In this document: one piece after another, positions 1 through 64,000 of the stretch
How the letters are laid out: every line of letters begins with the position of its first letter
Position numbering within the stretch: position 1 is the stretch's first letter
Source of the DNA: a virus
Virus record (IMG/VR): IMGVR_UViG_3300029893_000005
Coordinates: 7,904 to 71,903 of that record
DNA: 64,000 bases
Reading direction: 5' to 3' (one strand)
Notes under the pieces: generated by a model
Seen by the model: the letters and a program-made list of their open reading frames with translations, nothing else
What the model was told of the DNA's origin: nothing
Database searches by the model: none
Position numbers and translations under genes: made by a program

Positions 1-3000
1 TCGTTCGAGAACACCACGGACTTGATGAATGAGATCAAGTTCCGCGCCAACCAGGGGGACTCCACCGCTGCTGCGGTCTGGGAATACCTGCAGGCCCGCA
101 CGCCGCGAGCCTTCGAGATACTGCTGCGGACGGACAATATCGCAGCGGAGACGCTGCAGGCGGCCCTGGGGGAGGATACCTCTCTCTACGAGGAGTTGAT
201 GCGGGAGGACCGCACCCGCCGCGGTTCGGCGCTTCGCCGAACAGGGGACGGCCTGAACCCCGCTCTCCTGGAGGCGGCCGACATCCGGGCAGGGCAGACG
301 CCTCGTAGCAAGGGCGTGGTCGATGTGACCCCGCTGGAGGCGGGGCCCGCCCCGATCGGGATGGACCCGACGTTGGGGCGCCGTGTCACAGTACCGAACC
401 TGCCGAACAGATTCGGCACCGGGCTGCTTCCGGGCACCCCGCCGACGCCCGGGACGCGGCGCACTGCCGTACCGCCCGGGTTCCCCGACGCTTCCGAGGC
501 GTTTCGGTTTGATCGCCCCTTCGCGCATCTGGAGACGCTGGAGGGGCAGACGCGCAGCGGACTTCCACGCATTCTGGCGGCGATTCGCAGTGCGGCGGGC
601 CTGGAAGGCTTGAGTCCCTCCGACTTCTCCTTCTCGGAAGTCGCCCCAAGACTCCCCGACCCCGGCCAACTCCCTGGCGGCTATGCTCCGGAGTCCGCCG
701 AACTGGCGGAGTCCCCGGAGGATCGAGCACGTCGACTGCAGCAGAAGGCCCTCGCGAAGCAGGCTGACGCCCTCACCACCGACAAGTACAAGGGCAGCAC
801 CAAGTACCTGAAGGGTAAGCAGCAGGGCCGGTACAAGATGCGGACCGGCAACCGCGGCGGGACCTCGGATACGCTGCGGGGGCTGACCTATCTCGAACGC
901 CTGGGGCGGCTGGGGCCCGAAGGGGCCGCCGCGATCGACGAGGCGTTGGCCATGTCGGAAACCATGCGTTCGGGTCGACGCCCGTTTACCGAGGGTAGAC
1001 GCCCGGCGGTGCCGGAGTCGCTGCTGCGGGAGCGCGGCATCTTCGGGCCGGGCTTGTCCGAGAATACCCCGCTGTCGGCGTTGATCGCCCCTAAGCCCAC
1101 CACACCGGCCAACGCACAGATGGCGGAGCCCGGGCTGCGCAGCCCGATTTCTCCGGAGACGAGTGCCTTGCGGGCGGCACTGGACGGCATGGACGTACCG
1201 CCCCCGCCGTCGCCGCCGGATCCGTCCGAGGGGATCCGCAGAATCGAGCAGGCGGAGGACGCGCCTTCCCGCCGCACCGCACGGACGGGGCGGCCGGCTG
1301 CTCCGGTTGCGGAGGGCCCGGCGGCCGTCGTACCGGAGGTGGTTCCCCGTCTGTACTCGCCGTTCCCGTACACGTTTGCCGACGCGCATACACGGCTGGA
1401 GGTTCCGGTAACTGTGGGCTCCACCCGTCCGCAGTGGGCCATGGCGGAAGCGGCTGGTGGATCCCCTTACTCCGCGGTGATGGATGCCCCGTACCTGGAG
1501 ACGCAGCGGCAGGTGCTGGGGCGGACTAGCGGCCCCCAGGAAATCCCGGTACGAGAGGCCCCTCCGCTGGCGGAGGGTAGCCCGCGGCATCCCGCCTACG
1601 ACCCGAATCGGGCGTGGTTCGCCCCAGAGCGCCCGGCGGGGCCGTTGATGGAGGCCGGCTTTACCGATGCGCTGGGGCGCGGGGCGCTTCCGGGGCAGTA
1701 CAGCCCCGTCATTGGGCCGCGGATTGCTGCGAACCGAGCAAGGATGTCGGCAATCCGAGAGGCAATGCGGTCCCGCCCTGCGCCCCCTGTTTCGGTTGCG
1801 GAACGGGCTTTTGGTCGTGAGGTACGCCCGGGACCGCTTTACGACGGTGCGGCGATGCCGGGCGGGGCGGTTCAGTACGAAGGCCCCGCGGGACCTCGGC
1901 TACAGGGACTCGCAGGACTGCCTGCAGATCGCTTGGCCGCGACTTTGACGCGCACCGAGTTCGGTGCCGCCAGCCCCGTGGGTCCCCAGGCGCAAATCAT
2001 GGGCGGGAAGTTTCTCAATAACTTCCGCAAACCAGTTCCGCACGATCCTGCGGCTTACGGCAGTGTGTTCGCTCCTGGCCGTCAGTACGACATGGCCGCG
2101 GGGCCTGGGGGCAGCCCGTTGGAGGGTCTTTTTCCCAACGAGACAACCCCGCTTGGGCCGGAGGTGTCTGAGCCGCGGTTCCGCAGCGCCATGCGAACCG
2201 CGGCAGGCCTGGACCCGGCGGCGGGCGAGGAGTACGGGCGGCTGTTCAATCCTCGTGACTGGGCCCGACAGGACCGTTTCAGTCAGTTCATGGACCCGTA
2301 CCTCCCGAAGCGTGGCGGCATCCGTCCGGAGTTTGCCCAGCGGCTGGAACGGATCGCCAACCTCGGCTCGGGTACCAAGCCGTTTCCTATGACGGGACCG
2401 GCTGCGCTGGGACTGCTGGGTGTTGCGGATATGCGGCAGCGCGGGGGCGACTGGCTGACATCACTCGGAGTACCGCTCGGACTGCTTGGCGGGTATGCGG
2501 CGCTCCAGGCGGCAAGTGGGCTGCAGGGTGGGCCGGGCGGTACACTGCCCCCGATCAGCCGTCCGCTCAACGCGCTGAAGGGCGGCACCGGCATGGCGGC
2601 CCGCGGGGCGCTTCGCGCCCTGGGCCCTGTTGGAGGGGCGCTCGCCGGGCAGGAGGCCTTCACCAACGTCTTCGGCGACAATCCCTACAGCCGTGGCGCC
2701 GGCCTCGTGGGCGGGGGTCTGCTCGGGCTGGTCCCCGGTGCGGGTGGGATCATGGCCGGCGGGCAGATGGCCAGCCACGGGTTGGTGGACCCGATTGCCG
2801 AGAAGTTGGCGGCCGGCGAGGGCGTGCTCTCTGCCGCGAACGTCTTCGAGCCTCCCAAGCGTATTGCCGCGGCAGACGTCGACCCACGACGGGATTCGGC
2901 TATTGCGTACATCCGCGAGCAGATGCGGGGGCTGGCTCCGCCGGCCCCGTTCGCCAACCCGGCCAATCCTCTCGTGGATCGGTACCGTCAGCGGGCCGTT

Positions 3001-3177
3001 GACACGGCTCGGCACCTGCAGGGACTAGGCTACTCTCCGGATATTGTGGCGAACCTCTTCCAGCAGGCTACGGGATACAAGGACGCCGGGGCGCAGGCTG
3101 AGATGGGGGGCGTGACCTCCCGCGGTTCGGGGTCTCTCCTGCAGCGGGCGCTCCGAGAGGCTGCCCTTAGCCAGTAA
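1..3177 (+). CDS. Large Pro/Gly/Ala-rich protein, possibly a virion/ejected protein; may be 5'-truncated by the window edge
   Basis: The frame is open from base 1 to TAA at 3177 (track start 22). Low complexity with Gly-rich hydrophobic segments near the C-terminus. No enzyme motif recognised. Confidence 0.55.
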   Translation, partial: SFENTTDLMNEIKFRANQGDSTAAAVWEYLQARTPRAFEILLRTDNIAAETLQAALGEDTSLYEELMREDRTRRGSALRRTGDGLNPALLEAADIRAGQTPRSKGVVDVTPLEAGPAPIGMDPTLGRRVTVPNLPNRFGTGLLPGTPPTPGTRRTAVPPGFPDASEAFRFDRPFAHLETLEGQTRSGLPRILAAIRSAAGLEGLSPSDFSFSEVAPRLPDPGQLPGGYAPESAELAESPEDRARRLQQKALAKQADALTTDKYKGSTKYLKGKQQGRYKMRTGNRGGTSDTLRGLTYLERLGRLGPEGAAAIDEALAMSETMRSGRRPFTEGRRPAVPESLLRERGIFGPGLSENTPLSALIAPKPTTPANAQMAEPGLRSPISPETSALRAALDGMDVPPPPSPPDPSEGIRRIEQAEDAPSRRTARTGRPAAPVAEGPAAVVPEVVPRLYSPFPYTFADAHTRLEVPVTVGSTRPQWAMAEAAGGSPYSAVMDAPYLETQRQVLGRTSGPQEIPVREAPPLAEGSPRHPAYDPNRAWFAPERPAGPLMEAGFTDALGRGALPGQYSPVIGPRIAANRARMSAIREAMRSRPAPPVSVAERAFGREVRPGPLYDGAAMPGGAVQYEGPAGPRLQGLAGLPADRLAATLTRTEFGAASPVGPQAQIMGGKFLNNFRKPVPHDPAAYGSVFAPGRQYDMAAGPGGSPLEGLFPNETTPLGPEVSEPRFRSAMRTAAGLDPAAGEEYGRLFNPRDWARQDRFSQFMDPYLPKRGGIRPEFAQRLERIANLGSGTKPFPMTGPAALGLLGVADMRQRGGDWLTSLGVPLGLLGGYAALQAASGLQGGPGGTLPPISRPLNALKGGTGMAARGALRALGPVGGALAGQEAFTNVFGDNPYSRGAGLVGGGLLGLVPGAGGIMAGGQMASHGLVDPIAEKLAAGEGVLSAANVFEPPKRIAAADVDPRRDSAIAYIREQMRGLAPPAPFANPANPLVDRYRQRAVDTARHLQGLGYSPDIVANLFQQATGYKDAGAQAEMGGVTSRGSGSLLQRALREAALSQ

Positions 3178-3209
3178 TCTTCACAAACAAAGAAAGGGAA
3201 CACCCTATC

Positions 3210-3830
3210 GTGAGACGCACCGTGATCCTGGACGCGGACGGCACCCTGTACGATCTGGTCGGGGGGCTGATTCGCTCGATCCGCAACCACTTCGCCTACG
3301 TCATCCACCGCGAGGACGTCAGGAACCGGAATCTGCTGATGATGGCGCCGCCGGATCGCCCCGAGATCGGGGAGCACATCCTCAAGTGCCTGAAGGACCC
3401 GAAGTTCTTCTACAATCTCCAACCCTTCCCCGGTGTCGCGGAGGCCTTGCTCCCTCTGGCGGAGTACGGTAAACTGGTGGTGGTGACCGCCCGCGACCGC
3501 AGCATGGTGCGGGCCACCCAACTGGCCATGGCCAGAGATTTCCCCGGGGTCACCATCTCCGGGGTGGAGTGCCGCAAGGGAGACAACAAGGCATCCGTGA
3601 TACGCCTGATTCCCGACGCCCGCGTCGCCTTCGAGGACGACACCGAGGCCGCCCTGGAGTACGCCCGCAAGGGGCTGCGTACCTTCCTGATCGGGCCGCC
3701 CCAGGCGCCCTACACCACCCTGCCCTATGGCAGAATGCGGAATCTACACATCGCCGGCTCGTTCCCCGAGGCGGTGGAGAAGTTCCAGGCAACCAGGATT
3801 CCTGGGGTCGGCTCAGGAATCGCTTCCTGA
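3210..3830 (+). CDS. HAD-superfamily 5'(3')-deoxyribonucleotidase-like phosphatase
   Basis: N-terminal ILDADGTL (DxDGT) motif, VVTAR motif II, K...FEDD motifs III/IV. Confidence 0.8.
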   Translation: MRRTVILDADGTLYDLVGGLIRSIRNHFAYVIHREDVRNRNLLMMAPPDRPEIGEHILKCLKDPKFFYNLQPFPGVAEALLPLAEYGKLVVVTARDRSMVRATQLAMARDFPGVTISGVECRKGDNKASVIRLIPDARVAFEDDTEAALEYARKGLRTFLIGPPQAPYTTLPYGRMRNLHIAGSFPEAVEKFQATRIPGVGSGIAS

Positions 3831-3855
3831 TGAAAACGAACGGAGGTAGTTCCTG

Positions 3856-4578
3856 ATGCCCACTGCCGAACCCCTGGAGCGGTACTTCCACGGTATCCCC
3901 GATCTCCTGTGCGTCGACCGTCTCAACACGGACCGCACCCCGACCGCGGCCGGGCACGTCCGCGTCAACGCCACCGGAGACGTCTTCCAGTGGTGGGGCG
4001 ACACCGACAACGAGGTGAAGACGGCGCTGCATGTCGGCCGTGAGCAGACCAGCATCATCCGCCCCTTTCAACTGTCGGCTCTCGACATCGTGTCGACGGC
4101 GGCCATGCCGGTCCTCACCCGCGCCGCTGCCGGACTCTGGTACTGGGAGCGCATCGCGACCGGTGCTGAGACCCTCTACTTCAGCGGACTGGTGCCGTAC
4201 AAGATCGAGACGGCCAGCCGGGGCGCGAAACTGACCGGGCTGGAGATCGCCTACGAACTGGCCACGGCCAACCTGACCAGTCTCGACGTGCGGGTGGACA
4301 GCGTGGTCTACGCCCAGGCGACCAACCCCGTGGTCACCAACAGCCACGGCGGCGCCATCGTGGACGGTGACTACGACGCCGCACACGACACTGCGGCCGA
4401 GCGCATCGACTCCACCGTGGCCAACGGCGAGCACCTGCTCACCCTGACCCTGAACACCCCGGCCTACTACGTCACCGCCAACGGCGAGGTCCGCTTCGAG
4501 ATCGCCGTGGTGATGCAGAACACCGGCGTGTTCCGCCTGCGCACCGTCCACGGCATCTACACCGAGGCCCAGAACTAG
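3856..4578 (+). CDS. Hypothetical beta-rich protein, probably virion structural
   Basis: 240-aa ORF with GGAGG SD, Thr/Val/Ala-rich, upstream of the portal. Confidence 0.5.
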   Translation: MPTAEPLERYFHGIPDLLCVDRLNTDRTPTAAGHVRVNATGDVFQWWGDTDNEVKTALHVGREQTSIIRPFQLSALDIVSTAAMPVLTRAAAGLWYWERIATGAETLYFSGLVPYKIETASRGAKLTGLEIAYELATANLTSLDVRVDSVVYAQATNPVVTNSHGGAIVDGDYDAAHDTAAERIDSTVANGEHLLTLTLNTPAYYVTANGEVRFEIAVVMQNTGVFRLRTVHGIYTEAQN

Positions 4579-4607
4579 GCCCCGAGCACAGAAGGAGGTT
4601 TCTGATC

Positions 4608-5330
4608 GTGAAGATTCGCAATGCGTTCCTGCTCTCGCTGCTGCTGATCCTGTTCGGCATCGGCGGGCTGTTCCTCACCCTGCCGGCCACGCAGCCGGCC
4701 CAGGCCCAGACGACTCAGCAGTTCGGCTCGGCCAACATCGTGGACGGCTCCCTCGTCAACGCCGACATCAGCGCCTCGGCGGCTATCGCCTTCTCGAAAC
4801 TGGCGGCTCTGACCAGCGGACAACTGCTGGTGGGCAACGGATCCAACGTGCCGACAGCGGTGGCCATGTCCGGAGACATTACCATCTCCAACGCAGGCGT
4901 GACCGCCATCGGGGCGGGCAAGGTCACCAGCGCCATGCTCGAAGAGTCGGTGCTGCGCAAGACCACGACGGCACTGACCGCCCAGAACATTCTGGACATG
5001 TACGGCGCTCCGGTGCAACTGATCGCCGCGCCCGCGGCGGGCAAGGCCATCGTGGTGGAGAGCGTGGTGTGGGACTTCGCCTACAACACGACGCAGTTTG
5101 CCGGCGGTGGCAACGTCAGCGTGGAGTATGCGGACGGCACCGACGTGTGCGCCGTGATCGAGACGGCCAACGTGACCTCGGCTGTGGACTCCCTGGTGGT
5201 GCGTCCGGGTACGGGAGTGGCCATCGACGAGGCCGCGGCCATCCAGATCACCAACGCCACCGCCCCCTTCACCACGGGAAACAGCACGGCCAACGTGACC
5301 ATCTGGTATCACGTCTACACGTTGCCGTAA
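4608..5330 (+). CDS. Fibre/decoration-like protein with an N-terminal signal-peptide-like segment
   Basis: IVDGSLVNADISASAAIAFSKL resembles phage fibre repeats. The N-terminus MKIRNAFLLSLLLILFGIGG...AQA looks like a Sec signal. Strong AGGAGG SD. Confidence 0.55.
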   Translation: MKIRNAFLLSLLLILFGIGGLFLTLPATQPAQAQTTQQFGSANIVDGSLVNADISASAAIAFSKLAALTSGQLLVGNGSNVPTAVAMSGDITISNAGVTAIGAGKVTSAMLEESVLRKTTTALTAQNILDMYGAPVQLIAAPAAGKAIVVESVVWDFAYNTTQFAGGGNVSVEYADGTDVCAVIETANVTSAVDSLVVRPGTGVAIDEAAAIQITNATAPFTTGNSTANVTIWYHVYTLP

Positions 5331-5341
5331 GGAGCACCACA

Positions 5342-5860
5342 GTGCCCACCTACGAGTTCAAGTGCGGCGGGGGTCACTACCTGGAGTACACCTGCCCTAT
5401 GTCACAGAAGCCTGCTTCTGTGGAGTGCGAGTGTGGGGAGGAGGCCACCCAGGTCTTCGTGACCCCTCCCTACATCGATCGCACCCCCTGCCGCGAGTTC
5501 AGCGGCTTCGACGTCGGCCTCGGCCGCTCGTTCTCTTCCATGCGGGAGCGCAAGCAGTTCCTCAAGGAGAACGGGCTGCATGAATGGGGCCCGGAGCAGA
5601 GCGAGACCTACGACCGCAGGCTGCGTGATGAGCAGCAGAAGAAGAAGGATCTGGAGCGGTCGACCTACACGGACGGCACCATCAAGAAGCCCATGGGCCC
5701 GCTGCAGTTCGGCAACTTCCGCCTGGGGGCCATCAAGCCCGCCAAGCGGGACATCATGCCGGTCGAGGACCAGGGTAAGACCATTCGTCTCGACGAGCAG
5801 CCCCCGAAGGGGCAGCATCACCCGGCGCTGAAGCCGCGGGTGGCGAAGGCGATCAAGTAG
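5342..5860 (+). CDS. FmdB-family zinc-ribbon protein
   Basis: GTG start gives MPTYEFKC...H...CECG, the typical FmdB N-terminus. AAGGAG SD. Confidence 0.75.
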   Translation: MPTYEFKCGGGHYLEYTCPMSQKPASVECECGEEATQVFVTPPYIDRTPCREFSGFDVGLGRSFSSMRERKQFLKENGLHEWGPEQSETYDRRLRDEQQKKKDLERSTYTDGTIKKPMGPLQFGNFRLGAIKPAKRDIMPVEDQGKTIRLDEQPPKGQHHPALKPRVAKAIK

Positions 5861-5900
5861 CACGGCGGCGGCGCTCGACATAGGAAAGGGGGCTATACCC

Positions 5901-6417
5901 GTGGCGATACTGGTGCGGAATGCTCGTTACGTTGTGCCCGATCCTGTGTCTGGGTGCTGGAACTGGACCAGAAGCCTCAACGACCAGGGTTACGGACAGT
6001 TCACTTACGCTGGTAAGACGTATCGCGCCCACAGGGCGCTGTACGCCTACTACACAGGCGAGGACGTTCGGGGAAAAGTGCTCTGTCATCGTTGCGACAA
6101 CAGGGCTTGCTGCAATCCCGGGCATATCATTGCGGGCACACAGGCCGACAACCTTCGAGACATGGTGTCCAAGGGCCGCCACTGGACGGTCAACAATCCC
6201 GACAAGCGCCCACGGGGGGACGCGCACTGGACGAAGCGCACCCCCATCTCGGAACCATACGGGTTCTCGGAAGAAGCGGCTGACGGCGGAGCAGGTGCAG
6301 CAGGTAGAGGAGCGCATGGCGGAGGGGGCGTCTACTCTTCGCACACTGGCGGAAGAGTTCTCAGTGAGCATGTCCACCATTAACCGTATTCGCCGCAAGG
6401 CGGGGGCATACGCCTGA
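5901..6417 (+). pseudogene. HNH endonuclease with C-terminal HTH, split by a +1 frameshift
   Basis: Frame 5901 carries CWNW...GYG...RAHR...LCHRCDNRACCNPGH...DN. The HTH (LTAEQV...TLAEEFSVSMSTINRI) is in the +1 frame and ends at a TGA that overlaps the portal ATG. A C5 run lies at 6241-6245. Confidence 0.7.
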
Positions 6418-8408
6418 TGGCTGCCGCGTTGGATTATCTGGGCTACGTGAAGCAGAAGGGCCAGAACCAACTGGTCTCCCCTGTGACACGCCCGCACGAT
6501 GCCGATGGGTCGGGCGCCTACCTTTCCGATACCGCCCGCTTCGTCCTCGAACTGCTCGACGAAGCCACGCGCTACCGCAAGCCCTTCTCCGACCAGTGGA
6601 GCAAGTACTACAGCCGGTACCGCGGCAACACCTGGAAGCCCACCGACCTGCCTCGGGCGCAGCGGTGGAAGGCCTACCTGACGGTCAACTACTCCCAGTC
6701 CATCATCGAGACCATCCTGGCGGTGCTGTTCGGCAGCCCGCCCAAGATCGTCTTCAGTGCCACGGCACGGGAGCAACACCCCTACGTCGAGACCATTCAG
6801 GCGGCGATGGACAGCGTGTGGCGCCGCGCCAAGGGCTCCCGCCACACCCTCAATGCCTTCAAGAACGCTTGTATCTACGGTACCGGGTACCTGAAAATCT
6901 GGTGGGACGAGACGGCTGAGGACGGCAAAGGCGGTATCCGCTTCGATCTGGTGCCCACCGAGAACATCTGGGTGGACCCGATGGCGGACAACCTGGACCG
7001 GGCCGAATACGTCATCGAGGTCAAGCGGGTCCCGCTCTCCTACATCCGCCGCAACTACCCGGAGCGCGGCAAGTACGTGCGCACGGGTACCGCGAAGGAG
7101 CAGGCCTCCTACGCCGAGATGAAGGCGACCGGCATGTTCAGCCGCGACCCGCAGGGCCCAGCCACCCTGGTGTCGGCCACCTACGGGGTGCAGCCCCTCA
7201 TCAACTACGGCGAAGCCTTCGGCACCGCTACACCCTCGGTGGGCCAGTCGCAGGAGCAGTGGTGCGATCTCTACGAGGTGTGGTACCGGGATCACTCGAT
7301 GGTGACCGAGACCCTGCCTATCCAGATCGGCGTCGACCCGAACACCGGGCAGCCGCAGGTGATCATGCATACGGTCACCCGCAAGCGGTACCCCAACGGG
7401 CGGGTGTTCCACTATGCCGGCGGGGTGTGCCTCGACGACGGCCCGGCTCCGTACACCAAGTGGCCCTACGTCAAGTTCACCTTCAACCCGATGCCGGGTG
7501 AGTTCTACGGCCAGGGCGCTATGGAGATCCTGCGGGACCTCCAGATCGAACTCGACAAGCGGCGCTCCGACATCGTGAACCACGCCAACCTGATGAGCAA
7601 CGCGGTCTGGATCGTCGATCGCGGCTCCCAGGTGGACCGTCGCATGCTGACCAACGAGCCCGGCCTCGTCATCGAGAAGAACCAGGGCACCGAGGTGCGC
7701 CGCGAGTCCCCCATGCAGCTCCCCAACTGGATGCTGCAGGCGGTGGACATGACCATCCGCGACCTGCGCGAGGTCATCGGGGTGCCGGCCACGGCTTCCG
7801 GCCAGCCCCCTCGTGGCGTGCGCAGCGGCAGCGGCTTCGAGGCGGCCCAGCAGATCGCCAACACCCGCATCCACCTGCTCGGACTGTTGATGAAGGACTC
7901 CCTGGAGGACCTCGCGGGTATCTGCGTGGCCCTGATGCAGCAGAAGTACACCCGTCCCCGCATCGTGCGGCTGGTGGGCAGTAACGGCACGCCCTACTGG
8001 GTGCCATTCGACCAGCACGCCGCCCGCGGTGACTGGGACATCGAAGTCGAGGTCGACTCCATGAGCGCGTTCCTGCGGGCGGCCCGCGCCCAGCAGGCCA
8101 TCCAGCTCTACCAGTTGCAACTGCTCGACAAGCGGGGCGCCCTGGAGGGAGTGCAGTGGCCCAATCGTGAGGCGGTGCTGCGGCGCATGGGCGACATGAG
8201 CGGCAGCGGGATCGAGGATTACGATGGAAGTCCTGGAGTGCCCAACCGCGATCGCTCTGATCAGTCCGGGTACGCTCTGTCTGTTCGGAAGGCTGCTCCT
8301 GCAGGTCCCGGAGCCGCACCTCCGAGTCCTGCTGGAGCCATGCCTGCTTCGATTCCTCCCATCGGCGGAACCCCGGGTGGTTATCCTCCTCCGCCCGGTG
8401 GCGGATAA
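6417..8408 (+). CDS. Portal protein (P22-like/podovirus type) with a Pro/Gly-rich C-terminal tail
   Basis: 663 aa with W..YY..YRG, NAFKNACIYGTGYLKIWWD and P...FYGQG motifs; lies upstream of scaffold and capsid. Confidence 0.85.
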   Translation: MAAALDYLGYVKQKGQNQLVSPVTRPHDADGSGAYLSDTARFVLELLDEATRYRKPFSDQWSKYYSRYRGNTWKPTDLPRAQRWKAYLTVNYSQSIIETILAVLFGSPPKIVFSATAREQHPYVETIQAAMDSVWRRAKGSRHTLNAFKNACIYGTGYLKIWWDETAEDGKGGIRFDLVPTENIWVDPMADNLDRAEYVIEVKRVPLSYIRRNYPERGKYVRTGTAKEQASYAEMKATGMFSRDPQGPATLVSATYGVQPLINYGEAFGTATPSVGQSQEQWCDLYEVWYRDHSMVTETLPIQIGVDPNTGQPQVIMHTVTRKRYPNGRVFHYAGGVCLDDGPAPYTKWPYVKFTFNPMPGEFYGQGAMEILRDLQIELDKRRSDIVNHANLMSNAVWIVDRGSQVDRRMLTNEPGLVIEKNQGTEVRRESPMQLPNWMLQAVDMTIRDLREVIGVPATASGQPPRGVRSGSGFEAAQQIANTRIHLLGLLMKDSLEDLAGICVALMQQKYTRPRIVRLVGSNGTPYWVPFDQHAARGDWDIEVEVDSMSAFLRAARAQQAIQLYQLQLLDKRGALEGVQWPNREAVLRRMGDMSGSGIEDYDGSPGVPNRDRSDQSGYALSVRKAAPAGPGAAPPSPAGAMPASIPPIGGTPGGYPPPPGGG

Positions 8409-8442
8409 TCGGTGGAGCGAGAATTAGGGAGGTTGTGAAGAT

Positions 8443-8925
8443 ATGATGCCTGGAATGGGGATGCCCCCGCAGGGGGGCCCTCCCGGACAGCCCGACCCGC
8501 AGAAGATGATGGCGCTGATGGCGGCCATGCAGCAAATGCGCGGTGGCGGAGGCCCTCCCGGTGTGCCGGGCATGGGGGCTCCGCCCATGCCGCCCAACGC
8601 CCAGGGCCCCCCACCGATGGGGATGCCGGTGCCGAGCATGGGGGCTCCGATGGGGCCGCCGCCCGGTCCGCCCATCACCCGCCCCGGCATGTCGGACGGC
8701 CTCAACAAGGGGCTGCTGATGATGGTCAACATCGGTCAGCAGATCCTGCGGCAGATGGACCCCGCCTCGGAGCCCGCCGACCGGCTGGCTTCGGTGCTGC
8801 GCGACCTCGACGAGATTCTGGCCCGGATGAATTCCTCTTCGATGGGGTCGTTCGGGCCGGACGGACCGCTGCCGGACCGCGGGCTCCCCCGCGAGCCCGA
8901 CCAGCCGGCCATGAGTCCGCGATAG
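8443..8925 (+). CDS. Met/Pro/Gly-rich low-complexity protein with a short helical C-terminus
   Basis: 160-aa ORF with GGGAGG SD. Confidence 0.6.
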   Translation: MMPGMGMPPQGGPPGQPDPQKMMALMAAMQQMRGGGGPPGVPGMGAPPMPPNAQGPPPMGMPVPSMGAPMGPPPGPPITRPGMSDGLNKGLLMMVNIGQQILRQMDPASEPADRLASVLRDLDEILARMNSSSMGSFGPDGPLPDRGLPREPDQPAMSPR

Positions 8926-8934
8926 GAGATACGC

Positions 8935-9333
8935 ATGCGGCTTATCTTCGAGCATCACGACGGACACGGCCTGAACGACGCCATCACTATCACCTGCGAC
9001 GAGCAGGATCCGAACGGCGGCGGGGCATCGCATGCATACCGGGCGACAATCCAAGTGCATTCGGGTATCCCATTTGTAGAAGCGGCAGCAGAGCCGGTGT
9101 TGGACATTCAGTTCCAGCATGGCCCACGCCACGTCGAGGGCTCGAAACCCGGCGTCACCGAGGCGGTGCTGTACGCGATCCTCCTCGACCGCCTGAAGGC
9201 GTTCCAGGCCGGGCCGTTTCCACATCCCGAGAACGAGCGACAGATCGCGGCTCTGGAGGAGTGTCTCGCGTCCACCAAGCGCCGGGCAGACGAGCGGGCA
9301 GCCCGCGGCGTGCTCGGCAAGAACCTGAGATAA
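8935..9333 (+). CDS. tad1: Tad1-like anti-Thoeris/anti-CBASS signal-sponge protein
   Basis: GGASHAY...IQFQHGPR...GVTE...LLDRLKAFQAGPF..EN......EE.L....RR...R..RGVLG closely matches the Tad1 family pattern as recalled. Confidence 0.8.
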   Translation: MRLIFEHHDGHGLNDAITITCDEQDPNGGGASHAYRATIQVHSGIPFVEAAAEPVLDIQFQHGPRHVEGSKPGVTEAVLYAILLDRLKAFQAGPFPHPENERQIAALEECLASTKRRADERAARGVLGKNLR

Positions 9334-9393
9334 GTCGTGAAGAAAAGAATCAGGAGACGGCTCCTGCTCCTGAGAAGGAAAAGAGGAGCGTAC

Positions 9394-9422
9394 TATACAA
9401 TATGCTGCCCGTGTGGTAGTAT
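9394..9422 (+). promoter_or_regulatory. Putative sigma70-type promoter for scaffold/capsid
   Basis: TATACA (9394-9399), 17-bp spacer, TG-n-TAGTAT (9417-9422). Confidence 0.45.
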
Positions 9423-9439
9423 AGGTCCGGAGGCAAAAG

Positions 9440-10600
9440 ATGGGACTCATTGATCCGATCACGGGCGTGACCACCGTACAGGGCGTCACCCAGCCCGACA
9501 CCAGCAGCATGGGGGGCGCCAGCGCCGTCCCCGCCTCGGTCTCCGCGGGTAACGCGGGCGCCGGGTCGGTGATGTATCCGGGCGCTACGCCGGCCTCTCC
9601 CTCCCCGAGCCCCGAAGTGGCCGCCCACCTGGGTTCGTCCCAGGGTTCCATGCTCTACGGGCAGAACGCCCCGCCCCAGGGCGAGCCCGCCGTCAGCGGG
9701 GTGCAGATCCCGCACTCGAACGTCGAACAGACGCCGGCTTCTGGCTACCACCAGCCGCCCCCGCAGCAGGTGCCGGAGTCGCAGGTGCAGGGCGTGCAGT
9801 TCCAGCAGCCCTACGCCCAGCAGCCGCTGTACGGCCTGGACCCCTGGCAGGCGCAGATGGAAATCTACGCCCTGCAGCAGGCGGTCGACCAGTACGAGAA
9901 CTACTTCCGCCAGTACGGCGAGATCGACCGCATCCTGCGCTCCGACCCGAGCAAGATGCAGCGGGTCATGGAGGTCATCCGCGGCGGCGGTACCCCCGAG
10001 CAGGTGCAGGCCGCGGCGGCGGAGGAGGCGGCCAAGCCGCCCAGCCCCGAGGCTCAGGCCGCAGGCACCGCCCCGCCCGTCAACTTCGCTCGGACCCCCG
10101 AGTATCAGGCGCTGCAGCGGGAGATCCAGAGTCTCAAGCAGGAGACCGCTGCGGCCCGCCATCAGGCCGAGGTGCTGCGGTACCGCAACCAGATGGACGA
10201 CATGCAGGCTCGTTACGGCCCCGCCTTCGATCGTCGTGCCGTGGCGGCTCACGCCATGCGCATCGGGACCGACGATCTCGAACAGGCTTTCGCCAGCCTC
10301 ATCGGACAGACCGTGATCTCCGAGGGGATGAAGAGACGGCAGCAGGCTTGGGCACAGGCCCGGCAGCCGCAGTACGCCCCTCCCGCCGCTCCGGGACCCA
10401 ACGTCATTCCCCATCCCGCCATGGTCGCCCAGCAGGCGCCGGCTCCTGCCGCCCCTCCCGGGGTCAGGGTCGAGCCTCCGGGTGCTCGTGCCGGGGTGGC
10501 GCCTGCGGCTCCCGAGCCCGCCCCCCAGCGGTCGCGGGACTGGACGCAGGTGACCAACCGAGTGGCCGCCGGTCTTCGGGCCGGCTTCGGCGGCGCCTAG
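9440..10600 (+). CDS. Putative capsid scaffolding protein
   Basis: Pro/Ala/Gln-rich with a central coiled coil, directly upstream of the major capsid gene. Confidence 0.6.
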   Translation: MGLIDPITGVTTVQGVTQPDTSSMGGASAVPASVSAGNAGAGSVMYPGATPASPSPSPEVAAHLGSSQGSMLYGQNAPPQGEPAVSGVQIPHSNVEQTPASGYHQPPPQQVPESQVQGVQFQQPYAQQPLYGLDPWQAQMEIYALQQAVDQYENYFRQYGEIDRILRSDPSKMQRVMEVIRGGGTPEQVQAAAAEEAAKPPSPEAQAAGTAPPVNFARTPEYQALQREIQSLKQETAAARHQAEVLRYRNQMDDMQARYGPAFDRRAVAAHAMRIGTDDLEQAFASLIGQTVISEGMKRRQQAWAQARQPQYAPPAAPGPNVIPHPAMVAQQAPAPAAPPGVRVEPPGARAGVAPAAPEPAPQRSRDWTQVTNRVAAGLRAGFGGA

Positions 10601-10636
10601 CGTAGGCGACTCTAGCAGAAACAAAGGAGCACGGAT

Positions 10637-11587
10637 ATGTCTCTCGATACCCTCTCGTCGGTGACCTACCGGGAGATTCTCCCCTACGTCGTCGATCAGG
10701 TTCTCCTGAGCAACCCGACGCTGGCGCTGATGTTCCAGAACACCGTCTTCCTCGACGGCGGAACGCACATCTCGCAGCCCATCGTCATCAACAAGAACTC
10801 CACCCCGGCCTCGTACAGCGGTGCGGATCCGCTGAACATGGCCTTCGACGACGAACTCACCTCGTTCGAGTTCAACTGGGCTCAGTATTACGCGACCATC
10901 GCGTACACGGGCCTGGACGATCTGCGCAACGGCGGCGAGAACGCGGTGGCCAACCTGCTCAAGATCCGCTCCCAGATCGCGGAGTACAGCCTCCGCGAGA
11001 CCATGGGCTCGGACCTGCAGGGCGACGGCACCGGCAACTCCAACAAGGCCATGACGGGCCTGTCGGCCGCGATCGACGACTCCACCAACGTGGCGACCTA
11101 CGGCAACGTGTCGCGCACCACGGTCACCGCGATCCGCGCCCAGTACAGCGCCAACGGCGGCGTGGGCCGCGGGCTCACCATCCCGCTGCTCATCACCAAC
11201 TACCAGAACTGCAGCAAGGACAACGACCGGCCGACGCACCACGTCACCACGCCCGGCATGTTCAGCCGGTACGTCCAACTGCTGACGCCCACCATCCGCA
11301 CGGGCGACGACGCCACGGCCAACATGGGGCACCCCAACGTGCTGTTCATGATGCGTCCGGTGATCGCCGACGATCAGGTGGCGACCACGCCCAACCACCG
11401 CTGGTGGATGATCAACATGCGGCACTGGACCTTCTACGTCCACCGCGCCCGCAACTTCATGTTCGTGCCCTTCGCTCGCGTGACGGGCCAGGACGTGGCG
11501 CTGGCGCACATCCTGTTCGCGGGTCAGCCGATCTGCGACCAGCCCCGCCTGCAGGGCCAGATCCGCGATCTGGACCCGAACGCCTAG
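10637..11587 (+). CDS. Major capsid protein (HK97 fold)
   Basis: DQVLLSNPTL...DGGTHISQPI...YSGADPL...FNWAQYYATI...L.GDGTG...GL pattern; strongly biased codons; AAGGAG SD. Confidence 0.85.
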   Translation: MSLDTLSSVTYREILPYVVDQVLLSNPTLALMFQNTVFLDGGTHISQPIVINKNSTPASYSGADPLNMAFDDELTSFEFNWAQYYATIAYTGLDDLRNGGENAVANLLKIRSQIAEYSLRETMGSDLQGDGTGNSNKAMTGLSAAIDDSTNVATYGNVSRTTVTAIRAQYSANGGVGRGLTIPLLITNYQNCSKDNDRPTHHVTTPGMFSRYVQLLTPTIRTGDDATANMGHPNVLFMMRPVIADDQVATTPNHRWWMINMRHWTFYVHRARNFMFVPFARVTGQDVALAHILFAGQPICDQPRLQGQIRDLDPNA

Positions 11588-11613
11588 TCTCGTAACGGAA
11601 GGACGGTCCTGAC

Positions 11614-11856
11614 ATGCACGGTTCACATCACGGTGAGATCAGCGGCCTGTCCTTCTCCTTCGGGCTGATGGGTCTCGGGGGTGACGAGGAGCGCATGACG
11701 CCTCCCGGCACCCCTGGGATGCCAGCCCACCTGTGCATGAACGAATGCGGGGAAGACCTGCGGCAGGGCATGTACGGCAACCGAGTTCCAGGCCCGCAGG
11801 AGGGCATGTTCCGCCCCAACGGAATCTGGCACGGGACCGACCCCGAATACGTGTAG
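11614..11856 (+). CDS. Small Gly/Pro/Met-rich hypothetical protein
   Basis: 80-aa ORF with GGAAGGA SD directly after the capsid gene. Confidence 0.55.
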   Translation: MHGSHHGEISGLSFSFGLMGLGGDEERMTPPGTPGMPAHLCMNECGEDLRQGMYGNRVPGPQEGMFRPNGIWHGTDPEYV

Positions 11857-11868
11857 GAGGAAACGACA

Positions 11869-12117
11869 ATGGGATTCGAAGCAGTTCCCGGCGAGGTCAA
11901 CTGGAACGGCAGCATGCCGCCCCCCGGCCTCTGGGACCCGCAGCGCCTGACGCAGGACTACGAGGCGAAGATGCACACCGCGGGCGGCTCCCTCGGCAAC
12001 ATGCACTTCGAGGACGGCTACAGCCACCCCGGCAAGGGGCCGCTGCCGGCCGGCTGGACCCAGACCACCGGCGTCAAGAACGACCCCAACGGCCTCGGCC
12101 ACCTCTGTGGCGGCTAG
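11869..12117 (+). CDS. Small Gly/Pro-rich hypothetical protein
   Basis: 82-aa ORF with AGGAGG SD. Confidence 0.6.
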   Translation: MGFEAVPGEVNWNGSMPPPGLWDPQRLTQDYEAKMHTAGGSLGNMHFEDGYSHPGKGPLPAGWTQTTGVKNDPNGLGHLCGG

Positions 12118-12159
12118 GGTCAGAAGTCTTCACCTGAAGTAAAGGAGCGATTCTGAGAG

Positions 12160-12690
12160 ATGGCCTACTCCGATATTCTGGGGATGAACCCCGCGTTCGT
12201 CACCAAGACGACGTACAACGACAGCCGCTCGCTCACGGCCCTCCCCCGTCTGGAGGAGGACACCCTCGGGCTGCTCCGCTGGCAGATCGACCCGAGTCTG
12301 GGCATCCGCTGCCTGCGCTTCGTCGGGGTGGCGGCAAGTTCGACTGCCGACGTGGCGGACGGCGACGCCCTGGCGTTCGACGACAAGTACAAGCGGAGCG
12401 TCACCAACGACGTCTCCGACGCCGATCGCAACCAGCCGGCAGGCGTGGGCATCGGCGCCATCACCATCGGCAACAAGGGCTGGATCCAGTGCTACGGCTA
12501 CCACGACGCCATCAAGACCAGCGGTGGCGACAACATCGTGGACGGCGATTCCCTGATCCTGTCGGCCACCGACAGGACGGTGGAGCGTGTGGCCAGCGGC
12601 ACGGCCCCCACCCACAAGATCATCGGCGTGGCGGTCACGGACGACGTGGACGCGGCCAACACCGTCGAGGGCTTCATCGAGTGCCTGTAA
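12160..12690 (+). CDS. Putative capsid cement/decoration protein
   Basis: AGVGIGAI..G..GWIQ.YG...AI....GD.L...IIGVAV pattern typical of cement proteins that follow capsid genes. Confidence 0.6.
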   Translation: MAYSDILGMNPAFVTKTTYNDSRSLTALPRLEEDTLGLLRWQIDPSLGIRCLRFVGVAASSTADVADGDALAFDDKYKRSVTNDVSDADRNQPAGVGIGAITIGNKGWIQCYGYHDAIKTSGGDNIVDGDSLILSATDRTVERVASGTAPTHKIIGVAVTDDVDAANTVEGFIECL

Positions 12691-12736
12691 GGGCGCTCTG
12701 ACCTACACAGAAAAATAACGTCCGGGAGAGTACAAC

Positions 12737-13357
12737 ATGCCAGTCACGGTATCCAAGGAAATCGAAGAGGCGGCACAGGACATCGTGTCCGTGGTCAACG
12801 TCGGGAACAGGACGATTCGGGAACGCTACAACGGCCGACCCTACGTCTTCCCCGGCAAGGACAACCCCGACTACCCCAACGGCTCCGTCATGCACATCCC
12901 CGCGGGGCGTGCGTGGCTCTGGTTCGGCAACCCTGCCGAGCGAGACAATCCGAAGGACTGGAACAACGCCTGTCGGATGCTGGAGAACCGCGTGGGGCGA
13001 GACCACTGGGAGTACCTGCAGAGCGGAGACTTCTACGTCCGCGAGTGGGCCGAGGCCTACGGCAAGGGCAAGGACTTCTACCGCGGGGCGCTCCCGGACG
13101 AGTCGGAGATCGAAGTCACCGCAACCCCTCTCGATGAGGACTTCGTGGCAGGCGGGCTCTCCTTGGAGGACGCGCTGCGGCTGGCGGAGGCCGACAGCCA
13201 GCCGGTGACGGCGGACGACCTGCTCAACCAGCGCGTGCGGACCAAGGGCGTGGCCAAGCCGGCCAACGTCAAGGGCCCCGACCTGAACGACGCCGCGGAC
13301 ATCGCCGTGGCCAAGGCCGCCGGCATGGCGGAACTGGCCTCGGGCAAGCACAGGTAG
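12737..13357 (+). CDS. Hypothetical head-module protein
   Basis: 206-aa ORF with SD and biased codons. Confidence 0.55.
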   Translation: MPVTVSKEIEEAAQDIVSVVNVGNRTIRERYNGRPYVFPGKDNPDYPNGSVMHIPAGRAWLWFGNPAERDNPKDWNNACRMLENRVGRDHWEYLQSGDFYVREWAEAYGKGKDFYRGALPDESEIEVTATPLDEDFVAGGLSLEDALRLAEADSQPVTADDLLNQRVRTKGVAKPANVKGPDLNDAADIAVAKAAGMAELASGKHR

Positions 13358-13373
13358 AGAGGAGCACAGCGGT

Positions 13374-13496
13374 ATGGTCAAGGGCGGTTTCGTCCCCTTC
13401 GGTAAGGGCGACCCCAAGAAGGACGCCAAGAAGAAGGACAAGAAGGACGCCAAGAAGTCGGCGCGGACGGCTGTCAAGAAGTCGTACCGCAAGTAG
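13374..13496 (+). CDS. 40-aa Lys-rich basic peptide (MVKGGFVPFGKGDPKKDAKKKDKKDAKKSARTAVKKSYRK)
   Basis: Translated by hand (not in the track). GAGAGGAG SD 9 nt upstream; uses AAG codons like the neighbouring genes. Confidence 0.7.
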   Translation: MVKGGFVPFGKGDPKKDAKKKDKKDAKKSARTAVKKSYRK

Positions 13497-13541
13497 CGCC
13501 CGAGAGACACCGAAGCCTCGCGACGGTATCTCGGCAACCGG

Positions 13542-13566
13542 AGGGCGGCTCGCGAGGGCCGCCTTT
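13542..13566 (+). terminator. GC-rich hairpin with GCGA tetraloop and short T tract, between head and tail genes
   Basis: AGGGCGGCTC-GCGA-GGGCCGCCTTT; a second imperfect hairpin lies at 13500-13534. Confidence 0.45.
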
Positions 13567-13589
13567 CGCTATCTCCGCGGAGGAAGTAG

Positions 13590-14249
13590 ATGCCCGCAGC
13601 CCCCCAGCCGATTCGCCTCGTCGACCTGCGCCAGCGGGCGCTGGCGTTCATCAACGAGTCCGACACCGACAGCCACTACGCGGCGTCGGTCGTCAACGGC
13701 TACCTCAACGACGCCTACCAGGAGATGATTGCCACCAATCCCAACACCGCCATCGAGGATATCTGGACGTTCAAGACGCAGGTGGGGAAGCGGGAATACC
13801 CCCTGCCCACGGGCTTCTTGAAGATGGGGCGGCTGTTCTACGACGGGCATCGGGTGCAGCCGGGCAGCACGCGGGACATGACCTTCTGGACGTCGACCAA
13901 CGGCTGGGTGACGCTGTACGACATCTGGGGAGGGAACCTGCTGCTGGGCCCCTCCCCTCCCTCGGAGGCCAGGACGGTCACGGCCTACATCTTCCGCGAG
14001 CCGGCCTTGATGACCGACGATGATGACGAGCCCGAGGGCGTCCCTAACTTCTTGCGGCCGGGGCTGTACTACTACGCCATCGCCATGCTGGTGTCACACG
14101 AGGGGGACCCCACCGGCACCGACACCAAGATGATGGCTCGCTTCAAGGAGTACACCAAGCGGTACGTGGAGTGGCGCCTCTACAGCGGGCGGGACGAGTA
14201 CGCCGTGGTGCGGGACGTCCGCGACGTCAACGAGGACTGGTTCCTGTAG
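13590..14249 (+). CDS. Head-tail adaptor / tail tubular protein A-like
   Basis: L.DLRQR...YLNDAYQE...EYPLP.GF....L.YYA pattern; precedes the nozzle. Confidence 0.65.
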   Translation: MPAAPQPIRLVDLRQRALAFINESDTDSHYAASVVNGYLNDAYQEMIATNPNTAIEDIWTFKTQVGKREYPLPTGFLKMGRLFYDGHRVQPGSTRDMTFWTSTNGWVTLYDIWGGNLLLGPSPPSEARTVTAYIFREPALMTDDDDEPEGVPNFLRPGLYYYAIAMLVSHEGDPTGTDTKMMARFKEYTKRYVEWRLYSGRDEYAVVRDVRDVNEDWFL

Positions 14250-16604
14250 ATGAGGGGCGCATTCCGCGGGCCGCATCAACTCTGGGCTCTCTCGAACTTC
14301 ACGGGCGGGGAGACTTTCTTGCAGCGCGAGGATCGGGAAGCCGAGATCATGGTCAACTTCGAGTTGATGCGGGACGGCTACCTCACCAACCGCCTGGGTA
14401 CCACGCGGCTCAACGCCAATGATATCGGCGCCGAGATGATCGTGGGCATGGATTTGGTAGGGCAGACCAAGGTGCTGATCGCCAAGTCCGGCACCACCTT
14501 CTACTACGGAGACATCAACCCCACCATCACGTTCTCCTCGTTTACCGTGCCCAAGTCCCCAGGTAGCGATCCCGTGCGTTTCGCCAGCGCAGGCGATGCC
14601 CGAGCCTACTACATGGTGAACAAGAACTTCACCGGCGTAGTCAAGTGGGACGGAGCCAGTGGCTCCGCTTCGGTGGTTTCCGGCTCTCCTGTGGGGGAGT
14701 ACATCTCGCATTACAACAAAGTCATGTACGTTGCGGGGGACCCTGCGCATCCGAACCGCCTGTACCACAGCGACGCCGCTGCCTACGATTCGTGGCCGGC
14801 CCTCAATTACATCGACATCTCTCCGCGGCACGGCTTCATCACTGGCATGGTCAATCAGCCGGGCCAACTCATCGTTTTCTGTGAGCGGGCCATCCTGACG
14901 CTGCGGGGGCAGCCGCCTCTGCGCTACAACCTCGACGCGGTACATGAGTATGTCGGGTGCGACCATCCCGCCAGCCTCAGTTCCTTCGGCTCGGTCTCGG
15001 TGTTCCGCTTTCGTGGCAACCTGATTCAGTTATCCTCCACGGTGGAGGTTCTTTCCGATCAGGTCCGCGGGTACAGTCCGCACATCGCCGGGTCGACGGA
15101 CGTGAATCGTTCCTGGGGAGTGCTGACGCCGAACTACTACGTCCTGGCGCAGTCCACCAATCCGGGGAGTACGCGGTACGCTCCGTCTTCGACAAACCCG
15201 TTGCGGTTGTTCATCTACGACCGCACGCGGTACCAATGCTTCTACCGTTGGGCGTATCCGCCCGAATCCGCGGTAGGCCACTACGTCGGAGCGCAGGCGG
15301 TAGTGGCCGCTCCCGAGGGGCATGCCTTCTACATCGCAGGCGGGGACGGCAACGTGTATCGCCAGAGTCTGCGCCAGTGGTCCGCGGACTACAGTTACAC
15401 TACTTCTTCGGTATCTTTTACCAAGGACCGTGATATCTGGCTTGACGCATCCCAGGACGGTACCGGCCAGGGACCCACCCCGACTACGGAGGCGGCCTAT
15501 ACCGGGATTCTCGACGCTGACGAGTTGGTGGGGTTCACCATTACGACCGAGAATCGTTCGTGGTATGACCGCACCAACACGGGGCACGTCACCAGCGTGA
15601 CATTCAAGAAGACGGCCCCGAATGTCTGGGCCTACACCATCAACGGCATCGCCGCGGCCGGTGCCTGGGACGGCACCGTACCTTCGGCCAACGACACGGG
15701 TACCATCACCTTCACCGCGGGGGTGGTTTCGGATGTCAACGGCGGAGGAGCCGTGGCTTTCGACCTAGTGATCGGAGATGATACGGCGGGGGACCAGACG
15801 GTCAGCGTGGATTTCACGGCCCTGACACAGCCCAGCGCCGGTGGTACCGGCGACAGTACGGTGGACGCCGCGGATGCCACGTCCGCAGATGGGTCCGGCG
15901 CGATTTCGTTGGGGTTGACCACCGAGGCAGATTGGACCGGGGTGCTGGACTCCTCGGCCGCGGTGGCGGCTACCGCCGTGCAGTCGCTGGCTTGGTGGGA
16001 TCGCAGCGGAGTATCCCACCGTGTTGTCTTGACGTTGACCAAGACGGTGAACAACGCAGGGTTGGACGACACCTGGACCTACGCCATCACCGGGTTCACC
16101 GGGGGCGTATGGGTCGGCCTGACGTCGGGGGCGAGCACGGGTACGCTGACCTTCAACGCAGCGGGCGCCCAGACGTCTCCGGTCACTACCACCCTGGTGA
16201 TCGATGACGGGACCACGGGAGGGCAGAGCATCGACGTAGACTTGACCGGGATCACCAGCGTTGCGGGTGGCGGGGAAGACGTCATGGGGCAGTGGAGGTC
16301 GAGACGGCTGGATATGGGCAGTCCGTTAATCCAGAAGACCTATCGTCGCGTCCTGGTAGCGGGACAGGGTACGGCTACGCTGGCGACGCGGCAATATGGG
16401 GTTGACGGCACGCAGCGGCTCAACACCCTGTTCACCAACCAGAGCCTACCGCGGGACACGCGGCAGCCCGCCTTCAGCGGCGCCAGCGGATACCCCCGCT
16501 TCTCGGAAATCCAACTCGAACTGACCGGGACGGACTTGTGGGTGAAGGCCCTGGCCATGGAGTGGCGAGCCATTCGCTTGTCGGGAGGTAACGCACCGGC
16601 ATGA
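14250..16604 (+). CDS. Tail nozzle / tubular protein B-like with two inserted FlgE D2-like domains
   Basis: Beta-propeller-like body (NF...DG.L..R.G; YVAGD..HPNRLYHSD; ITGM...LIVF.E). The insertion at ~15483-16270 contains two flagellar-hook-like repeats. Confidence 0.7.
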   Translation: MRGAFRGPHQLWALSNFTGGETFLQREDREAEIMVNFELMRDGYLTNRLGTTRLNANDIGAEMIVGMDLVGQTKVLIAKSGTTFYYGDINPTITFSSFTVPKSPGSDPVRFASAGDARAYYMVNKNFTGVVKWDGASGSASVVSGSPVGEYISHYNKVMYVAGDPAHPNRLYHSDAAAYDSWPALNYIDISPRHGFITGMVNQPGQLIVFCERAILTLRGQPPLRYNLDAVHEYVGCDHPASLSSFGSVSVFRFRGNLIQLSSTVEVLSDQVRGYSPHIAGSTDVNRSWGVLTPNYYVLAQSTNPGSTRYAPSSTNPLRLFIYDRTRYQCFYRWAYPPESAVGHYVGAQAVVAAPEGHAFYIAGGDGNVYRQSLRQWSADYSYTTSSVSFTKDRDIWLDASQDGTGQGPTPTTEAAYTGILDADELVGFTITTENRSWYDRTNTGHVTSVTFKKTAPNVWAYTINGIAAAGAWDGTVPSANDTGTITFTAGVVSDVNGGGAVAFDLVIGDDTAGDQTVSVDFTALTQPSAGGTGDSTVDAADATSADGSGAISLGLTTEADWTGVLDSSAAVAATAVQSLAWWDRSGVSHRVVLTLTKTVNNAGLDDTWTYAITGFTGGVWVGLTSGASTGTLTFNAAGAQTSPVTTTLVIDDGTTGGQSIDVDLTGITSVAGGGEDVMGQWRSRRLDMGSPLIQKTYRRVLVAGQGTATLATRQYGVDGTQRLNTLFTNQSLPRDTRQPAFSGASGYPRFSEIQLELTGTDLWVKALAMEWRAIRLSGGNAPA

Positions 16605-17041
16605 GCAGCGGGCTGTATCCCCTTTTTAACCCCGGTCCCGGAGATTCCGATAAGGTGCGCATTGAGGGGTGCGAGCGGAATATCCTGGACCTCTACAAGA
16701 TCCTGGCAGGGCTATCCTTCGTTTCGATGGGAGAGGACGCCGAGTTCACCGCCCTTATGCAGGGCTCGGGGGCCGCTACTCGGGCGATGGTCACTTCTGC
16801 TGTTTCCGCGGTGGGAGACGCCTCGGCGATGGAGGCGCGGGGGGTCAGTCGCACTGAGGTACAACGGATGCTCGACGACCTGCGTAATGAAATTTCTCAG
16901 CAGGCCCGTGGAATCTCCCGCGCTGAAGCGCAGCGGATGGTTGAGGAGGCCGTTCAGGCGGCCTCTATGGTACAGGGGATCAGTCGCTCGGAGGTTCGTA
17001 AGATGATCGACGACGCCATGACCAGCGTCATCATGGATTGA
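16601..17041 (+). CDS. Coiled-coil tail protein with three G(V/I)SRxE(V/A)xxM repeats
   Basis: GVSRTEVQRMLDD / GISRAEAQRMVEE / GISRSEVRKMIDD. Confidence 0.55.
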   Translation: MSSGLYPLFNPGPGDSDKVRIEGCERNILDLYKILAGLSFVSMGEDAEFTALMQGSGAATRAMVTSAVSAVGDASAMEARGVSRTEVQRMLDDLRNEISQQARGISRAEAQRMVEEAVQAASMVQGISRSEVRKMIDDAMTSVIMD

Positions 17042-17051
17042 AGGAGGCAGC

Positions 17052-17378
17052 ATGGCCAACAGCCCGTATCTCGCATACGAAGGGTTTCTCCCCAACCCGG
17101 AGGCCAACATCGGCAGTGCGCTGCCGGCGGGATCTATCTACATCCTCAAGGAGATCGCCGTCAAGAACGACGGAGACGGCGTCAATCAGGCGGAGATCGG
17201 CACGAATACGCTGGCTACTCAGCCGTTAGTGGATGAGAGCCTGCCCCCCGCCGGTAGCGCCGGGAACTGGCAGGTGTACCCCTTCTCGACTGTCATGGCG
17301 GCGGGCACCCAGTTCCGCGGGTTAGCCACGACTGCGGCGGAGGTCTACGTCAGAATCTCGATGCAGCGGATCACGTAG
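17052..17378 (+). CDS. Small beta-rich tail structural protein
   Basis: 108-aa ORF with AAGGAGG SD in the tail module. Confidence 0.5.
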   Translation: MANSPYLAYEGFLPNPEANIGSALPAGSIYILKEIAVKNDGDGVNQAEIGTNTLATQPLVDESLPPAGSAGNWQVYPFSTVMAAGTQFRGLATTAAEVYVRISMQRIT

Positions 17379-17381
17379 ACC

Positions 17382-18029
17382 ATGGGCGCTTCCCCGCTGC
17401 AGCGGGCTTCTGTTGTCCTGGCGCAATGGCTGCATAACGCAGACCTCTGGTGGAGGTCGGGCACGAACTTCACCGGCAAGGCCGTTCACAACATCACCGC
17501 GGATCGAACCTGGACCTTCCAGAATCGTGACGGGACGATTGCCGATGATACGGATCTGGCTCTGAAGGCAGACGCTGTGGACAACGTAGTCCAGCGGGTC
17601 TTCAACTCCTTCGCGACCGTGGACACTGGCTCGACATTGATGGTGCAGGACAACACCATCCCGCAGAACGTCGAGGGCGACGAGTACTGTACGCTCTCCA
17701 TCACGCCCACGAGCGTCACGAACCGCCTGCGGATCCGAGCCAAATTCCATGTTTCGAGTTCGGTTACTAATAATATTATCATGGCGCTGTTCCAGGACAG
17801 CACGGCGAATGCGCTCGATGCGTCCTGGATCTCGCTTCCTTCAGACAATTCCTACGCCACACTGATTCTTGAGTACACCATGGTGGCTGGAACCACGTCG
17901 GCCACGACGTTCAAGATCCGCATCGGAGGTGTACTGGCAGGAACCACTACGATCAATGGCTTCTCGTCGGCGCAGAAACTCGGCGGAACCCTGCTCTCGA
18001 CCCTAGAGATCCTGGAGGAAGCCGTATGA
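17382..18029 (+). CDS. Short tail-fibre-like protein
   Basis: C-terminal VVQ...LSITPTS..N.L.I...TFKIR.G...TIN...S.L.I.E pattern typical of fibre tip domains. Confidence 0.6.
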   Translation: MGASPLQRASVVLAQWLHNADLWWRSGTNFTGKAVHNITADRTWTFQNRDGTIADDTDLALKADAVDNVVQRVFNSFATVDTGSTLMVQDNTIPQNVEGDEYCTLSITPTSVTNRLRIRAKFHVSSSVTNNIIMALFQDSTANALDASWISLPSDNSYATLILEYTMVAGTTSATTFKIRIGGVLAGTTTINGFSSAQKLGGTLLSTLEILEEAV

Positions 18030-18313
18030 TCCCCTGGGGCAAGCGCGTCAACATCCCCAAGATTGCTGAAGAACTCCGTGCGGTCGGGATCACGGGCCGC
18101 ATGAACGAGGAGGGATACCTCGCCCATCCGCACGGGCGCGACCTGACCCCGCAGGAGCGACAGGCCCTGCAAGCGGTTGTGGCCGCCCACGACCCCACGC
18201 CGCCTCCGGACAAGTGGAAGCAGCATCACGACCGCATCGACACTTACGGCCTGCCGGAAGTGAAGGCTCTCCTGAGGGAACTGCTGCGAGAGCGACTCCC
18301 TCCGCAGGAGTAG
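18026..18313 (+). CDS. Putative tail-fibre assembly chaperone
   Basis: Overlaps the fibre gene stop (ATGA); VVAAHDPTP motif. Confidence 0.5.
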   Translation: MIPWGKRVNIPKIAEELRAVGITGRMNEEGYLAHPHGRDLTPQERQALQAVVAAHDPTPPPDKWKQHHDRIDTYGLPEVKALLRELLRERLPPQE

Positions 18314-18319
18314 GGTTCC

Positions 18320-18349
18320 TCGACAGGGGGGCCGAAGCAGTGCTATACT
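18320..18349 (+). promoter_or_regulatory. Sigma70-type promoter for the ejection-protein operon
   Basis: TCGACA (18320-18325), 18-bp spacer, TG-C-TATACT (18344-18349). Confidence 0.6.
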
Positions 18350-18400
18350 GTAGCGGGCAGGAGACGGCTTCTGCGCCCGCGGAGGAGTAGGTCGACGAAG

Positions 18401-19060
18401 ATGGACAATCTGGCGGCGATGTACCAGAACCCCCTGCTGTACCTGATGCGGCAGCAACTCACGAACCAGGAGGGCATGGAGGGCCTCCTGCAGCGCCTGC
18501 TTTCCGAGCAGTTTCAGCAGGGGGGCGGGGGCTACCAGGAGGCCGTACCGCAGGTCACTTACAACACCTTCGAGGGCGCCACCTACAACTCCCAAGTCAC
18601 CAACCAGATGCCCGAGATCAAGTTCCCCGAGTTCCAGATGCCGGACTTCTCCAAGTTCCTGGCCAACATCCCGGCCCCCCAGGTCAACCTGACCTATGGT
18701 GCGAACAACCCGTCTCCGTCCGGGTACATCCCGCCGGTCACGGATCCGCGCACGGGGGCCCCGATGGGCAACCCCCCCTGGTCCGGAGGAGGGGGCCACC
18801 AGCAGGGCGGCGGAGGGGGAGGGGGAGGCCGGTCCTCTTACGGCGGTTGGAATCCCCCACAAGGGGGTCAGGGGGTGACGACCGAGCACGGGTTCGGGGG
18901 GTCTTCCTTCAATACGACGTCTCCCGTCAACGCCAAGGGCAGGTGGGCCCAGCCTTCGGGGTCAACCTTACCATCGTGGCAGCAGTCTTATTACGGGAAG
19001 CCCGTGACCCAGAACAAGCAGGGCAAGTACTGGGATCCGCGGACGGGGCAGTGGAGTTAG
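18401..19060 (+). CDS. Gly/Gln/Pro-rich putative internal virion protein
   Basis: Low complexity; first gene of the post-tail operon. Confidence 0.5.
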   Translation: MDNLAAMYQNPLLYLMRQQLTNQEGMEGLLQRLLSEQFQQGGGGYQEAVPQVTYNTFEGATYNSQVTNQMPEIKFPEFQMPDFSKFLANIPAPQVNLTYGANNPSPSGYIPPVTDPRTGAPMGNPPWSGGGGHQQGGGGGGGGRSSYGGWNPPQGGQGVTTEHGFGGSSFNTTSPVNAKGRWAQPSGSTLPSWQQSYYGKPVTQNKQGKYWDPRTGQWS

Positions 19061-19074
19061 GAGCGTAGCACAAG

Positions 19075-20346
19075 ATGCCGATGCAGATCATGCCGCAGGG
19101 GGTTGACCCCACGGTTTACTCGCAGAGCCCGTCGTGGCAGGGGTACAGCGACCCGCTGAGGCCCCTGATTGAATACCTGGGCGGCGACGCCGCGGGCGGG
19201 TTGCGGGGCAGCATCCTGGACACCCTGATGGGGCGCAACCAGTTCGACGCTGCCGGAGCCTTTGACGACGCGCACGATGCATGGTGGGCCGCCCAGCAGG
19301 ACATCATCAACCAGATCGGCAGCATGCGGGATCAGGCCTTGGACCCGAATGGCGTCTATGCGGGCTGGTTCAGAGACGTGCGGGACCGTACCTCCGGCAT
19401 CATGGACCAGACCATCGGGGCATGGCAGGACTACATGGGATCCATCATGGGAGGGCTTGGCAACTACGGCGGCCTTGACTTTTCGGTGCCTGGGCAGATT
19501 GCTCGCGCTGGTGGGCAGCAGGCCTTCGACGACATCACCAACCGGAACGTCGCGCAGATGGAGCAGAAACTGGCCCCCTATCTCGGCAACATCCGAGCAG
19601 GGTTGCTGGGGTCTGCTGGAGGCTCGGAATCGGCGCCATCGTCGGGGAGCGTCTCGCAGCAACTGAAGGCGGCGATGGCCCAGATCGGTGCCCCCATCAT
19701 TGCCAACACGGTGGCCCAGGGCCAGGGCTTCCTGCCCAACGTGGTGGGCACCGGGCTGGCCGCCGACTACGGGGCCCGCAACAGCATTCTCGGCGCCATG
19801 CTTGGGCTGGGCCAGTTCGGCGCCCAGGCCGCGGCTAATATGTTCGGGCAGAAGGCTGGCGTCATGGGCGCCCTGGCGCAGCAAGAGGGTGCCTTCGCCC
19901 CCCAGGTGTTTGGAGCGGAGGCGGCGTTGATGGGGAACGCGCTCAACACGAACTCGCGGGACAACTTGCTCAACAACATGGTGAATTCCTACCTCGCCAG
20001 TCAGGCTCCGCTGCAGCGGTTGGCGGCGCAATACGCTGCTACCATGTTCCAGCCTGACGCCCTCGTGCAGGTCGCGGGGACCGGCCGCGGCGGGACGAAC
20101 TACGGCCCCACGATGGGCGGGGAGTACAAGAACCCGCCAACGGGGATGGGCAAGAAGGACGAGAAAGAGGCGCCGGCAGGACCCCCGAAGCCCCCGGGGG
20201 GTTCTCCGCCGGGATATGACCCTGGCAGCAGCAACAATACGGCGGCGCTGGCTGCTGCGGACCAGATGCTTTACGATAGCATGGGGAGCGCAAGTTACAC
20301 GGGTCCTGGGATGGTGGTCACGGACGCCTGGGGCCCAGGCTGGTAA
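19075..20346 (+). CDS. Putative DNA ejection (pilot) protein
   Basis: Ala/Gly/Gln-rich helical 423-aa ORF in the position of podovirus ejection genes. Confidence 0.5.
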   Translation: MPMQIMPQGVDPTVYSQSPSWQGYSDPLRPLIEYLGGDAAGGLRGSILDTLMGRNQFDAAGAFDDAHDAWWAAQQDIINQIGSMRDQALDPNGVYAGWFRDVRDRTSGIMDQTIGAWQDYMGSIMGGLGNYGGLDFSVPGQIARAGGQQAFDDITNRNVAQMEQKLAPYLGNIRAGLLGSAGGSESAPSSGSVSQQLKAAMAQIGAPIIANTVAQGQGFLPNVVGTGLAADYGARNSILGAMLGLGQFGAQAAANMFGQKAGVMGALAQQEGAFAPQVFGAEAALMGNALNTNSRDNLLNNMVNSYLASQAPLQRLAAQYAATMFQPDALVQVAGTGRGGTNYGPTMGGEYKNPPTGMGKKDEKEAPAGPPKPPGGSPPGYDPGSSNNTAALAAADQMLYDSMGSASYTGPGMVVTDAWGPGW

Positions 20347-20366
20347 CACGGAAAGGATTGCGGAAG

Positions 20367-21029
20367 ATGACTGAGGCAGAGCGCCAGCAGTTTTTGCAGG
20401 CCTACGGGGTACTGAATAACCCCGTACCGATCAATCCGGCGGGGCAGCGCCGTCTCTTCTTTGCGGCGCCGTCTGCTGCTCCACAGCAGCCCCAGGCGCA
20501 GCGGCCGGCCAGCGCTCCGCAGGCCCAGCCCACGCCTACGGTTCCTGCGGCAGACCCCCGCGTCAGCGCCAACAACCCGGTCAACCTGGGGCAGTTGTAC
20601 TATGCCGGGCTGGAGGACCTCTACAAGGCGCAGGTGGCCGCCCAGCAGTTCGCACTGCAGCAGATGATCGAGCAGGCGGCAGCGGGTAACCCGAACCTGA
20701 TGAACATGCTTGGGCTGCTGCAATACAGCCTGAACGAGGACCAGTTGCCGCAGCCGGAGCGACAGGCCCTGGCCGCGCAGCGGGAGCGGAACCTTCAGGC
20801 GTCCTTCGGTGACATGACACCGGCGCAGAAGGCACAGATGTCCACCCTCTCTTCGGCGCAGATTCCGCAGCAGATGCGGGCCTACGAGCAGCAGGAGCGA
20901 GAGCAGAACAAGTACGCCCAGCAGTGGGCTGCCAACCGACAGAACCGTCAGATGCTGGAGGCCCGCCCCAACACGATGGCGCAGGGCCGCGTTGGCGGCT
21001 CCTACAACATGGACAACTACAAGAAGTAG
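20367..21029 (+). CDS. Gln/Ala-rich putative internal virion protein
   Basis: ATG at 20367 with GGAAAGGA SD. Confidence 0.5.
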   Translation: MTEAERQQFLQAYGVLNNPVPINPAGQRRLFFAAPSAAPQQPQAQRPASAPQAQPTPTVPAADPRVSANNPVNLGQLYYAGLEDLYKAQVAAQQFALQQMIEQAAAGNPNLMNMLGLLQYSLNEDQLPQPERQALAAQRERNLQASFGDMTPAQKAQMSTLSSAQIPQQMRAYEQQEREQNKYAQQWAANRQNRQMLEARPNTMAQGRVGGSYNMDNYKK

Positions 21030-21038
21030 GGACCTGAC

Positions 21039-22514
21039 ATGGACGCCCTCGTAAAGGCTACCCAGACCCTGGCGGACACTACCTCGGCTATTCAGCGCCA
21101 GCAGCGCATGGCGCAGCAGGAGGCTGCCCAGCGCCGCCGCGAGGCTGACGTCGATCGCCGCATCGAACTGCAGGAGTGGAATGCGCTGCAATCGGCACGG
21201 CGGCAGCAGTTCAGCCAGGGCGTGCAACTCTATCAGTTGCGGCGGCAGGCGGAGCAGGACTACGAGAGCCAACTCCAGCAGGCCGTTCAGTTGATCCTGG
21301 GACGGCTGGACAAGGCCAATGCCGCGGGGATGGACGTCTCCCGTATGCGACAGCAGGCGCTGGAGAAGTTGATCCCCTCCGTACAGCAGGCGGAGCAGAA
21401 CCGTCGAATCAGCGCCGCATTGACCGAGGCGGCGGCGGCTTTCGACTACCGATACGGTGACGAGTCGTTCCTCGCGTCGGATCCGGCAGGCGCCCAGAAG
21501 TTCCAGCACTTCATCAATTATGGGGCCAACCCGAAGACCAACAACAATGTTGCGGACCTGAAGGAATCGCTGGGCCCCTATGCGGTCTACTTTGACCGCT
21601 TCATACGGGACTACGCCGCCCTGCCCGCGGCTTCGCGCTCGGGGGCAGTACAGGCGTTCATGGACAAAAACGGCGTCCAGGAGGCGTTGAACCCCGCTCA
21701 GATTCAGCCGCTGCTGCAGGAGATCGCATCGATCCAACTCCCCGGGGAGGACCCTCGCGAGAAAGCGTTGTTGGCCCAGGCCACGAGCGTCTTTCAATAT
21801 CCCAGCAAGGACGCCTACGTGCAGGAGAAACTGGGTCCCTACGCCCAGTACGCAGGCGGAGCCCCGTCCGGCGGGGGCGTCCCCGCGGGGGGAGGTGCTG
21901 CGCCTCCGCAGCCGTCCCCCGGGCACCAGCAGTACCCGCTGACGCAGGAGACCAGCGGTGAGATCACCGGCCCGGTCATGAAGACGGGCGAGGGGACCTA
22001 CACCAACATCCTGTCGGGGCCGGTCGAGGGCGTCAACCAGAAGTACCTGGAGAAGTACCAGTCCCTGGTCGACCTGACCAACAAGTTGCAGGGCGCGGAA
22101 CCGGCCGCAGCCCCCGCGCCGCAACCCACCACTGTCGGCAAGTTCGACCCGGACAACACCGCGGCACCTCGGGGCGGCCTCGGCCTGGGCGGGCGCGACA
22201 TCGGGTCGGTCGACGTCACGGGCACGGGGGCGCCCCCGCCTGCGGATTACTCTTCGAAGTTGGCGACCTGGACGCAGACGCCCGGCTTCAAGAACGTCAT
22301 GCTCGACGTGCTGACCGGCGCCGTCGATGCGAATGACGTCATGGAGCGGGTCTACGCAGCGGCTGAAGCGGTCTACAAGGCCAGCGGCCAGCCCATGGAC
22401 CCGTCCGCGGTCAAGAACACGGCCTCGCTCATGTTCTCGGCGGTTAAGAATACCGGACTCCTCAACGAGCGCGGCTTCCCCAACCCGCAGCGGAACCTGA
22501 TGAGGGCGCCGTAG
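21039..22514 (+). CDS. Putative ejection protein with an N-terminal coiled coil
   Basis: 491 aa; Gln/Arg-rich N-terminal coiled coil. Confidence 0.5.
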   Translation: MDALVKATQTLADTTSAIQRQQRMAQQEAAQRRREADVDRRIELQEWNALQSARRQQFSQGVQLYQLRRQAEQDYESQLQQAVQLILGRLDKANAAGMDVSRMRQQALEKLIPSVQQAEQNRRISAALTEAAAAFDYRYGDESFLASDPAGAQKFQHFINYGANPKTNNNVADLKESLGPYAVYFDRFIRDYAALPAASRSGAVQAFMDKNGVQEALNPAQIQPLLQEIASIQLPGEDPREKALLAQATSVFQYPSKDAYVQEKLGPYAQYAGGAPSGGGVPAGGGAAPPQPSPGHQQYPLTQETSGEITGPVMKTGEGTYTNILSGPVEGVNQKYLEKYQSLVDLTNKLQGAEPAAAPAPQPTTVGKFDPDNTAAPRGGLGLGGRDIGSVDVTGTGAPPPADYSSKLATWTQTPGFKNVMLDVLTGAVDANDVMERVYAAAEAVYKASGQPMDPSAVKNTASLMFSAVKNTGLLNERGFPNPQRNLMRAP

Positions 22515-25500
22515 TGGCGCCCCGCCTCCCCGCCCTCGACGACTTCTCGTATTTCGAGGACGCAGTTCGCTCGGTGGTGCGCACGCCGGGGATTGGCCCT
22601 GCGTCCAATACTTTGGCTGTACAGCCAAACCCACCACCAAACGAGTTCGAAGGGTTTGAGGCCGCGGTGCGGGGGCTTCCCTTTGCGCAGCAGCCCGTCG
22701 AGCAGCCGTCTGCGACGCTCCCCGAGTTTGCCCCCTTTGAACAGGCGGCTCGTGAGGGTATCCAGTCCCTGCGGCGGGCCCGCCTCGAACGCGGCGAGCA
22801 GGAGGCCGCGGCTGCCTACGACTCCTCGCGAGATATCTTCGCGGCCGGGCGCCCGCTGCTGGAGACTCCGATGCGGGCCTGGAACGCGCTGAAGGGCGCT
22901 GATCTCGTGGGCGGCTACGTCCGCGACATGCAGGACGAGAGCGTGCCGTTGTGGGCCCGTGCGCTGCAGGGTACCTTCGGCGTGCCGCATGGAACCGCGA
23001 TCAAGTTGGCCACTTCGGGCATCGGTATCCGGCCCACCCCGCATGCGGATGAACTGGCGGAACGGGTGGCCCGCTTCGGCCCCGCGGGCGAGGGGGGCGC
23101 CGTCTTCGGCGGAGTGCCCGGCGCCTTCTACGACTTCTTGTTCGCCCTGGCGTCGGACCCGCTGATACTGGCTAGCGCCCCGGAGAAGGGTGTCGCCAAG
23201 ATCGGACGGCAGATGGCCCGCGAGGGGATCGAGACCGGCGGCGGTACGGCCCTGGCGGGAGTGCGCCCCGGCATCGAACTCCGCGGCTACCGCAAGGGGC
23301 CCGGCGTGAGCATCCCCGACATGATGCGGGGCAAGTTCGTGCCCGACGAGTATGTGGACCGGGTACTGGCCCCCGAGATGCTGCGCCGCGAGATCGAGAA
23401 GGCCGCCGCCCAGGCGGACCCCGCCGTCTTCGAGCCGAAGGGGCTGCGGGAGGCGCTGGGGCTGGGCACCTTCGACGCGGACAGGTCCGTGCTGGCCGCC
23501 ACGGGGGCGCTGCCTCCGCCCGTGGCTGCGCTACGGGAAACTCTGGAGAACGTGCAGGGACGAGGGCCGGCCTTCCCGGACTACGTGCGGGCGCGAGACG
23601 AGTTCCGCAAGATGCCCTACGAATCAACCGAGCAGTTGGTCCCTCGCAGCATCCGCCAGTCCCCGTTGGGGCAGCGGCTGGGCTTCCAGCAGAATATCCT
23701 GTCGGACCTGGAAAAGGGCCCCACCGCGGCCAACACCAAGTACCGCACCCTCAACCCGTTGTGGGACCCGGACGTCCCCCTGGCGGAGCGGGCTCGCCTC
23801 TACGCCATGGAGGAGGCCAAGATCGCCCGCGGCATCAAGGAAGGCGGCCCGAAACTACGCTTCGCCGGTATCAAGACGCCGCTGACCTCCCCCGTTCCCG
23901 TGGCCGCCAGTCTCGTGGGCCGCGCCTTCGGCAACTGGCTCGATAAGGGGCAGGAACTGCGGGTTCCGTTGGCCGAGCGGGTGGTGACGCCCGCGGGCGA
24001 GTCGGGGCACGCCTACGTGGCGGGGCGGCAGTGGACCGACCCGGCCAGCGGAACGACCCGTGACTGGAGCACAGCAGCGCCCGCACCCTTTGCCGGGGGC
24101 TCGGCGCTCGACGTGGCCAAGGACGTGATGCCCGGCCTGATCTCCGATACCACGGATCTGTCCAACCTGGAGAAGGCGGTTCGCATCTACCAGACCGGCG
24201 CAGCCGCCCTGGCTCGCGGCTTCGAGCGGACCTACCGCTCGGCCGCCAGCGCTATTCACCGTGGGGGCATCCTGACCGCAGCCAGCCGGGCACCGGGCGA
24301 GGCCTCGGTGTCCAAGCCCATCTTCCGGGACTGGCTGACGCGCACCCTGAAGTCCTACTCACAGGCGGAGCGGGGCGTGAAGTTCGACCAGTGGCGCAGC
24401 ATCTACCAGTTGCTGCACGACGTCAAGGCGGCCAACCCCGAGTTGAAGTTGTCGGTGGAACTGCCGGACCTGAAGGAGACCCTCGACGAGTTCGACCGGC
24501 TGGCGAGGGACGAGAAATTCTGGCAGCCGCTGGTGCCGGATACGGTGGGCCCGATGCCCGTCCGCGCCTTCCAGCAGGAACTGTGGGCCCGCGTTAACAC
24601 CTTCCAGGAGCGCATGGCGACGCTGATGGATCGCCCGCTGGACGAGATGTCCATCGATGCATCGAGCCCCAACGTGGTCGGACAACTCGACCGCATGACG
24701 CAGAACGCAGCGAAGTTCTTCGACAGCCCCGAAGGAAAGGACGAGATCGCGGGGCTGTTCGGGGCGCTCGACGAGTGGCTGCAGGCCATGGTACCGGCTG
24801 ATGTGGCGGCCACCAACTACAATCAGGTCCATCAGGCCGTCGAGGTTGCGGGACGGCGGGCTGCGGAATCCGCCCGCATGCAGTCGGTGTTCGAGAGCAT
24901 GCTGGACGCCTCGCTGCGCCAGCCCATGAGCGGGCTGGAGTTGACCGCCAAGTTGCTGGCCGGGCAGAGGTGGAACAACCCGGTGCGCCGGGCGCTGCGC
25001 GAGATGGTCAAGACCCAGCGGAAGACCGTCCCCGAACTGGACCTGAGCGCCATCACGCCCGAGGAGGTGGCGGCGCAGAAGGACGCCATGATCGAGGCCA
25101 TCGACAAGGCGCAGACCGCGGGGCGCCTCACCGATCCGGAAGTCTCCAACCTCGTGGGCTTCCTCGACGAGGTAAGCGCGAACACCGCCGCCTGGGGCGG
25201 CTACATGCGGCTGATGAAGAACGTCTCCGACCTGACCAACTACGAGATGGCGGTGGCTTCGGTCACCAAGCGTGTGTTCGAGCCGCTCAAGCGGGTGTAC
25301 CAGCGGGCGGACAACGCCGCCCGGGAGTTGTCCCGCAAGACCATGAACGACCTCGTGCAGCAGTTGTCGTCGGAGCAGGTGATCTACCAGCCCCACGGGC
25401 CCGGCAAGTGGGCATGGGTGAAGGCAGCCCTCAACCGCCTCGACGATACCCAGGCCCAGATCATGCGCTTCGCGGGCGTGCCCGAGGCCTTGGCTCGTAC

Positions 25501-27655
25501 CGTCCGAGAGAACGATGACGCCCTGCTCTACGCCGACCGAGAGGCGGAGGGGTGGGTGCTGCGCGACTTCCTGCGGGATGAAGTGGAGGCCTCCATCCAG
25601 GAAGTGAAGGGCTTGCCCAGAGAGGCCCTCATTTCGCGGCGGGAACTGACCGACCTCAATGAAGGCTACATGAAGATCGCTGCCAACGAAGGAGCGGACG
25701 CCTTCACCCATGCCGACCCCGCCGTGCAGACGTGGGTGCGACAGCGGGGCGCGGACCGCATCGCCGAAGGATGGCGGCTGCTGGAAGCCCACTTCGGCGA
25801 CCGTGCCGGTGCCGAGACGTGGTTCCGGAACATGCAGGCCCGCTTGAACCGCGTCAACGAGGAGATGTTCAACTTCGAGCGCGAGATGGGCATGGTGGAC
25901 GTGCGCCGCAAGAACTACGTCCCCCACCTGCTCTCGGGCTCCTACGCCGACCAGGATCGTTTCTGGCGGTGGATGGCGGGCAAAGAGGTAGACGAGTGGG
26001 CGCTGGGGCAGCGCCCCCTGGTGAGCGAGAAGTTCGCCCCGGGCCTGACCCGCGACATGAAGACCATGGCGGAGTTGGAGTATTACCTGGGGGTGCTGAA
26101 GGAAAACCTCAAAGGCAGCCAGCCTCTCGACCTCGACACCGCCTACCACCTGACCGCGGCCATGGGGCACCGCCGCCTGCTGCACAACCGTGCGGTCGGG
26201 GTGCGCAAGTTCGTCACCCAGTTGCAGTCGGTGATGCCCGGCCACCTGCTCCCAATGGGGCTGGCGCGGCCGGACTCGAAGATGGCGCAGGCCTTCGCCA
26301 AGGCGCAGTTCCGCAACCTCGGAGACCTGATTCCCTCGCTGCGGGACTGGTGGGCGCATCAGGACATCTACACCTTCCTGGAGTCGCGAGTGGCCAAGAA
26401 CGCCACCATGCTCGACTTCGAGGGCGAGGTGTTCGGGCCGTGGCGTTTCCTCCGCGAACTGCAGCGATCGCTGAAGTGGCTCAACACCACCTTCGACATC
26501 TACCACATCAAGAACATCATCGCCCTGGGCCTGTTCTCGGACACCGACCTGGGCCGTGCCGTGAACATCATGAGCCGCGCCTGGAAGAACCGCGGCACCG
26601 GGCTGGGGGCGGCGCACGAGCGGCGGCTGGCTCCCATCGAAGCCTGGGTGGAGGGCCTGGAGAAGGACCCGATGTATCAACTCGGGCTCAAGCACGGCCT
26701 CACCCCGTTCCGCGGTCACGAGTATCAGGTCCCCCTGGTGGACCGCATCATGTCCGAGATGCGCCCCATCGAAGGCAACCGGCAGGCAGCCGCCGCCATC
26801 GTGCGGGACTACCGCCTGCGGGGTGGGCCGGGCTCGAAGGTCACCTTCGACATCATGGACCAAGCGGTGAAGCAGGCCAAGTTCGAGGAGATGCTGGAGC
26901 AGGGCATCCCCGCCCACCACGCCGCGGATCTGGCCAACCACTATCTCATCGACTACTCGCTGCGGTGGATGAACCCGAACCTGCGCAACACCGCCTACGC
27001 CATCTTCCCCTTCTTCGCCTGGAAGATCGGCAACTGGGCCGTCCACCCCACCCAGTTCCTGGAGCGGCCGGGGCGGTACATGGTGTGGAACCATCTGCGT
27101 GAGGCAGTCACGAATTTCTTCACAGGAGACCAGTCCGGGGAATACTACGACGCCCTGACCGAGATGGCGGCCGGCGGCATGATCATCCCGCTGGAGGACC
27201 CGGTGACCGGCAACCAGATGGTCTTCGATCTGGCCCTGCCTTCGGATTCCATCTTCGCTCCCTTCCGCCGCATGTCGCAGGAACACCCGTTCGAGTGGCC
27301 GGTGGAGTTCACACGGTACTTCATGGGCAACATCTGGGACATGCCGTACAGGTGGCTGGCCCAGACCGACAACCAACGCCGCTATGAGATCACCCAGCAG
27401 ATCGCCCAGCAGGGCTGGCAGGAGTGGCTCAAGACCGGCGTCTTCGGCACCCCCGAGCAGGAGGGCTGGGCGTCCAGCCTGACCTGGGGCATCCAGCCCT
27501 GGAAGGACCTCGGGGGGCTGATGATCGACCCCAGCAAATGGCAGAACTGGGACTTCTACATCTGGAAGTTCACCATGGAGAACTTCGGCAACACCACGCA
27601 GATGGTGCCCAGCAGTATCACGGGCAAGCCCAGGAGAGCGCCTCTGTCCCCGTAG
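22514..27655 (+). CDS. Very large (1713-aa) putative internal virion/ejection protein
   Basis: Size, helical composition, NYVPH motif and a C-terminal IFPFFAW segment typical of large ejected phage proteins. Confidence 0.6.
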   Translation: MAPRLPALDDFSYFEDAVRSVVRTPGIGPASNTLAVQPNPPPNEFEGFEAAVRGLPFAQQPVEQPSATLPEFAPFEQAAREGIQSLRRARLERGEQEAAAAYDSSRDIFAAGRPLLETPMRAWNALKGADLVGGYVRDMQDESVPLWARALQGTFGVPHGTAIKLATSGIGIRPTPHADELAERVARFGPAGEGGAVFGGVPGAFYDFLFALASDPLILASAPEKGVAKIGRQMAREGIETGGGTALAGVRPGIELRGYRKGPGVSIPDMMRGKFVPDEYVDRVLAPEMLRREIEKAAAQADPAVFEPKGLREALGLGTFDADRSVLAATGALPPPVAALRETLENVQGRGPAFPDYVRARDEFRKMPYESTEQLVPRSIRQSPLGQRLGFQQNILSDLEKGPTAANTKYRTLNPLWDPDVPLAERARLYAMEEAKIARGIKEGGPKLRFAGIKTPLTSPVPVAASLVGRAFGNWLDKGQELRVPLAERVVTPAGESGHAYVAGRQWTDPASGTTRDWSTAAPAPFAGGSALDVAKDVMPGLISDTTDLSNLEKAVRIYQTGAAALARGFERTYRSAASAIHRGGILTAASRAPGEASVSKPIFRDWLTRTLKSYSQAERGVKFDQWRSIYQLLHDVKAANPELKLSVELPDLKETLDEFDRLARDEKFWQPLVPDTVGPMPVRAFQQELWARVNTFQERMATLMDRPLDEMSIDASSPNVVGQLDRMTQNAAKFFDSPEGKDEIAGLFGALDEWLQAMVPADVAATNYNQVHQAVEVAGRRAAESARMQSVFESMLDASLRQPMSGLELTAKLLAGQRWNNPVRRALREMVKTQRKTVPELDLSAITPEEVAAQKDAMIEAIDKAQTAGRLTDPEVSNLVGFLDEVSANTAAWGGYMRLMKNVSDLTNYEMAVASVTKRVFEPLKRVYQRADNAARELSRKTMNDLVQQLSSEQVIYQPHGPGKWAWVKAALNRLDDTQAQIMRFAGVPEALARTVRENDDALLYADREAEGWVLRDFLRDEVEASIQEVKGLPREALISRRELTDLNEGYMKIAANEGADAFTHADPAVQTWVRQRGADRIAEGWRLLEAHFGDRAGAETWFRNMQARLNRVNEEMFNFEREMGMVDVRRKNYVPHLLSGSYADQDRFWRWMAGKEVDEWALGQRPLVSEKFAPGLTRDMKTMAELEYYLGVLKENLKGSQPLDLDTAYHLTAAMGHRRLLHNRAVGVRKFVTQLQSVMPGHLLPMGLARPDSKMAQAFAKAQFRNLGDLIPSLRDWWAHQDIYTFLESRVAKNATMLDFEGEVFGPWRFLRELQRSLKWLNTTFDIYHIKNIIALGLFSDTDLGRAVNIMSRAWKNRGTGLGAAHERRLAPIEAWVEGLEKDPMYQLGLKHGLTPFRGHEYQVPLVDRIMSEMRPIEGNRQAAAAIVRDYRLRGGPGSKVTFDIMDQAVKQAKFEEMLEQGIPAHHAADLANHYLIDYSLRWMNPNLRNTAYAIFPFFAWKIGNWAVHPTQFLERPGRYMVWNHLREAVTNFFTGDQSGEYYDALTEMAAGGMIIPLEDPVTGNQMVFDLALPSDSIFAPFRRMSQEHPFEWPVEFTRYFMGNIWDMPYRWLAQTDNQRRYEITQQIAQQGWQEWLKTGVFGTPEQEGWASSLTWGIQPWKDLGGLMIDPSKWQNWDFYIWKFTMENFGNTTQMVPSSITGKPRRAPLSP

Positions 27656-27677
27656 GGAGGCGTCCGGCGGGGGCTTG

Positions 27678-27686
27678 TGGTATACT
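27678..27686 (+). promoter_or_regulatory. Extended -10 promoter element
   Basis: TG-G-TATACT in the gap before 27716. Confidence 0.5.
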
Positions 27687-27715
27687 GGGCAGGAGAAGAC
27701 TTCTGGAGGTAGGCC

Positions 27716-28426
27716 ATGGAGCCCTACGGCCTGGACAACGCAGCCCTGCAGACTCTATTCAACGAGTACATGGCGCAAGACCCCGGCAGGCTGCTTCGCG
27801 ATGAGAACGCACTGCGGGGCCATCTGGTGGCCGCAGCCCAGGCAGGAGGAATGCCGGCGGTCTACGCGATTTCCAACCGCCTGGAGCCGCTGCTGGGGAG
27901 GGAGCGCCTTCTGGAACTGCTGGAGAAGTCCCTCGGGATCAGGAACCCGGCTCCGTCCGTTGCGGCCCGTGGCGCTCCTGCGCGGGCGGCCACGAACACC
28001 TCCGCATTCGCCTTCTCCGCTCCGCCCGCCGATGATCAGGCCAAGCAGTGGGACCTACTGGGGCGGAACGGACTGCTTCCCGGGCGGCAGCAGACCCTGT
28101 TCGACAGCGTGAGCGGCACCATAGAGTACCCCAGCGGTCTCGAGGGCGGATTGCCGGGAGAGCGGGCAGTGTTCCGTAAGCCCCGGTACGAGCCCGCCAT
28201 CCAGGTCTTCGATTTCCTCGGTCCGGAGATCGCGGCTTACGGTCCCGGGTCTCCGGAGGCGGAGGCGCTGCAACAAGGGCGCCTGCAGCGCAACTCGCTG
28301 TACGAGAACGTCCTGGGGCCGGGCGGGGCTCCCACGCCTGGAGGCCTCAACCACGGGTACCCGACGCGGCAGTCCCCAAAAGGACTGCCTGGGGGGCGGG
28401 TCTCCGCCTCGTACTATCAGCCGTAG
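27716..28426 (+). CDS. Hypothetical protein
   Basis: 236-aa ORF with GGAGG SD. Confidence 0.55.
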   Translation: MEPYGLDNAALQTLFNEYMAQDPGRLLRDENALRGHLVAAAQAGGMPAVYAISNRLEPLLGRERLLELLEKSLGIRNPAPSVAARGAPARAATNTSAFAFSAPPADDQAKQWDLLGRNGLLPGRQQTLFDSVSGTIEYPSGLEGGLPGERAVFRKPRYEPAIQVFDFLGPEIAAYGPGSPEAEALQQGRLQRNSLYENVLGPGGAPTPGGLNHGYPTRQSPKGLPGGRVSASYYQP

Positions 28427-28435
28427 GAGATCAGC

Positions 28436-28834
28436 ATGAGCCTCACGACCCTTACAGTCGGTCCCAGCAGCGGCGGCTTCGGCACCATGACCTTCGAGGC
28501 GTTCCTCGACTTCAAAAGCGCCAGCCAGGGCAACCAGGGCTTCGTCCTGCCCAAGTGCTCATGCGCCTTCAGCCGCTTCAGCCAGCAGCGAGTCGACCTC
28601 GTGAACGGAGCCAACACCACCGACGTCCCCGCCAACTCGGCGGGGCTGTGGTTCCAGCCCCCCACCGACAACACCACGGTCACGCTGACCATGAAGGGCG
28701 TGACCGGGGACACAGGGACTCGTATCAGCAAGACGGCTCCACTCATCGTCTTCTGGGACACAGCGTCGGTCCCGTCTGAGATCACCATCACAGCCAGTGG
28801 GGCTCTTAACGGGTGCCTGCTGACATGGCTGTAG
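28436..28834 (+). CDS. Hypothetical beta-rich (Thr-rich) protein, possibly structural
   Basis: 132-aa ORF with AGGAG SD. Confidence 0.5.
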   Translation: MSLTTLTVGPSSGGFGTMTFEAFLDFKSASQGNQGFVLPKCSCAFSRFSQQRVDLVNGANTTDVPANSAGLWFQPPTDNTTVTLTMKGVTGDTGTRISKTAPLIVFWDTASVPSEITITASGALNGCLLTWL

Positions 28835-28844
28835 GAGGCCTGAG

Positions 28845-29528
28845 ATGAGTTTCAGAAGGCCGAACCCGGGGGAACGGGGCTATGAGCGGTACCTGGAGTG
28901 GGAACGGCAGAACAGGGATATAGCCCTGCAGGAGCGGGAGAGGAGAAAGCGGGGCGAGGGCCGCCCTGGCCCCAGTCCGTACACAGGCCTGAACCCGGAG
29001 CAGGCCGAGCGGATGCGTCAGATCCTGGAGAACGGGGGGGTTCAAGCCACAAGCGGGGGTAACACAGGCTCCAGCACGGACGCTCTGCGGGAAGCGGTAG
29101 AACTCTACACAGGCGGACAGGGGCTGCCGAACCGCCCGAGCGGGGAGTTGCCGCCCTTCCGCCCCACGAACCGCCCCGCGAACAGCAACTACTACACCAA
29201 CCCGGCGACCGGGCAGACCATGTACAAGCCCGGTGGGATGAACTCGCCCTATCAAGTCGAGCCCACGTCGCAGCAGACACAGACGTACCGGCAAGCGCCC
29301 CAGCAACAGACCCAGATGTACCAGCCAACAGGAAGCAGCGGAGGAGCCACTTACTGGGGAGGGGGCGAGGGTACCAGCGATCTGCAGCAACAGCAGATGC
29401 GGCAGCGCCAGCAGAAGCCGGCGGCAGGGGGCCAGGGCTTTGCTGCAGCGGGTAGCAACCTGTACGGAGACAACGCCGGCTACAGCCAGTCGTCAGCCCC
29501 GGATCTCGCCGCGTGGGGGGTGCTCTGA
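28845..29528 (+). CDS. Low-complexity Gln/Gly/Arg-rich hypothetical protein
   Basis: 227-aa ORF with AGGAGG SD; coupled to the next gene by TGATG. Confidence 0.55.
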   Translation: MSFRRPNPGERGYERYLEWERQNRDIALQERERRKRGEGRPGPSPYTGLNPEQAERMRQILENGGVQATSGGNTGSSTDALREAVELYTGGQGLPNRPSGELPPFRPTNRPANSNYYTNPATGQTMYKPGGMNSPYQVEPTSQQTQTYRQAPQQQTQMYQPTGSSGGATYWGGGEGTSDLQQQQMRQRQQKPAAGGQGFAAAGSNLYGDNAGYSQSSAPDLAAWGVL

Positions 29529-30202
29529 TGTTGGTCAACCCCATCCAGGGCAGCACCCGGCAGAAGAACAACATGGCGTACTCCGCCGATAGCGGGGCGG
29601 ATATCGGCTGCGCCGTAGGCACGCCGGTGGTGGCCGCTGCTCCGGGGACCGTCCTCTACAGCGAGTGGGGCCACACGATCTGGGGCACCACCAAGAATCC
29701 CGGCGTCGACACTCCTTTCAGCATCCTGATCGAACTGGACCGCCCCCTGGTCGTAAACGGGAAGTCGTACTACTACCACTGGTACACGCACCTGAAGGCG
29801 CTGCGCTTCAGCGTGCCCGACGACGGGCGTACCGGGCCGCACGTCGAGGCCGGCACCCTGCTGGGGTACAGCGGCGTCGGCAACCGGGTGCCCCACCTTC
29901 ATTTCGGCATCCTCAGCGACCGCAGACAGAGGGGGCCTTCTGACTGGCTGGCGCCGGCGAAGGTCGTCGATCTGTTGTGGCCGGACAAGCCGACCGGCGA
30001 GGCGGACGTCGGGCTGCACGAGAACGCCGAGGTCCACGGGCCGCCGGTCCTGCTGACCGGCAAGATATTCCAGCGGGGGAAGAAACTCACCGTCATCCTG
30101 GACGGGCGGACCTACGTCTGCGTGGGCGTCAAGGAACGCCACCCGGACGGCTCGCTGCGCCCTTGGGATGGTTCCGAGATCATCTTCCGCTACAGGCCGT
30201 GA
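29528..30202 (+). CDS. M23-family peptidase (putative endolysin)
   Basis: G.DIG...GTPVVAAAPG.V, WYTHL, V.AG..LGYSG, PHLHFGI motifs. The first zinc motif reads DSGAD instead of HxxxD. Confidence 0.8.
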   Translation: MLVNPIQGSTRQKNNMAYSADSGADIGCAVGTPVVAAAPGTVLYSEWGHTIWGTTKNPGVDTPFSILIELDRPLVVNGKSYYYHWYTHLKALRFSVPDDGRTGPHVEAGTLLGYSGVGNRVPHLHFGILSDRRQRGPSDWLAPAKVVDLLWPDKPTGEADVGLHENAEVHGPPVLLTGKIFQRGKKLTVILDGRTYVCVGVKERHPDGSLRPWDGSEIIFRYRP

Positions 30203-30213
30203 GGTAGCGGGAG

Positions 30214-33200
30214 ATGACCCTGAACGACGTCCTTGCAGAGTGGATCCGTCAGAATTTAATCGCGGAGGGGGTACAGGAACACTTCGCCGCGTGGTACGCT
30301 CATGATCTGGCGTTCGGCGGCGAGGAGGCTGTTTCCCTCTGGGATGATCTGCCGCCCGAGCAGCAAGTCGTCGCGGAGCGTTACGCAGGCATCTTGAACG
30401 GTGTGTACGCCGGGAAGGACATGACGACTGCAGCCCAGGCCGTTCCCATTCCTCCGCAGGCCGTTGGGCTTGACTGGGAGGGGCTACAGGCGTCAGTGTT
30501 AGGACTTGACGACCCTCCCGACTTCCTAGAGTTCGATGACGTCACCGACGAGCAGGTTGGCAAGATAAACGCGCTTGCCCAGGCGGCTGAGGTCGGGCCC
30601 TTTGCGGCTATCGTGGGTACGCCAGTTCCTGCGGGGAGCCTGTCGGCACCCGCCAGCACGGAGGCGCTGCTGGCTGCAGTTCCCGATCAGGATCTGCAGA
30701 TGCTGCACTACAAGGCCCTGGTTCTCGCCAACGGCGGGGCCATGCCGGCCCCCTACATCAGCGGCAAGAACTACAGCAAAGAAATCCTCGCCCTCAGTCA
30801 GAAGTACCAGAGTCAAGGAATCGGAGATGCCTCGGACAACTTCAGCGACCTGTACGGCAAAATTTTGCAAACGATCATCGGCCACACCCCGTTTACCCCG
30901 GACCACAATTATTTCGACGACTATTACGATCACGTCAAGATGCTGGCGGATCAGATCACTACGGGTATCGTGTACCCAGATACAGCCCTCGCCGAGGTAA
31001 ATGGAGAAATTGCGCTGCAAGAACTCGAAGGCTGGAACGCGCCTGCCGCGCAGTTGGTGAAAGACCTCGTGTTCCAGTGGGGGGAAGACCACGGAGTCGC
31101 AACCCCGCTCAGCGTCGCCCCCTCTGCAGAAGATCATCTGGAGGTCGCCGTCAAGAATATTGTATTGCAAGACGTCGGACTGGGGAACGCGGCTACAATC
31201 GTTGGCGATATCATGGATGCTGTCATTTACGGTGACGGAAGTTGGCATCAGGCGACTGAAAGCCTCAGCCCGCAAGCAAAACTGGCTCTGCACAAAGTCG
31301 TACAGGACTACGGTGCGGGGGCCTACGAGCCGGCAGCCCTGACGCAGAAAGTCACGTCCCCCACACCCGCGTTTCAGAATCCTCTGTCGGAAGCAGCCGG
31401 CCTCCCGAGGCCGTCCCGTATCCAGGAGGCGCTGTCGGACTACAGCGATTTGGACCTGACGCAGCGCATCCTGGATCCCCAGGCCCTCAGCCTGTTGTAC
31501 GAGGAGGGGTACGTGGACGAGACGGAGCCGACTCCGCGGAATCGGCTGCCCTACCTCCCCACAGCCACGCTGGAGTACGCCCGTAAAGGGGCGCTCAATG
31601 AGCCCTCGAAGTACAAGGACGAGGGGCTCAATCTGCTCAACCGTATCCTCACCGGGCAGGGGGGTCGTGCGACTCCGCCGCAGATCCCGTGGGAGACGGT
31701 GCGATCCGGCATCGAGAAAGAAGCCGACAAGTTCCATATCCCCGCCTATCAGGCCCTCTTCGCTGACCTGGATGCGCTGCAGGAACAACACCCCGGCATT
31801 CACGAGGCATTCCTCCTGCGGGACATGGAGAAAGCCTATCCCGCTCGTCTCGCCCAGTTGCGGGCACGGGGCGTCAAGAACCCCGAACGGTTCGTCCACC
31901 CCGTCAACTTCAACCGGACGCTGCGGGACCTGACGACCCCCGGTGGCAGTCACGACTACGACACGATGGCGCGATACCTGCGGCTACACCACCCCGAGTT
32001 CATGGCGGCCCCGCACTGGGTCTTCGTCGACTCGGGGTACAGCGGCACCATCCCTAGCCGCATCATGGAGATGAACGAGGCGTTGAACCTCGGCAAAAAC
32101 ATCGACGTGCGGATGTTGAGCAGCAGCAGTGCGCCGTGGCAGGCGCCTTCGGTGCTCGACATTGGGATTCCCCGCGACGACATCGTAGAGAAGATCGAAC
32201 ACACCGCTCACCGCCGCGGCACCATCGAGGGGCTGGATCCGGCTACGCTGCAGCCCTACGCACCGCCGGTCACGCCTCCGGAAGAGGCCATGGTCAGTTA
32301 CATGGAGCGGTACATCCGCAACGCATTCGAGGGGGAGCCCTTCCGCTACACCCCCCGCGTGTTCGCGGAACCGAGAAGTCTTGTCGGCCAGTTGGCGGCG
32401 TTGGCGGAGGCTATGAACCTCTCGCGGCAGTCGCCGGAGTGGGCCCCCGGATTCCCCGACCTGCTCATGTACGACACGGAGCATGGGCCCTACGGCTGGT
32501 ACGACCTGGACGGCGGGAGGAACGCGGTCGACGTCAGCCGCTGGGAACCGCATCCCGACTACACGGCTCCGCATTCGAACGAGAATCCCGCCATCGTGTT
32601 GCAGCACCCCGAGACGGGGCAGCCCTTCTTCGTCAAGAGCACTCGTAACCCGATGATCGAGGCACTGGGCAGCAATCTGTACCGTGCGACGGGGCTGCCC
32701 TCCCCGGAGATCGCCCTGGCAAAGGGGATGCCGGGAGCCCGTCATCAGCAGCAACTCATCACCCCGTACCTACCGGGTATGAAGACGCTGAAGGAAGTGG
32801 CGAAGCGCGGTTCCGGCGACTGGCGGAACGTCCCTGCCATGGACCACCTGTCGACCATCGGGGCGGATTCCTGGCTGCTCAACCAGAGCCAGCACGGGAA
32901 GCAGTTCCTGCTGCCCGAGAATTTCGACTCGCTCGCGGGACTCGAAGGCCCAGGTTACAACAGCCTGATGCCGGGCAGGCAGGTAACCCCAACCCACATC
33001 GACTTCGGGGAGACGTTCTCCACCCGCCTGCCGTGGGCCAGCGAGACATGGTGGGAGCAGCAGCCATTCCACCCCGGTAATCCGGCCAGTCGGAACCTGT
33101 ATGACCAGATGCTTGGGCGCACAGGAGGGTTGTTAGATCCGAAACTCACCCGCTCCGACTTCCTGAAAACAGGGCGCCTCCATATTATCCCCGAACTTAG

Positions 33201-34071
33201 TACAGACGAGGGGCGTACTAAGTTCGCCGAAAGCCTGGAACGCCCGTCGACCATCCCCGCCCCGCTGATTCACAGTCTTGTGAAGAATCACGGCTTCTCC
33301 CCCGAGATGGCGCAGCAACTGGTACGTCGAGCCCAGGCCATGGCAGGGACCGCCCAACGGATCCGCCAGAACGCACTGCCCGGATTCAGCGGACAGGTCA
33401 TCCCCGGAATGGCCGGCGGGCTGGCGGCGCTGGCGCTCCTGGGCCTGCCCGCAGAAGCCGCGACGCCCGAGGATGCCGCACTGGCGGAAGCGGCCGGCGG
33501 GCCGAACCCCCTGCTGTACGGAGCGGGCGCGGCTCTCTTCGCCCTCGACCCAAAGGATTGGCGGGGCGGGGTCCCGGCGGTACAGCCCGCTCCGCTGGAG
33601 GACCAACTCCGCATGTACCGTGCGGGGGCGACGAAGTTGCCGGCTACGCCGGGTGCCGCGGGCGGCGGCTTCCGTCCTGACCCGAACATGGTGCGCATCA
33701 ACCCGGCCCCCACCTTCCGCGAAGGGCTGGGCAACCTGTTCCGCGGCGCTGCATCTCGCCTGGGCGGCGGCACAGGCCCGCACGGACTCAACGCCGGGCT
33801 GGCTGGGCTCGACCTCGCGCTCAACCCCCAGCACTACCAGGAAGCCCTGGAGCAGACCCCGCTGATCGGGTCGATCATCCGCGGGGGTCGGGAGTGGGGC
33901 GAGGCCGTGGACCGTGCGCGGGCCGAGGCACGTGAGGACGACCTGCGGCGGGCCGCCCTGTCGGAGGCCGCCTATCAGCGGTACCACGCTCGTAAGTACC
34001 CGGGGCTCCGTGGGGGCTATACCCCCGAGGGTGTCTTCGACTACGCCGGCAGTAGCGGGGGCTCGTGGTGA
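30214..34071 (+). CDS. 1285-aa multidomain (polyvalent-type) protein: helical N-terminus, FLLRD/VDSGYSGT domain, HipA/PI3K-like kinase-fold domain, hydrophobic C-terminus
   Basis: Motifs visible in the translation: FFVK...EALGSNLY..TGLPSP, DSWLLNQSQH..QFLL, HIDFG. Confidence 0.6.
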   Translation: MTLNDVLAEWIRQNLIAEGVQEHFAAWYAHDLAFGGEEAVSLWDDLPPEQQVVAERYAGILNGVYAGKDMTTAAQAVPIPPQAVGLDWEGLQASVLGLDDPPDFLEFDDVTDEQVGKINALAQAAEVGPFAAIVGTPVPAGSLSAPASTEALLAAVPDQDLQMLHYKALVLANGGAMPAPYISGKNYSKEILALSQKYQSQGIGDASDNFSDLYGKILQTIIGHTPFTPDHNYFDDYYDHVKMLADQITTGIVYPDTALAEVNGEIALQELEGWNAPAAQLVKDLVFQWGEDHGVATPLSVAPSAEDHLEVAVKNIVLQDVGLGNAATIVGDIMDAVIYGDGSWHQATESLSPQAKLALHKVVQDYGAGAYEPAALTQKVTSPTPAFQNPLSEAAGLPRPSRIQEALSDYSDLDLTQRILDPQALSLLYEEGYVDETEPTPRNRLPYLPTATLEYARKGALNEPSKYKDEGLNLLNRILTGQGGRATPPQIPWETVRSGIEKEADKFHIPAYQALFADLDALQEQHPGIHEAFLLRDMEKAYPARLAQLRARGVKNPERFVHPVNFNRTLRDLTTPGGSHDYDTMARYLRLHHPEFMAAPHWVFVDSGYSGTIPSRIMEMNEALNLGKNIDVRMLSSSSAPWQAPSVLDIGIPRDDIVEKIEHTAHRRGTIEGLDPATLQPYAPPVTPPEEAMVSYMERYIRNAFEGEPFRYTPRVFAEPRSLVGQLAALAEAMNLSRQSPEWAPGFPDLLMYDTEHGPYGWYDLDGGRNAVDVSRWEPHPDYTAPHSNENPAIVLQHPETGQPFFVKSTRNPMIEALGSNLYRATGLPSPEIALAKGMPGARHQQQLITPYLPGMKTLKEVAKRGSGDWRNVPAMDHLSTIGADSWLLNQSQHGKQFLLPENFDSLAGLEGPGYNSLMPGRQVTPTHIDFGETFSTRLPWASETWWEQQPFHPGNPASRNLYDQMLGRTGGLLDPKLTRSDFLKTGRLHIIPELSTDEGRTKFAESLERPSTIPAPLIHSLVKNHGFSPEMAQQLVRRAQAMAGTAQRIRQNALPGFSGQVIPGMAGGLAALALLGLPAEAATPEDAALAEAAGGPNPLLYGAGAALFALDPKDWRGGVPAVQPAPLEDQLRMYRAGATKLPATPGAAGGGFRPDPNMVRINPAPTFREGLGNLFRGAASRLGGGTGPHGLNAGLAGLDLALNPQHYQEALEQTPLIGSIIRGGREWGEAVDRARAEAREDDLRRAALSEAAYQRYHARKYPGLRGGYTPEGVFDYAGSSGGSW

Positions 34072-34436
34072 ACGAGGAGGCGCAGGCGGCGCGGGACCGT
34101 TTCGACACCCGCAAGCAGGCAGAAGACCACTTCTTGGCGAGACCGCTGCGCCCGGCCCCGCCCATCGACTTCACTCGCGTGAGCGAGCGGGAGTACAAGA
34201 AAGCGATGAAGGGGGTGAGCAAGAGCATGGCAACCTTCAAGATCCTGGGCTCCGAACCGGCCGACGAGCCGAACGCGGTGGACGTCACGATCCGCATCGG
34301 CAACCTGAAGGGCAAGGACGCCCGCAAGGCCCTGATGGGCTTCCGGATCATCGAGCAGGTGCTGGCGGACGACAGAGTGACGTTCGACGAGTACTTCCTG
34401 CTGGGGTCGGCGGTCGCGTCCATCACCCGAGCGTAG
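34065..34436 (+). CDS. Hypothetical protein
   Basis: 123-aa ORF overlapping the upstream stop codon. Confidence 0.6.
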   Translation: MVNEEAQAARDRFDTRKQAEDHFLARPLRPAPPIDFTRVSEREYKKAMKGVSKSMATFKILGSEPADEPNAVDVTIRIGNLKGKDARKALMGFRIIEQVLADDRVTFDEYFLLGSAVASITRA

Positions 34437-34451
34437 AGGAGGCGAAGTCCC

Positions 34452-34550
34452 GTGAACGAGGTGCTCTACGGCTGGCGCTACGGTCACCGCATCGTGGTCG
34501 TCCACCCGGAAGGCGACAAGTGGCGCTGCACCTACTTCTCGAACCAGTAG
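34452..34550 (+). CDS. 32-aa peptide (MNEVLYGWRYGHRIVVVHPEGDKWRCTYFSNQ)
   Basis: GTG start with GAGGAGG SD; ends just before the terminator. Translated by hand. Confidence 0.5.
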   Translation: MNEVLYGWRYGHRIVVVHPEGDKWRCTYFSNQ

Positions 34551-34790
34551 AAAGCAAGAAGCCCGCACTCCCGAGAGAGGCGGGCTTCTTCACGCCATCC
34601 GCGTTCACCGCTACCCGCCAGTTTCCTGGTTTCACGGTCAGGGCTGCGCCACCCTGGGTATGCTACTCGCGGCTGTAGGGGCGAGGCTTCGTACCTACCA
34701 AGCACGGTCGACCGGCAGAGCCGGCGTTCCTATACCCTCGCCCAACCCACTGAGTCTCTGCAGCGACACTCGGTGCTAGGGTTACTACGC
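34551..34790 (-). ncRNA. Candidate ~240-nt structured ncRNA of unrecognised class
   Basis: Bounded by a TTGACA-17-TAAGAT promoter and the terminator. No credible ORF. Multiple stems: GGGCGAGG/CCUCGCCC, CAGGGU/GCCCUG, CCAG-GAAA-CUGG, UACCC/GGGUA. Confidence 0.6.
34556..34590. terminator. Bidirectional intrinsic terminator at the junction of the convergent arms
   Basis: AAGAAGCCCGC...GCGGGCTTCTT 11-bp inverted repeat. Confidence 0.75.
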
Positions 34791-34795
34791 AGGAT

Positions 34796-34842
34796 ATCTT
34801 ACACCGACTCCTCGGACTTGTCAACCCCTTCTTGTGAAGAAG
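34796..34842 (-). promoter_or_regulatory. Sigma70 promoter with an adjacent operator-like palindrome
   Basis: -35 TTGACA (34819-34824), 17 bp, -10 TAAGAT (34796-34801); CTTCTT-GTG-AAGAAG at 34828-34842. Confidence 0.7.
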
Positions 34843-35164
34843 TTCGGGGGATGGGCATGGAGTCCACCTTTCCCCCGGGCGTGAGGCGGAAACGAGCCTC
34901 GGCCCCCTTCTCCTCGTCGAAGAACCAGATTTCCCCGGGGGGCACGTTCTTGCTGCGCCGCACCACGGTCCCGCCCAGGGCGGACAGGAACTGGCTGGCG
35001 GTGCAGCAAGGGATGGTGTCGGCGAAGTCCCAGATCGACTCGGCCGGGATCTGACTCCAGCATCGGTAGTGGGCCACCCCCTTCGGGATGACCACCATCT
35101 GGGTCTCCGCAGGGTCCTCGGGACCTCCGCACACGCAGCAGGGACGGGGGAAGCCGACCGACAT
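34799..35164 (-). CDS. Hypothetical Cys-rich protein
   Basis: 121-aa ORF with CCxC and H.C motifs; GAGG SD. Confidence 0.55.
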   Translation of the reverse strand: MSVGFPRPCCVCGGPEDPAETQMVVIPKGVAHYRCWSQIPAESIWDFADTIPCCTASQFLSALGGTVVRRSKNVPPGEIWFFDEEKGAEARFRLTPGGKVDSMPIPRTSSQEGVDKSEESV

Positions 35165-35165
35165 G

Positions 35166-35399
35166 CTACAGTCCTCTCTTCTCGAACTTCAGCGGCCCGC
35201 CGCCATGGGCTTGGCGCTTCATGGTGACAAAGGCCTCCATTTGCTGCTCGATGATCTTGCGGCACTTCTGGCACACCAGGATCTCCAGGTGCGCCAGGGT
35301 GATGATGCCGAGCAGGGAGGGGGCGGCCTTGTAGTCGGCGCAGCAGGTGCGGCACTTCGTGCCCTCCCACGGTTTCTCGTCAACAGGGATGATGCTCAT
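35166..35399 (-). CDS. Small zinc-finger-like protein
   Basis: MSIIPVDEKPWEGTKCRTC...CQKC; start refined by SD. Confidence 0.55.
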   Translation of the reverse strand: MSIIPVDEKPWEGTKCRTCCADYKAAPSLLGIITLAHLEILVCQKCRKIIEQQMEAFVTMKRQAHGGGPLKFEKRGL

Positions 35400-35761
35400 G
35401 TTACCACCGCCACCTCGTAGTTGTGGGGCAGGTTCCCGCGAATTCCGAGGGTCTCTCGCTCCATGCGAACGAGAAGTTGATCCCCGACCCCCGCGATTTC
35501 CTTGATGCGCCCGTACTGAAAGCACGGGAAGTCGAGTTGGTTGGTGATGGGCCATGTGAACGGGTCGTCCATCTCTGAGTACCGCAGCCCGTGGTCGAGG
35601 GCGACACCCGGCCAGTCCCAGCCATCCGGGCCCGCTCGTTCCTTCGCCTCGGTCATGTTCTGGATGTGGGCCCCGTCCTGTTCGTAGTAGGGCTGCCGCG
35701 GGCTCCTGCTGCCGTTGCACGACGGGACGGGGAAGTAGTTGACGGGGCGGGGGTCTTTCAT
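35396..35761 (-). CDS. Hypothetical protein
   Basis: MKDPRPVNYFPVP...; overlapping start and stop with its neighbours. Confidence 0.55.
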   Translation of the reverse strand: MKDPRPVNYFPVPSCNGSRSPRQPYYEQDGAHIQNMTEAKERAGPDGWDWPGVALDHGLRYSEMDDPFTWPITNQLDFPCFQYGRIKEIAGVGDQLLVRMERETLGIRGNLPHNYEVAVVT

Positions 35762-36003
35762 CTCAGCACGTCCTTTGCGATTCGGGTATGGTCTTCTTCC
35801 AGTGATGTCCGCTTGCGGGCTGGGCGGGCACCGTTGGCGTAGGTCTTCAACTGCTGCTCCACCTGCCGGTACATGCGCGTGTTGCCGGCCTCCTTGTAGA
35901 GGCGCATCCACTCCCGCGCTAACTTGACCCACTCGATCTGCTCGGAACGAGACAGACCGTAGCCGTTCTTCAGCCGCTGCAGGTACCGTTGATATTTGTT
36001 CAT
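35758..36003 (-). CDS. Small basic hypothetical protein
   Basis: MNKYQRYLQRLKNG...; ATGA overlap with the next gene. Confidence 0.55.
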   Translation of the reverse strand: MNKYQRYLQRLKNGYGLSRSEQIEWVKLAREWMRLYKEAGNTRMYRQVEQQLKTYANGARPARKRTSLEEDHTRIAKDVLR

Positions 36004-36016
36004 GTCGCCGCCCACG

Positions 36017-36196
36017 TCACGGCTCCTTCGGGGAGAGAAGTACGACCTCTGACGTAAGCCCGTTGGCCCGACACATGCACTGAAACCCCAGCGCACCGTG
36101 TTCTCGGGCGCTGGAGATGTCCTCCTCGGACAGGATGTGGTCCCTACGGCAGGAGACACATCGGTACAAGCCGGGCACCAAGTCCTCGATCTTCAT
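36017..36196 (-). CDS. Small Cys-containing protein
   Basis: MKIEDLVPGLYRCVSC...CMC; ATGA overlap. Confidence 0.5.
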   Translation of the reverse strand: MKIEDLVPGLYRCVSCRRDHILSEEDISSAREHGALGFQCMCRANGLTSEVVLLSPKEP

Positions 36197-36483
36197 AGGG
36201 CTCCACCACCGTGCTCGGTCTCCTGTTGTTCCCGCTTGTAGTCGGCCACCTTCAGCCACAACTCGAAGGCCTCGCGCAAGATGTCGGGCCGCGAGATGTT
36301 GAGGTAGCGCACGTACCCTTCGATGCGGTCGAGTGTCTTCTTCGGCACCACCACGATGACCTTGACACCGTTCTTGATCTGGCGGCAGCGCAGGCACATG
36401 CAGGTGGTCTTGTGGTCGTACTGCTTGCCGCGGCTGGCAACGCAGGAAACGCACTTGCAGTCGGGGCGGGGCAGGTGGCTCAT
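36193..36483 (-). CDS. Ribbon-helix-helix (CopG/Arc-like) regulator with N-terminal Cys/His zinc motifs
   Basis: KVIVVVPKKTLDRIEGYVRYLNISRPDILREAF is an RHH pattern; it is preceded by H....CKCVSC and H...CMCLRC. Confidence 0.7.
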   Translation of the reverse strand: MSHLPRPDCKCVSCVASRGKQYDHKTTCMCLRCRQIKNGVKVIVVVPKKTLDRIEGYVRYLNISRPDILREAFELWLKVADYKREQQETEHGGGAL

Positions 36484-36570
36484 GGGGGCTCAACTCCTCT
36501 GGGGCTGAAGGCTAGTTAGTCCTATTCAGCAACAGGTTCAGAAGTTCCTTCCTGATCGTACGAAAAGGCC

Positions 36571-36599
36571 TGGACAGGCCGTTCCGGGCGTGCTATGGT
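36571..36599 (+). promoter_or_regulatory. Sigma70 promoter for the isolated + strand cassette
   Basis: TGGACA, 17 bp, TG-C-TATGGT. Confidence 0.6.
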
Positions 36600-36634
36600 G
36601 TTGGCAGAAACCGGCTCCTGAGAGGTTCACAAGA

Positions 36635-37591
36635 ATGGCTGCCTCGACTGCCAACGACAAGTTCAGCCACCTGAGCCCCACCACCGTCTACGCCCTGCAA
36701 AGTGCCGCGGACGCCAACGGGAACGGCAACGCCCTGGACGTAGGGGGCACCCCCTACGTCGGTGTTCAAGTGGTGGGCGACGCCTTCAACGGCACCGTCA
36801 ACTTCGAGGGCTCGATCGACGGGGACAACTGGGTGTCAGTCCAGGCCCTCAATGTGGCGACAGGCGCCGTGGTTACCACGACCACAGCAGACGGGGTGTT
36901 CAACATCCCCACCGGCGTGCTGTCGAAGGTGCGAGCCCGCATCTCGGGGTATGTTGCCGGCACGGTTACCGTCACGGCCCGGGCCGCGGTTCACGGCAGC
37001 CGCGACATCGCGTCAGTTGGCGGCGGTACGGTTGACACGGAGTTGGGGGCGGCGATTGCCGCAGCCGACAACATGGCCAACCCCACGGCGCCTCAAGTGC
37101 TCGCGCACGAGATGGTCTGGGACGGCGCCACCTGGGACCGGCAAACGCAGCCGCTGACCGACGCTCAGTTACGGGCCGCGGATGTCCCGGTCACAGCATC
37201 TCAGGCGACGCATGACGGCCTGAACGCCAACGCCAACCTCCAGGTGGCCGATGCGGATGTGTCGAACACGAACCCCGTCCCCACGAAGGGTACTACTGTC
37301 GCTACGCTCAACACGCAGAAGACGGTCACGGTGGACACCACGGCCAACGGCATTGAGATCCTGGCGGCCAATGCCGACCGCAAGGGGTTCATCATCACGA
37401 ACAACGGCGCCACCGATTGCTACCTCGGGGACACCACCCTCACCTCCGGGGCGGCGCCCGCTGCTAATGGCGGTATCATCTGCAAGGCCGGTGGCGGTGC
37501 CGTTTCGGGCAGCCAGATGGACGGCTACACAGGCGCCATTCACGGTATCACAGAGGCGGGAAGTACGGTAGTGGGGGTGTGGGAATGGTAG
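36635..37591 (+). CDS. Beta-rich virion-like structural protein
   Basis: Thr/Ala/Gly/Val-rich; F.GTV.FEGSIDG.NW and I..ITNNG....YLG modules typical of phage structural proteins. Confidence 0.55.
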   Translation: MAASTANDKFSHLSPTTVYALQSAADANGNGNALDVGGTPYVGVQVVGDAFNGTVNFEGSIDGDNWVSVQALNVATGAVVTTTTADGVFNIPTGVLSKVRARISGYVAGTVTVTARAAVHGSRDIASVGGGTVDTELGAAIAAADNMANPTAPQVLAHEMVWDGATWDRQTQPLTDAQLRAADVPVTASQATHDGLNANANLQVADADVSNTNPVPTKGTTVATLNTQKTVTVDTTANGIEILAANADRKGFIITNNGATDCYLGDTTLTSGAAPAANGGIICKAGGGAVSGSQMDGYTGAIHGITEAGSTVVGVWEW

Positions 37592-37872
37592 TTTCCAACC
37601 CAAGCGGAGGAGCCGCAGCCGTTTATCCCTGGGTCATTGACGTCAATCCGGTTCTGACGCCCTCAGCGAACACGAACTGGAGCACGCTGAACCTCCCATC
37701 CGTCTACGGCAACGACTCGGCCGGCAATGCCCTGTTGTACGCCGCTATTGACAGTGCGGGTACTCAGAACGACGACTACTCTCTGGTAACGCTACGGATG
37801 GCGTCCAAGAACGCCTCAGCATCGTCGTATCAGGGCACGCTACAGTGGATACGCTTCCGGAGGACTGCGTAG
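37585..37872 (+). CDS. Small beta-rich protein, possibly a shortened fibre-tip domain
   Basis: Overlaps the previous gene; ends in LQWIRFRRTA. Confidence 0.4.
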   Translation: MVVSNPSGGAAAVYPWVIDVNPVLTPSANTNWSTLNLPSVYGNDSAGNALLYAAIDSAGTQNDDYSLVTLRMASKNASASSYQGTLQWIRFRRTA

Positions 37873-37874
37873 GG

Positions 37875-38096
37875 ATGAACTTCGACATCAAATGGCTGGA
37901 CTATGGGGCCCTGGGAGCCGCCTTCGGGGTGCTGGCTTACGCTCTCCACATGCTGAACAAGGTCATCCGCATGCACGAACAGTACATGGACCGGCTGATC
38001 GGAGTCGTCGACAAGAACGCTACGGCCAACACCAAACTCTCGGTCGGGGTGAACAATCTGGTTGAGGCGCATCTGCGCCAGGACCGGGAGGAGTGA
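37875..38096 (+). CDS. Putative holin (single TM, BhlA/UviB-like)
   Basis: N-terminal hydrophobic helix YGALGAAFGVLAYAL followed by a charged helix with ..KN..A.T.L. Confidence 0.6.
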   Translation: MNFDIKWLDYGALGAAFGVLAYALHMLNKVIRMHEQYMDRLIGVVDKNATANTKLSVGVNNLVEAHLRQDREE

Positions 38097-38102
38097 TACG
38101 TC

Positions 38103-38282
38103 ATGCTGCGGCTATTCTTGAACGGGGGCAGCAAGCGGCTGGAGGAGGCTCTGGAGCGGTACGAGAAATCTACCGAGGAGAAGGAGGACGTCTGCCGCCG
38201 GGTTCAGGCCTGCGTACGGGTGCGTGCTCCTCGACGCAAGAAGGAGGCACCCCATGACACAGCAGCCCCTGACCGACGCTGA
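38103..38282 (+). CDS. 59-aa basic/helical peptide after the holin
   Basis: Translated by hand: MLRLFLNGGSKRLEEALERYEK...; GGAG SD. Confidence 0.45.
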   Translation: MLRLFLNGGSKRLEEALERYEKSTEEKEDVCRRVQACVRVRAPRRKKEAPHDTAAPDRR

Positions 38283-38883
38283 GATATCCCTGCTCCTGGC
38301 GAAGGAGAGCCTGGAGAGCCCGGCCGCAGCCAAGATCGGCCCCACCTCTGACCTGCGGCAGAGCGTGACCGACGCCTTCACAGCCGCCGCGGACATGCTG
38401 AAGGACTGCCCCATCACGGTCCGTGGTCGGGACGAATTCCACAGCAAGGAACTCGTCTACCACCCGCACACCGGGCTCCAGGTCTGCGAGCGCAACGGCG
38501 GGGGCGTACCCTGGCAGAAGACCCCCGAGACGGTGCTGGCCGCATGTATGCCGCTGCTGGAGCGCCTCAAGCGGATGCATGCGGAACTGGTCCCCAAGCA
38601 TCAGACTCAGGTGCTGGTCAACATCTCCCAGGCGGTGATCGATACCGCGGCGCTGGACGCCAAGCCGGCCGAGCCGGTGCTGGAGGAGCCGAAGGAGGAG
38701 CCCGCCCCCAAGAAGGTGGCGGTGGAGGCTCCCAAGGAGGACGACGTGCCAGAGGTTCCGGAAGTCCTCACCCTCGACGACGCCCTGTCGAAGGCAGCCA
38801 AGACCCAGACCACCGGCCGCGCCGCTGTCGGCAAGAAGCCGAAGGCCCCCCGAGGCGGGGGTGCGAAGGGCGGTCGTCGCTAG
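38254..38883 (+). CDS. Hypothetical protein with an acidic/Pro linker and Lys-rich tail
   Basis: ATG at 38254 with AAGGAGG SD. Confidence 0.6.
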   Translation: MTQQPLTDAEISLLLAKESLESPAAAKIGPTSDLRQSVTDAFTAAADMLKDCPITVRGRDEFHSKELVYHPHTGLQVCERNGGGVPWQKTPETVLAACMPLLERLKRMHAELVPKHQTQVLVNISQAVIDTAALDAKPAEPVLEEPKEEPAPKKVAVEAPKEDDVPEVPEVLTLDDALSKAAKTQTTGRAAVGKKPKAPRGGGAKGGRR

Positions 38884-38920
38884 AAACCTTTCCCCGGACC
38901 CAATCACAGATCACGGGAAG

Positions 38921-39163
38921 TCAGCCCTCTCCTGGAAACGGGAGGGGGTTCTTTTTCTCCTGGGTGAAGCGGATGTTCAAGTCCTGGATGGCGCTCATCG
39001 TGCTGCGTAGTGCGTCCTGCATGTCCCACAGGTCCTGCTGTGTGATGTCGAGCCCGACGCGGGCCTCGTACTCCTCTGGACCGTCCTCGGGGACGCCCCC
39101 GAGTTCGGTATAGCACTCCCGGCAGAACAGCATCTTGCTGGTGCCGTGCTCACAGGTCCTCAC
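38921..39163 (-). CDS. Small hypothetical protein with Cys/His N-terminus
   Basis: 80-aa ORF with CEH...CREC and GAGG SD. Confidence 0.5.
   Translation of the reverse strand: MRTCEHGTSKMLFCRECYTELGGVPEDGPEEYEARVGLDITQQDLWDMQDALRSTMSAIQDLNIRFTQEKKNPLPFPGEG
38923..38956 (+). terminator. Intrinsic terminator closing the + cassette
   Basis: AGCCCTCTCCTG-GAAA-CGGGAGGGGGTT then CTTTTT. Confidence 0.75.
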
Positions 39164-39462
39164 TTCCGCTTGGTCGCCTTCTTCTTGGTGGGGGCGGCTC
39201 TGCGCTTCGGCTTGGCCACCACCTTCGGGGCTTGGGCAGCTCTCGACGACCGCTTGCGGGGGGCGGGCCTGGGGGCGCCTTCGTCTACGACGAGCTGCTC
39301 GGTGGGGTTGGCCTTCATGTAGGCGACGCCCAGGCTATTGACGAAGCGCGACAGCGACAGCCCGCGGGCACGGGCATCCATCTTCAGCCGTGCGTGTACC
39401 TCCGCGTCCAGGAAGACGGTGGCGCACACGCCCTTGTTCGAGTAGATCGGACCACGACCCAT
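39160..39462 (-). CDS. Ribbon-helix-helix protein with a Lys/Arg-rich tail
   Basis: ATVFLDAEVHARLKMDARARGLSLSRFVNSL is an RHH pattern; the tail reads KPKRRAAPTKKKATKRK. Confidence 0.7.
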   Translation of the reverse strand: MGRGPIYSNKGVCATVFLDAEVHARLKMDARARGLSLSRFVNSLGVAYMKANPTEQLVVDEGAPRPAPRKRSSRAAQAPKVVAKPKRRAAPTKKKATKRK

Positions 39463-39495
39463 TCCTTATGAACCTCCGGGATTCCCCACCCGCCT

Positions 39496-39525
39496 AGTAT
39501 ACCACGATTGTGAAGAAACCGTCAA
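39496..39525 (-). promoter_or_regulatory. Sigma70 promoter with a half-operator in the spacer
   Basis: TTGACG, 18 bp, TG-G-TATACT; TTGTGAAGA at 39508-39516. Confidence 0.75.
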
Positions 39526-39953
39526 ACGACTTTCTTCGCCCGCGCCCGCTTTCGTGGTTTCTCACAGCCTGGGTAGAGGTCCAGTCGAACCCGAATCCCG
39601 GGCGTGTCGGAGTACCCCTTACGGGCGACCAGTTCCACGATCTGGCGGTCGTCCTTGAAAACCACCTTGTTCAGGGCGTCGGTCACCAGCTTGGCGTAGT
39701 TGTCGACGTCCCCGCGGCCGGGTTCCTTGCCTTCCCACCAGTCCTTTGGCTTGTCAATCAGTGCCGTGACCTCGGCGGTAAGGGGGCCGTCCCATGGCTG
39801 GCTCATCCCGTTGCGCTGCATCCACCGCATAGCGGTAGCGCGGATGACCGCCTCCTCGTCCTGGGTACGCTTCGGGGTGTAAGCATGGCCGGTGGCCTTG
39901 GCGAATCGGGGGCGGGCCTTCGGCTTTGCCTCTCCGGGGACGAAGAACTCCAT
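39510..39953 (-). CDS. rusA: RusA-family Holliday junction resolvase
   Basis: PGEAKPKARPR, DVDNYAKLVTDAL, FKDDRQIV motifs. Confidence 0.9.
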
Positions 39954-40018
39954 GGTAAACTCCGCGCATACCAACCCGCTCCAGCAGCGGCGGGTCAGAA
40001 GGGCGCTCATGTCCACCT

Positions 40019-41773
40019 TCATGCCCCGTAACTCCTCAACTCCGAGAATCCCTCGGCGTCCTTGACCGCCAGCAGCGCCCGGTCGTAAGGCACCGCCACC
40101 TCCTGCGGCAGGGTGACGAAGACCTGATCGAACTCCTCGGACAGGGCGCGGATGGTCTCCACGATGTTCTCCACCCCTACTTCGTCCACGCTGCCCGAGC
40201 AGGGGTCGTCGAGCACCAGGAAGTTCAATGGGGTGGTGCGGGTGTACTGTAAGGTTTTGCGCAGCGCCATCAGCACCGCGATGTTGGCCCGCCACACCTC
40301 GCCCTTGCTGAAGCACTCCACGCTGACCGGGCCGTCCTCCGTCTCCAGCACGATGGCGAAACCGCTCTTGCTGGGCGGGAAGGTCACGCGGAAGGCGTGG
40401 CCCACCAGCCGCAGCATGTACTGGTTGACGTGGTGCTGCATCATGACCCGCACCCGGTCGAGCATAATGGTACGCAACCCCTTGCTGCCAAAGGCCTCCA
40501 CCATGAAGGTGTAGTCCTCGACATCCTGCTTGGCCGCCTTCAGGCCGTCCTCCGCTACGGCTTGCCCTGCCTGAACTACGCACAGGTTCTTGCGGGCTTC
40601 CGCCACCGTAGCCCGGAGGGCTTCGCGGGTGATGTCGGCAGGAGGCTCGTTCAGCCCCTCGTACTCCGTCTTTAGGCTCTTGATCTGCCTACGCAGGGAC
40701 TCGACAGTGAACTCCGCCCGCTCTGCTTCACGACGCTCGGCTCGGGCTGCCTGCAGCTTCTGACCGGTCTCTCGCCATCGCTTCTCTGCCTCGTTGAGTT
40801 CCTTGCGGATCTTCTTCAGGTCCCGGATGGCCGCCTTCAGGCCGTCCTCCGCTACGGCTTGCCCACATGTGGGGCACGGCTGCCCGGCCCTCAGTTCCGA
40901 CAGCCGACGCAACGTAGCCTGCTCCGCTTCAGCCACCGCCATCTTGCGCTGCCAGGACGCCTCCTGGTGTTCGAGGGACTTGACCTCCTCCGCAGCGTCG
41001 TTAGCCTTCGCCGCCAGAGCCTTGGCCGAGGCCAGTTGCTGGCGCAGGTCCTGCAGCGTCGTCTCGATCTCCTGACGGCGGGTGGCCCGCTTCTGCTCCG
41101 CGGCGGCCACGCGCTCGTCGTACTCCGCCAGGGCGGCTGCCGCCCGCTCGTACCGGGCCTGCTCCCGCTCCTTCTGCGCCATGAGCGAGTCAATCTCGGC
41201 CGTGTGCTTCGCCCGCCGTTCCTTTGCCTCGGTGAGGGTGTCGCTGGCGATCTTGCGGGTGCGGGCGAACAGGTCCGCCGCCAGCAATCCTTCGAGGATT
41301 TCCATGCGTTGGGCGTCCTCGGCAAAGAGGAACTGGACGGTCTTGCTCTCCCCGTCAATCCACAGGCTGTTGTAGAACAGGGCGTTGTCTATTCCCAGGA
41401 TACGGGACAACTCCCGCTGCACCTCGGCGAGGTCGCCTTTCCCCTCGTCGGCCCCCGCCCTGAAGTACAGGGACTCGGGGTAGCCCCGCTTCTTACTGCG
41501 CCGCACCAGCAGCCGGTCGAAGGCGACCTCCACGAAGCACTCGTCGGACTGGCGGTTGATCACCTCGTCCTTCTTCACCTTCATGGGCAGCCGCCCGGTC
41601 AGGCACCAGCACAGCGCCATGAACACCGTGCTCTTGCCGGCCGCGTTGCTGCGGAACTTCTCCGGGTCCTTTTCGTTCTTGCCGAACAGGAATAGCGGCC
41701 CCTTGTCGAACTCCAGCGAAAATTCATCGAAGAATGAGCGGAAGCCTCGCAAGGTCAGGCTCTGCAGGTTCAT
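40019..41773 (-). CDS. SbcC/Rad50-like recombination ATPase (gp46-like)
   Basis: Walker A NAAGKST, coiled coils with a CPTCG zinc hook, signature FSKGE, Walker B LVLDDP. Confidence 0.85.
   Translation of the reverse strand: MNLQSLTLRGFRSFFDEFSLEFDKGPLFLFGKNEKDPEKFRSNAAGKSTVFMALCWCLTGRLPMKVKKDEVINRQSDECFVEVAFDRLLVRRSKKRGYPESLYFRAGADEGKGDLAEVQRELSRILGIDNALFYNSLWIDGESKTVQFLFAEDAQRMEILEGLLAADLFARTRKIASDTLTEAKERRAKHTAEIDSLMAQKEREQARYERAAAALAEYDERVAAAEQKRATRRQEIETTLQDLRQQLASAKALAAKANDAAEEVKSLEHQEASWQRKMAVAEAEQATLRRLSELRAGQPCPTCGQAVAEDGLKAAIRDLKKIRKELNEAEKRWRETGQKLQAARAERREAERAEFTVESLRRQIKSLKTEYEGLNEPPADITREALRATVAEARKNLCVVQAGQAVAEDGLKAAKQDVEDYTFMVEAFGSKGLRTIMLDRVRVMMQHHVNQYMLRLVGHAFRVTFPPSKSGFAIVLETEDGPVSVECFSKGEVWRANIAVLMALRKTLQYTRTTPLNFLVLDDPCSGSVDEVGVENIVETIRALSEEFDQVFVTLPQEVAVPYDRALLAVKDAEGFSELRSYGA
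40531..40864. repeat. Exact 37-bp direct repeat (40531-40567 and 40828-40864), 297 bp apart and in frame
   Basis: TGGCCGCCTTCAGGCCGTCCTCCGCTACGGCTTGCCC occurs twice and encodes GQAVAEDGLKAA twice. Confidence 0.9.
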
Positions 41774-41940
41774 ACGATCCCCGTTCCCTTGCAGTCACGA
41801 CAGCGGGTATGGCGGTCTTGAGGTTCCCCGAGGTAGCCACGGCCCTCGCAGGGCGCACAGGGGCGTGTCCGGCACATCCAAGCAACCCAGGCGTAAGTGA
41901 CTACCAGCACCAATCCGATCAACGCCAGCACGAGCGACAT
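41770..41940 (-). CDS. 56-aa membrane-anchored protein with a DnaJ-type zinc finger
   Basis: Translated by hand: MSLVLALIGLVLVVTYAWVAWM...CAPCEGRG...CRDCKGTG. GGAG SD; its stop overlaps the ATG of the SbcC-like gene. Confidence 0.7.
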   Translation of the reverse strand: MSLVLALIGLVLVVTYAWVAWMCRTRPCAPCEGRGYLGEPQDRHTRCRDCKGTGIV

Positions 41941-41941
41941 G

Positions 41942-43003
41942 CTACGACTCCCTCGCCTTCTTTAGCAGCGCCAGCCCGATGGACTTCAGGCGGCTCTTGG
42001 ACTTCTTGTCGACCTTCTTCAGGTCCAGGTACTTCTCGATCAGCGCCGGGTAGTCGTCGATCAGATCCTCCGAGATTCGCTCGTCGCTGTCGGCGATCTG
42101 CACGGAGGTGCGGATGGGCAGTACCTCAGCCTCCGGGTACATGCGCCGCACCCGCTCGTACAGTTCGGGGGCGCACTCGATCTTGGTGTAGTTGTCCTTC
42201 TTGTATGGCACCGTGATGCCAGCCGCGGAGTCGATGACGAAACGGTCGAACTTCGGGAACCTGTCGCCGATGCGGATAGGAGAGATGTGGCCGCCGTTCG
42301 GGTCGCACTGTAGTACCCAGAAGCCGACGTTCCCTTCGTCTCCGAAGGTGTGGGGGATGGGGGCGCCCAGGTACATGGCGTTGTCCGCCACCCTCTGGTG
42401 CATGTGGTAATCGCCCATCAGCACCAGATCCCACAGGTCCGGCTCGATGTCGGTGACGGACACTCGTTGCGGGGGCTGGAAGTTCGACAGGCTGGGCTTG
42501 CCTTCGCTCAGACCGACATGGGTTAGCAGGATGACCCGTTGCCCGCTGTCCCTCTCCTTGCGGGCGATCTGCTTGACTTCGGCCAGCCGCTCCTTGTACG
42601 TGTCAGCCTCGTACCAAGGCAGGAAGAAAAGAGAGGCCTGCGCTTCCCGCAGAGGGGTTATCCGCGGAGTGCTGATGATCTGAGCGAGGCCGCTGTTGAA
42701 GATGCGCAACAGGCTGTGGTTCTCTTCCCCCGGACGGAAGACGTCATGGTTCCCCAGCAGGATGACCACTCGCAACTTCTTCTCGCGGGCCCGTTCCAGA
42801 AACTCGTACACCATCAGCACGACTTCGGGAGACGGGTGCTTGGCGTGCCACACATCCCCGAGCAGAATGATGTGGGAGCACTGGTGCGTCTCCGCCTCCT
42901 CGATCAGGGCGTCGAACAGGCGGCGGCAAACCGGCTGCCGGGGCTTGCCCAGGATCGTGCCGTCGCGGGCGTGGAGGTCACTCCCCAGGAGGGCTCGGAA
43001 CAT
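41942..43003 (-). CDS. SbcD/Mre11-like metallophosphoesterase nuclease (gp47-like)
   Basis: SDLH, LLGDVWH, LGNHD, LLTH, MGDYH motifs. Confidence 0.9.
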   Translation of the reverse strand: MFRALLGSDLHARDGTILGKPRQPVCRRLFDALIEEAETHQCSHIILLGDVWHAKHPSPEVVLMVYEFLERAREKKLRVVILLGNHDVFRPGEENHSLLRIFNSGLAQIISTPRITPLREAQASLFFLPWYEADTYKERLAEVKQIARKERDSGQRVILLTHVGLSEGKPSLSNFQPPQRVSVTDIEPDLWDLVLMGDYHMHQRVADNAMYLGAPIPHTFGDEGNVGFWVLQCDPNGGHISPIRIGDRFPKFDRFVIDSAAGITVPYKKDNYTKIECAPELYERVRRMYPEAEVLPIRTSVQIADSDERISEDLIDDYPALIEKYLDLKKVDKKSKSRLKSIGLALLKKARES

Positions 43004-43184
43004 CCCGTGCCTCCAACGCGGCGATACGAGCCTCAAGCCCCGCCACTCGATCGACCATCTTGTTGTGGGCTCGGGCCAGCGGCTTGTGCCGCTGTTCCAC
43101 CCAGTCCTCGAACTCCCCGCAAGTGAGTTTCATTACGCGCTTGGCCGTGCCCATCAACTTGTTCACGAAGTCGTCTTTGTTCAT
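42978..43184 (-). CDS. Small coiled-coil hypothetical protein
   Basis: 68-aa ORF directly downstream of a consensus promoter. Confidence 0.5.
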   Translation of the reverse strand: MNKDDFVNKLMGTAKRVMKLTCGEFEDWVEQRHKPLARAHNKMVDRVAGLEARIAALEARDVPSPPGE

Positions 43185-43193
43185 TGTGAATCT

Positions 43194-43222
43194 ATTCTAC
43201 ACAATCTTGTGAAGATTGTCAA
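43194..43222 (-). promoter_or_regulatory. Sigma70 promoter with a 19-bp palindromic operator in the spacer
   Basis: TTGACA, 17 bp, TAGAAT; ACAATCTT-GTG-AAGATTGT at 43201-43219. Confidence 0.8.
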
Positions 43223-44121
43223 CGCTTCTTCTGAAGTGCCCAGAAATAGGAATGAAAACGCCGCAGGTGCTGCTGCTTGCTGTGGTTGTGCCCGGTGATT
43301 CGCCGCTTGGCGGCCAGGATAGCGAGATCCTTAGCGTAGTAATCGAGGCTGATTACAGCGTGGTACCACACATGGCAGTGGGTCCACACCTGCTTGCCGC
43401 TTTCCACGATATCCTGACACTTGAAAACCAGGATACCCCCGGGTGTAAGAATTCGCTTGAACTCCCGCAGAGCGCCCCAGTACAATTCCTGCAACTCCTT
43501 CTGGCTGGGATAGGAGTCGAAGCGGTTACCGATAATGGAGTCCTTCCCGCCGGCGTGGATGAATGGGAGGTCGCACAGTATACTGGATTCGGAATCATCC
43601 AGGAGCGGCAGGTCACGACAGTCGGCCTTGATCACCCCCTCAGCCCGGGGGCTGATATCGAACTTCCACTTCGGTTGCGGAATCTTCCCGCTCTTGTAGA
43701 AACCCCCCGTGCTGTACGTTGGGTCAACGCCCCACCGTTCGATCTTGTGAACTTTCATCAAAGCCAGCAACAAGTCGTCCTGGCTATGGAAAATCGTGGG
43801 CTCGGGCTTCGACTCTGGGAGGTTGTCCCAGGGTGCCTCACCGGGCGTGGGCGGGTCGTTGACGCGAGCGGCGCGAAGGCAGGCCCACATCTCTACTCCG
43901 TCATGCTCTGTGATGGGCTCGCGGCACCACGGACAGTCAGCGGTGATCTCGCGCAGTCCTTTTTCCAGCGCGAGATACGCACGGGCGAGGACGGGGTACG
44001 ACTGCTGCAACACTCGCCACTTGTCCATGTCGGCAAACGAACGAGCGCCGCCTCGCTCCTCGAAGGCGAGTACCTCCTCCGCGATTGCGCGGGCGTCAGT
44101 GGGGGTGGTGGGGTCAGTCAT
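43219..44121 (-). CDS. SAM-dependent (amino) DNA methyltransferase-like domain fused to an unrelated N-terminal module
   Basis: VDPTYSTGGFY, DCRDLPL, CDLPF, RILTPGGILVFKCQD motifs. The MTase half is visibly AT-richer than the N-terminal half. Confidence 0.75.
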   Translation of the reverse strand: MTDPTTPTDARAIAEEVLAFEERGGARSFADMDKWRVLQQSYPVLARAYLALEKGLREITADCPWCREPITEHDGVEMWACLRAARVNDPPTPGEAPWDNLPESKPEPTIFHSQDDLLLALMKVHKIERWGVDPTYSTGGFYKSGKIPQPKWKFDISPRAEGVIKADCRDLPLLDDSESSILCDLPFIHAGGKDSIIGNRFDSYPSQKELQELYWGALREFKRILTPGGILVFKCQDIVESGKQVWTHCHVWYHAVISLDYYAKDLAILAAKRRITGHNHSKQQHLRRFHSYFWALQKKR

Positions 44122-44776
44122 GGGGGGCCTCCTTGGTGGGGTAGACGCTACCTCGATAGGCGTCGAGGTGTCGGAGGGCGGCGAGAAGGGCGGCGTTCAG
44201 GTCCTCCGCTTTGCCCAACACATACTCCAGCAGGGCATGCTCTGCTTCGAGCGCCCCCTCCAACGCCGCGATCCGCCTGTCCTGGGCATTGGCACGAGCC
44301 TCCACAAGCGGCACGTCGCGAGCCGCCACGAGCGCAGAACCGAACGACTCGTACCCCAGGGCGTTGATCAACTGAATCAGGCGCACCTCGAACTCACGCT
44401 TCTCTCTCGTCAGGCGCTCGTTCTCCGACTGCAACGCCGCGATGGTGGCGAGGAGGCGGGGGATGTCGGTGCGGGCGTGGGCAATGAAGGCGGCGTCGGG
44501 CTCGTCTATCACCGCGCTGTGGTAGGCCAGGAGGTCGTCCGTTGGGTCGATCCCGTGGACGGTCGTCACGACGGGCGCCGGGCCCCTCAATTGGCCGTGC
44601 TCCCAAGCGGTGTGAATGCCCCGTGCGCACCGCATGAGCAAGCCGTCGCCACGGTGGCACACTCGCTGCTGGCCGTCGCGCCAGACCCACCATTCGACTT
44701 GCCACGGTCCCGGCGTAGCAGCCTCCGCCCGCGCCGCAACCTCGCGGAGTTCGTCGGGGGTCAGGGGGTCAGTCAT
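44114..44776 (-). CDS. Ead/Ea22-like phage protein
   Basis: ELR..AEAATPGPW ... DAAFIAHARTDIPRLLA motif followed by a coiled coil. Confidence 0.75.
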   Translation of the reverse strand: MTDPLTPDELREVAARAEAATPGPWQVEWWVWRDGQQRVCHRGDGLLMRCARGIHTAWEHGQLRGPAPVVTTVHGIDPTDDLLAYHSAVIDEPDAAFIAHARTDIPRLLATIAALQSENERLTREKREFEVRLIQLINALGYESFGSALVAARDVPLVEARANAQDRRIAALEGALEAEHALLEYVLGKAEDLNAALLAALRHLDAYRGSVYPTKEAPHD

Positions 44777-45108
44777 CGATTCTTCCTCCTTACGACACGG
44801 CGGTCTCCGGTATCCGTCAGCCGCGGTGTCCACTGGTTCCGTACCCGCCCGCGACGAGCCGTGTCCTGGTTATTCTGCTTTCGAGTACCCTCTGCGAGGT
44901 GCTGTCCGTTTTCACAACGACGGTAGCTGCAGACGACGTGACGGGCAACGTATCCTCGACGAATTCTGCGCCCCAGTCGTTTCTCCAGCGCACGACGATG
45001 CGCCAACACTTTCTTCTTCTCGTCCGGGCAGTACATCGTGGGATACCCGCTCTCATTGACCGGGTGCGACAGATCGACGATGCAGTCAGGAAGCGGCTGA
45101 ACTTCCAC
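44773..45108 (-). CDS. HNH endonuclease (zinc-binding, HNH_3-like)
   Basis: GTG start with AGGAG SD; GYP...LAHR...VARH..C..RRC.N.QHL.EGT..QN. Confidence 0.7.
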   Translation of the reverse strand: MEVQPLPDCIVDLSHPVNESGYPTMYCPDEKKKVLAHRRALEKRLGRRIRRGYVARHVVCSYRRCENGQHLAEGTRKQNNQDTARRGRVRNQWTPRLTDTGDRRVVRRKNR

Positions 45109-45292
45109 TCTCTTGCTCCTTCTTCGTCCCCCAGAACGCCGACTTAGGGGCGCAGGCCCACCCTGGGCTGTGCCATTCTTCGCACACGTCGCAGAGCCGC
45201 ATAGTAGACAACTCCTTACGGCAGAAATAGCAGCCGCACGCGGCGCAGAGGCGGCACTTACAGGTCTTGCTGTGCCCAAACGAAGGAGTCAT
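45086..45292 (-). CDS. Cys-rich small protein
   Basis: HSKTCKCRLCAACGCYFC...CDVCEEWH. Confidence 0.5.
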   Translation of the reverse strand: MTPSFGHSKTCKCRLCAACGCYFCRKELSTMRLCDVCEEWHSPGWACAPKSAFWGTKKEQESGSSAAS

Positions 45293-46137
45293 TCGTCCGC
45301 CTTCGTTGGGGGCCATTCGTAACCGCGACACTCCCCCGGCAACGTCTTTCGGTACTGCTCCCAGCCGTAAAAGTTCCCGGAGAAAAAGTTCCCGGAGAAA
45401 AATCTGCTGGGCCGTGCCTGATGCTCGAACGGGCTCATGTGCCCAGACGCCAGGAGACGATCATGAAGTTCGAGGTCCTTTAGGACGTCGGGAGCGGTTC
45501 CGTCGTGGTTATTGTAGGACACCCGAGCGCATCGAGCCACGGAGCATCTTACGGCTTCGTTATCTGTCAGATCCACGTTCGGTTGTCCCGGGAAGTCCAC
45601 CAGTGGTACGTGCCACTGCCCCCAGGCCTTGGCCTCGGGAGTAGAAGCATAGTACGCATCTCGCATCATCTCTGCGATATGCCGCATCTCGGGCTGGGCG
45701 TCCGGATGACAGCGCAGTGCAAAGAAGTTTCCCCACGAAGTTGCGGTAATAATGCCGGTAACGTAGGTGAACGGCTCCAGAATGCGGTTAGCGAGTTGCT
45801 TGTGGACGCCCAGATCCGCCAACTCTTTGGCCCAGTAAATTGCATCTTGTATGGCATTTACCCACACTGACTCTGCCGCCTTTGGGTCATCCGCTTCTTC
45901 TGTCGCCTGCATCCCAGGTCGGTTTTTCCCGAACGCCATGGGAATCACCGGGTCTTGACGGACCATCTCAATGCGCCTGCTTACCGGAATGGCTCGCGAG
46001 GATGCGTAGTTGCGGCTGAACATGCGATGTGTATTCATCTCTGCCAGAATGAAGCGGGGAAACTCGACCTCCATGGTAGTCAGGCGAACGTCAATAGGGC
46101 TGATACTATCGGCCAAGATCCTTACTCGATACGGCAT
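45289..46137 (-). CDS. thyX: Flavin-dependent thymidylate synthase
   Basis: AEMNTHRMFSRNYASSRAIP, NRILEPF, FFALRCH...QPEM, H.SPFEH motifs. Confidence 0.9.
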   Translation of the reverse strand: MPYRVRILADSISPIDVRLTTMEVEFPRFILAEMNTHRMFSRNYASSRAIPVSRRIEMVRQDPVIPMAFGKNRPGMQATEEADDPKAAESVWVNAIQDAIYWAKELADLGVHKQLANRILEPFTYVTGIITATSWGNFFALRCHPDAQPEMRHIAEMMRDAYYASTPEAKAWGQWHVPLVDFPGQPNVDLTDNEAVRCSVARCARVSYNNHDGTAPDVLKDLELHDRLLASGHMSPFEHQARPSRFFSGNFFSGNFYGWEQYRKTLPGECRGYEWPPTKADE

Positions 46138-46138
46138 A

Positions 46139-46951
46139 TTACATCATCTCCCTCGACACCCACTGATGGGCCTGTTCCAAGAACCTGCAACCACACTCGC
46201 TCGGCTCCACGTACCGGGGCTCGAACGGAGGAGCGGCTGGTCTGCGGCACTCGTGACGGATGATGCGGGTGCGGCAGCCCGCCCCCCGCAGGATGTGCTC
46301 GATCTCGCCCTCGGCCTTTCGCCCGGCCAGATCCGCGTCCAGGAAGATCGCCACGTTCGTCCAGCCGCGGCGCAGGATGCCGGTGACGTGGGCCTGCGAC
46401 ATCTGCGTCCCTAACAGCGAGACCGCTCCGTGCCCGATGCACATGGCGTCCCACACGCCCTCCACCAGGATGACGCGGGGCCCCGGCCACAGCACCGGCT
46501 CGTACCAGTACGACGCCTTGTTGGTGCCGGGCAGCACCACCCAGCCGCCGTCCCGAATGCTGCGGCGGTGCCAGGACGGGTGGTACCCCGCCAGCGGGGA
46601 TGTGATCCGCACGTATAACATCTGCTGGCTCGGGGCGTAGCGGATATCCGGGTGATCGACGGGCACGCCCTTCTGCTCCAGGAACTCCTCCGCCTCCGGG
46701 TACAGACTGGGTTCGTATAGGTCGGGGATCTGCGCCAGGATGCCGGGCTGCTTCTTCGGCCTGAAGGTCAGGTCCAACTTGTCGAACTCCCGAGAGCCGG
46801 CGCGGATTTTGTGGTGGCAAAAGAAGCACCACGCCGCCTTCTTGTCAGGGTTGCAGTGGAACTTCTCGTGCCCGCACCTGGGGCACGGCACCACGATCTC
46901 GGTGCCACCCTCCACCAGTTTCCCGCGGCGCAGGAGATTCTTAATCCCCAT
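46139..46951 (-). CDS. DNA primase (zinc finger + TOPRIM)
   Basis: CPRCGH...CFFC; ILVEGVWDA; FLDAD.AG. Confidence 0.8.
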   Translation of the reverse strand: MGIKNLLRRGKLVEGGTEIVVPCPRCGHEKFHCNPDKKAAWCFFCHHKIRAGSREFDKLDLTFRPKKQPGILAQIPDLYEPSLYPEAEEFLEQKGVPVDHPDIRYAPSQQMLYVRITSPLAGYHPSWHRRSIRDGGWVVLPGTNKASYWYEPVLWPGPRVILVEGVWDAMCIGHGAVSLLGTQMSQAHVTGILRRGWTNVAIFLDADLAGRKAEGEIEHILRGAGCRTRIIRHECRRPAAPPFEPRYVEPSECGCRFLEQAHQWVSREMM

Positions 46952-47150
46952 CTTGCGGCTCCTCGCTTTCGTGAGTCAGGCGGGCCCCTTTAAGCCACCG
47001 ACTCGTAACCTCCGATGGATAGAAGTAGACGACATAGCACTGAGGGCAATACCACAGGATTGGGCCCAGGAAGGGGGCGGTCTCCCGTACTACAATATCG
47101 CAGCGGGCACACTTCAGTCCGATGGCTTCCGCCAGTTTGTCACTGTTCAC
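46941..47150 (-). CDS. Small zinc-ribbon protein
   Basis: CARC...CPQC; GTG start. Confidence 0.5.
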   Translation of the reverse strand: MNSDKLAEAIGLKCARCDIVVRETAPFLGPILWYCPQCYVVYFYPSEVTSRWLKGARLTHESEEPQDGD

Positions 47151-47362
47151 ACCATCACCTCGGGGATATACATCGTCCCGCAGCGCGTGCAGGCGTAGAC
47201 ACCCAGGCCGTTCAGCCAACCGAACAACTGCGTGCTCGGCCGGCAACATATCTGGCACTTGAACTCCCCAGTCCAGCCGCGCCCCAGGCATGGCTGACAG
47301 AGACGGGCGGAGTTCCCGTCGTACCGGCTGCCGTTGCAGGCTTCGCACTTCTCGATGCTCAC
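47147..47362 (-). CDS. Small DnaJ-type zinc-finger protein
   Basis: CEACNGS, CQPCLGRG, CQIC, CTRCG. Confidence 0.55.
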   Translation of the reverse strand: MSIEKCEACNGSRYDGNSARLCQPCLGRGWTGEFKCQICCRPSTQLFGWLNGLGVYACTRCGTMYIPEVMV

Positions 47363-47976
47363 GCCGCACCCTCCAGCGCCGCGTAGAAGTCGTCGTGGGC
47401 TCGAAGGAATTCCCGCATCCGCTCCTCCGTTGCGGGGATCATCAGCGACCCCGGCCACGCCGGCGACAGTTCCCAGCGCACCGCCTTCGCTGCCCAGTCA
47501 TCTCCGAAGTAGAGCAGCATGGTCGGGAATGGGGCGCTGCCCTTCGGGTCCGGCTCCCCGCCGGGCTTGATGAAGCGGATGCGTCTCTTCATAAAGACGG
47601 TGAAGCCGGCCCGCACCAACCCGTGCTCGTGCTGGTACTTGGCCTCGGTACGAGCCGGCACGATGGCCCAGATGCGGGCACCCGCGTCAGCCTCCTCGGA
47701 CATCTTCTGCATGAATTTCGACAGTAGATCCCCGTACGGGGGATTCACCCATACCAGCGGGACCGTGCGGGTCATGACCCCCGTCCACGGTAGTGCGAGA
47801 CCGTCGTGCTCGGGGTAAGTGTAGTGGACATCCGCAGGGATGTTCTTCTCCGAGCAGCAGGGGTCCAGGTCGAACTCCGTCCGGCCCTCGAACTCCAGCA
47901 GAGCGTTGACGAGTTCGGGCGGGGTCATCCAATCATCGCGTTCGGACGAATATAGCCCCGGGTTTATCTTACTCAC
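47359..47976 (-). CDS. Phage N6-adenine DNA methyltransferase (Dam_phage type)
   Basis: SS..DDWMTP, FDLDPC, VWVNPPYG, VPART motifs; GTG start with GAGGAG SD. Confidence 0.9.
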   Translation of the reverse strand: MSKINPGLYSSERDDWMTPPELVNALLEFEGRTEFDLDPCCSEKNIPADVHYTYPEHDGLALPWTGVMTRTVPLVWVNPPYGDLLSKFMQKMSEEADAGARIWAIVPARTEAKYQHEHGLVRAGFTVFMKRRIRFIKPGGEPDPKGSAPFPTMLLYFGDDWAAKAVRWELSPAWPGSLMIPATEERMREFLRAHDDFYAALEGAA

Positions 47977-48014
47977 GTCTTTGCTCCTCTGCTGGAATCC
48001 GATCAGGACCTTGG

Positions 48015-48329
48015 TCACGACTTCACGGGCCCGCCGTCGAATGCGTGAAAGCACATCATCTGCCCACTCAGGGGGTGGATCATGGTGAAGGTGTTGACGT
48101 GCTTGGTCAGGGGTACGTGAACGTCCACCTCCAGCCCATCCGGAATCATGTAGATGCGGTGCGGCTTGCGATCCCGCTCGGGCACCGGGTTGACCGCGGC
48201 CCACGCCACGATGTAGTGCGTCATCGGCAGTACATCGACGTGCAGTATCTTGAGTACCCGGTCCATCAGCAGGTCGCAGAAGTGTCCCTCCGGGTCCGGT
48301 GGGGGGAGTTGATACTTCATGATCTTCAC
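48015..48329 (-). CDS. Hypothetical protein
   Basis: 104-aa ORF in a coupled operon. Confidence 0.55.
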   Translation of the reverse strand: MKIMKYQLPPPDPEGHFCDLLMDRVLKILHVDVLPMTHYIVAWAAVNPVPERDRKPHRIYMIPDGLEVDVHVPLTKHVNTFTMIHPLSGQMMCFHAFDGGPVKS

Positions 48330-48685
48330 GTCAGGCCGGCCTCCTTCAGGGTCTCGTAGGCCTCCTGCTGGTCCTGGACGTCGGCAGCCTCCAGGACGTG
48401 GCCGAGCAGCAGCAGGCTGTAGAGGATGACGTCCCGCAGCCGGTCCTCGATCGCCTCGCTCTCCGTCTGCCCCTGCCGGCAGTAGTTGAGGATGGCGTCC
48501 CAGTGCTTGTTGGCGTACACGGCCCAGACCTGCTGAGGCGTCAGGCCGAGCGAGGTTGCCGTGCGCTTGAAGTTGGCGAAGGCGTCGTCCTCCCCCCGCC
48601 GGTAGTCCGCACCCTTCGTCTTGTTCAGGACGCGGATGCGCTCGAACTCCTCTTCGAGCAGGGCTCGGAATTCTGCGACTTTCAC
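48326..48685 (-). CDS. DUF1599/nucleotide-modification-associated helical domain protein
   Basis: KGADY...D.FANF...V.....KH.D.I...E.IEDRLRD.I.Y..LL pattern. Confidence 0.65.
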   Translation of the reverse strand: MKVAEFRALLEEEFERIRVLNKTKGADYRRGEDDAFANFKRTATSLGLTPQQVWAVYANKHWDAILNYCRQGQTESEAIEDRLRDVILYSLLLLGHVLEAADVQDQQEAYETLKEAGLT

Positions 48686-48689
48686 AGGC

Positions 48690-48905
48690 TCACTCCTCGT
48701 ACACGTTGTCGTAGCACTCCTCGGCCAGCGACACCAGGGTAGGGTACCAGTCGGGGTTGCTGATGCTCCAAACCTTCTCACCGGGACCCCAGTCCCGGTC
48801 CTCGGGTGGAATCTCCTTCAGGCCCTCCACGAACTGCTTGTTGAAGTCAGACCTGATCTCGAACGTCCCGTCCGGGTTGCTGAAGAAGCGGGCTGTGCTA
48901 CTCAT
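48690..48905 (-). CDS. Stand-alone HARP-like domain protein
   Basis: F..F...FVE.LK.IP...R.W....K.W pattern seen at SNF2/annealing-helicase N-termini. Confidence 0.45.
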   Translation of the reverse strand: MSSTARFFSNPDGTFEIRSDFNKQFVEGLKEIPPEDRDWGPGEKVWSISNPDWYPTLVSLAEECYDNVYEE

Positions 48906-49578
48906 CGGCGATCGCCCTCATGATGGTGCTGTCCGCGGGCGGGCGCTGCGGGACCTCGACGCTCGGGGGAGGATAGTCGTCCGGCAGGCCCTCCGCCTCA
49001 TAGGCTTCGTCAGGTACGTCCTTCAAAGCCTCGGCGGCAGCCTCCCGCTCGGCCTGCATCTTGGCGGCCAGGGCCGCCCCGCGCTCGCTGTTGTTGCTGC
49101 CCTGCGGCTCGCCGGTGTTGGGGTCGAACCACTCCATGTCGACCCGGGTGCCGGGCATGCGGAACTGGGCGGGGATCTGCTGCAGCGCCTGGGCGTACTG
49201 CTGGGCGTAGTGCTCGGCGCCGGCGATCATGTACTCCAGCACCACCTGCACCACCGACGCTGCGAAGGCGATCTCCAGGTGCGGGATGTTGTCCGGCTGC
49301 AGCGGAGCGAAGCCACGAGACACCCCCAGTTTGGCGACAAGCCCGTTGATCTGACCGACCGCGACTTCGTAGTCGGGGGTGCCCGGCTCCAGCCCCTCGA
49401 ACAGCGCCCGCATCGCCGAGGCGTACAGGCGCTGCGTCAGGTCGTGCGCCGACTTCAGGGCGCCCAGGTGGGGGTAGAGTTCCTCCAGCGTGGTGCCGCG
49501 GGGGACGGTGCCGAACACGCCCACCAGTCTCCGCAGTCTCTCGATCGTGGCCGCATCCGGCTGTGTCGTCTGTTCCAT
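48898..49578 (-). CDS. Hypothetical protein
   Basis: 226-aa ORF with AAGGAG SD. Confidence 0.6.
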   Translation of the reverse strand: MEQTTQPDAATIERLRRLVGVFGTVPRGTTLEELYPHLGALKSAHDLTQRLYASAMRALFEGLEPGTPDYEVAVGQINGLVAKLGVSRGFAPLQPDNIPHLEIAFAASVVQVVLEYMIAGAEHYAQQYAQALQQIPAQFRMPGTRVDMEWFDPNTGEPQGSNNSERGAALAAKMQAEREAAAEALKDVPDEAYEAEGLPDDYPPPSVEVPQRPPADSTIMRAIADE

Positions 49579-49587
49579 TGTATGATA

Positions 49588-49956
49588 CTACTCCTTCGAA
49601 CGGGGTGAGGTGGTCGGGGGATGCTCCTGTCCGCAGACCGGGCAGGGCCCCTGCCCGTCGTACTCGACGAGCCGAAGCATGTCCTTGATGGTGGCCGCGC
49701 ACAGCAGGTAGACCGCGGCGTTGCGCACGTTGGTGGTACGGGTCCACTCCTCCAGCATGGTAGCCAGTTTCTGGGCTGCGTCCCTGGCCTCTCGCTGCAC
49801 GCTCTCGACAGTGCGCTCTTTGCCCGACATCTCGGCATCATAGGCCACGAGCGCCTGGGCCGACGCGAGGCACCATTCGCGGATGCTCTGCATCTGGGCG
49901 TAACTCTGCACCACCTTCTCGTGTACGAGGTGAAACAGCAGTTCATCCTTGTCCAT
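49588..49956 (-). CDS. Hypothetical protein with a C-terminal CPVCG knuckle
   Basis: 122-aa ORF. Confidence 0.55.
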   Translation of the reverse strand: MDKDELLFHLVHEKVVQSYAQMQSIREWCLASAQALVAYDAEMSGKERTVESVQREARDAAQKLATMLEEWTRTTNVRNAAVYLLCAATIKDMLRLVEYDGQGPCPVCGQEHPPTTSPRSKE

Positions 49957-51458
49957 TATTCTGGCGCCTCCGGTGGCGCGTCCCCGTCAGCGGGGTACGC
50001 TTGATATTTTCTCTGGGGCCTGTCCCATTCTACCGCACTCTTCCTGCCCGAGTCAATATCTTGTGAAGATTTCTTTCCGTTGTTGCGACGGCGGGACTCG
50101 CGATCCTCACGGACTTCCTTCTCCCGCTCCAACTGCTCGGCCAGGACCTTGGCGATGTTGCGCTGCCGCCCCTCGGGGTCCTCCCGCAGGTCGGCGTTTC
50201 CCCAGTCAGCAATGAAGGGGAGTTCAACTCCCACCCGTCCTCGCTTGTTCTTGAGGGCCGCCAGCCGGCAGCGGGGGGGCTCCATGGCCATCTCGGTCGG
50301 GGTCTGACACAGCGCCAGCCAGAGCGCCGCCGGCCACGTCTTGATGTAGCCCTCAGCCACCTTCTTCAGGGACAGGATCTCCTGCTCCAGGCCGTCCCGG
50401 TTGGTCTGGGTGGCGGTCAGGACCAGGGCGTTGTGAAGTTTGCCCATACGCCTCAGACCCTCGAAGACGTCGCCCAGCCGCAGGTGGTGCTTCTCCTGGG
50501 GGTTGGAGGCCTCCAGCAGGTCCCCGTAGTCCACCACGATGACGTCGACCGGGCCGCCGTCCCGCTCCATCATCCCGACGTAGCCGCGGATGGTACCCAC
50601 CGTCAGCCGCTCCGCCACCAGGGAGGTGAGCACGAGGTTGTTCGGGTTGATGTTGCGCTCCCTCATCCACTCCAGCAGCGCCTCGTGGCGCTCCTGCTTG
50701 GTGTAGGGACGGTCGAGCCCGACACGAGAGGCTCGCCCCAGGAAGCGGCGATCCACTTCGGTCTGGGTGTCGTCGAGGGTGAAATACGCCACTCGCAAGC
50801 CCTGCTCCACGAAGTTGGCCGTGAAGTTGAGGAGGATGTGGGACTTGCCCGCATTGGTGGGGGCCATCACCACCATCAACTCGCCTCGCCCCATACCGCG
50901 GTTGCGCAGCAGGGAGTCGATGGACGGGTACCCAGTGGAGATGACCTCCTCGTCGTCGTCCACCTCCAGGAGTTTCTCCAGGTACTCCGTGCGCAGGGGG
51001 TAGATCAACTTGGTGGCGTCTCGCGCCGACACCAGAGGCTCGATGCGGTCCACCACCGAGCGGGCCTGCTCCAGCAGCCCTACCACGTCGCCTTCGCCGG
51101 CCGACACCGTGTCCGCCAGCCCGGTCAACTCCCGCAGGGCGACGTACTCGGCCACTTCCAGGTAGGACGCCTCGGTCACGTCGAGGGTGTAGAGGTGATC
51201 GACGGCTGCCGTGACGCCGGCCAGGGTCTCTACCGGCTCCCCCACCGGCAGGCGGGAGGACACCAGCGCCAGCAGTTCGTCCCGAGTAGGGGGGCGCTTC
51301 AGTTTCTTGTAGAGGGGGCGGGCCAGCCGGTAGATGACGGCATAGAAGGGGTGCTCGATGTAGTCCGGCTTCAGGACGTCGAGCAGAGCCCCGAAGGCGT
51401 CGGCGTCCCGCAGGACGTATGCCAGCGCACGCTCCTCTCGCGTGACGGTCTCGATCAT
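49956..51458 (-). CDS. Replicative SF4 (DnaB-like) helicase
   Basis: MAPTNAGKS Walker A, VIVVDYGDLL Walker B, TATQTNR, KNKRG. Confidence 0.85.
   Translation of the reverse strand: MIETVTREERALAYVLRDADAFGALLDVLKPDYIEHPFYAVIYRLARPLYKKLKRPPTRDELLALVSSRLPVGEPVETLAGVTAAVDHLYTLDVTEASYLEVAEYVALRELTGLADTVSAGEGDVVGLLEQARSVVDRIEPLVSARDATKLIYPLRTEYLEKLLEVDDDEEVISTGYPSIDSLLRNRGMGRGELMVVMAPTNAGKSHILLNFTANFVEQGLRVAYFTLDDTQTEVDRRFLGRASRVGLDRPYTKQERHEALLEWMRERNINPNNLVLTSLVAERLTVGTIRGYVGMMERDGGPVDVIVVDYGDLLEASNPQEKHHLRLGDVFEGLRRMGKLHNALVLTATQTNRDGLEQEILSLKKVAEGYIKTWPAALWLALCQTPTEMAMEPPRCRLAALKNKRGRVGVELPFIADWGNADLREDPEGRQRNIAKVLAEQLEREKEVREDRESRRRNNGKKSSQDIDSGRKSAVEWDRPQRKYQAYPADGDAPPEAPE
50027..50070 (-). 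promoter_or_regulatory. Internal promoter with operator at the helicase 3' end
   Basis: TTGACT (50051-50056), 18 bp, TAGAAT (50027-50032); ATCTTGTGAAGAT at 50058-50070. Confidence 0.7.
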
Positions 51459-51467
51459 GGGGCGGGC

Positions 51468-52490
51468 CTAACTCTCTTTGAAGTAGGCTTCGCGGGCCTT
51501 GGCTCGGACAGCCTCGTACAGCGCCGCATCTCCCCGCATGGCGGTGCGCAGCGCGGCCCGGGTGTACTTCTTGCCGTCCCACTCCACCGTCTGGTCAGTG
51601 GGCTTCTTCAGCACCTTCTGCTGCTCCAGGAAGTAGATGAGGCCGAGGGCGTTGTCGATGCCTGTCTTGAAGAAGATAGGAAAGTCGGCGGTCAGGTACG
51701 GCGTGGCCACCTTGTTTTTCACCGCCTTCGACACGAGGAAGGCCCCCGCCGGCTTGGCCCCTTCCTTCGCCGGCTTCATCATCTTCAGGCGGGCGATCTT
51801 GATGCGCACACTGGAATAGAAGCGGAGGGAACGCCCGCCTGGGGTGGTCTCGTCGTCGCCGTACCCGAAGCCGCCGATCTTGGAGCGGACCTGATTGATG
51901 AACAGCAGGGTCACCATGCTGCCGTTGATGCGTCGCAGCACCCCCCGCTTGAAGAACCAGGACAGCAGGCCCGCCTCTCCGCCGATGCGGGGCACATCTT
52001 TCACCATGGTCTTCTTGCCGTCCATGCCGCTCTCGGCCGCCACGCTGGCCGCCACGCTGTCGAGCACGATGAGGGTAGGCACCGGGAGGTTGGCGCTACC
52101 GGCCGCCACGGTCTCGATGCTGTCGAGCGCCTCCTCCATGGAGTCGGGCTGGCGTGGGATGAAGTGCTTGGTCTCCTCTTCGGGCAGCCCCAGGTCCTTG
52201 CACCGCTGTGGCGTCAGTGCCGGCTCGGTGTCGAAGTACCAGACGAACCCTCCTGCCCGCAGGCACTGCTTGGCGGCCGACAGGGCGATCAGGGACTTGC
52301 CTGTGCTCTCGCCCCCGTACATCTCGGTGAGCCGCCCGCCGGGCAGCCCCCCTCCGATGCTCCAGTCCAGTAGGTCGCAGCCGGTGGGCATCCAGTACGA
52401 GACGGGAAACATCCCCTTCCCTCGGGAGAGGATGCGATCGACTTGATCTACGAGATCGAGTTCGTCGAGGTTGACTTTTCTGCGCGCCAC
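51468..52490 (-). CDS. recA: RecA/UvsX-like recombinase
   Basis: GGLPGGRLTEMYGGESTGKS, LIVLDSVAA, FINQVR, TTPGGRSLRFYSSVRI. Confidence 0.9.
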   Translation of the reverse strand: MARRKVNLDELDLVDQVDRILSRGKGMFPVSYWMPTGCDLLDWSIGGGLPGGRLTEMYGGESTGKSLIALSAAKQCLRAGGFVWYFDTEPALTPQRCKDLGLPEEETKHFIPRQPDSMEEALDSIETVAAGSANLPVPTLIVLDSVAASVAAESGMDGKKTMVKDVPRIGGEAGLLSWFFKRGVLRRINGSMVTLLFINQVRSKIGGFGYGDDETTPGGRSLRFYSSVRIKIARLKMMKPAKEGAKPAGAFLVSKAVKNKVATPYLTADFPIFFKTGIDNALGLIYFLEQQKVLKKPTDQTVEWDGKKYTRAALRTAMRGDAALYEAVRAKAREAYFKES

Positions 52491-52514
52491 GACAGGGGTA
52501 CCTCCGAAGGAAAG

Positions 52515-52581
52515 TCGGGGCTCGGCTGCGGTTTTTCGCGGACGGAGGGTGTTGTGATGGTTACCCGCAGCCGAGCCCCGA
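52515..52581. repeat. Perfect 17-bp inverted repeat with a 33-nt loop between ssb and recA
   Basis: TCGGGGCTCGGCTGCGG (52515-52531) / CCGCAGCCGAGCCCCGA (52565-52581). Confidence 0.85.
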
Positions 52582-52589
52582 ACGGTTAT

Positions 52590-53552
52590 CTAGTCGTCGC
52601 CCCAGGGCGACTCGTCATCGTCGTCCTCGTCGACCACGCGCTGCTTCTTCGAGGCCGTGGCCTTCGCGGGGACCGGCTTGGCCTTCTTCTTGGGCGGCGG
52701 GGGCTCGTCGTCCTCATCCTCGTCCTCGATCTCCGCCACCTCGTCGTCCTCGTCTTCGTCGTCCTCTTCCCCGAGGCCGGCGTCGTCGAGGTCCTCCCAG
52801 TTGACGATCTTGCTCCACCAGCACCCCTGAAGCAGTTCGAGTAGGTCCTCCCCGTCCATCTTCTTGGTGTTCTTGAACAGCATCTCGTCGAGTTTCGGGT
52901 ACTTCTCGGCGGTGTAGAGGTCGGGGGTGCCGAGCGGCCTGGGTGCTCCGGGCTCGGAGAAGGAGTAGCCGTTGTTGCCCTCCTTCTCCAACTTCAGGTA
53001 GCGGCCTTCCTCGACATCGGACAGGTCGGGGTACTTCTCGAACTTCGCGAGGATGTTCGACATGATGCCGTCCGCCTGGACGATGAGCAGGATGCCCTTC
53101 TCCACCGACTTGTCCGGCACCCACTGCGGGTACTTGGCCGAGCCCTTCGGGTCCGGCTGGGCGCCGATGGCGATCGGGAAGTAGTACCGCTCCCAGGGGT
53201 TCATGATCTTGAGCGCATCCTTCTTCGGGTCGCTCAGTTCGTCGAGCCGCGGCTCCATCATCAGCAGGAGCCGGCAGATCAGGCACTCCTTCCCGTTGCA
53301 CTGCACCCGCATCGGGTCCTTACCCATCTTGATCTCGACGCTGTGGGTGACGACGCGCACGGGGATGCGCTTGGCGTGTCCGGGGAACGGGGGGAGGAAG
53401 CGGATGCGGTACACGCCGGGGCTGAGTTGGGAGGTCTTGACGAACTGGAATTCGTACTTACCCTTCCCCTTGCCGTAGGTCTGTCGCAGGCTCTTGAGCC
53501 TGTCGTCCGCCAGGGACGCCTTCACGGTTGCGGCGTCGAACAACTTGGCCAT
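52590..53552 (-). CDS. Single-stranded DNA-binding protein (gp32-like)
   Basis: RIRFLPP...H...C...C.IC core, DVEEGR.LK.EK, and a very acidic C-terminal tail ending PWGDD; lies next to recA. Confidence 0.75.
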   Translation of the reverse strand: MAKLFDAATVKASLADDRLKSLRQTYGKGKGKYEFQFVKTSQLSPGVYRIRFLPPFPGHAKRIPVRVVTHSVEIKMGKDPMRVQCNGKECLICRLLLMMEPRLDELSDPKKDALKIMNPWERYYFPIAIGAQPDPKGSAKYPQWVPDKSVEKGILLIVQADGIMSNILAKFEKYPDLSDVEEGRYLKLEKEGNNGYSFSEPGAPRPLGTPDLYTAEKYPKLDEMLFKNTKKMDGEDLLELLQGCWWSKIVNWEDLDDAGLGEEDDEDEDDEVAEIEDEDEDDEPPPPKKKAKPVPAKATASKKQRVVDEDDDDESPWGDD

Positions 53553-53612
53553 AGGGCCGTCCTCGCTTTCTTGTCCCCGGCCAGGGGACGTTAGTTCGCC
53601 CCGAGGGGCTTC

Positions 53613-54041
53613 TTACTTGGAGAGGCGGCGCTCCGTCGCCAGCGCGGTCGCCAGCGAGTTCACGCACCGCTCCATGATCCGGAGGGCTTCGAGGCGGCCC
53701 TGCTGGACAACCTCCGCCAACTCCAGACGGTTCACTTCTGCGCAGGCCTCCTGGTACCCTTCGTCGGACTTGATCTTGGCCGAGATAGTGTCCTCGGTCA
53801 GGGTCTTGTCCCCTTCGTCCTTTTGCCGCCGGTACTCCAGGTACAGGTCGACGCGGATCCTCTCGGCATCCTTGTCCGCATCGTTGCGCATCTGCGCCAG
53901 TCCGGCCTTGCGCTGCACCTGCCGCATGAACTCGGCGGGCAGGGTGCGCAGTTTCTCTTCGACGGTGCTCGGATCCCCGTCGATCTCCAGGTACTGTGCG
54001 AACCGCTCACGCTCGTTGTCCTTCCCGTTCTTCGAAGCCAT
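53613..54041 (-). CDS. UvsY-like recombination mediator
   Basis: Helical; LTEDTISAKIKSD..Y motif; located next to ssb and recA. Confidence 0.6.
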   Translation of the reverse strand: MASKNGKDNERERFAQYLEIDGDPSTVEEKLRTLPAEFMRQVQRKAGLAQMRNDADKDAERIRVDLYLEYRRQKDEGDKTLTEDTISAKIKSDEGYQEACAEVNRLELAEVVQQGRLEALRIMERCVNSLATALATERRLSK

Positions 54042-54068
54042 GTCGCTCCTCCTTTTCTTGTGAACTAA

Positions 54069-54097
54069 ATTATATCTTGTGAAGATTTGGCCGTCAA
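54069..54097 (-). promoter_or_regulatory. Near-consensus sigma70 promoter with the operator in the spacer
   Basis: TTGACG, 17 bp, TATAAT; ATCTTGTGAAGAT at 54074-54086. Confidence 0.85.
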
Positions 54098-54100
54098 CCC

Positions 54101-54367
54101 CTACGAGAGGTCCTTCACCTTCACGATGAACTTCTCGCCGAGGGCTTCGACGATGGCGTTGACCTGGGCGCGGGTCACCCGCTTGAACTCGGGTACCTCC
54201 AGGCTGGGCCGATAGACCCAGCGCCCGTCGTGGCTGTCGAGCGGCCACAGGAACTGGAGCACCGCTCCCTTCCGCCGCTTCAGGCTGCGCTCGGTGCAGA
54301 AGTCGACATACTGTCCCTGCCGCACCTCGATCTTCTGGCTGTTGATCTTCAGGATCGCCTGTCTCAC
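54101..54367 (-). CDS. Hypothetical protein
   Basis: GTG start overlapping the polymerase stop codon. Confidence 0.55.
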   Translation of the reverse strand: MRQAILKINSQKIEVRQGQYVDFCTERSLKRRKGAVLQFLWPLDSHDGRWVYRPSLEVPEFKRVTRAQVNAIVEALGEKFIVKVKDLS

Positions 54368-56898
54368 GCTGCTTCCTCCCTCATGGTGTCGAGCCACTCA
54401 CGGTAGCCCATGTGGTACACGCCCTGCTTGTCGGTGTATCCGTTGGGCCCCATCAACTCTCCGAGGCTGGGCCCCAGCATCCCCTCGACGTCGAGGGGCA
54501 CGGGGATCTTGAAGGGGTAGTCCATCTCCCGCATCAGGGCCTCCTGCTTCTCGGCCACGACCTCGGCCACGCCCAGCGGGATTTCCGCCCAGATAGCGTC
54601 GTGAACCACGTTGACCGGGATGAGGCGCTGGTTGTCGCGAAAGGTGCGGATCAACTTCCACAGGGTGCAGTCGCTGGCCGTGCTCTGCACGGGGAAGTTA
54701 GCCACCTGATTCTCAACGTGCCAGTCCGCCCGTCCCGTGAACTCGAAGGACCGCTGCCGCCCCCAGGGAGTGGTGATGAGGTCACCGCGGTAGGCCGCCT
54801 CGATCAGCGACTCCTGCCACGCCTTCAGTTCGGGGAACCGCCTGTGGAACTTCTTGTGGAAGTCCTCGGCTTCATGCAGCGACAACTTGTTGCGGCTGGC
54901 AAAGGTCTTCGGGGTCTCGCGATAGATCATCGCCAGCACTCCGACCTTCATCATTTCACGCTTCTTGGTGCCCTTCTTGCACTCTTCCAGCGGCAGCCCC
55001 CACAGGTCGGAGGCCATCACCTGATAGATGTCGCCGGCGAGGCAGGCCTTGATGAGGTTGCGGCTGTCGCACAGCCACGCCGCGATGCGCACCTCCACCT
55101 GGGCGAAGTCGAACTCGGCGAAGGCGTAGCCCGGCTGGGCTTGGAAGAGTTTACGGAAGGTGGGGTCCTTCTTCAGGTTCTGGATATTGGGGCGGGTGGA
55201 CGACAGGCGGCCGGTGACGGCGCCCTCCTCCCCGCTGTCCCCCTCACCGCGGTCCGTCTTGCACAACTGGTACTCGGTGTGGATCCGTCCGTCCACGATG
55301 TGGTGCTGCAACGGGGTGAGGAACTTGTTGCCGAGGTTGTCCCACTCCTTGAAGGCGACGAGGTACTTCCAGGCCTTGTGCCCGGCTGCCAGTTCGGGCA
55401 AGACCTCCTTCTTGTCGAGTTGCGGCTTGCCCGTCTTGGTGCGGCGGTGGACGATGGCGCCCGTGGTCTTGACCAGGGCGTACTGGCAGATGGGGGAGTT
55501 GGGGGAGAACACCCCGCCGAACCGCTTAGGCAGGTCCCGCTCCACCGCCTTCACCTCGGGCATCCGCCGCATCTTCTGCAGGATCTCCCCGGCCCATCGC
55601 TTGCTGGCGGTCTCCAGCGCACGGCAGTAGTGAGCGTCTGCCGGCAGCCCGTTGAGGGTGGTCTGCCCCAGCGCCACGATGGCGTCCCGCAGCAGCGTCT
55701 CGTAGACCGGCGGGGCCTGGACGTGCTTGATAGCATACTCCCGCAGCAGCATGGTGTTCCACACATCCCGCCCGTTCATGTCCGCTACCAGTTGAATGGG
55801 GACGTCCGCCAGCGAGGCGACGGGCTTCTGCTTGAGGGATCGCAGTCGCTCGTTCTCGGCCTCCACTGCTTCCCAGGCTGCGCCCTTCCAATTCTCGATG
55901 CCGAGCAGGTGATCGCACAGGGACTCCAGGCTGTTGCCGATCTTACCCAGGTCGAGCGAGGCGAAGGTCATCATGGTGTCGTGGACGCCCTTGAGCATCC
56001 AGTACAGGTTGGGCTCGAAGTAGTGGGCGAGGCAGGAGACGTCGACGTGGACGTTGTGCCCGTCGAGGATCTTGCCCTTCAGGCACGACAGGAACTCCCG
56101 CGTCATGAGCCGTTTCGGCACCACCCACACCGGCTCGTCCAGGCTGGTGCCGAAGCCGACGCACACGAAGGGTACCTTCGGCATCCAGTAGGTGAGCATG
56201 TCGGGGGCGTGCTCCTTCGCCTTCTTCGGGCTGCCCCACTCGCAGTCGAAGGTCACGACCTCGGCCCGCAGGATCTGCTTGCGCAGGGTGGCGAGGTCCT
56301 CCCCGCCGGTCACCAGCCGGATGTCAGGCTCCCGCTCCTGCACGCCCTCGATGATCTCGGCGGCGCGGGTGAAGATGCGGGTGTACTCCTCCGTGCAGTC
56401 GTTGCCCCGGATGTGGTACGACGGGTGGTAGGTGGTGAGCAGGTGGTAGGGGCCGGCGTTGTAGGTGCGCTTGCGGGCCTCGTTGACGGTTTTGGGGCCC
56501 TCCGGCCACAGCGCCTGCAGGGCGATAGCGCCCAGGGCGACCACGACCTTCGGCTTCAGCCGAGCGATGTCCCGGGCCAGATACTGCCGGCACAGAGCGA
56601 TCTGGTCTTCGTCGGGCTTGCCGGTACGGCAGCGCACGGCGTTGGACAGGGCGTAGGTCCCGCCCCAGGCGTCTAGCCAGGGCTGCAGCACGGCGCCGGG
56701 GTCGCCGCTGAAGGGGAAGCCCTCCTCGTCGTCCACCTCGTCGGGGGCTCCCCCCACCAGGAGGATGTCGACCTGGGTGCTGGTTGTGGAGATGGTGGGG
56801 ACCTTCCAAGTCGTACACCCGGCCTTCAGGCCGCAGGCGTCGCACAGCCGTGGATCGTACTCTCCCCGTCCAATGGGGTAGAAGGTGGGCTCGCTCAT
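54364..56898 (-). CDS. polA: Family A DNA polymerase with an N-terminal family-4 uracil-DNA-glycosylase-like domain and 3'-5' exonuclease
   Basis: UDG-like: CDACGL...C, NAVRC, TYHPSY. Exonuclease: FDCE, GHN...D. Polymerase: TGRLSSTRPNIQN, FDFAQVEVRI, R.MMKVGVLAMIY, NFPVQSTASD, VHDAIW. Confidence 0.9.
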   Translation of the reverse strand: MSEPTFYPIGRGEYDPRLCDACGLKAGCTTWKVPTISTTSTQVDILLVGGAPDEVDDEEGFPFSGDPGAVLQPWLDAWGGTYALSNAVRCRTGKPDEDQIALCRQYLARDIARLKPKVVVALGAIALQALWPEGPKTVNEARKRTYNAGPYHLLTTYHPSYHIRGNDCTEEYTRIFTRAAEIIEGVQEREPDIRLVTGGEDLATLRKQILRAEVVTFDCEWGSPKKAKEHAPDMLTYWMPKVPFVCVGFGTSLDEPVWVVPKRLMTREFLSCLKGKILDGHNVHVDVSCLAHYFEPNLYWMLKGVHDTMMTFASLDLGKIGNSLESLCDHLLGIENWKGAAWEAVEAENERLRSLKQKPVASLADVPIQLVADMNGRDVWNTMLLREYAIKHVQAPPVYETLLRDAIVALGQTTLNGLPADAHYCRALETASKRWAGEILQKMRRMPEVKAVERDLPKRFGGVFSPNSPICQYALVKTTGAIVHRRTKTGKPQLDKKEVLPELAAGHKAWKYLVAFKEWDNLGNKFLTPLQHHIVDGRIHTEYQLCKTDRGEGDSGEEGAVTGRLSSTRPNIQNLKKDPTFRKLFQAQPGYAFAEFDFAQVEVRIAAWLCDSRNLIKACLAGDIYQVMASDLWGLPLEECKKGTKKREMMKVGVLAMIYRETPKTFASRNKLSLHEAEDFHKKFHRRFPELKAWQESLIEAAYRGDLITTPWGRQRSFEFTGRADWHVENQVANFPVQSTASDCTLWKLIRTFRDNQRLIPVNVVHDAIWAEIPLGVAEVVAEKQEALMREMDYPFKIPVPLDVEGMLGPSLGELMGPNGYTDKQGVYHMGYREWLDTMREEAA

Positions 56899-56916
56899 TG
56901 CATCCTCCGGGAATAG

Positions 56917-57028
56917 TACACGACGAGACTGTGGAGTCGAACCACCACCCCGCCCTGGGGTATTGCAGGACTCGAACCTGCGTCAGGGTGCTACCCTGCC
57001 GGTAACCCGCCGTTATCCTCGTCGTGTA
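56917..57028 (-). ncRNA. Structured RNA module with two tRNA T-arm-like hairpins inside an 11-bp closing stem
   Basis: UACACGACGAG/CUCGUCGUGUA; GCAGG-UUCGAGU-CCUGC; GUGG-UUCGACU-CCAC; CAGGGU/ACCCUG. Confidence 0.65.
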
Positions 57029-57031
57029 TCT

Positions 57032-57163
57032 TGGTGGGGCGAGCAGGACTTGCACCTGCCTATTGGAGGGGAGGTAAGCAAGTGTTGCCGACTCTGCCTC
57101 CCGCCCGCTCCCCGACTCATCGCCGGACGGTTTCGGGCTCTGCCGCCTAGTGGTATCCGCCCC
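57032..57163 (-). ncRNA. 132-nt tRNA-like RNA with acceptor stem, T-arm and encoded ACCA end, but no canonical D or anticodon arm
   Basis: GGGGCGG/UCGCCCC 7-bp stem plus A-CCA; GCAGG-UGCAAGU-CCUGC; long arm GGGAGG...CCUCCC. Confidence 0.65.
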
Positions 57164-57166
57164 GGA

Positions 57167-57370
57167 GGTCCCGCAAGGCACGTCCTTGTTGCCCGCCCGA
57201 CGAGCCCGCCGAAGCGGCTTGAGGGCTCGTCAGGTGTCGGAACCCCACAGAGCGAATCGGAGTCGCCTCCCCGCAGTCCCGCCGCTCGTACCGCTCAAGC
57301 GGCGCTCGGCGGTACGAACTCGCTCGGGCCGGGGCGTATGTTCAGTAGCCCGGTCCGAACTTGCGGGACC
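57167..57370 (-). ncRNA. ~205-nt multibranch structured RNA module
   Basis: Closing stem GGUCCCGCAAG/CUUGCGGGACC; internal stems GUUCGUACCGC/GCGGUACGAGC and UGACGAGCCC/GGGCUCGUCG; GNRA and UUCG tetraloops. Confidence 0.65.
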
Positions 57371-57385
57371 ACGGGAGGGCGAACG

Positions 57386-58204
57386 CTAGTCGTCGTCCTC
57401 CTCGGTGACGGAGAACAGGCCTTCCTTGGCGTCGAGGATGCGGATGCCGTTCTCCTCCAGGAGCCCCTGCACCCGGGACGGGGTGGCCACGTCCGGGCCG
57501 AACTTGTCCTGCACGAGGTCCACCACCGACTTCAGGCCGTACTTCTTGCCCGGCCTGAGTTTCCGGTAGAGGGTAGCCACGTACTTGGTGAGCGCCGCCC
57601 GCTGCTCCTCCGTCAGCCCCGACTTCTTGGCGGAGGTCTCCTCGGACTTCTTGGCCGCGGCCTCGGCGTCACCCGACTTCGGCGGAGCCGGCTCGGGGGG
57701 CAGGGCGCCCTCCAGGTAGGTGTGCAGACGGCTGACCTGCTGCCCCACCTTCTCGATGGCGGTCTCCAGTTCGCCCAGCCGCCCCTCGATCTTGGCGATC
57801 TGATCGCTGGTCACGGCCGACACCGCTTTCGGGACCTTCGTCTCCAGCCCCTTCAGCGCCTCGAACACCGGCCCCAGGTCGACCTCGGCGGGCGCCGCCT
57901 TCTCGGCCTTCGCCTTCTTCTCGGGCAGCGGCTCGGACTTGACGCCCTTCTTGGGGGCGCTGCGCAGGGCGTCCTCGACGAACTCCTGCGGCAGGTTCAT
58001 GTCCTCGTCGTCCTCCTCGACGTCGGGGATCTCGTCCACGTCGTCGACGTCCGGAACTTCGTCCTCGTCGCCGTCATCGTCGTCGTCCAGCCCGTCGTCG
58101 TCGTCGTCCAGCCCGTCGTCGATGACCGGGGCGGGCGCCGCCTTCGGCTTGTTCTTGCTGCCCTTCGGGCGGCCCGGACCCTTCTTCGTTGCCGTCACTC
58201 CCAT
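57386..58204 (-). CDS. AT-hook + long acidic tract protein with coiled coil and a C-terminal helical domain
   Basis: KKGPGRPKGSKNK AT-hook followed by an Asp/Glu tract; ATG at 58204 with GGAGG SD. Confidence 0.7.
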   Translation of the reverse strand: MGVTATKKGPGRPKGSKNKPKAAPAPVIDDGLDDDDDGLDDDDDGDEDEVPDVDDVDEIPDVEEDDEDMNLPQEFVEDALRSAPKKGVKSEPLPEKKAKAEKAAPAEVDLGPVFEALKGLETKVPKAVSAVTSDQIAKIEGRLGELETAIEKVGQQVSRLHTYLEGALPPEPAPPKSGDAEAAAKKSEETSAKKSGLTEEQRAALTKYVATLYRKLRPGKKYGLKSVVDLVQDKFGPDVATPSRVQGLLEENGIRILDAKEGLFSVTEEDDD

Positions 58205-58244
58205 GTGCTTTCCTCCTGGAGTTGGGATATTCGCTCGCTCACCC

Positions 58245-58273
58245 ATCCTAGCAAATCTTGTGAAGATTGTCTA
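58245..58273 (-). promoter_or_regulatory. Sigma70-type promoter with the operator in the spacer
   Basis: TAGACA, 17 bp, TAGGAT; ATCTTGTGAAGAT at 58255-58267. Confidence 0.7.
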
Positions 58274-58504
58274 GGGGTTAGTCGAGGGAATTTCTTTCGT
58301 TTGCGTGATACCTCCCCGATTTTTCTGGTCAACCAGGGAGTCCATCACCATTCGCTGCATCGCCGACATCGCCTGCGGCATCTCCCACCCAAGAAACTTT
58401 CGGTGGGCCACCTTCCGCCCTTCGGGCCCGTCCTCGATCTCGTAGGTGTCGAGGCGGAAGGAACCGTCGTCGCACTGGTAGAGGTGGCCGCGGAACTTCT
58501 TCAT
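58271..58504 (-). CDS. Small hypothetical protein
   Basis: 77-aa ORF; ATGA overlap. Confidence 0.55.
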   Translation of the reverse strand: MKKFRGHLYQCDDGSFRLDTYEIEDGPEGRKVAHRKFLGWEMPQAMSAMQRMVMDSLVDQKNRGGITQTKEIPSTNP

Positions 58505-58827
58505 CCCGAGTACCGCTCCCGCCTCCGGCGCTCGGTGCCGGGCTGTGCCTTCAGCCAGTCAGCGGAGGGGAGGGCGGGGCGACGGACCCCCTCCTGCTTG
58601 TCGCTGTCCTCCCGCATCATGCGGTCGATGAGGTAACGCAGGACGTGGATAGGCTTGACTGCCCGTCCCGTAAGGTCCCGTTCTGCCATCTCCCCCGCTT
58701 TGCGCGCCAGCCACGCGAACTGCTCCTTCGTAAAGGTGGCCCAGATACGATGCTCGTAGATCGTCCCACGAGCCACCGCGTCCTCCGGGAAGTCCTTCCA
58801 GGTGGCGAGGTCGTGCTTACCCGGCAT
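58501..58827 (-). CDS. Hypothetical protein, possibly RHH-like
   Basis: RIWATFTKEQFAWL...IHVLRYLIDRMM pattern. Confidence 0.45.
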   Translation of the reverse strand: MPGKHDLATWKDFPEDAVARGTIYEHRIWATFTKEQFAWLARKAGEMAERDLTGRAVKPIHVLRYLIDRMMREDSDKQEGVRRPALPSADWLKAQPGTERRRRERYSG

Positions 58828-59152
58828 GGCGCACCTCGAACCCCGACCCACCCCGCACTCCGCGAGGCGGTCCTCCGTGACCGGGAGAACGTGGAACCGG
58901 GGCGCCCCCGTCGTCGCGCTGCGGCGGACGCTCCCTCCCGTCCTCGCCGAAGAACTTCCCCCCGACCCAGGTGCCCAGCAGGCGGGGGTCGGAGTGGTCG
59001 GCGTAGTCCACGATGGACAGCACCAGCCCGAACTCGGCGTGCAAGCCCTCAGCAATGCGCAGGGCATGCTTCTCGTCTCGTGCCGTGGCGACCGGCAGGA
59101 TGTCCGTCTGGTGGGAGTTCGGCTCCAGGAGCCTGAACCTCATGCTGCTCAC
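58817..59152 (-). CDS. Hypothetical protein
   Basis: GTG start with AAGGAGG SD. Confidence 0.5.
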   Translation of the reverse strand: MSSMRFRLLEPNSHQTDILPVATARDEKHALRIAEGLHAEFGLVLSIVDYADHSDPRLLGTWVGGKFFGEDGRERPPQRDDGGAPVPRSPGHGGPPRGVRGGSGFEVRHAG

Positions 59153-59454
59153 GTCAGGGTGGCCTCCTTCTCGTGGCAGGCGGGGCAGATGAAGCCCGCC
59201 TCCCTCATCTCCTCGGCCAGCACCGAGGGCTTGCGTTTGCGAAGTTCGTACAGGCAGTCTCGGATCAGTCTGCGGTCGAGGCGGGTCTGGTCCCGGTTGA
59301 TGACGGGAGCGGGCAGCAGCCCGTTCACCTGCCCCCAGGCCAGCACCTCGTTGTAGTCGACGGTCTCCTGGGCACCGCACTCGGTACACTCCACGTCGAC
59401 CGGGATGGGTTCCGCCTCCAGCCGGCGGCGCTGCTTCTTCAACTTGGGATGCAC
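59149..59454 (-). CDS. Zinc-ribbon protein
   Basis: CTECG and CPACH pairs. Confidence 0.6.
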   Translation of the reverse strand: MHPKLKKQRRRLEAEPIPVDVECTECGAQETVDYNEVLAWGQVNGLLPAPVINRDQTRLDRRLIRDCLYELRKRKPSVLAEEMREAGFICPACHEKEATLT

Positions 59455-59458
59455 GCCC

Positions 59459-60262
59459 TCAGCCCAGCCCCTTTCTTCGTGTCAGCCCCTCAGCCAGGAC
59501 CTCCTCGGTCTGGTGGTCGTCACAGAGAGGAACGATCTCTACGGATTCCTGAAGGGAGGACAGCGCCCCGTAGGGGGACCGGCAGGCGTGGTACATATCC
59601 TCCCGGGACAGCCGTATACGCATGTTCAGGAGAACCTGCTGCAGCGTGGTCCCCGCAAGCCGGCCGCAGACGTAGCAGGGAAGTGTAACCGGAACCGGCT
59701 CGGCTGCAGCCTCCTCCATCTCCTCTATGCTGGGGGGAGGGTCGAGGGACTCCTCGTCAGCCGGCGGCGGTGCTATCGCAGGCTCTCGCCGCTGTCGGGG
59801 GGGCTCCTCCCCATAACGGTAGCGGCGATTGGTGACACGCTTGGCCCACGACCGAATCGACTGCGCCAGATCCGCAGTAAGGTGGAGCATCGCATCTCGG
59901 ACGAAAGTCAACGGGTTCTCGCCGCGGGCGGCGCACCAGTCCAGGAACTTCCGGATGCGGGCGCCAGCGTTGGACTTGAACAGGGCCATGTGCTCGATGT
60001 TGACGCACCACGCCCGATCGCACATGGCGTAGAGGTGGTACCCCTCGGGGATCGGGCCGTGGGCTGCCTCCCACAAGACGATCTTGGCTTGCCGACCGTA
60101 CTGCTTACGGACTCCGTTCTTGACGAACGGGCGCCCCCCTCGATGGGTGAGCAGGCAATAACGACACTTCGACATCCCCGGCTGCTCGGTCTTGGCCGAC
60201 TCGCGGGTCCGTTCTTGAACGACGTGGAGATCGTACTCCGCAGGGCTCAAAATGAATGACAC
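59459..60262 (-). CDS. Degenerate HNH-like domain + Pro/Glu linker + C-terminal zinc finger
   Basis: WEAAHGPIPEG...CDRAWCVN.EH; the expected catalytic His is absent (YAMC). CYVC...C...CDDH at the C-terminus. Start may be 60262 or 60301. Confidence 0.55.
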   Translation of the reverse strand: MSFILSPAEYDLHVVQERTRESAKTEQPGMSKCRYCLLTHRGGRPFVKNGVRKQYGRQAKIVLWEAAHGPIPEGYHLYAMCDRAWCVNIEHMALFKSNAGARIRKFLDWCAARGENPLTFVRDAMLHLTADLAQSIRSWAKRVTNRRYRYGEEPPRQRREPAIAPPPADEESLDPPPSIEEMEEAAAEPVPVTLPCYVCGRLAGTTLQQVLLNMRIRLSREDMYHACRSPYGALSSLQESVEIVPLCDDHQTEEVLAEGLTRRKGLG

Positions 60263-60426
60263 CCCCTTGAATCCTCTTGGCGGCCAAACAAGCCACGACA
60301 CTCATTCGCCCATAGAACATACCGGGGGTGCCAAACGAAAGATTGATTGTTCTTCTATGTTTGGCTCGCCACTTAGATGGGAAGTATGTCCTATAGCCTA
60401 TAGGTGTGTGTTCGTGGCTGAACACC

Positions 60427-60455
60427 ATTATATCCGACAGCCCTCTCCCTGTCAA
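60427..60455 (-). promoter_or_regulatory. Perfect-consensus sigma70 promoter
   Basis: TTGACA (60450-60455), 17 bp, TATAAT (60427-60432). Confidence 0.85.
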
Positions 60456-60498
60456 GAGGGGTAGAGGGCTTCTTCATGACTTTTTTCCGCCGAGGGAC

Positions 60499-60526
60499 TT
60501 GTCCACAAGTTATCCACATACCCACA
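60499..60526 (+). promoter_or_regulatory. Tandem DnaA boxes (candidate replication origin)
   Basis: TTGTCCACA (60499-60507), TTATCCACA (60510-60518), degenerate ATACCCACA (60518-60526), in a ~500-bp non-coding gap. Confidence 0.6.
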
Positions 60527-60715
60527 TCCCAGCCGAAGAAGGCTCCTGCCGAGGGAGGGGTGAGCAATCGTTTGCAGTCCCCTGGACGTAATAGGGCAAG
60601 TGATTTGATCGTAGGGGTCGGCCTGCGCTTGACGCTTGGCCTCCCCCCGAGATCCAAAAGTCCTCGGCTATTCAATCATCCCCGGCCGAACACTCGTTCG
60701 ACAGGGCCGGAGGGC

Positions 60716-60755
60716 AAAAAGAAAGGCCCCCCGCGTCCGTCGACACGAGAGGCCT
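60716..60755 (-). terminator. Intrinsic terminator
   Basis: 14-bp stem AGGCCUCUCGUGUC-GACG-GACGCGGGGGGCCU followed by UUCUUUUU. Confidence 0.8.
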
Positions 60756-60801
60756 CTCCCCTACACGAAAGGAACAGGATGCAATGAACCTGTCGGGACT
60801 T

Positions 60802-61263
60802 CTACGGAGCCTCGGCTGACTCCTCCTTCTCTCGGGACTGCTTGACCGCTTCTTCCCACCACTCGGGTAACCCGCGGTCTTGCAGGTCGATGTAGCAGGT
60901 GGGGTGGTAGGATGCAAAGGGCGTAGTCGGCGGATCCTGCCCAGGCACCGGGGCGTCGGGGTTGTGCCCATCAAGCAGAGCGCAGCAGTACCGGCAGGCC
61001 GTACCCGGCCAGTGGAAGCCGTACCCGTAGTCAGTGGCGATCTCCACCTTCTCGGGCGGCTGCCCGCAGGCGCAGCAGCGGAAGCGGTCGGCGTGCCCCT
61101 GCTCGTTGGGTGGGGCGTTGTAGTAGGAGCGCCCCTCGGTACCCCATGCTTCGCCGATGGTGCCGACGAGGCGGGTCCAACAGACGTCGACCGTACCGTT
61201 GTAGAGGAAGTAGGCGAAGGAGCCGTCGCTCTCGAAGCGGACGATGCCCGTGGCTCGACTCAT
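60802..61263 (-). CDS. Cys-rich hypothetical protein
   Basis: G.VRF.DG..A.F.Y.GTVD N-terminus; CCAC and CRYCC; GGAGG SD. Confidence 0.6.
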   Translation of the reverse strand: MSRATGIVRFESDGSFAYFLYNGTVDVCWTRLVGTIGEAWGTEGRSYYNAPPNEQGHADRFRCCACGQPPEKVEIATDYGYGFHWPGTACRYCCALLDGHNPDAPVPGQDPPTTPFASYHPTCYIDLQDRGLPEWWEEAVKQSREKEESAEAP

Positions 61264-62069
61264 GGCGTAGCCGCCTCCTTCGCGGCGATCTTCTGCTGAG
61301 CCAGGACCTCCCGGGCCTTCTGCGCCATCTGCCCCAAGACTCGGAAGACGGCGGTGCCGGTGCAGCAGGGCACCTCCCAGACCCCCAGCGCCGGGCTGTC
61401 GAGTCGCCACCCCTCCTCGGCTGCGTAGCCGTCCTTGGTGTAGCGGGTCAGGGTCGGCCAGCCCCCCTTCAGGTTCCGCAGGGGCTTGGTGTAGTGGTCC
61501 CATGACTCCCGCACCCGCTCCAGGGCGGCGTGGAGTTCTTCGAAGGTGCGGGTGTCCGGCTTCAGGAGCCGCTCCGCCAGGGCGAACTCGATCATGCGGC
61601 GGGCCTGCGCCTCGTCGGCGGCGCGGAGCGTGGCTCTGATCGTCACTCCATCGGAGTGGGTCTGCACGTCGTAGTCGAGCAGCCCGTACTCATCCCCCAG
61701 GCGGTTGGCGATCTCCTGGTAGTGGCTGTAGGCGACGGCGGCCTTGCGGCTGGCGCGGGTCTTCTCGATCTCTCGCTGTACGTAGTTGTAGACGTACTCC
61801 ACGATGGCGTCGTAGTCGAAGCCGCCCTTCTTGCGGTCATGGAACTTCTCGCCCCGCCAGCCTCCTACACGGATGTAGAGGCGCTGGTTGGGCTTGTTCC
61901 GGGCGCTTCCCCAGACGTCGACACGGATGTAGAGCCCCACCTTCGGCACGTCCTCCAGGCCGGTCAGGACCGTCCAGGTATCGCCCTCGAAGGTCAGGCC
62001 CTTCGCCTCCAGCCGCTTGCGGATTTCCGCCAGGGCTTCCTGCTTGCGCTCGTTGCTGATGTCTCCCAT
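61260..62069 (-). CDS. Hypothetical early protein
   Basis: 269-aa ORF with biased codons. Confidence 0.6.
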   Translation of the reverse strand: MGDISNERKQEALAEIRKRLEAKGLTFEGDTWTVLTGLEDVPKVGLYIRVDVWGSARNKPNQRLYIRVGGWRGEKFHDRKKGGFDYDAIVEYVYNYVQREIEKTRASRKAAVAYSHYQEIANRLGDEYGLLDYDVQTHSDGVTIRATLRAADEAQARRMIEFALAERLLKPDTRTFEELHAALERVRESWDHYTKPLRNLKGGWPTLTRYTKDGYAAEEGWRLDSPALGVWEVPCCTGTAVFRVLGQMAQKAREVLAQQKIAAKEAATP

Positions 62070-62086
62070 GTCGCTCTCGTTCCTTT

Positions 62087-62506
62087 CTATCTCAGGTCGT
62101 TGAGGCAGCGGCCGCAAGTCACCTCGCCCGCGTCCTCGGTGGCCGGCTGCTCCGCCTTCAGCCAGTAGCCGCACAGGCTGAGGCGCCCCCCGGCTCGGTT
62201 GGTGCTGTGCAGGTAGTGGGTCTTGTACTGGTAGACGGCCGGGGTGACGTCCTCCGGCTCCGCCCTCTCGGCGTCCTGCTCCTGGTCCGCCACGACCACG
62301 GCGAGGGGCGTCTCCTCCGCCGCTCGTCGCTCCTGGTCGGCCCGCTCCCAGCCGGCCCGCAGTTGCAGGACGTGTTCCCGCAGGGTGGTCTCGATGTAGG
62401 TGGCCAGGGCCACTTCCCTCTCGACCGCGGCTCGGGTCAGGTCGGTAGCGATGGTCTTGCGCAGGGTGAGGGTGAATTGCGTGGATTCGGTTCGGGGGTC
62501 GCTCAT
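62087..62506 (-). CDS. RHH-like N-terminus + C-terminal H...CG...TC..C zinc module
   Basis: TQFTLTLRKTIATDLTRAA...LATYIETTLREHV; HYL...LCG...VTCGRC. Confidence 0.5.
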   Translation of the reverse strand: MSDPRTESTQFTLTLRKTIATDLTRAAVEREVALATYIETTLREHVLQLRAGWERADQERRAAEETPLAVVVADQEQDAERAEPEDVTPAVYQYKTHYLHSTNRAGGRLSLCGYWLKAEQPATEDAGEVTCGRCLNDLR

Positions 62507-62537
62507 TGCTTCTCGTTGTCCTTTCGTTTCCGTAGTA

Positions 62538-62885
62538 TCAGGCGAACCAGGGGTCCCGTGCCCAGGCCATCCAGGCTTCCCGATGGTTGGTATCCCAGAC
62601 GTTCAGGGCCCGGCCGAGGTCGAAGGGGAAGCGGCAGTAGTTCCAGACGTGCAGCACGAAGTCGGTGGCCACCTGACTGCCGCTGCTGGTGTTGTACTTG
62701 CTGTGCTGCCACTCCAGCATCTCGTCGACATCCCAGGGCTGCCCGTCGAAGCGGGACCGCAGGGTGGGGAAGGAGTCACGCAGGGCGGCCATGCGCCGCT
62801 CGGTGCGGAGGTGATGCGCAACCAGGGTGGGCTCGTTGATCGGGAAGCCGGGGGTACCGGGGGAGGGGGTTCGTGTATCGTTCAT
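62538..62885 (-). CDS. Trp-rich hypothetical protein
   Basis: FVLHVWN...FDL..AL.VWD..HR.AW.AW...PW pattern. Confidence 0.6.
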   Translation of the reverse strand: MNDTRTPSPGTPGFPINEPTLVAHHLRTERRMAALRDSFPTLRSRFDGQPWDVDEMLEWQHSKYNTSSGSQVATDFVLHVWNYCRFPFDLGRALNVWDTNHREAWMAWARDPWFA

Positions 62886-64000
62886 CGCATCTTCAGTCCT
62901 TTCTTGAGGGCTGCCATCAGCCCGTCTCGTGTCATCGATTCCGTGATACCAGAGGAGGACGGGACCCCCGTCATGATCTCCTCGTCCTGGCGCTTGCTGG
63001 TGAGTAGGTTCCACACGTACTCGTCGATGGTGTCCTGCCCCAGCAGCACCACGATCTCCACCCGCCGGGTCTGCCCGATGCGGTGGAGCCGCTTCATGCT
63101 CTGGGCGTGGCGCTCGTAGGCCCACGTCAGGTCGTAGTAGATAGCCAGCCGACAGTTCTCTTGGAGGTTCAGGCCCTGGCCGAAGGCCGACACGGAGAAG
63201 CACCCGAGGGTGCAGGAGGGGTCGTTGTTGAAGCGGTCCTTCTCGTCGTTCACCCACCTGTCACTCTTGCCGGTCTGCCCGTGCAGCACGACCGGGTTGC
63301 GGTCGGGGTGAGAGAAGCCGATGCTGCTGAGAATCTCCGGGTGGCGGCTCCAGATCACCACCTTCTCGTCGCCAGCCTCTTCGAGGATCTCCCGCACGAC
63401 CTGCATACGGGTGAGGTAGGCGTCGTTCAGGCTGTCCCCGAGCAGGCCTGGGTGGGAGGACAGTTGCAGCAGACGGGTGATCTGGGACAGGCCACTCTTG
63501 GCCCGCACCGTGAACTCCCTGTCGTCCATGCCCTGCAGGGTGGCGTAGAACTCCTGCGCCATCTGGGTGTACTTGGTGCGCTGGCTGGTGGCCAGGGGTA
63601 CCGTCACCAGCCGCACCCGAGGCGGCGGCAGGTCCAGCCCGAGTTCGGCCTCCGCCTTTCGGTAGCCGATGGCGTTGAAGATGGGGGCGAACTCTTCGAG
63701 GTTCTTGTACCGCTTGGTCCCGTTGGGGTAGAGCCGCTCCGGGAACTTGCGGCTGAACTGCTGCTCGGTGAGCACCGCGCCGGTGGTCAGGTGGTAGATG
63801 GGCAGGAAGGACAGAGGCCGGTTGCGCACCGGCGTCCCCGTCATAGGCAGGACGAAGCGGCAGAGGTCAGCCACTGCGGAGACCCCTTCCGCCTGCTGGG
63901 ATGTGGCATTGGCGATGTTGTGCGCCTCGTCGGGCACCAGCATCACCTTTCGGTTTCCTATGAAGGAACGAATCTCGTCGAGCCCCTTGGTGGTACGCAG
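62882..64000 (-). CDS. SNF2-family (SF2) helicase, 5'-partial
   Basis: DEAH, MTGTP, GQGLNLQ and QSMKRLHRIGQ motifs; the frame is open to the window end. Confidence 0.9.
   Translation of the reverse strand: MRTTKGLDEIRSFIGNRKVMLVPDEAHNIANATSQQAEGVSAVADLCRFVLPMTGTPVRNRPLSFLPIYHLTTGAVLTEQQFSRKFPERLYPNGTKRYKNLEEFAPIFNAIGYRKAEAELGLDLPPPRVRLVTVPLATSQRTKYTQMAQEFYATLQGMDDREFTVRAKSGLSQITRLLQLSSHPGLLGDSLNDAYLTRMQVVREILEEAGDEKVVIWSRHPEILSSIGFSHPDRNPVVLHGQTGKSDRWVNDEKDRFNNDPSCTLGCFSVSAFGQGLNLQENCRLAIYYDLTWAYERHAQSMKRLHRIGQTRRVEIVVLLGQDTIDEYVWNLLTSKRQDEEIMTGVPSSSGITESMTRDGLMAALKKGLKMR

Follow-up and report, generated by a model that had tools for sequence, protein, structure and literature searches.

In an uncultivated phage, what kind of protein does the gene after the portal region and before the scaffold candidate encode, and which signals could it hold? 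The window that we analysed is a stretch of 64,000 nucleotides from a linear IMG/VR virus record of 79,468 bp, estimated to be 74% complete and with a GC content of ~65-66%. The ORF list places a 132-aa protein on its + strand at 8935-9333. An earlier note, made from the letters alone, had taken this protein for a Tad1-like sponge of immune signals, had pointed to a divergent helix that might alter its ligand specificity, and had called its position inside a head operon unusual. In the sequence read directly, the start ATG of this ORF is the first start past an in-frame TAG at 8923-8925.

Family membership was examined by sequence searches. When the protein was compared by phmmer with all PDB chains, only Tad1 chains and PhiKZ gp184 were matched at E<=0.1: CbTad1 (7uav, 8kbe-h) at E ~8e-13, CmTad1 (8kbb) at 5.7e-7 and gp184 weakly (E 0.02). 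Ribosomal protein S20 chains gave a non-significant E of 0.8. A tblastn search of 50,697 phage records matched 50 of them, including SBSphiJ7 (1e-4, 37% over 81 aa) and SPG24, whose gene is annotated as Tad1, and the PHROG search returned phrog_2428 at 1e-18 and phrog_22140 at 0.0023. With the phmmer, SBSphiJ7 and phrog_2428 matches in hand, the resemblance to Tad1 is far beyond chance. The family comprises 215 proteins in a 90%-clustered collection and 1583 representatives (E<=1e-3) in a 50%-clustered one. A Pfam search of the protein gave no match, even at E 10, and the Acb2/Tad1 hairpin model PF24729 scored neither on this protein nor on most of its close relatives; Pfam is therefore no usable test here.

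Structure prediction agreed with the sequence searches. The AF2 model, built with 83 homologues, has a pLDDT of 95.4 and a pTM of 0.84, with strands at residues 2-4, 17-21, 34-41 and 51-60 and helices at 76-92 and 98-123. When the model was searched against the PDB with Foldseek, the best 20 matches were all Tad1, and the next, non-Tad1 match had an E of 0.045. The best match, CbTad1 with 1''-2' gcADPR (7uaw_A), superposed with TM 0.83/0.87 and an rmsd of 2.0 Å over 132 columns. The N-terminal half of the protein, which the phmmer alignment omits, was assigned by fold only; in this subfamily it carries the motif HHDGHGLN, in which H7, D9 and G12 are invariant. The Tad1 motifs named in the note were located at GGASHAY (29-35), IQFQHGPR (58-65), DRLKAFQAGPF..PEN (85-100), EECL (108-111) and RRADERAARGVLGKN (116-130), but its spacings are off by at least one residue at three places: R...GV, GPF..EN and L.I of the note really read R-x7-GV, GPF-x3-EN and L-x2-I. 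From sequence, fold and pocket residues taken together, the product of 8935-9333 is almost certainly a Tad1-family sponge. The family itself is already known, with 1,587 non-redundant IMG/VR homologues catalogued (PMC12393519), and the protein is a further, correctly called member of it.

Membership of the Acb2 family was considered and rejected. Acb2, a hexamer with cyclic-dinucleotide (CDN) and cyclic-trinucleotide (CTN) pockets, shares the two-helix hairpin with the query and is joined with Tad1 by Pfam in PF24729. Unlike Acb2, the query has the Tad1-type N-terminal beta-sheet in its AF2 model; no Acb2 chain was among the PDB phmmer matches at E<=10, and the shared Pfam model did not score.

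The two known binding sites of Tad1 were then read residue by residue. In the structures of Li et al. (10.1101/2023.11.15.567273), gcADPR and 2',3'-cGAMP occupy a common pocket, one per protomer. Binding to CbTad1 is abolished by F82A/N92A or by R109A/R113A, R57 lies on the closing loop and residues 116-122 form the lid (10.1101/2023.11.15.567273). CbTad1, from a Clostridium botulinum prophage (7UAV, 7UAW, 8SMD, 8KBE-8KBH), is the best match to the query in both sequence and structure, with 31-34% identity, and shares its beta-sheet and two-helix fold. The alignment of the two is ungapped over residues 52-131; chain indices in the PDB run 1 ahead of the native numbering, which was verified in that F, N, R and R land at 82, 92, 109 and 113. 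Each of the pocket residues was identical in the query (F82 to F90, N92 to N100, R109 to R117, R113 to R121 and the loop arginine R57 to R65), and the C-terminal lid, RNVLGTN in CbTad1, reads RGVLGKN at 124-130, with L119 corresponding to L127. These positions are near-invariant among 262 relatives: F is kept in 251, N in 239, R117 and R121 in 256 each and R65 in 220. Judged by these residues, the gcADPR/CDN pocket of the Tad1 protein is intact, and the protein probably sequesters gcADPR. CDN binding is not predictable in the same way, because Tad1 homologues vary in their CDN range even when the core pocket is kept (10.1101/2023.11.15.567273); perhaps some cyclic dinucleotides are bound as well. 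The CbTad1 contacts to the guanine of cGAMP, Q8 and L13, could not be mapped onto the query, whose N-terminal strands bear HHDGHGLN.

The second site is of a different kind. The CTN pocket is separate from the first, lies on the three-fold axis of the hexamer and binds cA3 and cAAG through CbTad1 R90 and T97 (10.1101/2023.11.15.567273). In CmTad1 the equivalent residues are R88 and T95, and C87, A91 and M92 stack on the bases; the CTN region, together with K96, Q98, E99, M102, W103 and K106, holds the hexamer together (10.1101/2023.11.15.567273). Either R90A or T97A markedly reduces cA3 binding, and a mutant that includes E99A/M102A/W103A/K106A falls from hexamer to dimers and loses CTN binding (10.1101/2023.11.15.567273). 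CmTad1, from a Clostridioides mangenotii prophage (8KBB-8KBD), resembles the query (E 6e-7, TM ~0.75) and its C-terminal helices align without gaps; its chain index is native plus 10, as verified on the alignment.

It is at this site that the query departs from both crystallised proteins. The helix after EN, described as divergent in the earlier note, is indeed so, reading ERQIAALEECLASTK for CbTad1 ACALTHVEEALMWMN. Both phosphate-binding residues are replaced (R90/R88 by P98 and T97/T95 by A105, in CbTad1/CmTad1 numbering), as are, in CmTad1 numbering, the base-stacking residues C87 (H97), A91 (E101) and M92 (R102) and the interface residues K96 (A106), M102 (A112) and W103 (S113). Q98, E99 and K106 are kept or conservatively changed, to E108, E109 and R116. 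Five of the eight hexamer contacts (R88, T95, K96, Q98, E99, M102, W103 and K106) are thereby replaced, by P, A, A, A and S. In the alignment, then, nothing is left of the CTN phosphate ligands, of the hydrophobic platform for the bases or of the Met/Trp contact of the hexamer; with P98, A105, H97, E101 and R102 in place, no CTN pocket of the known kind can be recognised, and the protein probably lacks cA3/cAAG binding. There is about an even chance that it is non-hexameric, whether a dimer or another assembly; the lost contacts are no proof of a dimer, since others might make up for them. The suggestion that the helix may alter the ligand range is thus supported, but the predicted change is a loss of cA3/cAAG binding and perhaps of the hexamer rather than a retuning of the gcADPR pocket, which this helix does not build.

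We compared these positions in the alignment of 262 sequences, which consists of the homologue-search hits plus SBSphiJ7 Tad1, Bc431v3 orf166 and a Clostridium phage protein. Of these, 100 have the canonical pair of R and T, 130 have lost both residues and 32 are mixed. The canonical pair is accompanied by Trp at position 113 in 93% of cases, and R, T and W occur together in 93 relatives. Where the pair is lost, the positions are variable (P/E/A; E/D/A; A/S/L), a pattern that suggests a relaxation of constraint and not the rise of another conserved site. Li et al. found that four homologues tested all bound CTNs and that most homologues keep both sites, and they had already noted homologues with substituted CTN sites, at 6% of a differently drawn set (10.1101/2023.11.15.567273); our set is biased to the neighbourhood of the query, and its lost fraction is not directly comparable with that 6%. 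By residue identity, the CTN pocket is a feature of the crystallised members and not of every Tad1 homologue, 130 of the 262 being without it. SBSphiJ7 Tad1, the founding anti-Thoeris sponge from a Bacillus phage, is like the query in keeping the pocket F, N, R and R, but its R/T/W site is canonical, no alignment was possible for its N-terminal half and its gene lies outside the head module of a 153-kb Herelleviridae genome.

The genes around 8935-9333 are listed below and lie on the same strand in the order HNH endonuclease, portal, a Pro/Gly/Met-rich (PGM-rich) protein, Tad1, spacer, scaffold candidate and major head protein.

Features at and around the Tad1 gene (positions in the 64,000-nt window)
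Feature	Position	Strand	Evidence and remarks
HNH endonuclease gene	5901..6383	+	phrog_1872 at 1.2e-27, several HNH PHROGs; directly 5' of the portal gene
Portal gene, P22/SU10 type	6417..8408	+	PF16510 at 2.8e-40, phrog_156 at 1.9e-57
160-aa Pro/Gly/Met-rich low-complexity (PGM-rich) protein	8443..8925	+	ORF list
Shine-Dalgarno AGGAG	8924..8928	+	6 nt ahead of the Tad1 ATG; sequence read directly
Tad1-family sponge gene, 132 aa (almost certain)	8935..9333	+	PDB phmmer, AF2, Foldseek, residue mapping
Spacer, 106 nt, 50% GC	9334..9439		short hairpins (e.g. 9351-9366), AT-rich boxes
386-aa Ala/Pro/Gln-rich protein, scaffold candidate	9440..10600	+	position only
Major head protein gene	10637..11587	+	phrog_9953 at 3.2e-53

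The placement between portal and scaffold described earlier holds for the portal upstream and is matched by a major head protein downstream, but 'scaffold' is a call by position, the 386-aa protein having no Pfam or PHROG family match. The PGM-rich protein likewise gave no match in Pfam and PHROG searches; the C-terminal tail of the portal protein is Pro/Gly-rich. The stop of the upstream gene is separated from the Tad1 gene by a gap of only 9 nt, which argues that the two are co-transcribed, and in a scan of 5500-12200 no sigma-70-like promoter and no + strand terminator were called; the sole terminator-like call near the spacer is on the minus strand. From this gap, the gene's own Shine-Dalgarno sequence and the lack of promoter or terminator calls, we may fairly infer that Tad1 is co-transcribed with the head genes. 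Judged by gene order, late expression together with the head proteins is most likely, although the AT-richer 106-nt spacer that follows the gene speaks against too firm a view of its regulation. This spacer may have a regulatory role for the scaffold-candidate and capsid genes that come after it; its AT-rich boxes had no further copies within the window, and no phage promoter motif could be defined from them. The GC3 of the Tad1 gene, 0.76 against 0.86-0.94 in the adjoining head genes, is somewhat below that of its neighbours, yet not foreign.

Searches with the neighbouring genes returned no related phage. The portal, PGM-rich protein, scaffold candidate, major head protein and neighbours of the window gave nothing by tblastn against 80-odd Tad1 loci, and BLASTP of the portal protein and scaffold candidate against the same-position proteins of the nearest viral loci (L004-L009; compared with L004) gave no similarity; hence no close relative of the phage was available for synteny or covariation. 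No host could be assigned: a single-protein scan of genome contigs found no relative, and an alignment scan found distant prophage copies only, at up to 58% identity and in many phyla. Of other sponge families, Tad2 (PF11195) was not found in the 79-kb record; nor was Sequestin (PF21825), in a search that matched no control genome either.

To place the locus among others, neighbour ORFs were called and clustered at 80 IMG/VR loci of relatives, and the commonest clusters were annotated by PHROGs; with two cultured phages, 82 loci were counted. The commonest neighbours of Tad1 were the terminase large subunit, portal families phrog_64, 104 and 533, minor head proteins, a head maturation protease, scaffolding proteins (phrog_172, 194) and major head proteins (phrog_10, 422). 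At least 24 of the 82 loci have head genes on both sides, with terminase, portal, minor-head or protease genes upstream and scaffold or major-head genes downstream, typically in the order portal - (minor head or protease) - Tad1 - scaffold - major head protein; at least 18 have them on one side. The remaining 40 loci are mostly without annotation, which makes 24 and 18 lower bounds. When Tad1 was collapsed at 70% identity into 28 clusters, five two-sided and two one-sided arrangements were distinguished. In the cultured Clostridium phage vB_CpeS-1181, whose Tad1 is mis-annotated as 'ABC transporter ATPase', the genes run portal - head protein - ... - Tad1 - ... - major capsid protein. The same slot being so often used, in a cultured phage as in uncultivated ones, the view of the earlier note that a head-operon position is unusual has to be given up.

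The nearest viral loci (L004-L009; 51% identity, 64% GC) have the order terminase - 740-aa ORF - 219 aa - Tad1 - 403 aa - 316-aa head protein. The 316-aa head protein belongs to the same PHROG as the major head protein of the window (phrog_9953), and if it is counted this one-sided cluster turns two-sided; the other head proteins of these loci had no detectable similarity to those of the window. A single Tad1 cluster (>=70% identity) adjoins three different portal families, which indicates that Tad1 is a mobile accessory gene. Other homologues lie amid DNA metabolism, beside a helicase and Sak4 (L010), a UvsX-like recombinase (L011-L013, L021) or, in Bc431v3, the DNA polymerase and recA. On long contigs, the surroundings of the nearest homologues (P0007, P0026, P0023) mostly lacked Pfam annotation and fell into no class.

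Several other accounts of the protein were weighed against these results. A fully canonical Tad1, which would form the hexamer and use both pocket types to sequester gcADPR, CDNs and CTNs as CbTad1 and CmTad1 do, would fit the family and the fold, the CTN binding of all four homologues tested by Li et al. (10.1101/2023.11.15.567273) and the conservation at E108, E109 and R116. We consider it improbable, since the phosphate ligands have changed from R to P and from T to A, where alanine singly cut cA3 binding markedly, charged residues (E101, R102) have taken over the base platform and A and S replace the M/W contacts of the hexamer. Another idea, a pocket retuned from 3'cADPR to another ADPR-derived or nucleotide signal such as His-ADPR, N7-cADPR or another molecule, deserves equally little weight. 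Sponge families are functionally plastic, a quarter of tested homologues having inhibited 0/7 systems (PMC12393519), and the motif HHDGHGLN is specific to the subfamily; however, every pocket residue supported by mutation is identical to that of CbTad1, the family inhibited type I Thoeris and CBASS in a survey of 20 Tad1 homologues, and it was Tad2, not Tad1, that was singled out for inhibiting other systems (PMC12393519).

The position of the gene invites two further readings. In the style of PhiKZ gp184, the Tad1 protein might be loaded into the capsid as the head is assembled and enter the cell along with the DNA, so as to forestall signalling, which would be compatible with a sponge function. 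The gene does lie within the head-assembly module, and a capsid-associated Tad1 is already published: gp184 (8Y6V chain I, from a jumbo phage), whose C-terminal 60-80 residues are homologous to the query and which ties Tad1 to the capsid, belongs to the inner vertex complex as a minor capsid protein (PMC11297242), and it is described as having its N-terminus wedged in the capsid and its C-terminal part freed by the head protease and injected (10.1101/2025.11.23.690004; PMC13282480). Bc431v3 orf166, a strong Tad1 homologue (E 3e-31 to CmTad1; E 2e-9 to gp184), was detected in purified virions by mass spectrometry with 39% coverage, but that preparation also held non-structural enzymes (PMC3601020). 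Whereas gp184 has 230 aa, binds the capsid through its N-terminal part and contains a cleavage site for the protease, the query consists of the 132-aa domain alone, and its N-terminus lines up with the N-termini of stand-alone relatives; a capsid-anchoring extension was considered and rejected, the in-frame TAG fixing the start. The PGM-rich ORF does share one reading frame with the Tad1 gene, with the TAG and three codons between them, and in a bolder version rare read-through of this TAG may fuse the sponge to the PGM-rich protein for packaging; but such an arrangement is expected one time in three by chance and is not kept in L004-L009, and no suppressor tRNA was found in the window. Packaging is, on balance, unlikely, though slightly less so than the two preceding accounts. 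Least credible of all is a head-assembly or structural protein with the Tad1 fold and no sponge function. Its gene would stand where it does, between portal and scaffold candidate, and several Bacillus phages and one Lactococcus phage have homologues with the annotation 'structural protein'; against this, the near-invariance of ligand-contacting residues in 262 relatives is hard to explain without binding, similar Tad1 proteins (>=70% identity) occur beside three unrelated portal families and others in DNA-metabolism regions, and gp184 of PhiKZ is dispensable (10.1101/2025.11.23.690004).

We have good confidence in a stand-alone gcADPR sponge that has lost its CTN pocket and would be made with the head proteins. 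According to this reading the Tad1 protein would form dimers, whose interface pockets would sequester the TIR/Thoeris signal gcADPR (3'cADPR / 2'cADPR) and might also take some cyclic dinucleotides, such that the host effector would stay unactivated. With its CTN and hexamer residues replaced it would not sequester cA3 or cAAG, and its assembly could be other than a dimer. The protein would most likely be made together with the head proteins, judging from the same-strand head run and its own ribosome-binding site. Thoeris TIR proteins are reported to sense phage capsid proteins (PMC12578639), and the TIR protein SpbK is reported to act via the SPbeta protein YonE (PMC12847820). Expression with the head proteins, as triggers of TIR immunity, would therefore make biological sense.

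These results leave the known function of Tad1 unchanged. They add a confident Tad1 for an uncultivated high-GC phage, in which the sequence by itself tells which ligand site is kept, and their value lies in the residue-level prediction, in how often metagenomic relatives have lost the CTN site and in the repeated use of the portal-to-capsid slot. If this is confirmed, metagenomic Tad1 proteins would lack the CTN/hexamer site far more often than in the earlier, differently drawn set with its 6%, and the recurrence of Tad1 in the portal-to-capsid slot of unrelated head modules, which fits the recently reported sensing of capsid proteins by TIR systems, could guide searches for new anti-defence genes in that slot. 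A wider reading, which we put forward only tentatively, is that the protein belongs to a large and mostly metagenomic set of Tad1 proteins that have given up the CTN pocket and the hexamer and work as gcADPR-only dimeric sponges. Separately, the portal-to-capsid gap may be a general hot spot of sponge insertion; such a hot spot, if real, would tie the production of the sponge to that of the capsid proteins by which TIR immunity is set off.

The distribution of the CTN-less form was also followed on trees of the relatives. No link was found between head-slot position and CTN-site loss, canonical and lost forms both occurring in the slot. When the helix was included, the 'lost' proteins clustered (142 tips), but a single clade of CTN-less Tad1 is not supported, as the grouping vanished once positions 96-116 were masked and the CTN states were then interspersed, with 63 changes. 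The immediate group of the query, of ~13 proteins, was consistently CTN-less in both trees.

Both trinucleotide-binding residues of the cyclic-trinucleotide (CTN) site were absent from 130 of the 262 Tad1 relatives that were aligned, or about half. In this alignment the canonical R/T/W triad was mostly either kept whole or lost whole, and the R and T pair was mixed in 32 sequences. CTN-site substitution has been published at 6%, for a sample different from our alignment (10.1101/2023.11.15.567273). The nearest viral-contig relatives that share the head slot with the window's Tad1 (L004-L009) exhibited the reverse pattern to that of the window's protein. In their Tad1 proteins Gly replaces the Asn of the gcADPR pocket (RFGRR versus RFNRR), whereas the trinucleotide site is retained as K/T/W.

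A further feature is the N-terminal motif HHDGHGLN, which lies in the region of residues 5-14 of the window's protein (8947-8976). Residues H7, D9 and G12 of this motif were invariant among 83 sequences (alignments A1 and A2). The motif is restricted to the mostly high-GC subfamily to which the window's Tad1 belongs, and in contrast to that subfamily, the SBSphiJ7 and Clostridium Tad1 proteins do not carry it. A zinc ion is present in the CmTad1 crystals.

A single Tad1 cluster (at least 70% identity; 20 loci, approximately 41% GC) adjoins three portal families, phrog_64, phrog_104 and phrog_533, as observed at loci L037-L060 and L069-L073. The association of one cluster with three portal families suggests that the Tad1 gene moves from head module to head module.

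N-terminal extensions were common among the Tad1 homologues (P0004, P0008, P0153, P0123 and P0183). In P0004 and P0008 the extension is shared and conserved, at about 85 aa in length, and their Tad1 portion is 70% identical to the window's protein. In P0153 Tad1 is preceded by fused LRV/HEAT repeats. By analogy with PhiKZ gp184, the packaged Tad1 with an N-terminal capsid anchor, these extensions could be packaging or targeting modules; alternatively, they could be artefacts of gene calling.

Features flanking the window's Tad1 gene, and the Tad1 homologue of locus L001
Feature	Position	Strand	Remarks
HNH endonuclease gene	5901-6383	+	immediately 5' of portal gene
Pro/Gly/Met-rich low-complexity protein	8443-8925	+	160 aa; no family match
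Spacer, Tad1 to scaffold candidate	9334-9439		106 nt; 50% GC vs ~66% GC genome
Tad1 homologue in L001	5965-6336		MW478292.1 coordinates

The portal C-terminus (~8230-8405) is also Pro/Gly-rich and is followed by the 160-aa ORF, with which the Tad1 gene is in frame, separated by TAG and three codons. The spacer contains short hairpins (9351-9366 and GCTCCT...AGGAGC) and the AT-rich boxes TATACAAT and TAGTATAGG, of which no further copies were found across the window. The scaffold and capsid genes may have a promoter of their own within this spacer. Longer ORFs overlapping the HNH gene region on both strands, such as a 755-aa ORF (5853-8120, minus strand), were rejected as high-GC artefacts.

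Many phage records, among them L001, OLIVR5 and SXP01, wrongly name their Tad1 homologue 'ABC transporter ATPase', and the molecule name of PDB 7UAV is likewise 'ABC transporter ATPase'. Further homologues, from B. cereus phages and Lactococcus phage 1706, carry the label 'structural protein'.

What the first reader, a model, noticed from the sequence alone, without database searches (positions are those of the whole stretch)
15483..16270. Two tandem flagellar-hook (FlgE D2/FlaE-like) domains inserted in the phage tail nozzle
The 784-aa nozzle-like protein carries two ~115-aa repeats, starting at 15483 and 15918. Each follows TT...(W/Y)TG.LD...(S/W)(Y/W)DR.G..H....T.KT...W.Y....GT(I/L)TF...G....Q(T/S)(V/I).VD(F/L)T..T. 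This matches the FlgE hook D2 pattern as recalled (TT...NL.S...VYDSQG.AH...F.KT..NEW...TL.F..NG...L.F...Q). The linker (STV...DG.G) resembles the post-D2 segment of FlgE. The nozzle sequence resumes after the insert (QWRSRRLDMG...KTYRRV). Inference: the phage captured and duplicated a host flagellar hook domain and displays it on the tail, possibly for flagellum or hook-junction attachment, mimicry, or receptor binding.
Basis: partly seen in the sequence, partly recalled or inferred. Interest (0 to 1): 0.88.

Follow-up and report, generated by a model that had tools for sequence, protein, structure and literature searches.

The report
Flagellar hook-type domains on phage tail
An uncultivated short-tailed phage carries, inside its tail-hub (nozzle-like) protein, two copies of a beta-barrel domain otherwise found on bacterial flagellar hooks and giant flagellins, an apparently unreported transfer of a flagellar surface module to a virus, whose function is untested.

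Summary
The 784-aa ORF at 14250-16604 (+) holds two tandem ~135-aa repeats, 36% identical (BLASTP E 5e-15).

They sit in a ~276-aa in-frame insert (aa 396-671). Three homologs of 510-515 aa (50-56% identical) lack it cleanly. Contigs from other sequencing runs bridge both junctions, so it is not an assembly chimera.

The FlgE D2 reading is supported:
- Pfam PF07559 matches both repeats; repeat 2 passes the curated cut-off.
- An AF2 model of repeat 2 (pLDDT 90) matches only FlgE D2 structures (Z 8.0-11.4; next best 4.6).
- The ESM Atlas's own model of the insert also has only hook neighbours.
- No viral structure, PHROG family or sequenced phage matches.

- The nearest relatives (38-47% identity) are tandem repeats in the variable middle of giant flagellins, including one from an Armatimonadetes MAG. 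That MAG's own hook D2 is close behind.
- The two phage copies are not sisters on the tree (0 of 200 bootstraps; AU p 0.055). A two-domain block was probably captured, not duplicated in the phage.

The carrier's tail-hub/nozzle identity is inferred, not shown. It rests on position after an SU10-type adaptor and on Atlas neighbours of the P22 gp10 type.

Function (adhesion, perhaps to flagella) is untested, and the host is unknown. This scan had earlier noted the reverse case, phage-type barrels on flagellar proteins, on other DNA.

The parts
13590..14249 (+). Head-to-tail adaptor gene directly upstream (219 aa)
   Evidence: Pfam PF24175 SU10_adaptor, E 2.7e-17, 64.3 bits against a cut-off of 27; phrog_399.
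14250..16604 (+). Whole 784-aa gene: tail-hub/nozzle-like virion protein with the insert (P0001)
   Evidence: ORF. Homologs P0003-P0005 are 50-56% identical. P0005 matches phrog_3287, virion structural protein, at E 4.4e-10. Atlas neighbours of P0003 are of the PF11134 (P22 gp10) type.
14250..15434 (+). N-terminal body of the carrier (aa 1-395), conserved in the insert-less homologs
   Evidence: Alignment A1, with invariant columns up to D395.
15435..16262 (+). In-frame insert (aa 396-671, give or take a few residues), absent from P0003, P0004 and P0005
   Evidence: One clean gap in A1. Junctions are bridged by contigs of runs X5, X6 and X7. GC3 is the same as in the flanks.
15459..15860 (+). 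Repeat 1, FlgE_D2-type domain (aa 404-537)
   Evidence: Repeat HMM envelope. PF07559 E 9e-4, 20.2 bits. Best BLASTP hits are flagellin repeats of P0008 (38%, E 5e-28) and P0006 (41%), and the hook P0014 (38%, E 7e-16).
15861..15923 (+). Linker rich in Gly, Ser, Thr, Asp and Ala between the two domains (aa ~538-558)
   Evidence: Read from the sequence. The first ~13 residues of the AF2 model have no strand and lower confidence (first 10 residues pLDDT 68).
15924..16262 (+). Repeat 2, folded core of the FlgE_D2-type domain (aa 559-671; the HMM envelope is aa 549-680)
   Evidence: PF07559 E 1.6e-5, 25.8 bits against a cut-off of 22.7. AF2 pLDDT 90, pTM 0.81. FlgE D2 is the only strong fold match. 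Best BLASTP hit is flagellin repeat P0006:247-385, 47% identity, E 6e-28.
16281..16604 (+). C-terminal body of the carrier (aa 678-784), conserved in homologs
   Evidence: Alignment A1, invariant from V678 onward.

Best explanation
SHOWN. The gene lies in the structural module of an uncultivated virus (IMG/VR record of 79 kb). The module has a P22/SU10-type portal, a major head protein and an SU10-type adaptor. The gene right after the adaptor carries an in-frame block of two beta-barrel domains of the FlgE D2 family, joined by a Gly/Ser/Thr/Asp-rich linker. The block sits in what is a short Ala/Gly-rich loop in three insert-less homologs, about 105 residues from the C-terminus.

INFERRED, carrier. 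The carrier is the hexameric tail hub or nozzle, the equivalent of P22 gp10, T7 gp12 and SU10 gp17. If so, 12 such domains would ring the tail tip.

INFERRED, origin. The block came from a bacterium. The family is overwhelmingly flagellar, and the phage copies nest among repeats that form the exposed variable region of giant flagellins, together with the hook D2 of the same lineage. The two copies were already different when acquired, so a two-repeat piece of a multi-repeat flagellin was captured, or there were two captures. The donor is unsampled, because the best identity is only 38-47%.

INFERRED, weakest step: function. The domains act as exposed accessory adhesion modules that raise adsorption. 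They may do so by making, with the host's flagellar filament or hook, the same lateral outer-domain contacts these domains make in the flagellum, or by binding cell-surface glycans. They are not needed for tail assembly or DNA delivery, since close homologs do without them.
For: Repeats are real. The insert is absent from homologs. The junctions are bridged by contigs of other runs.

FlgE_D2 membership by sequence:
- PF07559 matches both repeats when scanned alone and all 9 family members, best E 1.4e-8.
- The repeat profile finds 560 proteins at E<=1e-3 among 1.84 billion. The top ones are giant flagellins, followed by bona fide hooks with Flg_bb_rod, LlgE_F_G_D1 and Flg_bbr_C.
- 93 of the 150 best hits have hook or rod termini.
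- The phage repeats hit a hook D2 directly at E ~1e-15.

FlgE_D2 membership by fold:
- AF2 model pLDDT 90.
- The 25 best Foldseek PDB hits are all FlgE, TMq mostly 0.5-0.65.
- In an exhaustive VIA-align search, the only 8 chains with Z>=5 are FlgE (Z 8.0-11.4, rmsd 2.8-3.7 A over 115-129 residues); the next is 4.6.
- The ESM Atlas's own model, made without my alignment, has only hook clusters as neighbours of aa 396-681.

Flagellin link:
- P0006 lies between Flagellin_N and Flagellin_C reading frames, next to FliW, CsrA and FlaG.
- Intact giant flagellins carry the same repeats (P0009; locus L023).
- On the trees, both phage repeats fall in a clade of 8 flagellin repeats plus 2 hook D2 domains (91/87). 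Repeat 1 is sister to P0008:300-444 (99/79). Repeat 2 groups with 3 flagellin repeats (96 SH-aLRT).

Carrier identity: SU10_adaptor directly upstream. The adaptor-then-this-gene order is the same in the homolog's contig, with one extra small gene between, and matches P22 gene order gp4-gp10-gp26. 74 of the 100 nearest named Atlas clusters for P0003 carry PF11134, with structural TM 0.77 over 456 residues.

Not a usual phage domain: no PHROG match, no INPHARED tblastn hit at E<=0.1, no BFVD fold match.
Against: My own full-length model failed (pLDDT 33). So neither the hub fold nor an outward-facing position of the insert is shown here.

No sequence similarity to SU10 gp17, SU10 gp13 or P22 gp10 was found (hhalign).

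The host is unknown. The phage occurs in subsurface and rock metagenomes, while the Armatimonadetes flagellin occurs in lake water. That MAG has no relative of the phage portal.

Identity to any known flagellar copy is below 50%, so the donor and the time of transfer are open.

The AU test does not formally reject a single phage clade (p 0.055).

FlgE_D2-type domains also occur in predicted lipoproteins without flagellar termini (P0017, P0019, P0027). A non-flagellar donor is therefore not excluded.

No binding evidence of any kind exists.
Confidence: 0.55

Rival explanations
1. Structural nozzle extension. The two barrels are not adhesins. They build or lengthen the distal tail channel or a skirt around it, like the four Ig-like 'nozzle domains' inserted in the beta-propeller of SU10 gp17 or the nozzle tip of T7 gp12.
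For: SU10's nozzle protein carries four beta-domains inserted between propeller blades 2 and 3, which rearrange to extend the tail (PMC9509320). The phage here has an SU10-type adaptor and portal. A related Atlas cluster of 658-aa proteins also carries an extra domain (DTP-pb9_B-dom in 82% of members), so this family accepts inserted domains.
Against: Homologs at 50-56% identity lack any such domains and have otherwise conserved flanks, so the channel does not need them. The linker is long and low in complexity, which fits flexible display better than a rigid tube. The fold is not Ig-like.
Confidence: 0.2
2. Near-neutral passenger. A piece of a flagellar gene was picked up by illegitimate recombination and is tolerated in a permissive surface loop, with no role in infection.
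For: The site is a loop of variable length in homologs. No relative with the insert was found in phage collections, so the acquisition has not spread.
Against: The reading frame is intact over 828 nt. Both domains keep the family's conserved core positions and fold confidently. Codon composition is fully adapted. The gene is near-identical in several samples and studies.
Confidence: 0.15
3. One reading: a single hook (FlgE) D2 domain was captured from the host and then duplicated inside the phage gene.
For: A hook D2 (P0014, from the Armatimonadetes MAG) is nearly as close as the flagellin repeats (38-39% identity, E ~1e-15). The AU test does not strictly reject a phage-only clade (p 0.055).
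Against: Each phage repeat scores better against a different flagellin repeat (E 5e-28 and 6e-28) than against its partner (E ~1e-13). The two are never sisters in 200 bootstrap trees, and the constrained tree is 20.5 log-likelihood units worse. A starred branch separates them in the 142-row tree.
Confidence: 0.1
4. Generic beta-sandwich or Ig-like phage decoration domain that resembles FlgE D2 only by chance.
For: Phage structural proteins often carry Ig-like domains (general knowledge). One flagellin repeat gives a weak Big_9 hit, and cadherin-like giants match the C-terminal third of the profile.
Against: Sequence, profile and two independent structure predictions all point specifically to FlgE D2, with a large gap to the next fold. 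No viral structure matches.
Confidence: 0.03

Closest known systems
D2 domain of the flagellar hook protein FlgE (Pfam PF07559; PDB 1wlg, 6jzt, 5jxl, 6ndt, 5ay6, 9wx3)
   Same: Same fold (Z 8.0-11.4, rmsd 2.8-3.7 A over 115-129 residues). The Pfam family matches. Direct BLASTP hits to hook D2 domains reach ~38-42% identity.
   Different: There are no D0/D1 segments and no Flg_bb_rod or Flg_bbr_C termini. The domain is not part of an axial flagellar protein: it sits in a virion protein, in two contiguous copies.
Tandem FlgE_D2-type repeats in the hypervariable region of giant flagellins (P0006 with its flanking reading frames in Armatimonadetes MAG VGFD01000040; P0008; P0009; three tandem genes in L023)
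   Same: These are the nearest sequence relatives (38-47% identity). They share the beads-on-a-string arrangement with Gly/Ser/Thr-rich linkers, and they share a clade with the phage repeats on the domain tree.
   Different: The flagellins carry 5-7 copies between Flagellin_N and Flagellin_C. The phage carries 2 copies between the two parts of a tail-hub-like protein. Published giant flagellins (PMC6248924) are described with a different repeat, the 'DE region'.
Nozzle or tail-hub proteins of short-tailed phages: SU10 gp17 (PMC9509320), T7 gp12, P22 gp10 (Pfam PF11134)
   Same: Same gene position after the adaptor. The insert-less size (~510 aa) is like P22 gp10 (472 aa). Atlas feature and structure neighbours carry PF11134. 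SU10 gp17 shows that extra beta-domains can be inserted in such proteins.
   Different: No detectable sequence similarity. SU10's inserted domains are Ig-like and essential to its nozzle, whereas here the domains have the FlgE D2 fold and are absent from close homologs.
Accessory Ig-like or carbohydrate-binding decoration domains of phage structural proteins (general knowledge, e.g. Hoc, and Big_2 or I-set insertions in tail proteins)
   Same: A dispensable, surface-loop-inserted, beta-rich module in a virion protein, and the same kind of proposed role (weak adhesion).
   Different: A different fold and family, with a flagellar origin. No PHROG or BFVD counterpart was found.

Membership tests
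Pfam PF07559 FlgE_D2 domain family | Score at or above the curated gathering cut-off (22.7 bits) | tested here: met
   Repeat 2 scores 25.8 bits, E 1.6e-5. Repeat 1 scores 20.2 bits, E 9e-4, just below the cut-off, but is 36% identical to repeat 2. All 9 members of the repeat family match, best E 1.4e-8. The match is not reported when the whole 784-aa protein is scanned.
Pfam PF07559 FlgE_D2 domain family | FlgE D2 beta-barrel fold | tested here: met
   AF2 pLDDT 90. The 25 best Foldseek hits are all FlgE. VIA-align Z is 8.0-11.4 for the 8 FlgE representatives, and the next fold scores 4.6. The MSA-free ESM Atlas model has the same neighbours.
Flagellar hook protein FlgE (whole protein) | N-terminal Flg_bb_rod, a D1 domain (LlgE_F_G_D1) and a C-terminal Flg_bbr_C that polymerise into the hook | tested here: not met
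   No such Pfam matches in P0001. The flanks are conserved with phage virion proteins instead.
Flagellin | Flagellin_N and Flagellin_C helical regions (D0/D1) | tested here: not met
   Absent from P0001. Present around the related repeats in L001, P0008 and P0009.
Podophage tail hub / nozzle (P22 gp10 PF11134; T7 gp12; SU10 gp17) | Sequence or profile similarity to a characterised member | tested here: not met
   No Pfam hit. hhalign against SU10 gp17 and P22 gp10 gives probability below 1%. Only phrog_3287, 'virion structural protein', matches. Nozzle proteins of different phages are known to lack sequence similarity (PMC9509320), so this does not exclude the role.
Podophage tail hub / nozzle (P22 gp10 PF11134; T7 gp12; SU10 gp17) | Gene located after the adaptor gene in the head-tail module | tested here: met
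   The SU10_adaptor gene ends at 14249 and this gene starts at 14250. The order is the same in the homolog's contigs L004 and L005, with one small gene between. P22 order is gp4-gp10-gp26.
Podophage tail hub / nozzle (P22 gp10 PF11134; T7 gp12; SU10 gp17) | Platform plus beta-propeller fold forming a hexamer under the adaptor | tested here: inconclusive
   My own AF2 model failed (pLDDT 33, 4-sequence alignment). The Atlas model of homolog P0003 (pTM 0.75) aligns at TM 0.77 with a viral cluster in which 17% of members carry PF11134. 74 of the 100 nearest named clusters have that family.
Ig-like phage decoration domains | Ig-like fold or Big_x/I-set Pfam match | tested here: not met
   No Big or Ig family matches the phage repeats. 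Fold searches return no Ig-like structure above the noise.

The most novel reading that the evidence does not exclude
The phage uses flagellin- or hook-derived outer domains as a 'self-recognising' ligand. Twelve D2-type barrels around its tail tip would slot into the lattice of identical or similar outer domains on the host's giant-flagellin filament or hook. This would be flagellum-dependent adsorption by mimicry of a flagellar subunit's surface, a mechanism not described for any flagellotropic phage.
Probability: 0.15. Interest if true: 0.85.

Novelty: new variant of a known kind. Interest (0 to 1): 0.62.

Why it matters
Phage virion proteins are known to pick up accessory surface domains. 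Flagellar outer domains are known to be swapped and multiplied. A flagellar D2-type barrel on a phage tail does not appear in the phage collections, viral structure library or literature searched here.

It gives a concrete case of domain flow from the flagellum to a virus. Together with the reverse cases this scan noted earlier (unchecked here), it suggests that phage surfaces and flagellar surfaces share a pool of exposed modules.

It also yields a testable idea for how a phage could recognise flagella. As a by-product, it shows that some giant flagellins (Armatimonadetes and unnamed metagenomic lineages) build their thick outer layer from 5-7 tandem hook-type D2 domains. That kind of giant flagellin differs from the published one.

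The practical limit is that both phage and host are uncultivated.

Tried and rejected
- Full-length AF2 on the 4-sequence alignment A1 gave pLDDT 33 and is unusable.
- A combined alignment of carrier homologs and flagellin two-repeat pieces (A4) was misaligned and was not used.
- Further relatives of the carrier were sought. The 5.8-billion-protein word search gave only 3 homologs, plus one weak one (P0007). The IMG/VR pattern scan gave none, INPHARED tblastn gave none, and a PDB profile search gave only noise.
- hhalign of A1 against SU10 gp13, SU10 gp17 and P22 gp10 found nothing.
- Other phages with the insert domain were sought. IMG/VR patterns, INPHARED at E<=0.1, PHROGs and BFVD all gave nothing.
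- A six-frame PF07559 search of the virus record found nothing. This was the tool's first-look filter missing a weak domain, not absence.
- Host link: the Armatimonadetes MAG has no portal relative. The phage and that MAG's flagellin occur in different habitats. The window has no tRNA.
- No direct repeats flank the insert beyond a 6-nt chance match, and there is no GC or GC3 contrast.
- The AU test on the 142-row tree did not finish in time. It was repeated on a 46-row subset.
- Literature searches for phage proteins with FlgE or flagellin domains found none.
Full report
**What is there.** The window is part of a 79,468-bp linear IMG/VR virus record. Around the finding lies a head-tail module on the + strand:
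- a portal at 6417-8408 (phrog_156 E 1.9e-57; Pfam P22_portal and SU10_portal);
- a major head protein at 10637-11587 (phrog_9953 E 3.2e-53);
- an adaptor at 13590-14249 (Pfam SU10_adaptor E 2.7e-17);
- starting at the next base, a 784-aa ORF at 14250-16604 (P0001).

Residues ~404-545 and ~546-680 are tandem repeats, 36% identical over 130 residues (BLASTP E 5e-15).

A search of 5.8 billion proteins found only three homologs of the carrier: P0003, P0004 and P0005 (510-515 aa, 50-56% identical). In the alignment they match P0001 up to D395 and again from about A672/V678 to the end. One clean gap covers aa 396-671.

The insert is therefore a discrete, in-frame addition of ~276 residues at what is a short Ala/Gly-rich loop in the homologs. 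It is not an assembly artefact. The gene is held near-identically by runs from several subsurface and rock metagenome studies. Contigs from runs X5, X6 and X7 cross both junctions. GC3 of the insert (0.80) equals that of the flanks, and no flanking direct repeats are present.

**What the repeats are, by sequence.**
- Scanned alone, repeat 2 matches Pfam PF07559 (FlgE_D2) at 25.8 bits (cut-off 22.7; E 1.6e-5). Repeat 1 scores 20.2 bits (E 9e-4). The whole protein gives no such hit.
- The only strong relative of the insert in the word-indexed database is P0006 (835 aa), made of about six copies of the same unit at 33-38% identity (E 1.5e-75).
- P0006 lies in bacterial contigs between a reading frame with Flagellin_N plus one more copy of the unit (FlgE_D2 31.2 bits) and a reading frame with Flagellin_C. 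FliW, CsrA, FlaG and glycosyltransferase genes are next to it.
- These contigs are 99.96-99.98% identical to contig VGFD01000040 of an Armatimonadetes MAG.
- Intact giant flagellins with the same repeats exist: P0009 (1105 aa, five copies) and three tandem flagellin genes in L023.
- A profile of the nine repeats (A3) matches PF07559 in all nine members (best E 1.4e-8). Its top PDB hit is Salmonella FlgE, at a marginal E 0.037.
- Against 1.84 billion representative proteins the profile finds 560 proteins at E<=1e-3. The top ones are giant flagellins. Next come bona fide hooks with Flg_bb_rod, LlgE_F_G_D1, FlgE_D2 and Flg_bbr_C.
- Of the 150 best hits, 93 have hook or rod termini, 6 have flagellin termini and 51 have neither. 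The last group is fragments, a few lipoproteins and cadherin-type giants that match only part of the profile.
- The phage repeats themselves hit hook D2 domains directly (for example P0014, 38-39% identity, E ~1e-15). P0014 is the hook of the same Armatimonadetes MAG (100% identity).

**What the repeats are, by structure.**
- AF2 on repeat 2, with a 142-row alignment of family domains, gave pLDDT 90 and pTM 0.81, with nine strands.
- The 25 best Foldseek PDB hits are all FlgE, from Salmonella, Treponema, Campylobacter, Pseudomonas, Caulobacter, Helicobacter and a polar-flagellum hook (TMq mostly 0.5-0.65). After them the probability collapses.
- An exhaustive VIA-align scan of 48,161 representative chains gave Z>=5 for exactly eight chains, all FlgE (Z 8.0-11.4, rmsd 2.8-3.7 A, 115-129 residues aligned). 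The next fold scores Z 4.6.
- My alignment contained hook sequences, so an independent check matters. The ESM Atlas's own alignment-free model of this protein has, for aa 396-681, only hook-protein clusters as structural neighbours.
- The viral structure library BFVD has no match (best E 0.16, TM<0.35). No PHROG family matches. No sequenced phage in INPHARED matches at E<=0.1. An IMG/VR pattern scan found nothing.

**Where the domains came from.**
- By BLASTP, repeat 2 is closest to flagellin repeats P0006:247-385 (47%, E 6e-28) and P0008:163-302 (44%).
- Repeat 1 is closest to P0008:300-444 (38%, E 5e-28) and P0006:542-679 (41%).
- The two phage repeats match each other less well (36-37%, E ~1e-13).
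- In a 142-row tree, repeat 2 sits in a starred 4-row clade with three flagellin repeats (96 SH-aLRT).
- In a careful 46-row tree, both phage repeats fall in a 12-row clade (91/87) with eight flagellin repeats and two hook D2 domains. Repeat 1 is sister to P0008:300-444 (99/79). The two phage copies are sisters in none of 200 bootstrap trees.
- Forcing the phage copies together costs 20.5 log-likelihood units. AU p is 0.055, which is borderline and not a formal rejection.
- The direction bacterium-to-phage follows from distribution: hundreds of flagellar carriers against one phage protein.
- The most economical reading is capture of a piece containing two already diverged repeats from a multi-repeat flagellin. 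The closest sampled lineage is Armatimonadota-like.
- With at most 47% identity the true donor is unsampled. The MAG itself is not the host: it lives in lake water and the phage in the subsurface, and it has no relative of the phage portal.

**What the carrier is.** This is the weakest part of the title claim.

Against a nozzle identity:
- There is no sequence link to T7, SU10 or P22 proteins.
- My full-length model failed.

For it:
- The gene follows the SU10-type adaptor directly. The same order is found in the homolog's 80-kb contig, with one small gene between, and in P22 (gp4, gp10, gp26).
- P0005 matches phrog_3287, 'virion structural protein' (E 4.4e-10).
- For the insert-less homolog P0003, 74 of the 100 nearest named ESM Atlas clusters carry PF11134 (the P22 gp10 family). 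The Atlas model (pTM 0.75) aligns with such a cluster at TM 0.77 over 456 residues.
- Nozzle proteins of different podophages are known to lack sequence similarity (PMC9509320).

I take 'tail hub/nozzle' as likely, about three in four, but inferred.

**How it probably works.**

Shown: two autonomous FlgE-D2-fold barrels on Gly/Ser/Thr/Asp-rich linkers, inserted in a loop that close homologs keep short.

Inferred: on a hexameric hub this would place 12 barrels around the tail tip. In hooks and in giant flagellins this domain is the outermost, solvent-exposed layer and contacts neighbouring copies (established for FlgE D2 in hook structures such as 3a69 and 6k9q). A role as an exposed, dispensable adhesion module is therefore the natural reading. 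The target could be the host's own flagellar outer domains or surface glycans.

Rival readings are a structural nozzle extension on the SU10 model and a tolerated passenger. None of these can be separated with sequence tools.

**Comparison and novelty.** The domain is a member of PF07559 by score and by fold. The protein is neither a hook nor a flagellin, since the terminal polymerisation regions are absent. Accessory domains in phage tail proteins are a known kind, but a flagellar D2-type domain in one is not in the collections or literature I could search.

Earlier notes of this scan describe the opposite flow, phage-type barrels on hooks, junction proteins and flagellins in other genomes. 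I did not check those, but they fit a picture of a shared pool of surface modules.

**Verdict.** The feature is real, the FlgE-D2 assignment is solid, the flagellin-repeat origin is well supported, the carrier identity is probable, and the function is unknown.

Noticed in passing
L001:7567-11782 (= L006:2091-6309; Armatimonadetes MAG VGFD01000040): A giant flagellin gene of ~1400 aa, with seven tandem FlgE_D2-type repeats, is split over three reading frames. The frame changes lie near L001 ~8560-8720 and ~11060-11130. The same breaks are present in four assemblies that are 99.96-99.98% identical, and the stretch is held by many lake-water runs. It could be a pseudogene, a systematic assembly error or a programmed frameshift; this is undecided.
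   Followed up: partly
L023:1-8318: Three tandem, intact giant or large flagellin genes (825+, 948 and 1105 aa) lie in one metagenomic contig. The 1105-aa one (P0009) holds five FlgE_D2-type repeats and the first has a weak FlgE_D2 hit; the 948-aa one was not checked for them. This repeat is a different building block from the published 'DE region' of Oceanospirillales giant flagellins (PMC6248924).
   Followed up: partly
L031 (G001:C3, hook gene = P0014): The hook protein of the same Armatimonadetes MAG has two D2 domains (556 aa). Its first D2 clusters with the flagellin repeats and the phage repeats, so hook and filament of this lineage share one D2 subtype.
   Followed up: partly
P0017, P0019, P0027 (hits): FlgE_D2-type domains also occur in proteins with lipoprotein-like signal sequences and no flagellar termini. 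The domain is therefore not strictly confined to flagella.
   Followed up: no
window 16601-17041 (+): The 146-aa protein just after the hub gene has three ~25-residue repeats of the form G-x-S-R-x-E-x-x-x-M. It sits where P22 has its needle gene. No family match was found.
   Followed up: no
window 17382-18029 (+): A 215-aa protein has a near-threshold match to the Pgp3 C-terminal domain (PF05475, E 2.5e-5, 24.5 bits against a cut-off of 25). It is a possible receptor-binding knob.
   Followed up: no
window 29513-30202 (+): A 229-aa protein matches a metallo-endopeptidase family (phrog_7767, E 5e-8), also seen in tape-measure and endolysin families. It is a likely cell-wall-degrading virion or lysis protein.
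   Followed up: no
window 22514-27655 and 30214-34071 (+): Two very large ORFs (1713 and 1285 aa) in the late arm have no PHROG match. Their position suggests ejection or internal virion proteins. A 1714-aa ORF sits in the same place in the homolog's contig L004.
   Followed up: no

Follow-up and report, generated by a model that had tools for sequence, protein, structure and literature searches.

The 248-bp gap at which the two gene arms of this phage converge is entered from a sigma70-type promoter with an operator-like palindrome beside it, closes with an intrinsic terminator and holds no credible ORF in between. We take all four features to be real because consensus scans, fold energy and GC3 agree, and these sequence signals support the original prediction that the non-coding unit stands alone, having a promoter, an operator-like site and a terminator of its own. 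Our preferred explanation, to which we give about even chances, is that the gap is an operator-linked non-coding unit that would be expressed as a small RNA of ~235 nt, of the 3'-UTR type and with a promoter of its own.

The arm junction and its transcription signals

The phage, which is uncultivated and comes from groundwater, is represented by IMG/VR record IMGVR_UViG_3300029893_000005 (79.5 kb, 65% GC, estimated to be 74% complete), of which we analyzed a 64-kb stretch, here called the window. The same DNA was recovered in subsurface, rock and aquatic metagenome runs; among the runs listed, no RNA run contains the stretch, which speaks neither for nor against expression. Plus-strand genes reach 34550, the final three ORFs encoding 1285, 123 and 32 amino acids, and minus-strand genes descend to 34799, where the final one is a 121-aa ORF. 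As plus-strand genes stop at 34550 and minus-strand genes stop at 34799, the interval 34551-34798 is the junction of two convergent arms. Its features, and those of the genes that border it, are as follows.

34452..34550, plus strand: convergent 32-aa ORF, the last of the plus arm, separated from the terminator by 5 nt; a perfect ribosome-binding site, AGGAGG, precedes its GTG start by 9 nt, and GC3 in the ORF is high
34556..34590, both strands: bidirectional intrinsic terminator hairpin, common to the convergent plus-strand operon
34591..34789, minus strand: predicted non-coding transcript body, its start placed ~7 nt after the -10 hexamer
34796..34801, minus strand: -10 hexamer TAAGAT, which contains the 121-aa gene's stop codon, TAA
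34799..35164, minus strand: gene for a 121-aa Cys/His protein, the last of the minus arm, with a GC3 signal
34819..34824, minus strand: -35 hexamer TTGACA, in codons 115-117 (V-D-K) of the 121-aa gene
34828..34842, minus strand: operator-like palindrome CTTCTT-CAC-AAGAAG, upstream of the promoter, with 3 nt between it and the -35 hexamer

Gene calling picked up the 32-aa ORF in only one of three near-identical contigs, and whether it is a gene is uncertain. The 121-aa protein, by comparison with 38 HMM hits, belongs to a family in which C9, C12, H32, C35, C53 and C54 are nearly invariant. It has no match in Pfam or PHROG. AlphaFold2 models it with a pLDDT of 85, and a comparison of this model with the PDB gave no match at E <= 0.001 and weak resemblances to PHD/LIM-type zinc fingers.

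A consensus scan bears out the predicted minus-strand promoter, TTGACA-17-TAAGAT (34824-34796). Over both strands of the 64-kb window (128 kb of scanned strand), seven sites agree with the consensus at 10 or more of 12 positions. Six of the seven belong to the minus strand and are spread over 34.8 to 60.5 kb, at 34824, 39525, 43222, 50056, 54097 and 60455, and all six are co-oriented with the genes around them; the promoter at 34824 is the sole one among the seven sites that has no ORF downstream. The other minus-arm promoters have TAGAAT, TAGGAT or TATAAT as their -10 hexamer.

The phage operator palindrome that had been placed beside the -35 hexamer is also there, as a symmetric variant, with two mismatches, of the motif ATCTT-CAC-AAGAT. 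Exact copies of this motif occur four times (43204, 50058, 54074 and 58255), each at a minus-strand promoter, and with up to two mismatches allowed we count eight sites where 0.48 are expected. The palindrome sits by the RNA promoter in the same way as the copy at 50058 sits by its own. On this basis, we propose that it links the RNA promoter to the phage's set of operator-controlled promoters, and temporal regulation via the operator would be plausible. The distribution of the motif is consistent with a single phage-encoded regulator that governs the minus arm; one candidate repressor would be the ribbon-helix-helix protein encoded at 36193-36483. Across that arm, five of the six promoters, all except 60455, have the operator TCTTCACAAGA or a variant of it, which lies in the spacer or immediately upstream of the -35 hexamer.

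At the other end of the interval, the terminator predicted at 34556-34590 is a perfect hairpin. Its energy is -26.0 kcal/mol on the minus strand (z = -4.3) and -24.5 kcal/mol on the plus strand. Past the GC core, direct reading of the sequence gives UUCUUGCUUUCU as the minus-strand tail and UUCUUCACGCCA as the plus-strand tail; the U-rich tail is the better one on the minus strand, that is, in the direction of the RNA. From the promoter to this intrinsic terminator at the 3' end the interval is free of ORFs, as in small RNAs of the 3'-UTR type. The gap sequence is also the 3' UTR of the upstream operon, because no terminator lies between them, and it is because the RNA would double as this 3' UTR that we describe it as a 3'-UTR-type small RNA with an internal promoter.

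Coding potential and fold of the predicted transcript body

A frame plot agrees with the earlier view that the region contains no credible ORF. Over 34551-34798, GC3 is flat at 0.55-0.75 in all frames, compared with 0.85-0.97 in the flanking genes. The short ORFs in the gap run through the terminator, and none is common to the gap and to the equivalent spacer of the one close relative, contig L002, that we describe below.

The original prediction had listed a set of helices and had read them as a structured, multi-domain RNA. The listed helices are indeed present in the minimum-energy fold, but a 65% GC sequence of such composition yields these helices by chance. When the full 240 nt are folded, z is -1.5 to -1.7, and the signal comes from the terminator. 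The 198-nt body without the terminator has z = -0.13 in the sense and -0.04 in the antisense direction relative to shuffled sequences. As the energy of the body equals that of its shuffles and no fold is shared with L002, the structured-RNA part of the prediction is not supported.

That the RNA belongs to no known class, as had been thought, is in line with our searches. Rfam 15 (4227 covariance models) returned no matches at gathering thresholds over the whole window, and at E up to 10 over 34300-35000 it returned only terminator look-alikes, the best of which was Thr_leader with 19.7 bits against a threshold of 55. The same search on L002 gave nothing relevant, and ARAGORN found no tRNA or tmRNA genes. 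The gap has no iterons, no direct or tandem repeats and no AT-rich unwinding stretch. Both predicted transcripts, that of the window and that of L002, have a cluster of three G-runs 20-60 nt past the inferred start (GGGUUGGGCGAGGG at window positions 34735-34748 and GGGGGGCCGGGAAACCUGGGGG at L002:648-669); such clusters are frequent by composition at 65% GC.

Constraint and turnover among relatives

We could compare the gap with a variant from the same lineage, a contig in run X9 (here the X9 variant), which is ~3% divergent, has a depth of 5.5 and spans 34300-34926. Its spacer differs from that of the window by three substitutions in 248 nt, all at positions predicted to be unpaired: the bulge of the terminator, the loop of the terminator and one hairpin loop. 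Only one substitution falls in the 208 nt of the body. In the flanking 123-aa and 121-aa genes there are nine substitutions in ~88 third-codon positions, eight of them synonymous. Substitutions are thus ~10-fold fewer in the spacer than at flanking third-codon positions (Fisher p = 4e-4). Because substitutions are so much rarer there, the comparison argues that the spacer sequence matters in the lineage of X9 and the window, with the reservation that the X9 variant is one low-depth contig and that a recent recombination block would look alike. In the 32-aa ORF, X9 has two non-synonymous changes and no synonymous ones.

More distant relatives are few. A blastn search of the locus against a phage collection gave no match, and searches of viral and metagenome contig collections, whether started from the 1285-aa, 123-aa or 121-aa protein or from an alignment of two proteins, returned no relatives. 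Homologues of the two downstream proteins led to unrelated contexts. The 121-aa protein has a single close relative, P0002, with 60% identity by BLASTP (58% in alignment A2), which is encoded on L002, a 1.3-kb groundwater contig from sample ERZ909602. There, TTGACA occurs in the same codon phase (I-D-S), inside a C-terminal protein tail that is otherwise unalike, and is followed by an extended -10, TGc-TTTAAT, that lies over the stop codon. An ORF-free body of ~205 nt comes next, then a terminator of -30.7 kcal/mol and then a convergent gene. Hence, in the window as in L002, the promoter overlaps the 3' end of the gene upstream, as expected of a 3'-UTR-type small RNA.

The two bodies themselves cannot be aligned beyond one 10-mer, CGAAGCCTCG, and their predicted architectures differ. 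A sole common 10-mer (CGAAGCCUCG) is near what chance would give, and it is paired in both predicted folds. Sense-to-sense local alignment of the bodies is at chance level (p = 0.18-0.33), and two covariance models, R1 and R2, built from the 5' and 3' domains of the window, gave noise-level scores on L002. The RNAalifold consensus of the two spacers reaches -23 kcal/mol, compared with about -80 kcal/mol for each sequence singly; folded alone, the L002 body has z = -1.45. As far as two sequences can show, the conserved structure that had been anticipated is therefore not found by covariance models or RNAalifold.

In the course of these comparisons, window positions 34593-34795 were seen to resemble L002:623-824 more in inverted than in direct orientation. 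The inverted alignment has 57% similarity over 161 columns, z is 3.8-4.7 against shuffles, and among 3172 genome tiles it ranks fourth. The similarity is sensitive to the scoring scheme and comes with no structure in common; it may be due to chance or to an inverted element at the level of DNA.

An exhaustive HMM search extended the family of the 121-aa protein to 38 members, all small phage proteins. Beside the four of these 38 that we examined (P0004, P0005, P0007 and P0008, at loci L006-L012), the spacer unit is absent and other genes follow. At L006, the equivalent junction is a plain 110-nt gap with a bidirectional terminator. Since only L002 shares the layout, we consider the unit to be specific to one small lineage, in which it is the layout that is kept and not the fold.

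Interpretation and known systems

From this layout, in which the signals and the absence of an ORF are directly observed, we infer that an RNA would be made, where it would begin and end, and that it may have a regulatory role. Host sigma70 RNA polymerase would start at ~34789, from the promoter embedded in the final codons and stop of the 121-aa gene, and would stop at the 34590-34556 hairpin, yielding a ~235-nt RNA without an ORF. Such an RNA would base-pair with a target or bind a protein via short single-stranded segments and would not work through a conserved fold; action through short accessible segments is the more likely of the two. Between lineages, the body would turn over fast, with the promoter, terminator and length class retained. 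Antisense targets in the phage, for which a search had been suggested, did not emerge: within the phage genome, complementarity is nowhere above chance, blastn-short finds nothing longer than 12 nt, and the best non-self duplex, at -76.9 kcal/mol, is not outstanding among 7942 tiles (mean -52.8, sd 7.7).

Phage small RNAs are known, though few have been characterized, and to our knowledge uncultivated high-GC subsurface phages have contributed almost none. A real transcript would be an unclassified phage RNA under operator control, located at the point where the early and late arms collide. A kept promoter and terminator, together with constraint within a lineage and complete turnover between lineages, could be a general means by which phages carry regulatory or anti-defence RNAs. 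A bolder version of this idea, which we consider rather improbable, holds that the conserved element is an 'RNA expression slot' whose non-coding cargo of ~200 nt is rapidly replaced in related phages. At one end of the slot, a promoter would be fused to the stop codon of the gene that closes the early arm; at the other, the late arm would use the same terminator. The cargo of the slot might be, for example, decoys or regulators tuned to the defences or mRNAs of each host. If true, it would be the RNA counterpart of protein 'morons'.

The gap might instead be a passive spacer and 3' UTR, with a bidirectional terminator that blocks read-through between the arms and an RNA that has no function; the promoter-like site would then be fortuitous, or would only send polymerases against late-operon read-through. 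The lack of a thermodynamic signal in the body and of conservation with L002 are as this explanation would have them, as is the plain terminator gap at L006. We nevertheless think it unlikely. A perfect -35 hexamer with 17-nt spacing is rare at 65% GC (the other strong sites among the seven are real gene promoters), and TTGACA has been retained in L002 within a protein tail that is not conserved. Moreover, neutral DNA should diverge as synonymous sites do, but the gap has ~10-fold fewer changes, and ~200 nt of extra DNA have been retained in two lineages of a tightly packed genome. The same rate argument applies to a decayed gene remnant, which would not evolve more slowly than synonymous sites. 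That the gap hides such a remnant, or an intact gene for a small protein, seems to us barely credible. There are indeed short ORFs, one of 57 aa in the window (34532-34705, minus strand) and one of 46 aa in L002, and L006 has a 54-aa ribbon-helix-helix gene at the corresponding position. However, GC3 is flat in every frame, the ORFs cross the terminator and are not common to the window and L002, and tblastn of the small proteins encoded near the family gene in L006, L007, L011 and L012 against both spacers gave matches at chance level only.

Two further readings assign the unit a function other than that of a regulatory RNA of the 3'-UTR type. One is that it is a DNA element activated by transcription, in which a short transcript opens or primes the DNA, as at an R-loop type replication origin. 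The T4 origins ori(uvsY) and ori(34) consist of a promoter and a downstream unwinding element, and ColE1 RNA II would be comparable. A promoter that fires into non-coding DNA would suit such an origin, and the phage's genes include one for a family A DNA polymerase (ORF 54364-56898). The G-run clusters just downstream of both inferred starts would fit as well, and the inverted similarity between the window and L002 would sit better with a DNA-level element than with an RNA. But iterons, direct repeats and an AT-rich unwinding stretch are all absent, G-run clusters are common at this GC content, and the inverted similarity depends on the scoring scheme; we regard a DNA element of this kind as improbable. 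The other is that the RNA is a decoy against host defence, either a CRISPR-repeat mimic (an RNA anti-CRISPR) or a mimic of an antitoxin RNA, carried as fast-changing cargo in a fixed slot. On our reading of the sequence, the hairpin CAGGGU-GGCGCA-GCCCUG, together with ACCGUGAAAC behind it, is shaped in outline like a CRISPR repeat of the Cas6/Cas5d type with GAAAC at its end. That the promoter-terminator slot is kept while its cargo differs between the window and L002 would also be expected of a decoy. Against this, Rfam yields no CRISPR-DR family at E up to 10, the gap has no tandem repeats, and, in a scan of 185,579 species genomes for repeats ending in CGTGAAAC, none among the matches listed resembles the hairpin. 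We therefore hold a decoy to be very improbable. We also considered that the gap might be an attP site and rejected this, as no integrase is found in the record, which is 74% complete.

The preferred reading, a small RNA of the 3'-UTR type with its own promoter, has parallels in several known systems. MicL in cutC and DapZ in dapB are bacterial small RNAs that derive from 3' UTRs and have their promoters inside the upstream coding sequence. The window unit is like them in that its promoter lies in the end of an upstream ORF, it shares the terminator of the operon, it has no ORF, and its length is within 100-300 nt. It differs in that it is phage-encoded, lies at the convergence of two genome arms and is predicted from sequence. 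Among phages, lambda makes short promoter-proximal transcripts, the 194-nt pR'-tR' '6S' RNA and the OOP RNA, the pR' transcript being there for extension by Q into the late genes. In lambda, as would be the case here, the discrete phage unit comprises a promoter for host polymerase, a short non-coding transcript and an intrinsic terminator. Read-through from the window unit, in contrast, would enter the convergent late operon as antisense transcription, with no downstream genes in that direction. The packaging RNA of phi29 (RF00044) is likewise transcribed on its own from a dedicated promoter, as a phage RNA in the 120-240 nt range, but the window unit matches no Rfam family at E up to 10, and the ~80-kb genome is unlike that of phi29.

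A closer parallel in setting is found in the N4-like Pseudomonas phage LUZ7, for which ONT-cappable-seq identified putative intergenic small RNAs of <250 nt (PMC9163698). These RNAs of LUZ7 come from an intergenic hotspot and have their own start site and terminators, and bidirectional terminators lie between its convergent genes (PMC9163698). Both are short-tailed phages with intergenic non-coding units of <250 nt, a predicted one in our case, and a bidirectional terminator at convergent genes. The RNAs of LUZ7 are backed by RNA data, whereas the unit described here is predicted from its sequence signals.

A unit of similar design also occurs at the convergence gap of an unrelated groundwater phage contig, L133 (JGI Ga0172369_10006897), at 5955-6140 on the minus strand. 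It has a TTGACA-18-(TG)TATCAT promoter, ~140 nt without an ORF and a U-tailed terminator, and its fold has z = -1.66. The sequence of this gap is unrelated to that of the window unit despite the matching design, which hints that such units may recur at arm junctions.

Follow-up and report, generated by a model that had tools for sequence, protein, structure and literature searches.

A 112-nt closed tRNA-derived RNA with two T-arms and no anticodon upstream of polA in a groundwater phage is probably a non-decoding tRNA mimic

Introduction

Bacteriophage T4 encodes a stable RNA, rnaC (species 1 RNA, NC_000866 70908-71046), that adjoins the tRNA genes, carries a T-arm at its 3' side and has, to our knowledge, no known function. 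Phage tRNA-like RNAs devoid of an anticodon have been on record since the description of T4 species 1 RNA, and we know of none with an assigned function. Other phage RNAs are substrates of tRNA-processing enzymes, such as the CI leader RNA of phage P4 and the C4 leader RNA of phage P1, which are processed by RNase P.

YrlA RNAs are about 110 nt long, have their ends paired in a long stem and mimic tRNA by means of T and D arms, with no anticodon (PMC4201824). They are defined by a permuted order, in which a T arm is followed by a closed acceptor stem-loop and a D arm, and by the motif GNCGAA(N)G (PMC4201824). [quoted passage not shown] In plant mitochondria, the so-called t-elements are tRNA-like folds located in polycistronic transcripts, in which processing enzymes create the ends of mRNAs (PMC1920247).

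The RNA described here is a 112-nt module located immediately upstream of the polA gene of a phage. Like T4 rnaC, it is a phage non-decoding RNA in the 110-140 nt range, in which a canonical T-arm stands by an acceptor-like terminal stem, within an array of tRNAs or tRNA-like elements and in the orientation of its neighbours. However, rnaC contains a single T-arm and differs in its interior, whereas our module combines two T-arms with a 12-bp closing stem and has no true tRNAs next to it; the two RNAs show no sequence similarity, and neither rnaC nor rnaD of T4 contains a twin T-arm. The module shares with YrlA a length of about 110 nt, a long end stem, tRNA-like arms and the lack of an anticodon. 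In contrast to the permuted domain and the single T-arm of YrlA, its elements are arranged as D-like arm, hairpin, T-arm, hairpin, and T-arm. Moreover, YrlA is encoded next to Ro60/Rsr, whereas the 79-kb record, with a completeness of about 74%, gave no match to a TROVE (Ro60/Rsr) gene at E-values up to 1. With respect to t-elements, P4 CI and P1 C4, which are processed by tRNA enzymes with the occasional release of a small RNA, processing of our module is only predicted; moreover, its terminal stem exceeds an acceptor stem in length, and a second T-arm is present.

Results

Genomic context of the module

The source record is a 79.5-kb IMG/VR virus with a G+C content of 65%, obtained from subsurface and rock metagenomes (groundwater phage). 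The window, i.e., the whole 64-kb stretch of this record that was analysed, carries on its minus strand a replication/recombination operon coding for an SNF2 helicase, an AT-hook protein, UDG-PolA, RecA, a DnaB-like helicase, a Toprim primase, and SbcCD-like proteins. No tRNA-repair or tRNA-modifying genes were detected among the 15 replication-arm proteins scanned. The module is located between the AT-hook protein gene and polA, as follows:

57386-58246, minus strand: AT-hook protein gene, upstream border of the gap
56899-57385, minus strand: non-coding gap of 487 nt from the AT-hook protein gene to polA, containing three structured modules
57029-57163, minus strand: M2, an upstream tRNA-like module with a T-arm (57059-57043), a 7-nt acceptor 3' strand, an A, and CCA (57034-57032)
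56917-57028, minus strand: the 112-nt module
56896-56916, minus strand: spacer of 8 nt, GGAGG Shine-Dalgarno sequence (56908-56904), and ATG (56898-56896) of the UDG-PolA gene
54364-56898, minus strand: UDG-PolA gene (polA), matching Pfam UDG and DNA_pol_A

The distance between the end of the module and GGAGG, which a preliminary description of this DNA had placed at about 8 nt, is indeed 8 nt. The 487-nt gap is strongly folded (z = -6.4). A coding function of this region was ruled out, given the lack of GC3 bias: the G+C content at the three codon positions is 0.61, 0.69, and 0.69, as compared to a GC3 of 0.91 in the flanking genes. Neither a promoter, in a scan for the sigma-70 type only, nor an intrinsic terminator was found in the gap.

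The upstream neighbour M2 has a canonical top half, consisting of a 7-bp acceptor and a 5-bp T-stem with discriminator A and encoded CCA. Its T-loop is UGCAAGU, with a G at position 55, a D arm is not evident, and its overall fold is not above that of shuffled sequences (z = +0.34). Spacers of 3 nt set the modules of the gap apart; the CCA of M2 is separated from the 5' end of our module by 3 nt (AGA), a spacing that resembles that of tRNA arrays.

Structure of the module

The module consists of a closing stem, P1, which encloses five hairpins:

57017-57028, minus strand: P1 closing stem, 5' strand, UACACGACGAGG, paired with 56917-56928
57000-57012, minus strand: hp1, D-arm-like hairpin CGG-CGGGUUA-CCG, taken from the centroid fold and aligned to the D arm by the covariance model R1 (see below)
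56984-56998, minus strand: hp2, CAGGG-UAGCA-CCCUG, with a 5-bp stem and the 5-nt loop UAGCA
56965-56981, minus strand: T1, canonical T-arm GCAGG-UUCGAGU-CCUGC
56948-56960, minus strand: hp4, CCCC-AGGGC-GGGG, GG-loop hairpin that separates T1 and T2
56931-56945, minus strand: T2, second T-arm GUGG-UUCGACU-CCAC, 2 nt from the P1 3' strand
56917-56928, minus strand: P1 closing stem, 3' strand, UCUCGUCGUGUA, as given by the fold

The preliminary description had reported a perfect 11-bp stem around two T-arm mimics and two or three additional small hairpins. Its coordinates hold and the 11 pairs are all Watson-Crick, to which a terminal G-U pair can be added, so that P1 is 12 bp long (57028-57017 paired with 56928-56917); the sequences of both T-arms are as described, and the additional hairpins are three, namely hp1, hp2, and hp4. 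The first of these has a 3-bp stem and a 7-nt loop, CGGGUUA, which includes GGG. The second one occupies the position of an anticodon arm but does not have a 7-nt loop, and hp4 has a 4-bp stem and the loop AGGGC. All six helices of the module are free of mismatches.

T1 and T2 each match exactly the T-arm consensus GGUUCGANUCC (G53, U54-U55-C56-R57-A58, and C61). The motif GGUUCRANUCC (GGTTCRANTCC in DNA) occurs twice in the 64-kb window, both times in the module, as compared to 0.23 expected occurrences, and, apart from the T-arm of M2, no further hairpin of this type occurs in the 79-kb record. T1 has the same sequence as the T-arm of ordinary phage tRNAs in two other contigs (L002 and L003). 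It is also identical at 15 of 17 positions to the T-arm of M2, as already pointed out in the preliminary description, in which a duplication was suggested; this identity fits a local duplication, and the gap of a related phage (L006, see below) keeps one degenerate hairpin.

The minimum free energy of the module is -53.3 kcal/mol (z = -3.75), and none of 200 shuffled sequences was equally stable. The hp1/hp2 region can refold as a single long bulged hairpin, and in fact the minimum free energy and centroid structures disagree. Since the plus strand of the module folds about equally well, the assignment to the minus strand rests on the orientation of the T-loop motifs, on the G-U pair, and on the direction of the flanking genes.

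A perfect inverted repeat at the ends of the module, flanked by TA on both sides, may also recall a mobile or recombination element, either a MITE-like insertion bounded by inverted repeats of 11 bp or a tRNA fragment of the att type. The absence of the module from close relatives would fit this explanation, and 3' fragments of tRNAs are typical scars of att sites. However, the module is present in a single copy in the record, and the 9-mer CACGACGAG of P1 is found at only two sites in the window, which correspond to the two arms of the stem. In addition, pattern scans of viral and metagenome contigs gave no further copy, no integrase or transposase was present among the nearby genes checked, and the interior is made of perfect RNA hairpins on the transcribed strand. 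We therefore consider a mobile origin very improbable.

Comparison with known RNA classes

At gathering thresholds, Rfam gave no match in the window, and the Rfam tRNA model (29 bits or more) did not match the gap even at E-values up to 10. With default settings, ARAGORN found no tRNA or tmRNA either in the window or in the whole record. Relaxed ARAGORN searches (lower thresholds, intron and tmRNA modes) produced mismatch-ridden and mutually overlapping calls, which were rejected, and a permuted tmRNA call, with an untypical tag, was judged spurious. The best Rfam resemblance, and the only relevant match of the gap at E-values up to 10, was a sub-threshold, end-to-end match to tRNA-Sec (RF01852), with a score of 23.7 bits (E = 0.027) as compared to a gathering score of 47; the alignment needs an insertion of 25 nt in the anticodon loop.

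This weak match, which spans the whole module, raises the question of whether the RNA may be an odd decoding tRNA, similar to tRNA-Sec or to allo-tRNAs, with a 13-bp acceptor/T stack, T1 as anticodon arm (CGA), and hp4 as variable arm. ARAGORN in mitochondrial mode does read T1 as Ser(cga). However, the 8/5 stack can be drawn only with A-G and G-A mismatches at the junction, the score is below the threshold of 47 bits, and the default ARAGORN search was empty. The D region would be about 33 nt long, with an extra hairpin, five more closing pairs would extend beyond the putative ends, and no CCA is encoded. The counterpart of the T1 loop in the Aeromonas phages described below has a U at the would-be position 37. 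A canonical decoding tRNA was likewise discarded, as no cloverleaf was called and there is no 5-bp anticodon stem with a 7-nt loop (U33 and a purine at position 37) between the D and T arms. The RNA cannot decode because the loop of hp2 is 5 nt long and T1 is a textbook T-arm, found as such in ordinary tRNAs elsewhere. A decoding role is thus highly improbable.

The YrlA model (RF02553) was rejected too, with a score of 11.3 bits against a cut-off of 69, a match limited to T1 and a different order of the helices. The 5' strand of P1 reads GACGAGG at positions 57017-57023 (minus strand), which is one base off the YrlA motif GNCGAA(N)G; on a rough estimate, a near-match of this type is expected by chance in about 1 case out of 10.

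The presence of two T-loops in one RNA, beside a ribosome-binding site, had been taken in the preliminary description as reminiscent of platforms that bind the tRNA elbow, such as T-box and RNase P, or of a tRNA-derived chimera. According to the former explanation, an elbow receptor of the T-box stem I, RNase P, or L1 stalk type would sense a host tRNA in order to control polA. Our analysis speaks against it and supports the chimera. In fact, no T-box or RNase P match was obtained with Rfam, either at gathering threshold or at E-values up to 10, and no specifier or antiterminator architecture is present. Both T-loops are 7 nt long and belong to ordinary hairpin T-arms, and each has a GG loop as a potential partner; for this reason they resemble tRNA elbows rather than elbow receptors. 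The module is also not kept upstream of polA in relatives (see below). An elbow receptor is, in our opinion, exceedingly improbable.

Conservation of the locus in related phages

Structural conservation at homologous loci had been proposed as a check in the preliminary description. Three close relatives of PolA (P0002, P0003, and P0004) were found in 5.8 billion clusters, and their loci are syntenic with that of our phage, with an AT-hook-like gene, a gap, polA, and RecA further down. The module is absent from these loci, including those of the two closest relatives, whose PolA is 73-75% identical, and their gaps cannot be aligned with the gap of the window. In particular, the L006 gap is not significantly structured, and at the polA locus of L007 there is no gap at all. 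A scan of viral contigs for PolA gave no match, and neither did a BLAST search against phage GenBank sequences. In metagenomic contigs from four runs, some of which do not cover the module, its sequence is identical wherever covered. Since relatives lack the module and the metagenomic copies are identical, the window copy is a lineage-specific singleton with no covariation. Its absence from the two closest relatives indicates that it is dispensable for the phage lineage, and it could be young.

In the gap of L006, the closest relative with full context, one degenerate T-arm-like hairpin, UUGG-UUCAAG-CCAA, is located at about 2917-2932, at a distance of some 80 nt from polA on its upstream side. 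The sequence CCAAUA comes before this hairpin and also before the T-arm of M2 in the window. The hairpin is probably the counterpart of the M2 T-arm, which suggests that M2 may be older than the twin T-arm module.

A twin T-arm module in Aeromonas phages

A module with two T-arms is kept in six distinct T4-like Aeromonas phages, namely Aeh1, PX29, phiWae14, Ah1, phiAS5, and avDM12. In Aeh1 (AY266303; our locus L058) it is located at about 96.65-96.78 kb, in a 457-nt gap upstream of rI.1 that contains three tRNA-like RNAs. RNAalifold analysis of the six sequences gave 43 pairs, 8 of which show compensatory double changes, spread across the closing stem, the D arm, hp2, an inner stem, T1, and T2. 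Covariation therefore supports the helices of the Aeromonas-phage module. The loop of hp4 (GGGC) and both T-loops are invariant, and the stem of hp2 covaries while its loop varies. No Rfam model matched this module. It has no annotation in four of the six records and is labelled as 'tRNA-OTHER' in PX29 and as 'tRNA-Ala' in phiWae14, in both cases for the first ~75 nt only.

Beside this module, Aeh1 (L129) contains two further tRNA scaffolds, in both of which other sequence takes the place of the anticodon region. In the one at 1650-1770, an insert of about 60 nt is framed by D and T arms. The other one, at 1787-1905, is matched by the Rfam tRNA model with 53 bits, carries 53 inserted nt in its anticodon loop and terminates with CCA; it is inconsistently labelled as tRNA-Val in Aeh1 and as an intron-containing tRNA-Leu in PX29.

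A covariance model (R1) was built from the six Aeromonas-phage modules, a family that had been found by a pattern derived from the window. R1 aligned end-to-end with our module with a score of 17.8 bits (E about 3e-4 in 4 kb; next score 6.9), a result that lends support but is partly circular, and that comes mostly from the T-arms and the closing stem. The two modules have in common the order of the helices, the long closing stem and the 1-2 nt that precede its closing strand; the 5-bp hairpin with a 4-5-nt loop and the hairpin with a GGGC-type loop of the Aeromonas module have their counterparts in hp2 and hp4, respectively. However, T1 and hp4 are enclosed by an additional inner stem in the Aeromonas module, whereas the window module has only 2-nt linkers (AC and UG) in its place, and the R1 alignment marks this stem as non-paired in the latter. 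Unlike our module, that of the Aeromonas phages also has a canonical 4-bp D arm and longer junctions. No sequence homology is detectable outside the T-loops, and the modules lie upstream of rI.1 and polA, respectively, in phages whose host groups and neighbouring genes are unrelated. For these reasons, i.e., the partial circularity of the match and the lack of the inner stem in the window, we did not take the R1 score as a proof of homology: the two modules appear to have the same kind of architecture and are not proven homologues.

Recurrence of the layout in other phages

Viral contigs were scanned for two T-loop cores lying 18-32 nt apart, and at least 120 loci were found. Among the 124 matches listed, 63 consisted of a normal tRNA, of which T1 is the T-arm, followed by a trailing T-arm, and in 58 neither T-arm was within a called tRNA. 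Closing stems were more frequent than with shuffled flanks: among the matches listed, 7 had a score of at least 10 (vs. 1.0 expected) and 3 had a score of at least 12 (vs. 0.3 expected). The closed cases among them are the Aeh1 locus L058, L084/L122, L024/L119, L062, L114, L056, and L087. Most of these show a D-like GG hairpin, a short hairpin, a T-arm, a GG hairpin or segment, a T-arm and, after 1-2 nt, the closing strand. The loop equivalent to that of hp4 is GGGC in the Aeromonas phages, GGCU in L084, and GGAC in L114. Several analogues are located within phage tRNA arrays, and others, like our module, are found close to early or replication genes (ERF, SprT-like) of phages that lack tRNAs. 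When contigs of cellular genomes were scanned, 14 matches were obtained, all corresponding to a tRNA with a trailing T-arm and none of them closed.

Pattern scans specific for the window module, carried out on viral and metagenome contigs, returned only unrelated loci with a tRNA and a trailing T-arm, and no match was obtained when the L119 and L062 modules were compared by BLAST with the phages in GenBank. In the literature on two or duplicated T-arms and on phage tRNA-like RNAs, nothing relevant was found. The twin T-arm layout recurs in unrelated phages above chance. Our module can be regarded as a variant of the known, functionally obscure phage tRNA-like RNAs.

Among the loci L010-L128 (e.g., L048, L020, and L034), an ordinary tRNA in a phage array with a second T-arm 18-32 nt later is very common. 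In some cases, the trailing T-arm is followed by a repeat of the acceptor 3' strand and by CCA; because this strand is duplicated in the trailer, the 5' strand of the tRNA could pair with either 3' end. Many trailers begin with CGAG or CGAA directly after the discriminator base. We also observed a recurring motif made of a T-arm, (C)UCGCUGACCGAG, a AUUNGGUA-like sequence and sometimes another T-arm, in L044 (3886-3926, plus strand), L053, L054, L067, L069, L080, L089, and L102; this motif appears to be a conserved, unannotated RNA element of large phage genomes.

The high frequency of tRNAs with a trailing T-arm fragment, in both phage and cellular DNA, is also what would be expected if our module were a decaying remnant of a phage tRNA cluster, made of partly duplicated pieces and functionless by now. 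The phage record has no bona fide tRNA, its three T-arms all lie within one gap, and relatives lack the module, L006 having only a degenerate T-arm-like hairpin. However, neutral decay should have broken some of the helices, whereas all six are free of mismatches, including the closing stem of 12 bp, which has no equivalent in tRNAs, and the T-loops are exact. Moreover, closed twin T-arms are enriched in phages (among the matches listed) and covary in the Aeromonas phages. We regard a remnant as a quite unlikely explanation.

Discussion

The module at 57028-56917 (minus strand) is a 112-nt closed RNA derived from tRNA, with no anticodon, and is probably a real non-decoding tRNA mimic. We propose that it provides a tRNA scaffold that is excised from the operon transcript by host tRNA-processing enzymes, a proposal for and against which we see about equal weight. 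The module would be transcribed within the message of the replication operon, which extends from the AT-hook protein gene into polA. The 12-bp P1 and T2, which are seen as helices in the sequence, may stack coaxially as an acceptor stem does on a T-arm; the GG loop of hp1 may dock on one of the T-loops, as in the tRNA elbow, and T1 may form a second elbow with the GG-loop hairpin hp4. Because of its resemblance to the top half of tRNA, the module would be recognised by the enzymes of host tRNA maturation: RNase P would cut on the 5' side and RNase Z, RNase E, or exonucleases on the 3' side, and TruB and TrmA would possibly act on the T-loops. The predicted excision would split the upstream cistron from polA, leave polA with a leader of 18-20 nt and a free Shine-Dalgarno sequence, and release a compact and stable RNA of 112 nt.

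Different lines of evidence favour this scaffold. The two perfect T-arms, the mismatch-free helices and the strong fold z-score all argue for it, and so does the location of the module in a non-coding, tightly packed region with no internal promoter or terminator, at an array-like distance from the CCA of M2. The best Rfam resemblance is to a model of the tRNA clan (tRNA-Sec), the layout recurs in other phages, the Aeromonas modules show compensatory changes and the model R1 has our module as its best match. T4 rnaC, with a T-arm and an acceptor-like stem beside tRNA genes, the YrlA RNA of M. smegmatis and the mitochondrial t-elements can be cited as precedents. Since several analogues lie inside phage tRNA arrays, their processing together with the tRNAs is to be expected. 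On the other hand, excision is made less probable by the closing stem, which has 12 bp instead of 7, since a paired leader and trailer make a poor substrate for RNase P and RNase Z, as well as by the 2-nt spacer, the 4-bp stem of T2, and the lack of a 3' CCA. The absence of the module from the closest relatives also weakens the proposal, and the support that comes from the Aeromonas phages is reduced, given that the inner stem is missing in the window and that the search pattern was derived from the window itself.

A closing stem longer than a tRNA acceptor stem, and thus unfavourable to efficient processing by RNase P and RNase Z, is instead compatible with a purely structural element acting in cis on the operon mRNA, with neither excision nor any function in trans. 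Such an element might be a 5' cap-like stabiliser or insulator that protects the polA mRNA from 5'-end-dependent decay; alternatively, it might be a barrier to 3' exonucleases that act on the upstream transcript, or keep the polA ribosome-binding site free from sequestration by upstream structure. The stem ends 8 nt from the Shine-Dalgarno sequence, the gap has no promoter or terminator and is unusually structured over its entire length, all features that suit this explanation. However, a stabiliser would not need the T-loop consensus, of which two perfect copies are kept, relatives with a 73-75% identical PolA manage without the module, and the same layout is found inside tRNA arrays and upstream of unrelated genes. 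We therefore hold a purely cis-acting role to be rather unlikely. The preliminary description had left the choice between a cis-regulatory leader and a released non-coding RNA. The unrelated contexts of the analogues and their presence in tRNA arrays make the released RNA likelier, whereas a cis-regulator specific for polA did not find support: since relatives lack the module and analogues are located upstream of unrelated genes, neither a riboswitch dedicated to polA nor an elbow receptor of the T-box type is likely.

If the excised scaffold that we propose were to act in trans, the module might be a 'twin-elbow' tRNA mimic that phages have repeatedly evolved or exchanged, and that serves, once released, as a decoy or sponge for a host factor that reads the T-arm or the elbow of tRNA. 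Its target may be a tRNA-targeting defence nuclease, RNase P, a modification enzyme, or a Ro-like quality-control protein. We consider this extension unlikely as things stand.

What recurs in these phages is an elaborate layout, in which two T-arms, each with a possible GG-loop partner, are held within one long closing stem. Elements of this kind are missed by annotation or mislabelled as 'tRNA-OTHER', 'tRNA-Ala', or 'tRNA-Val'. Aeh1 and its relatives, which are cultivable Aeromonas phages, offer a tractable system for studying the roles of tRNA mimics. If the module is processed by RNase P and RNase Z, it would represent a phage version of tRNA punctuation and would explain how a polA mRNA with a short leader is generated in the middle of an operon. 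If it does serve as a decoy, it would belong to an undescribed class of phage RNAs directed against the host.
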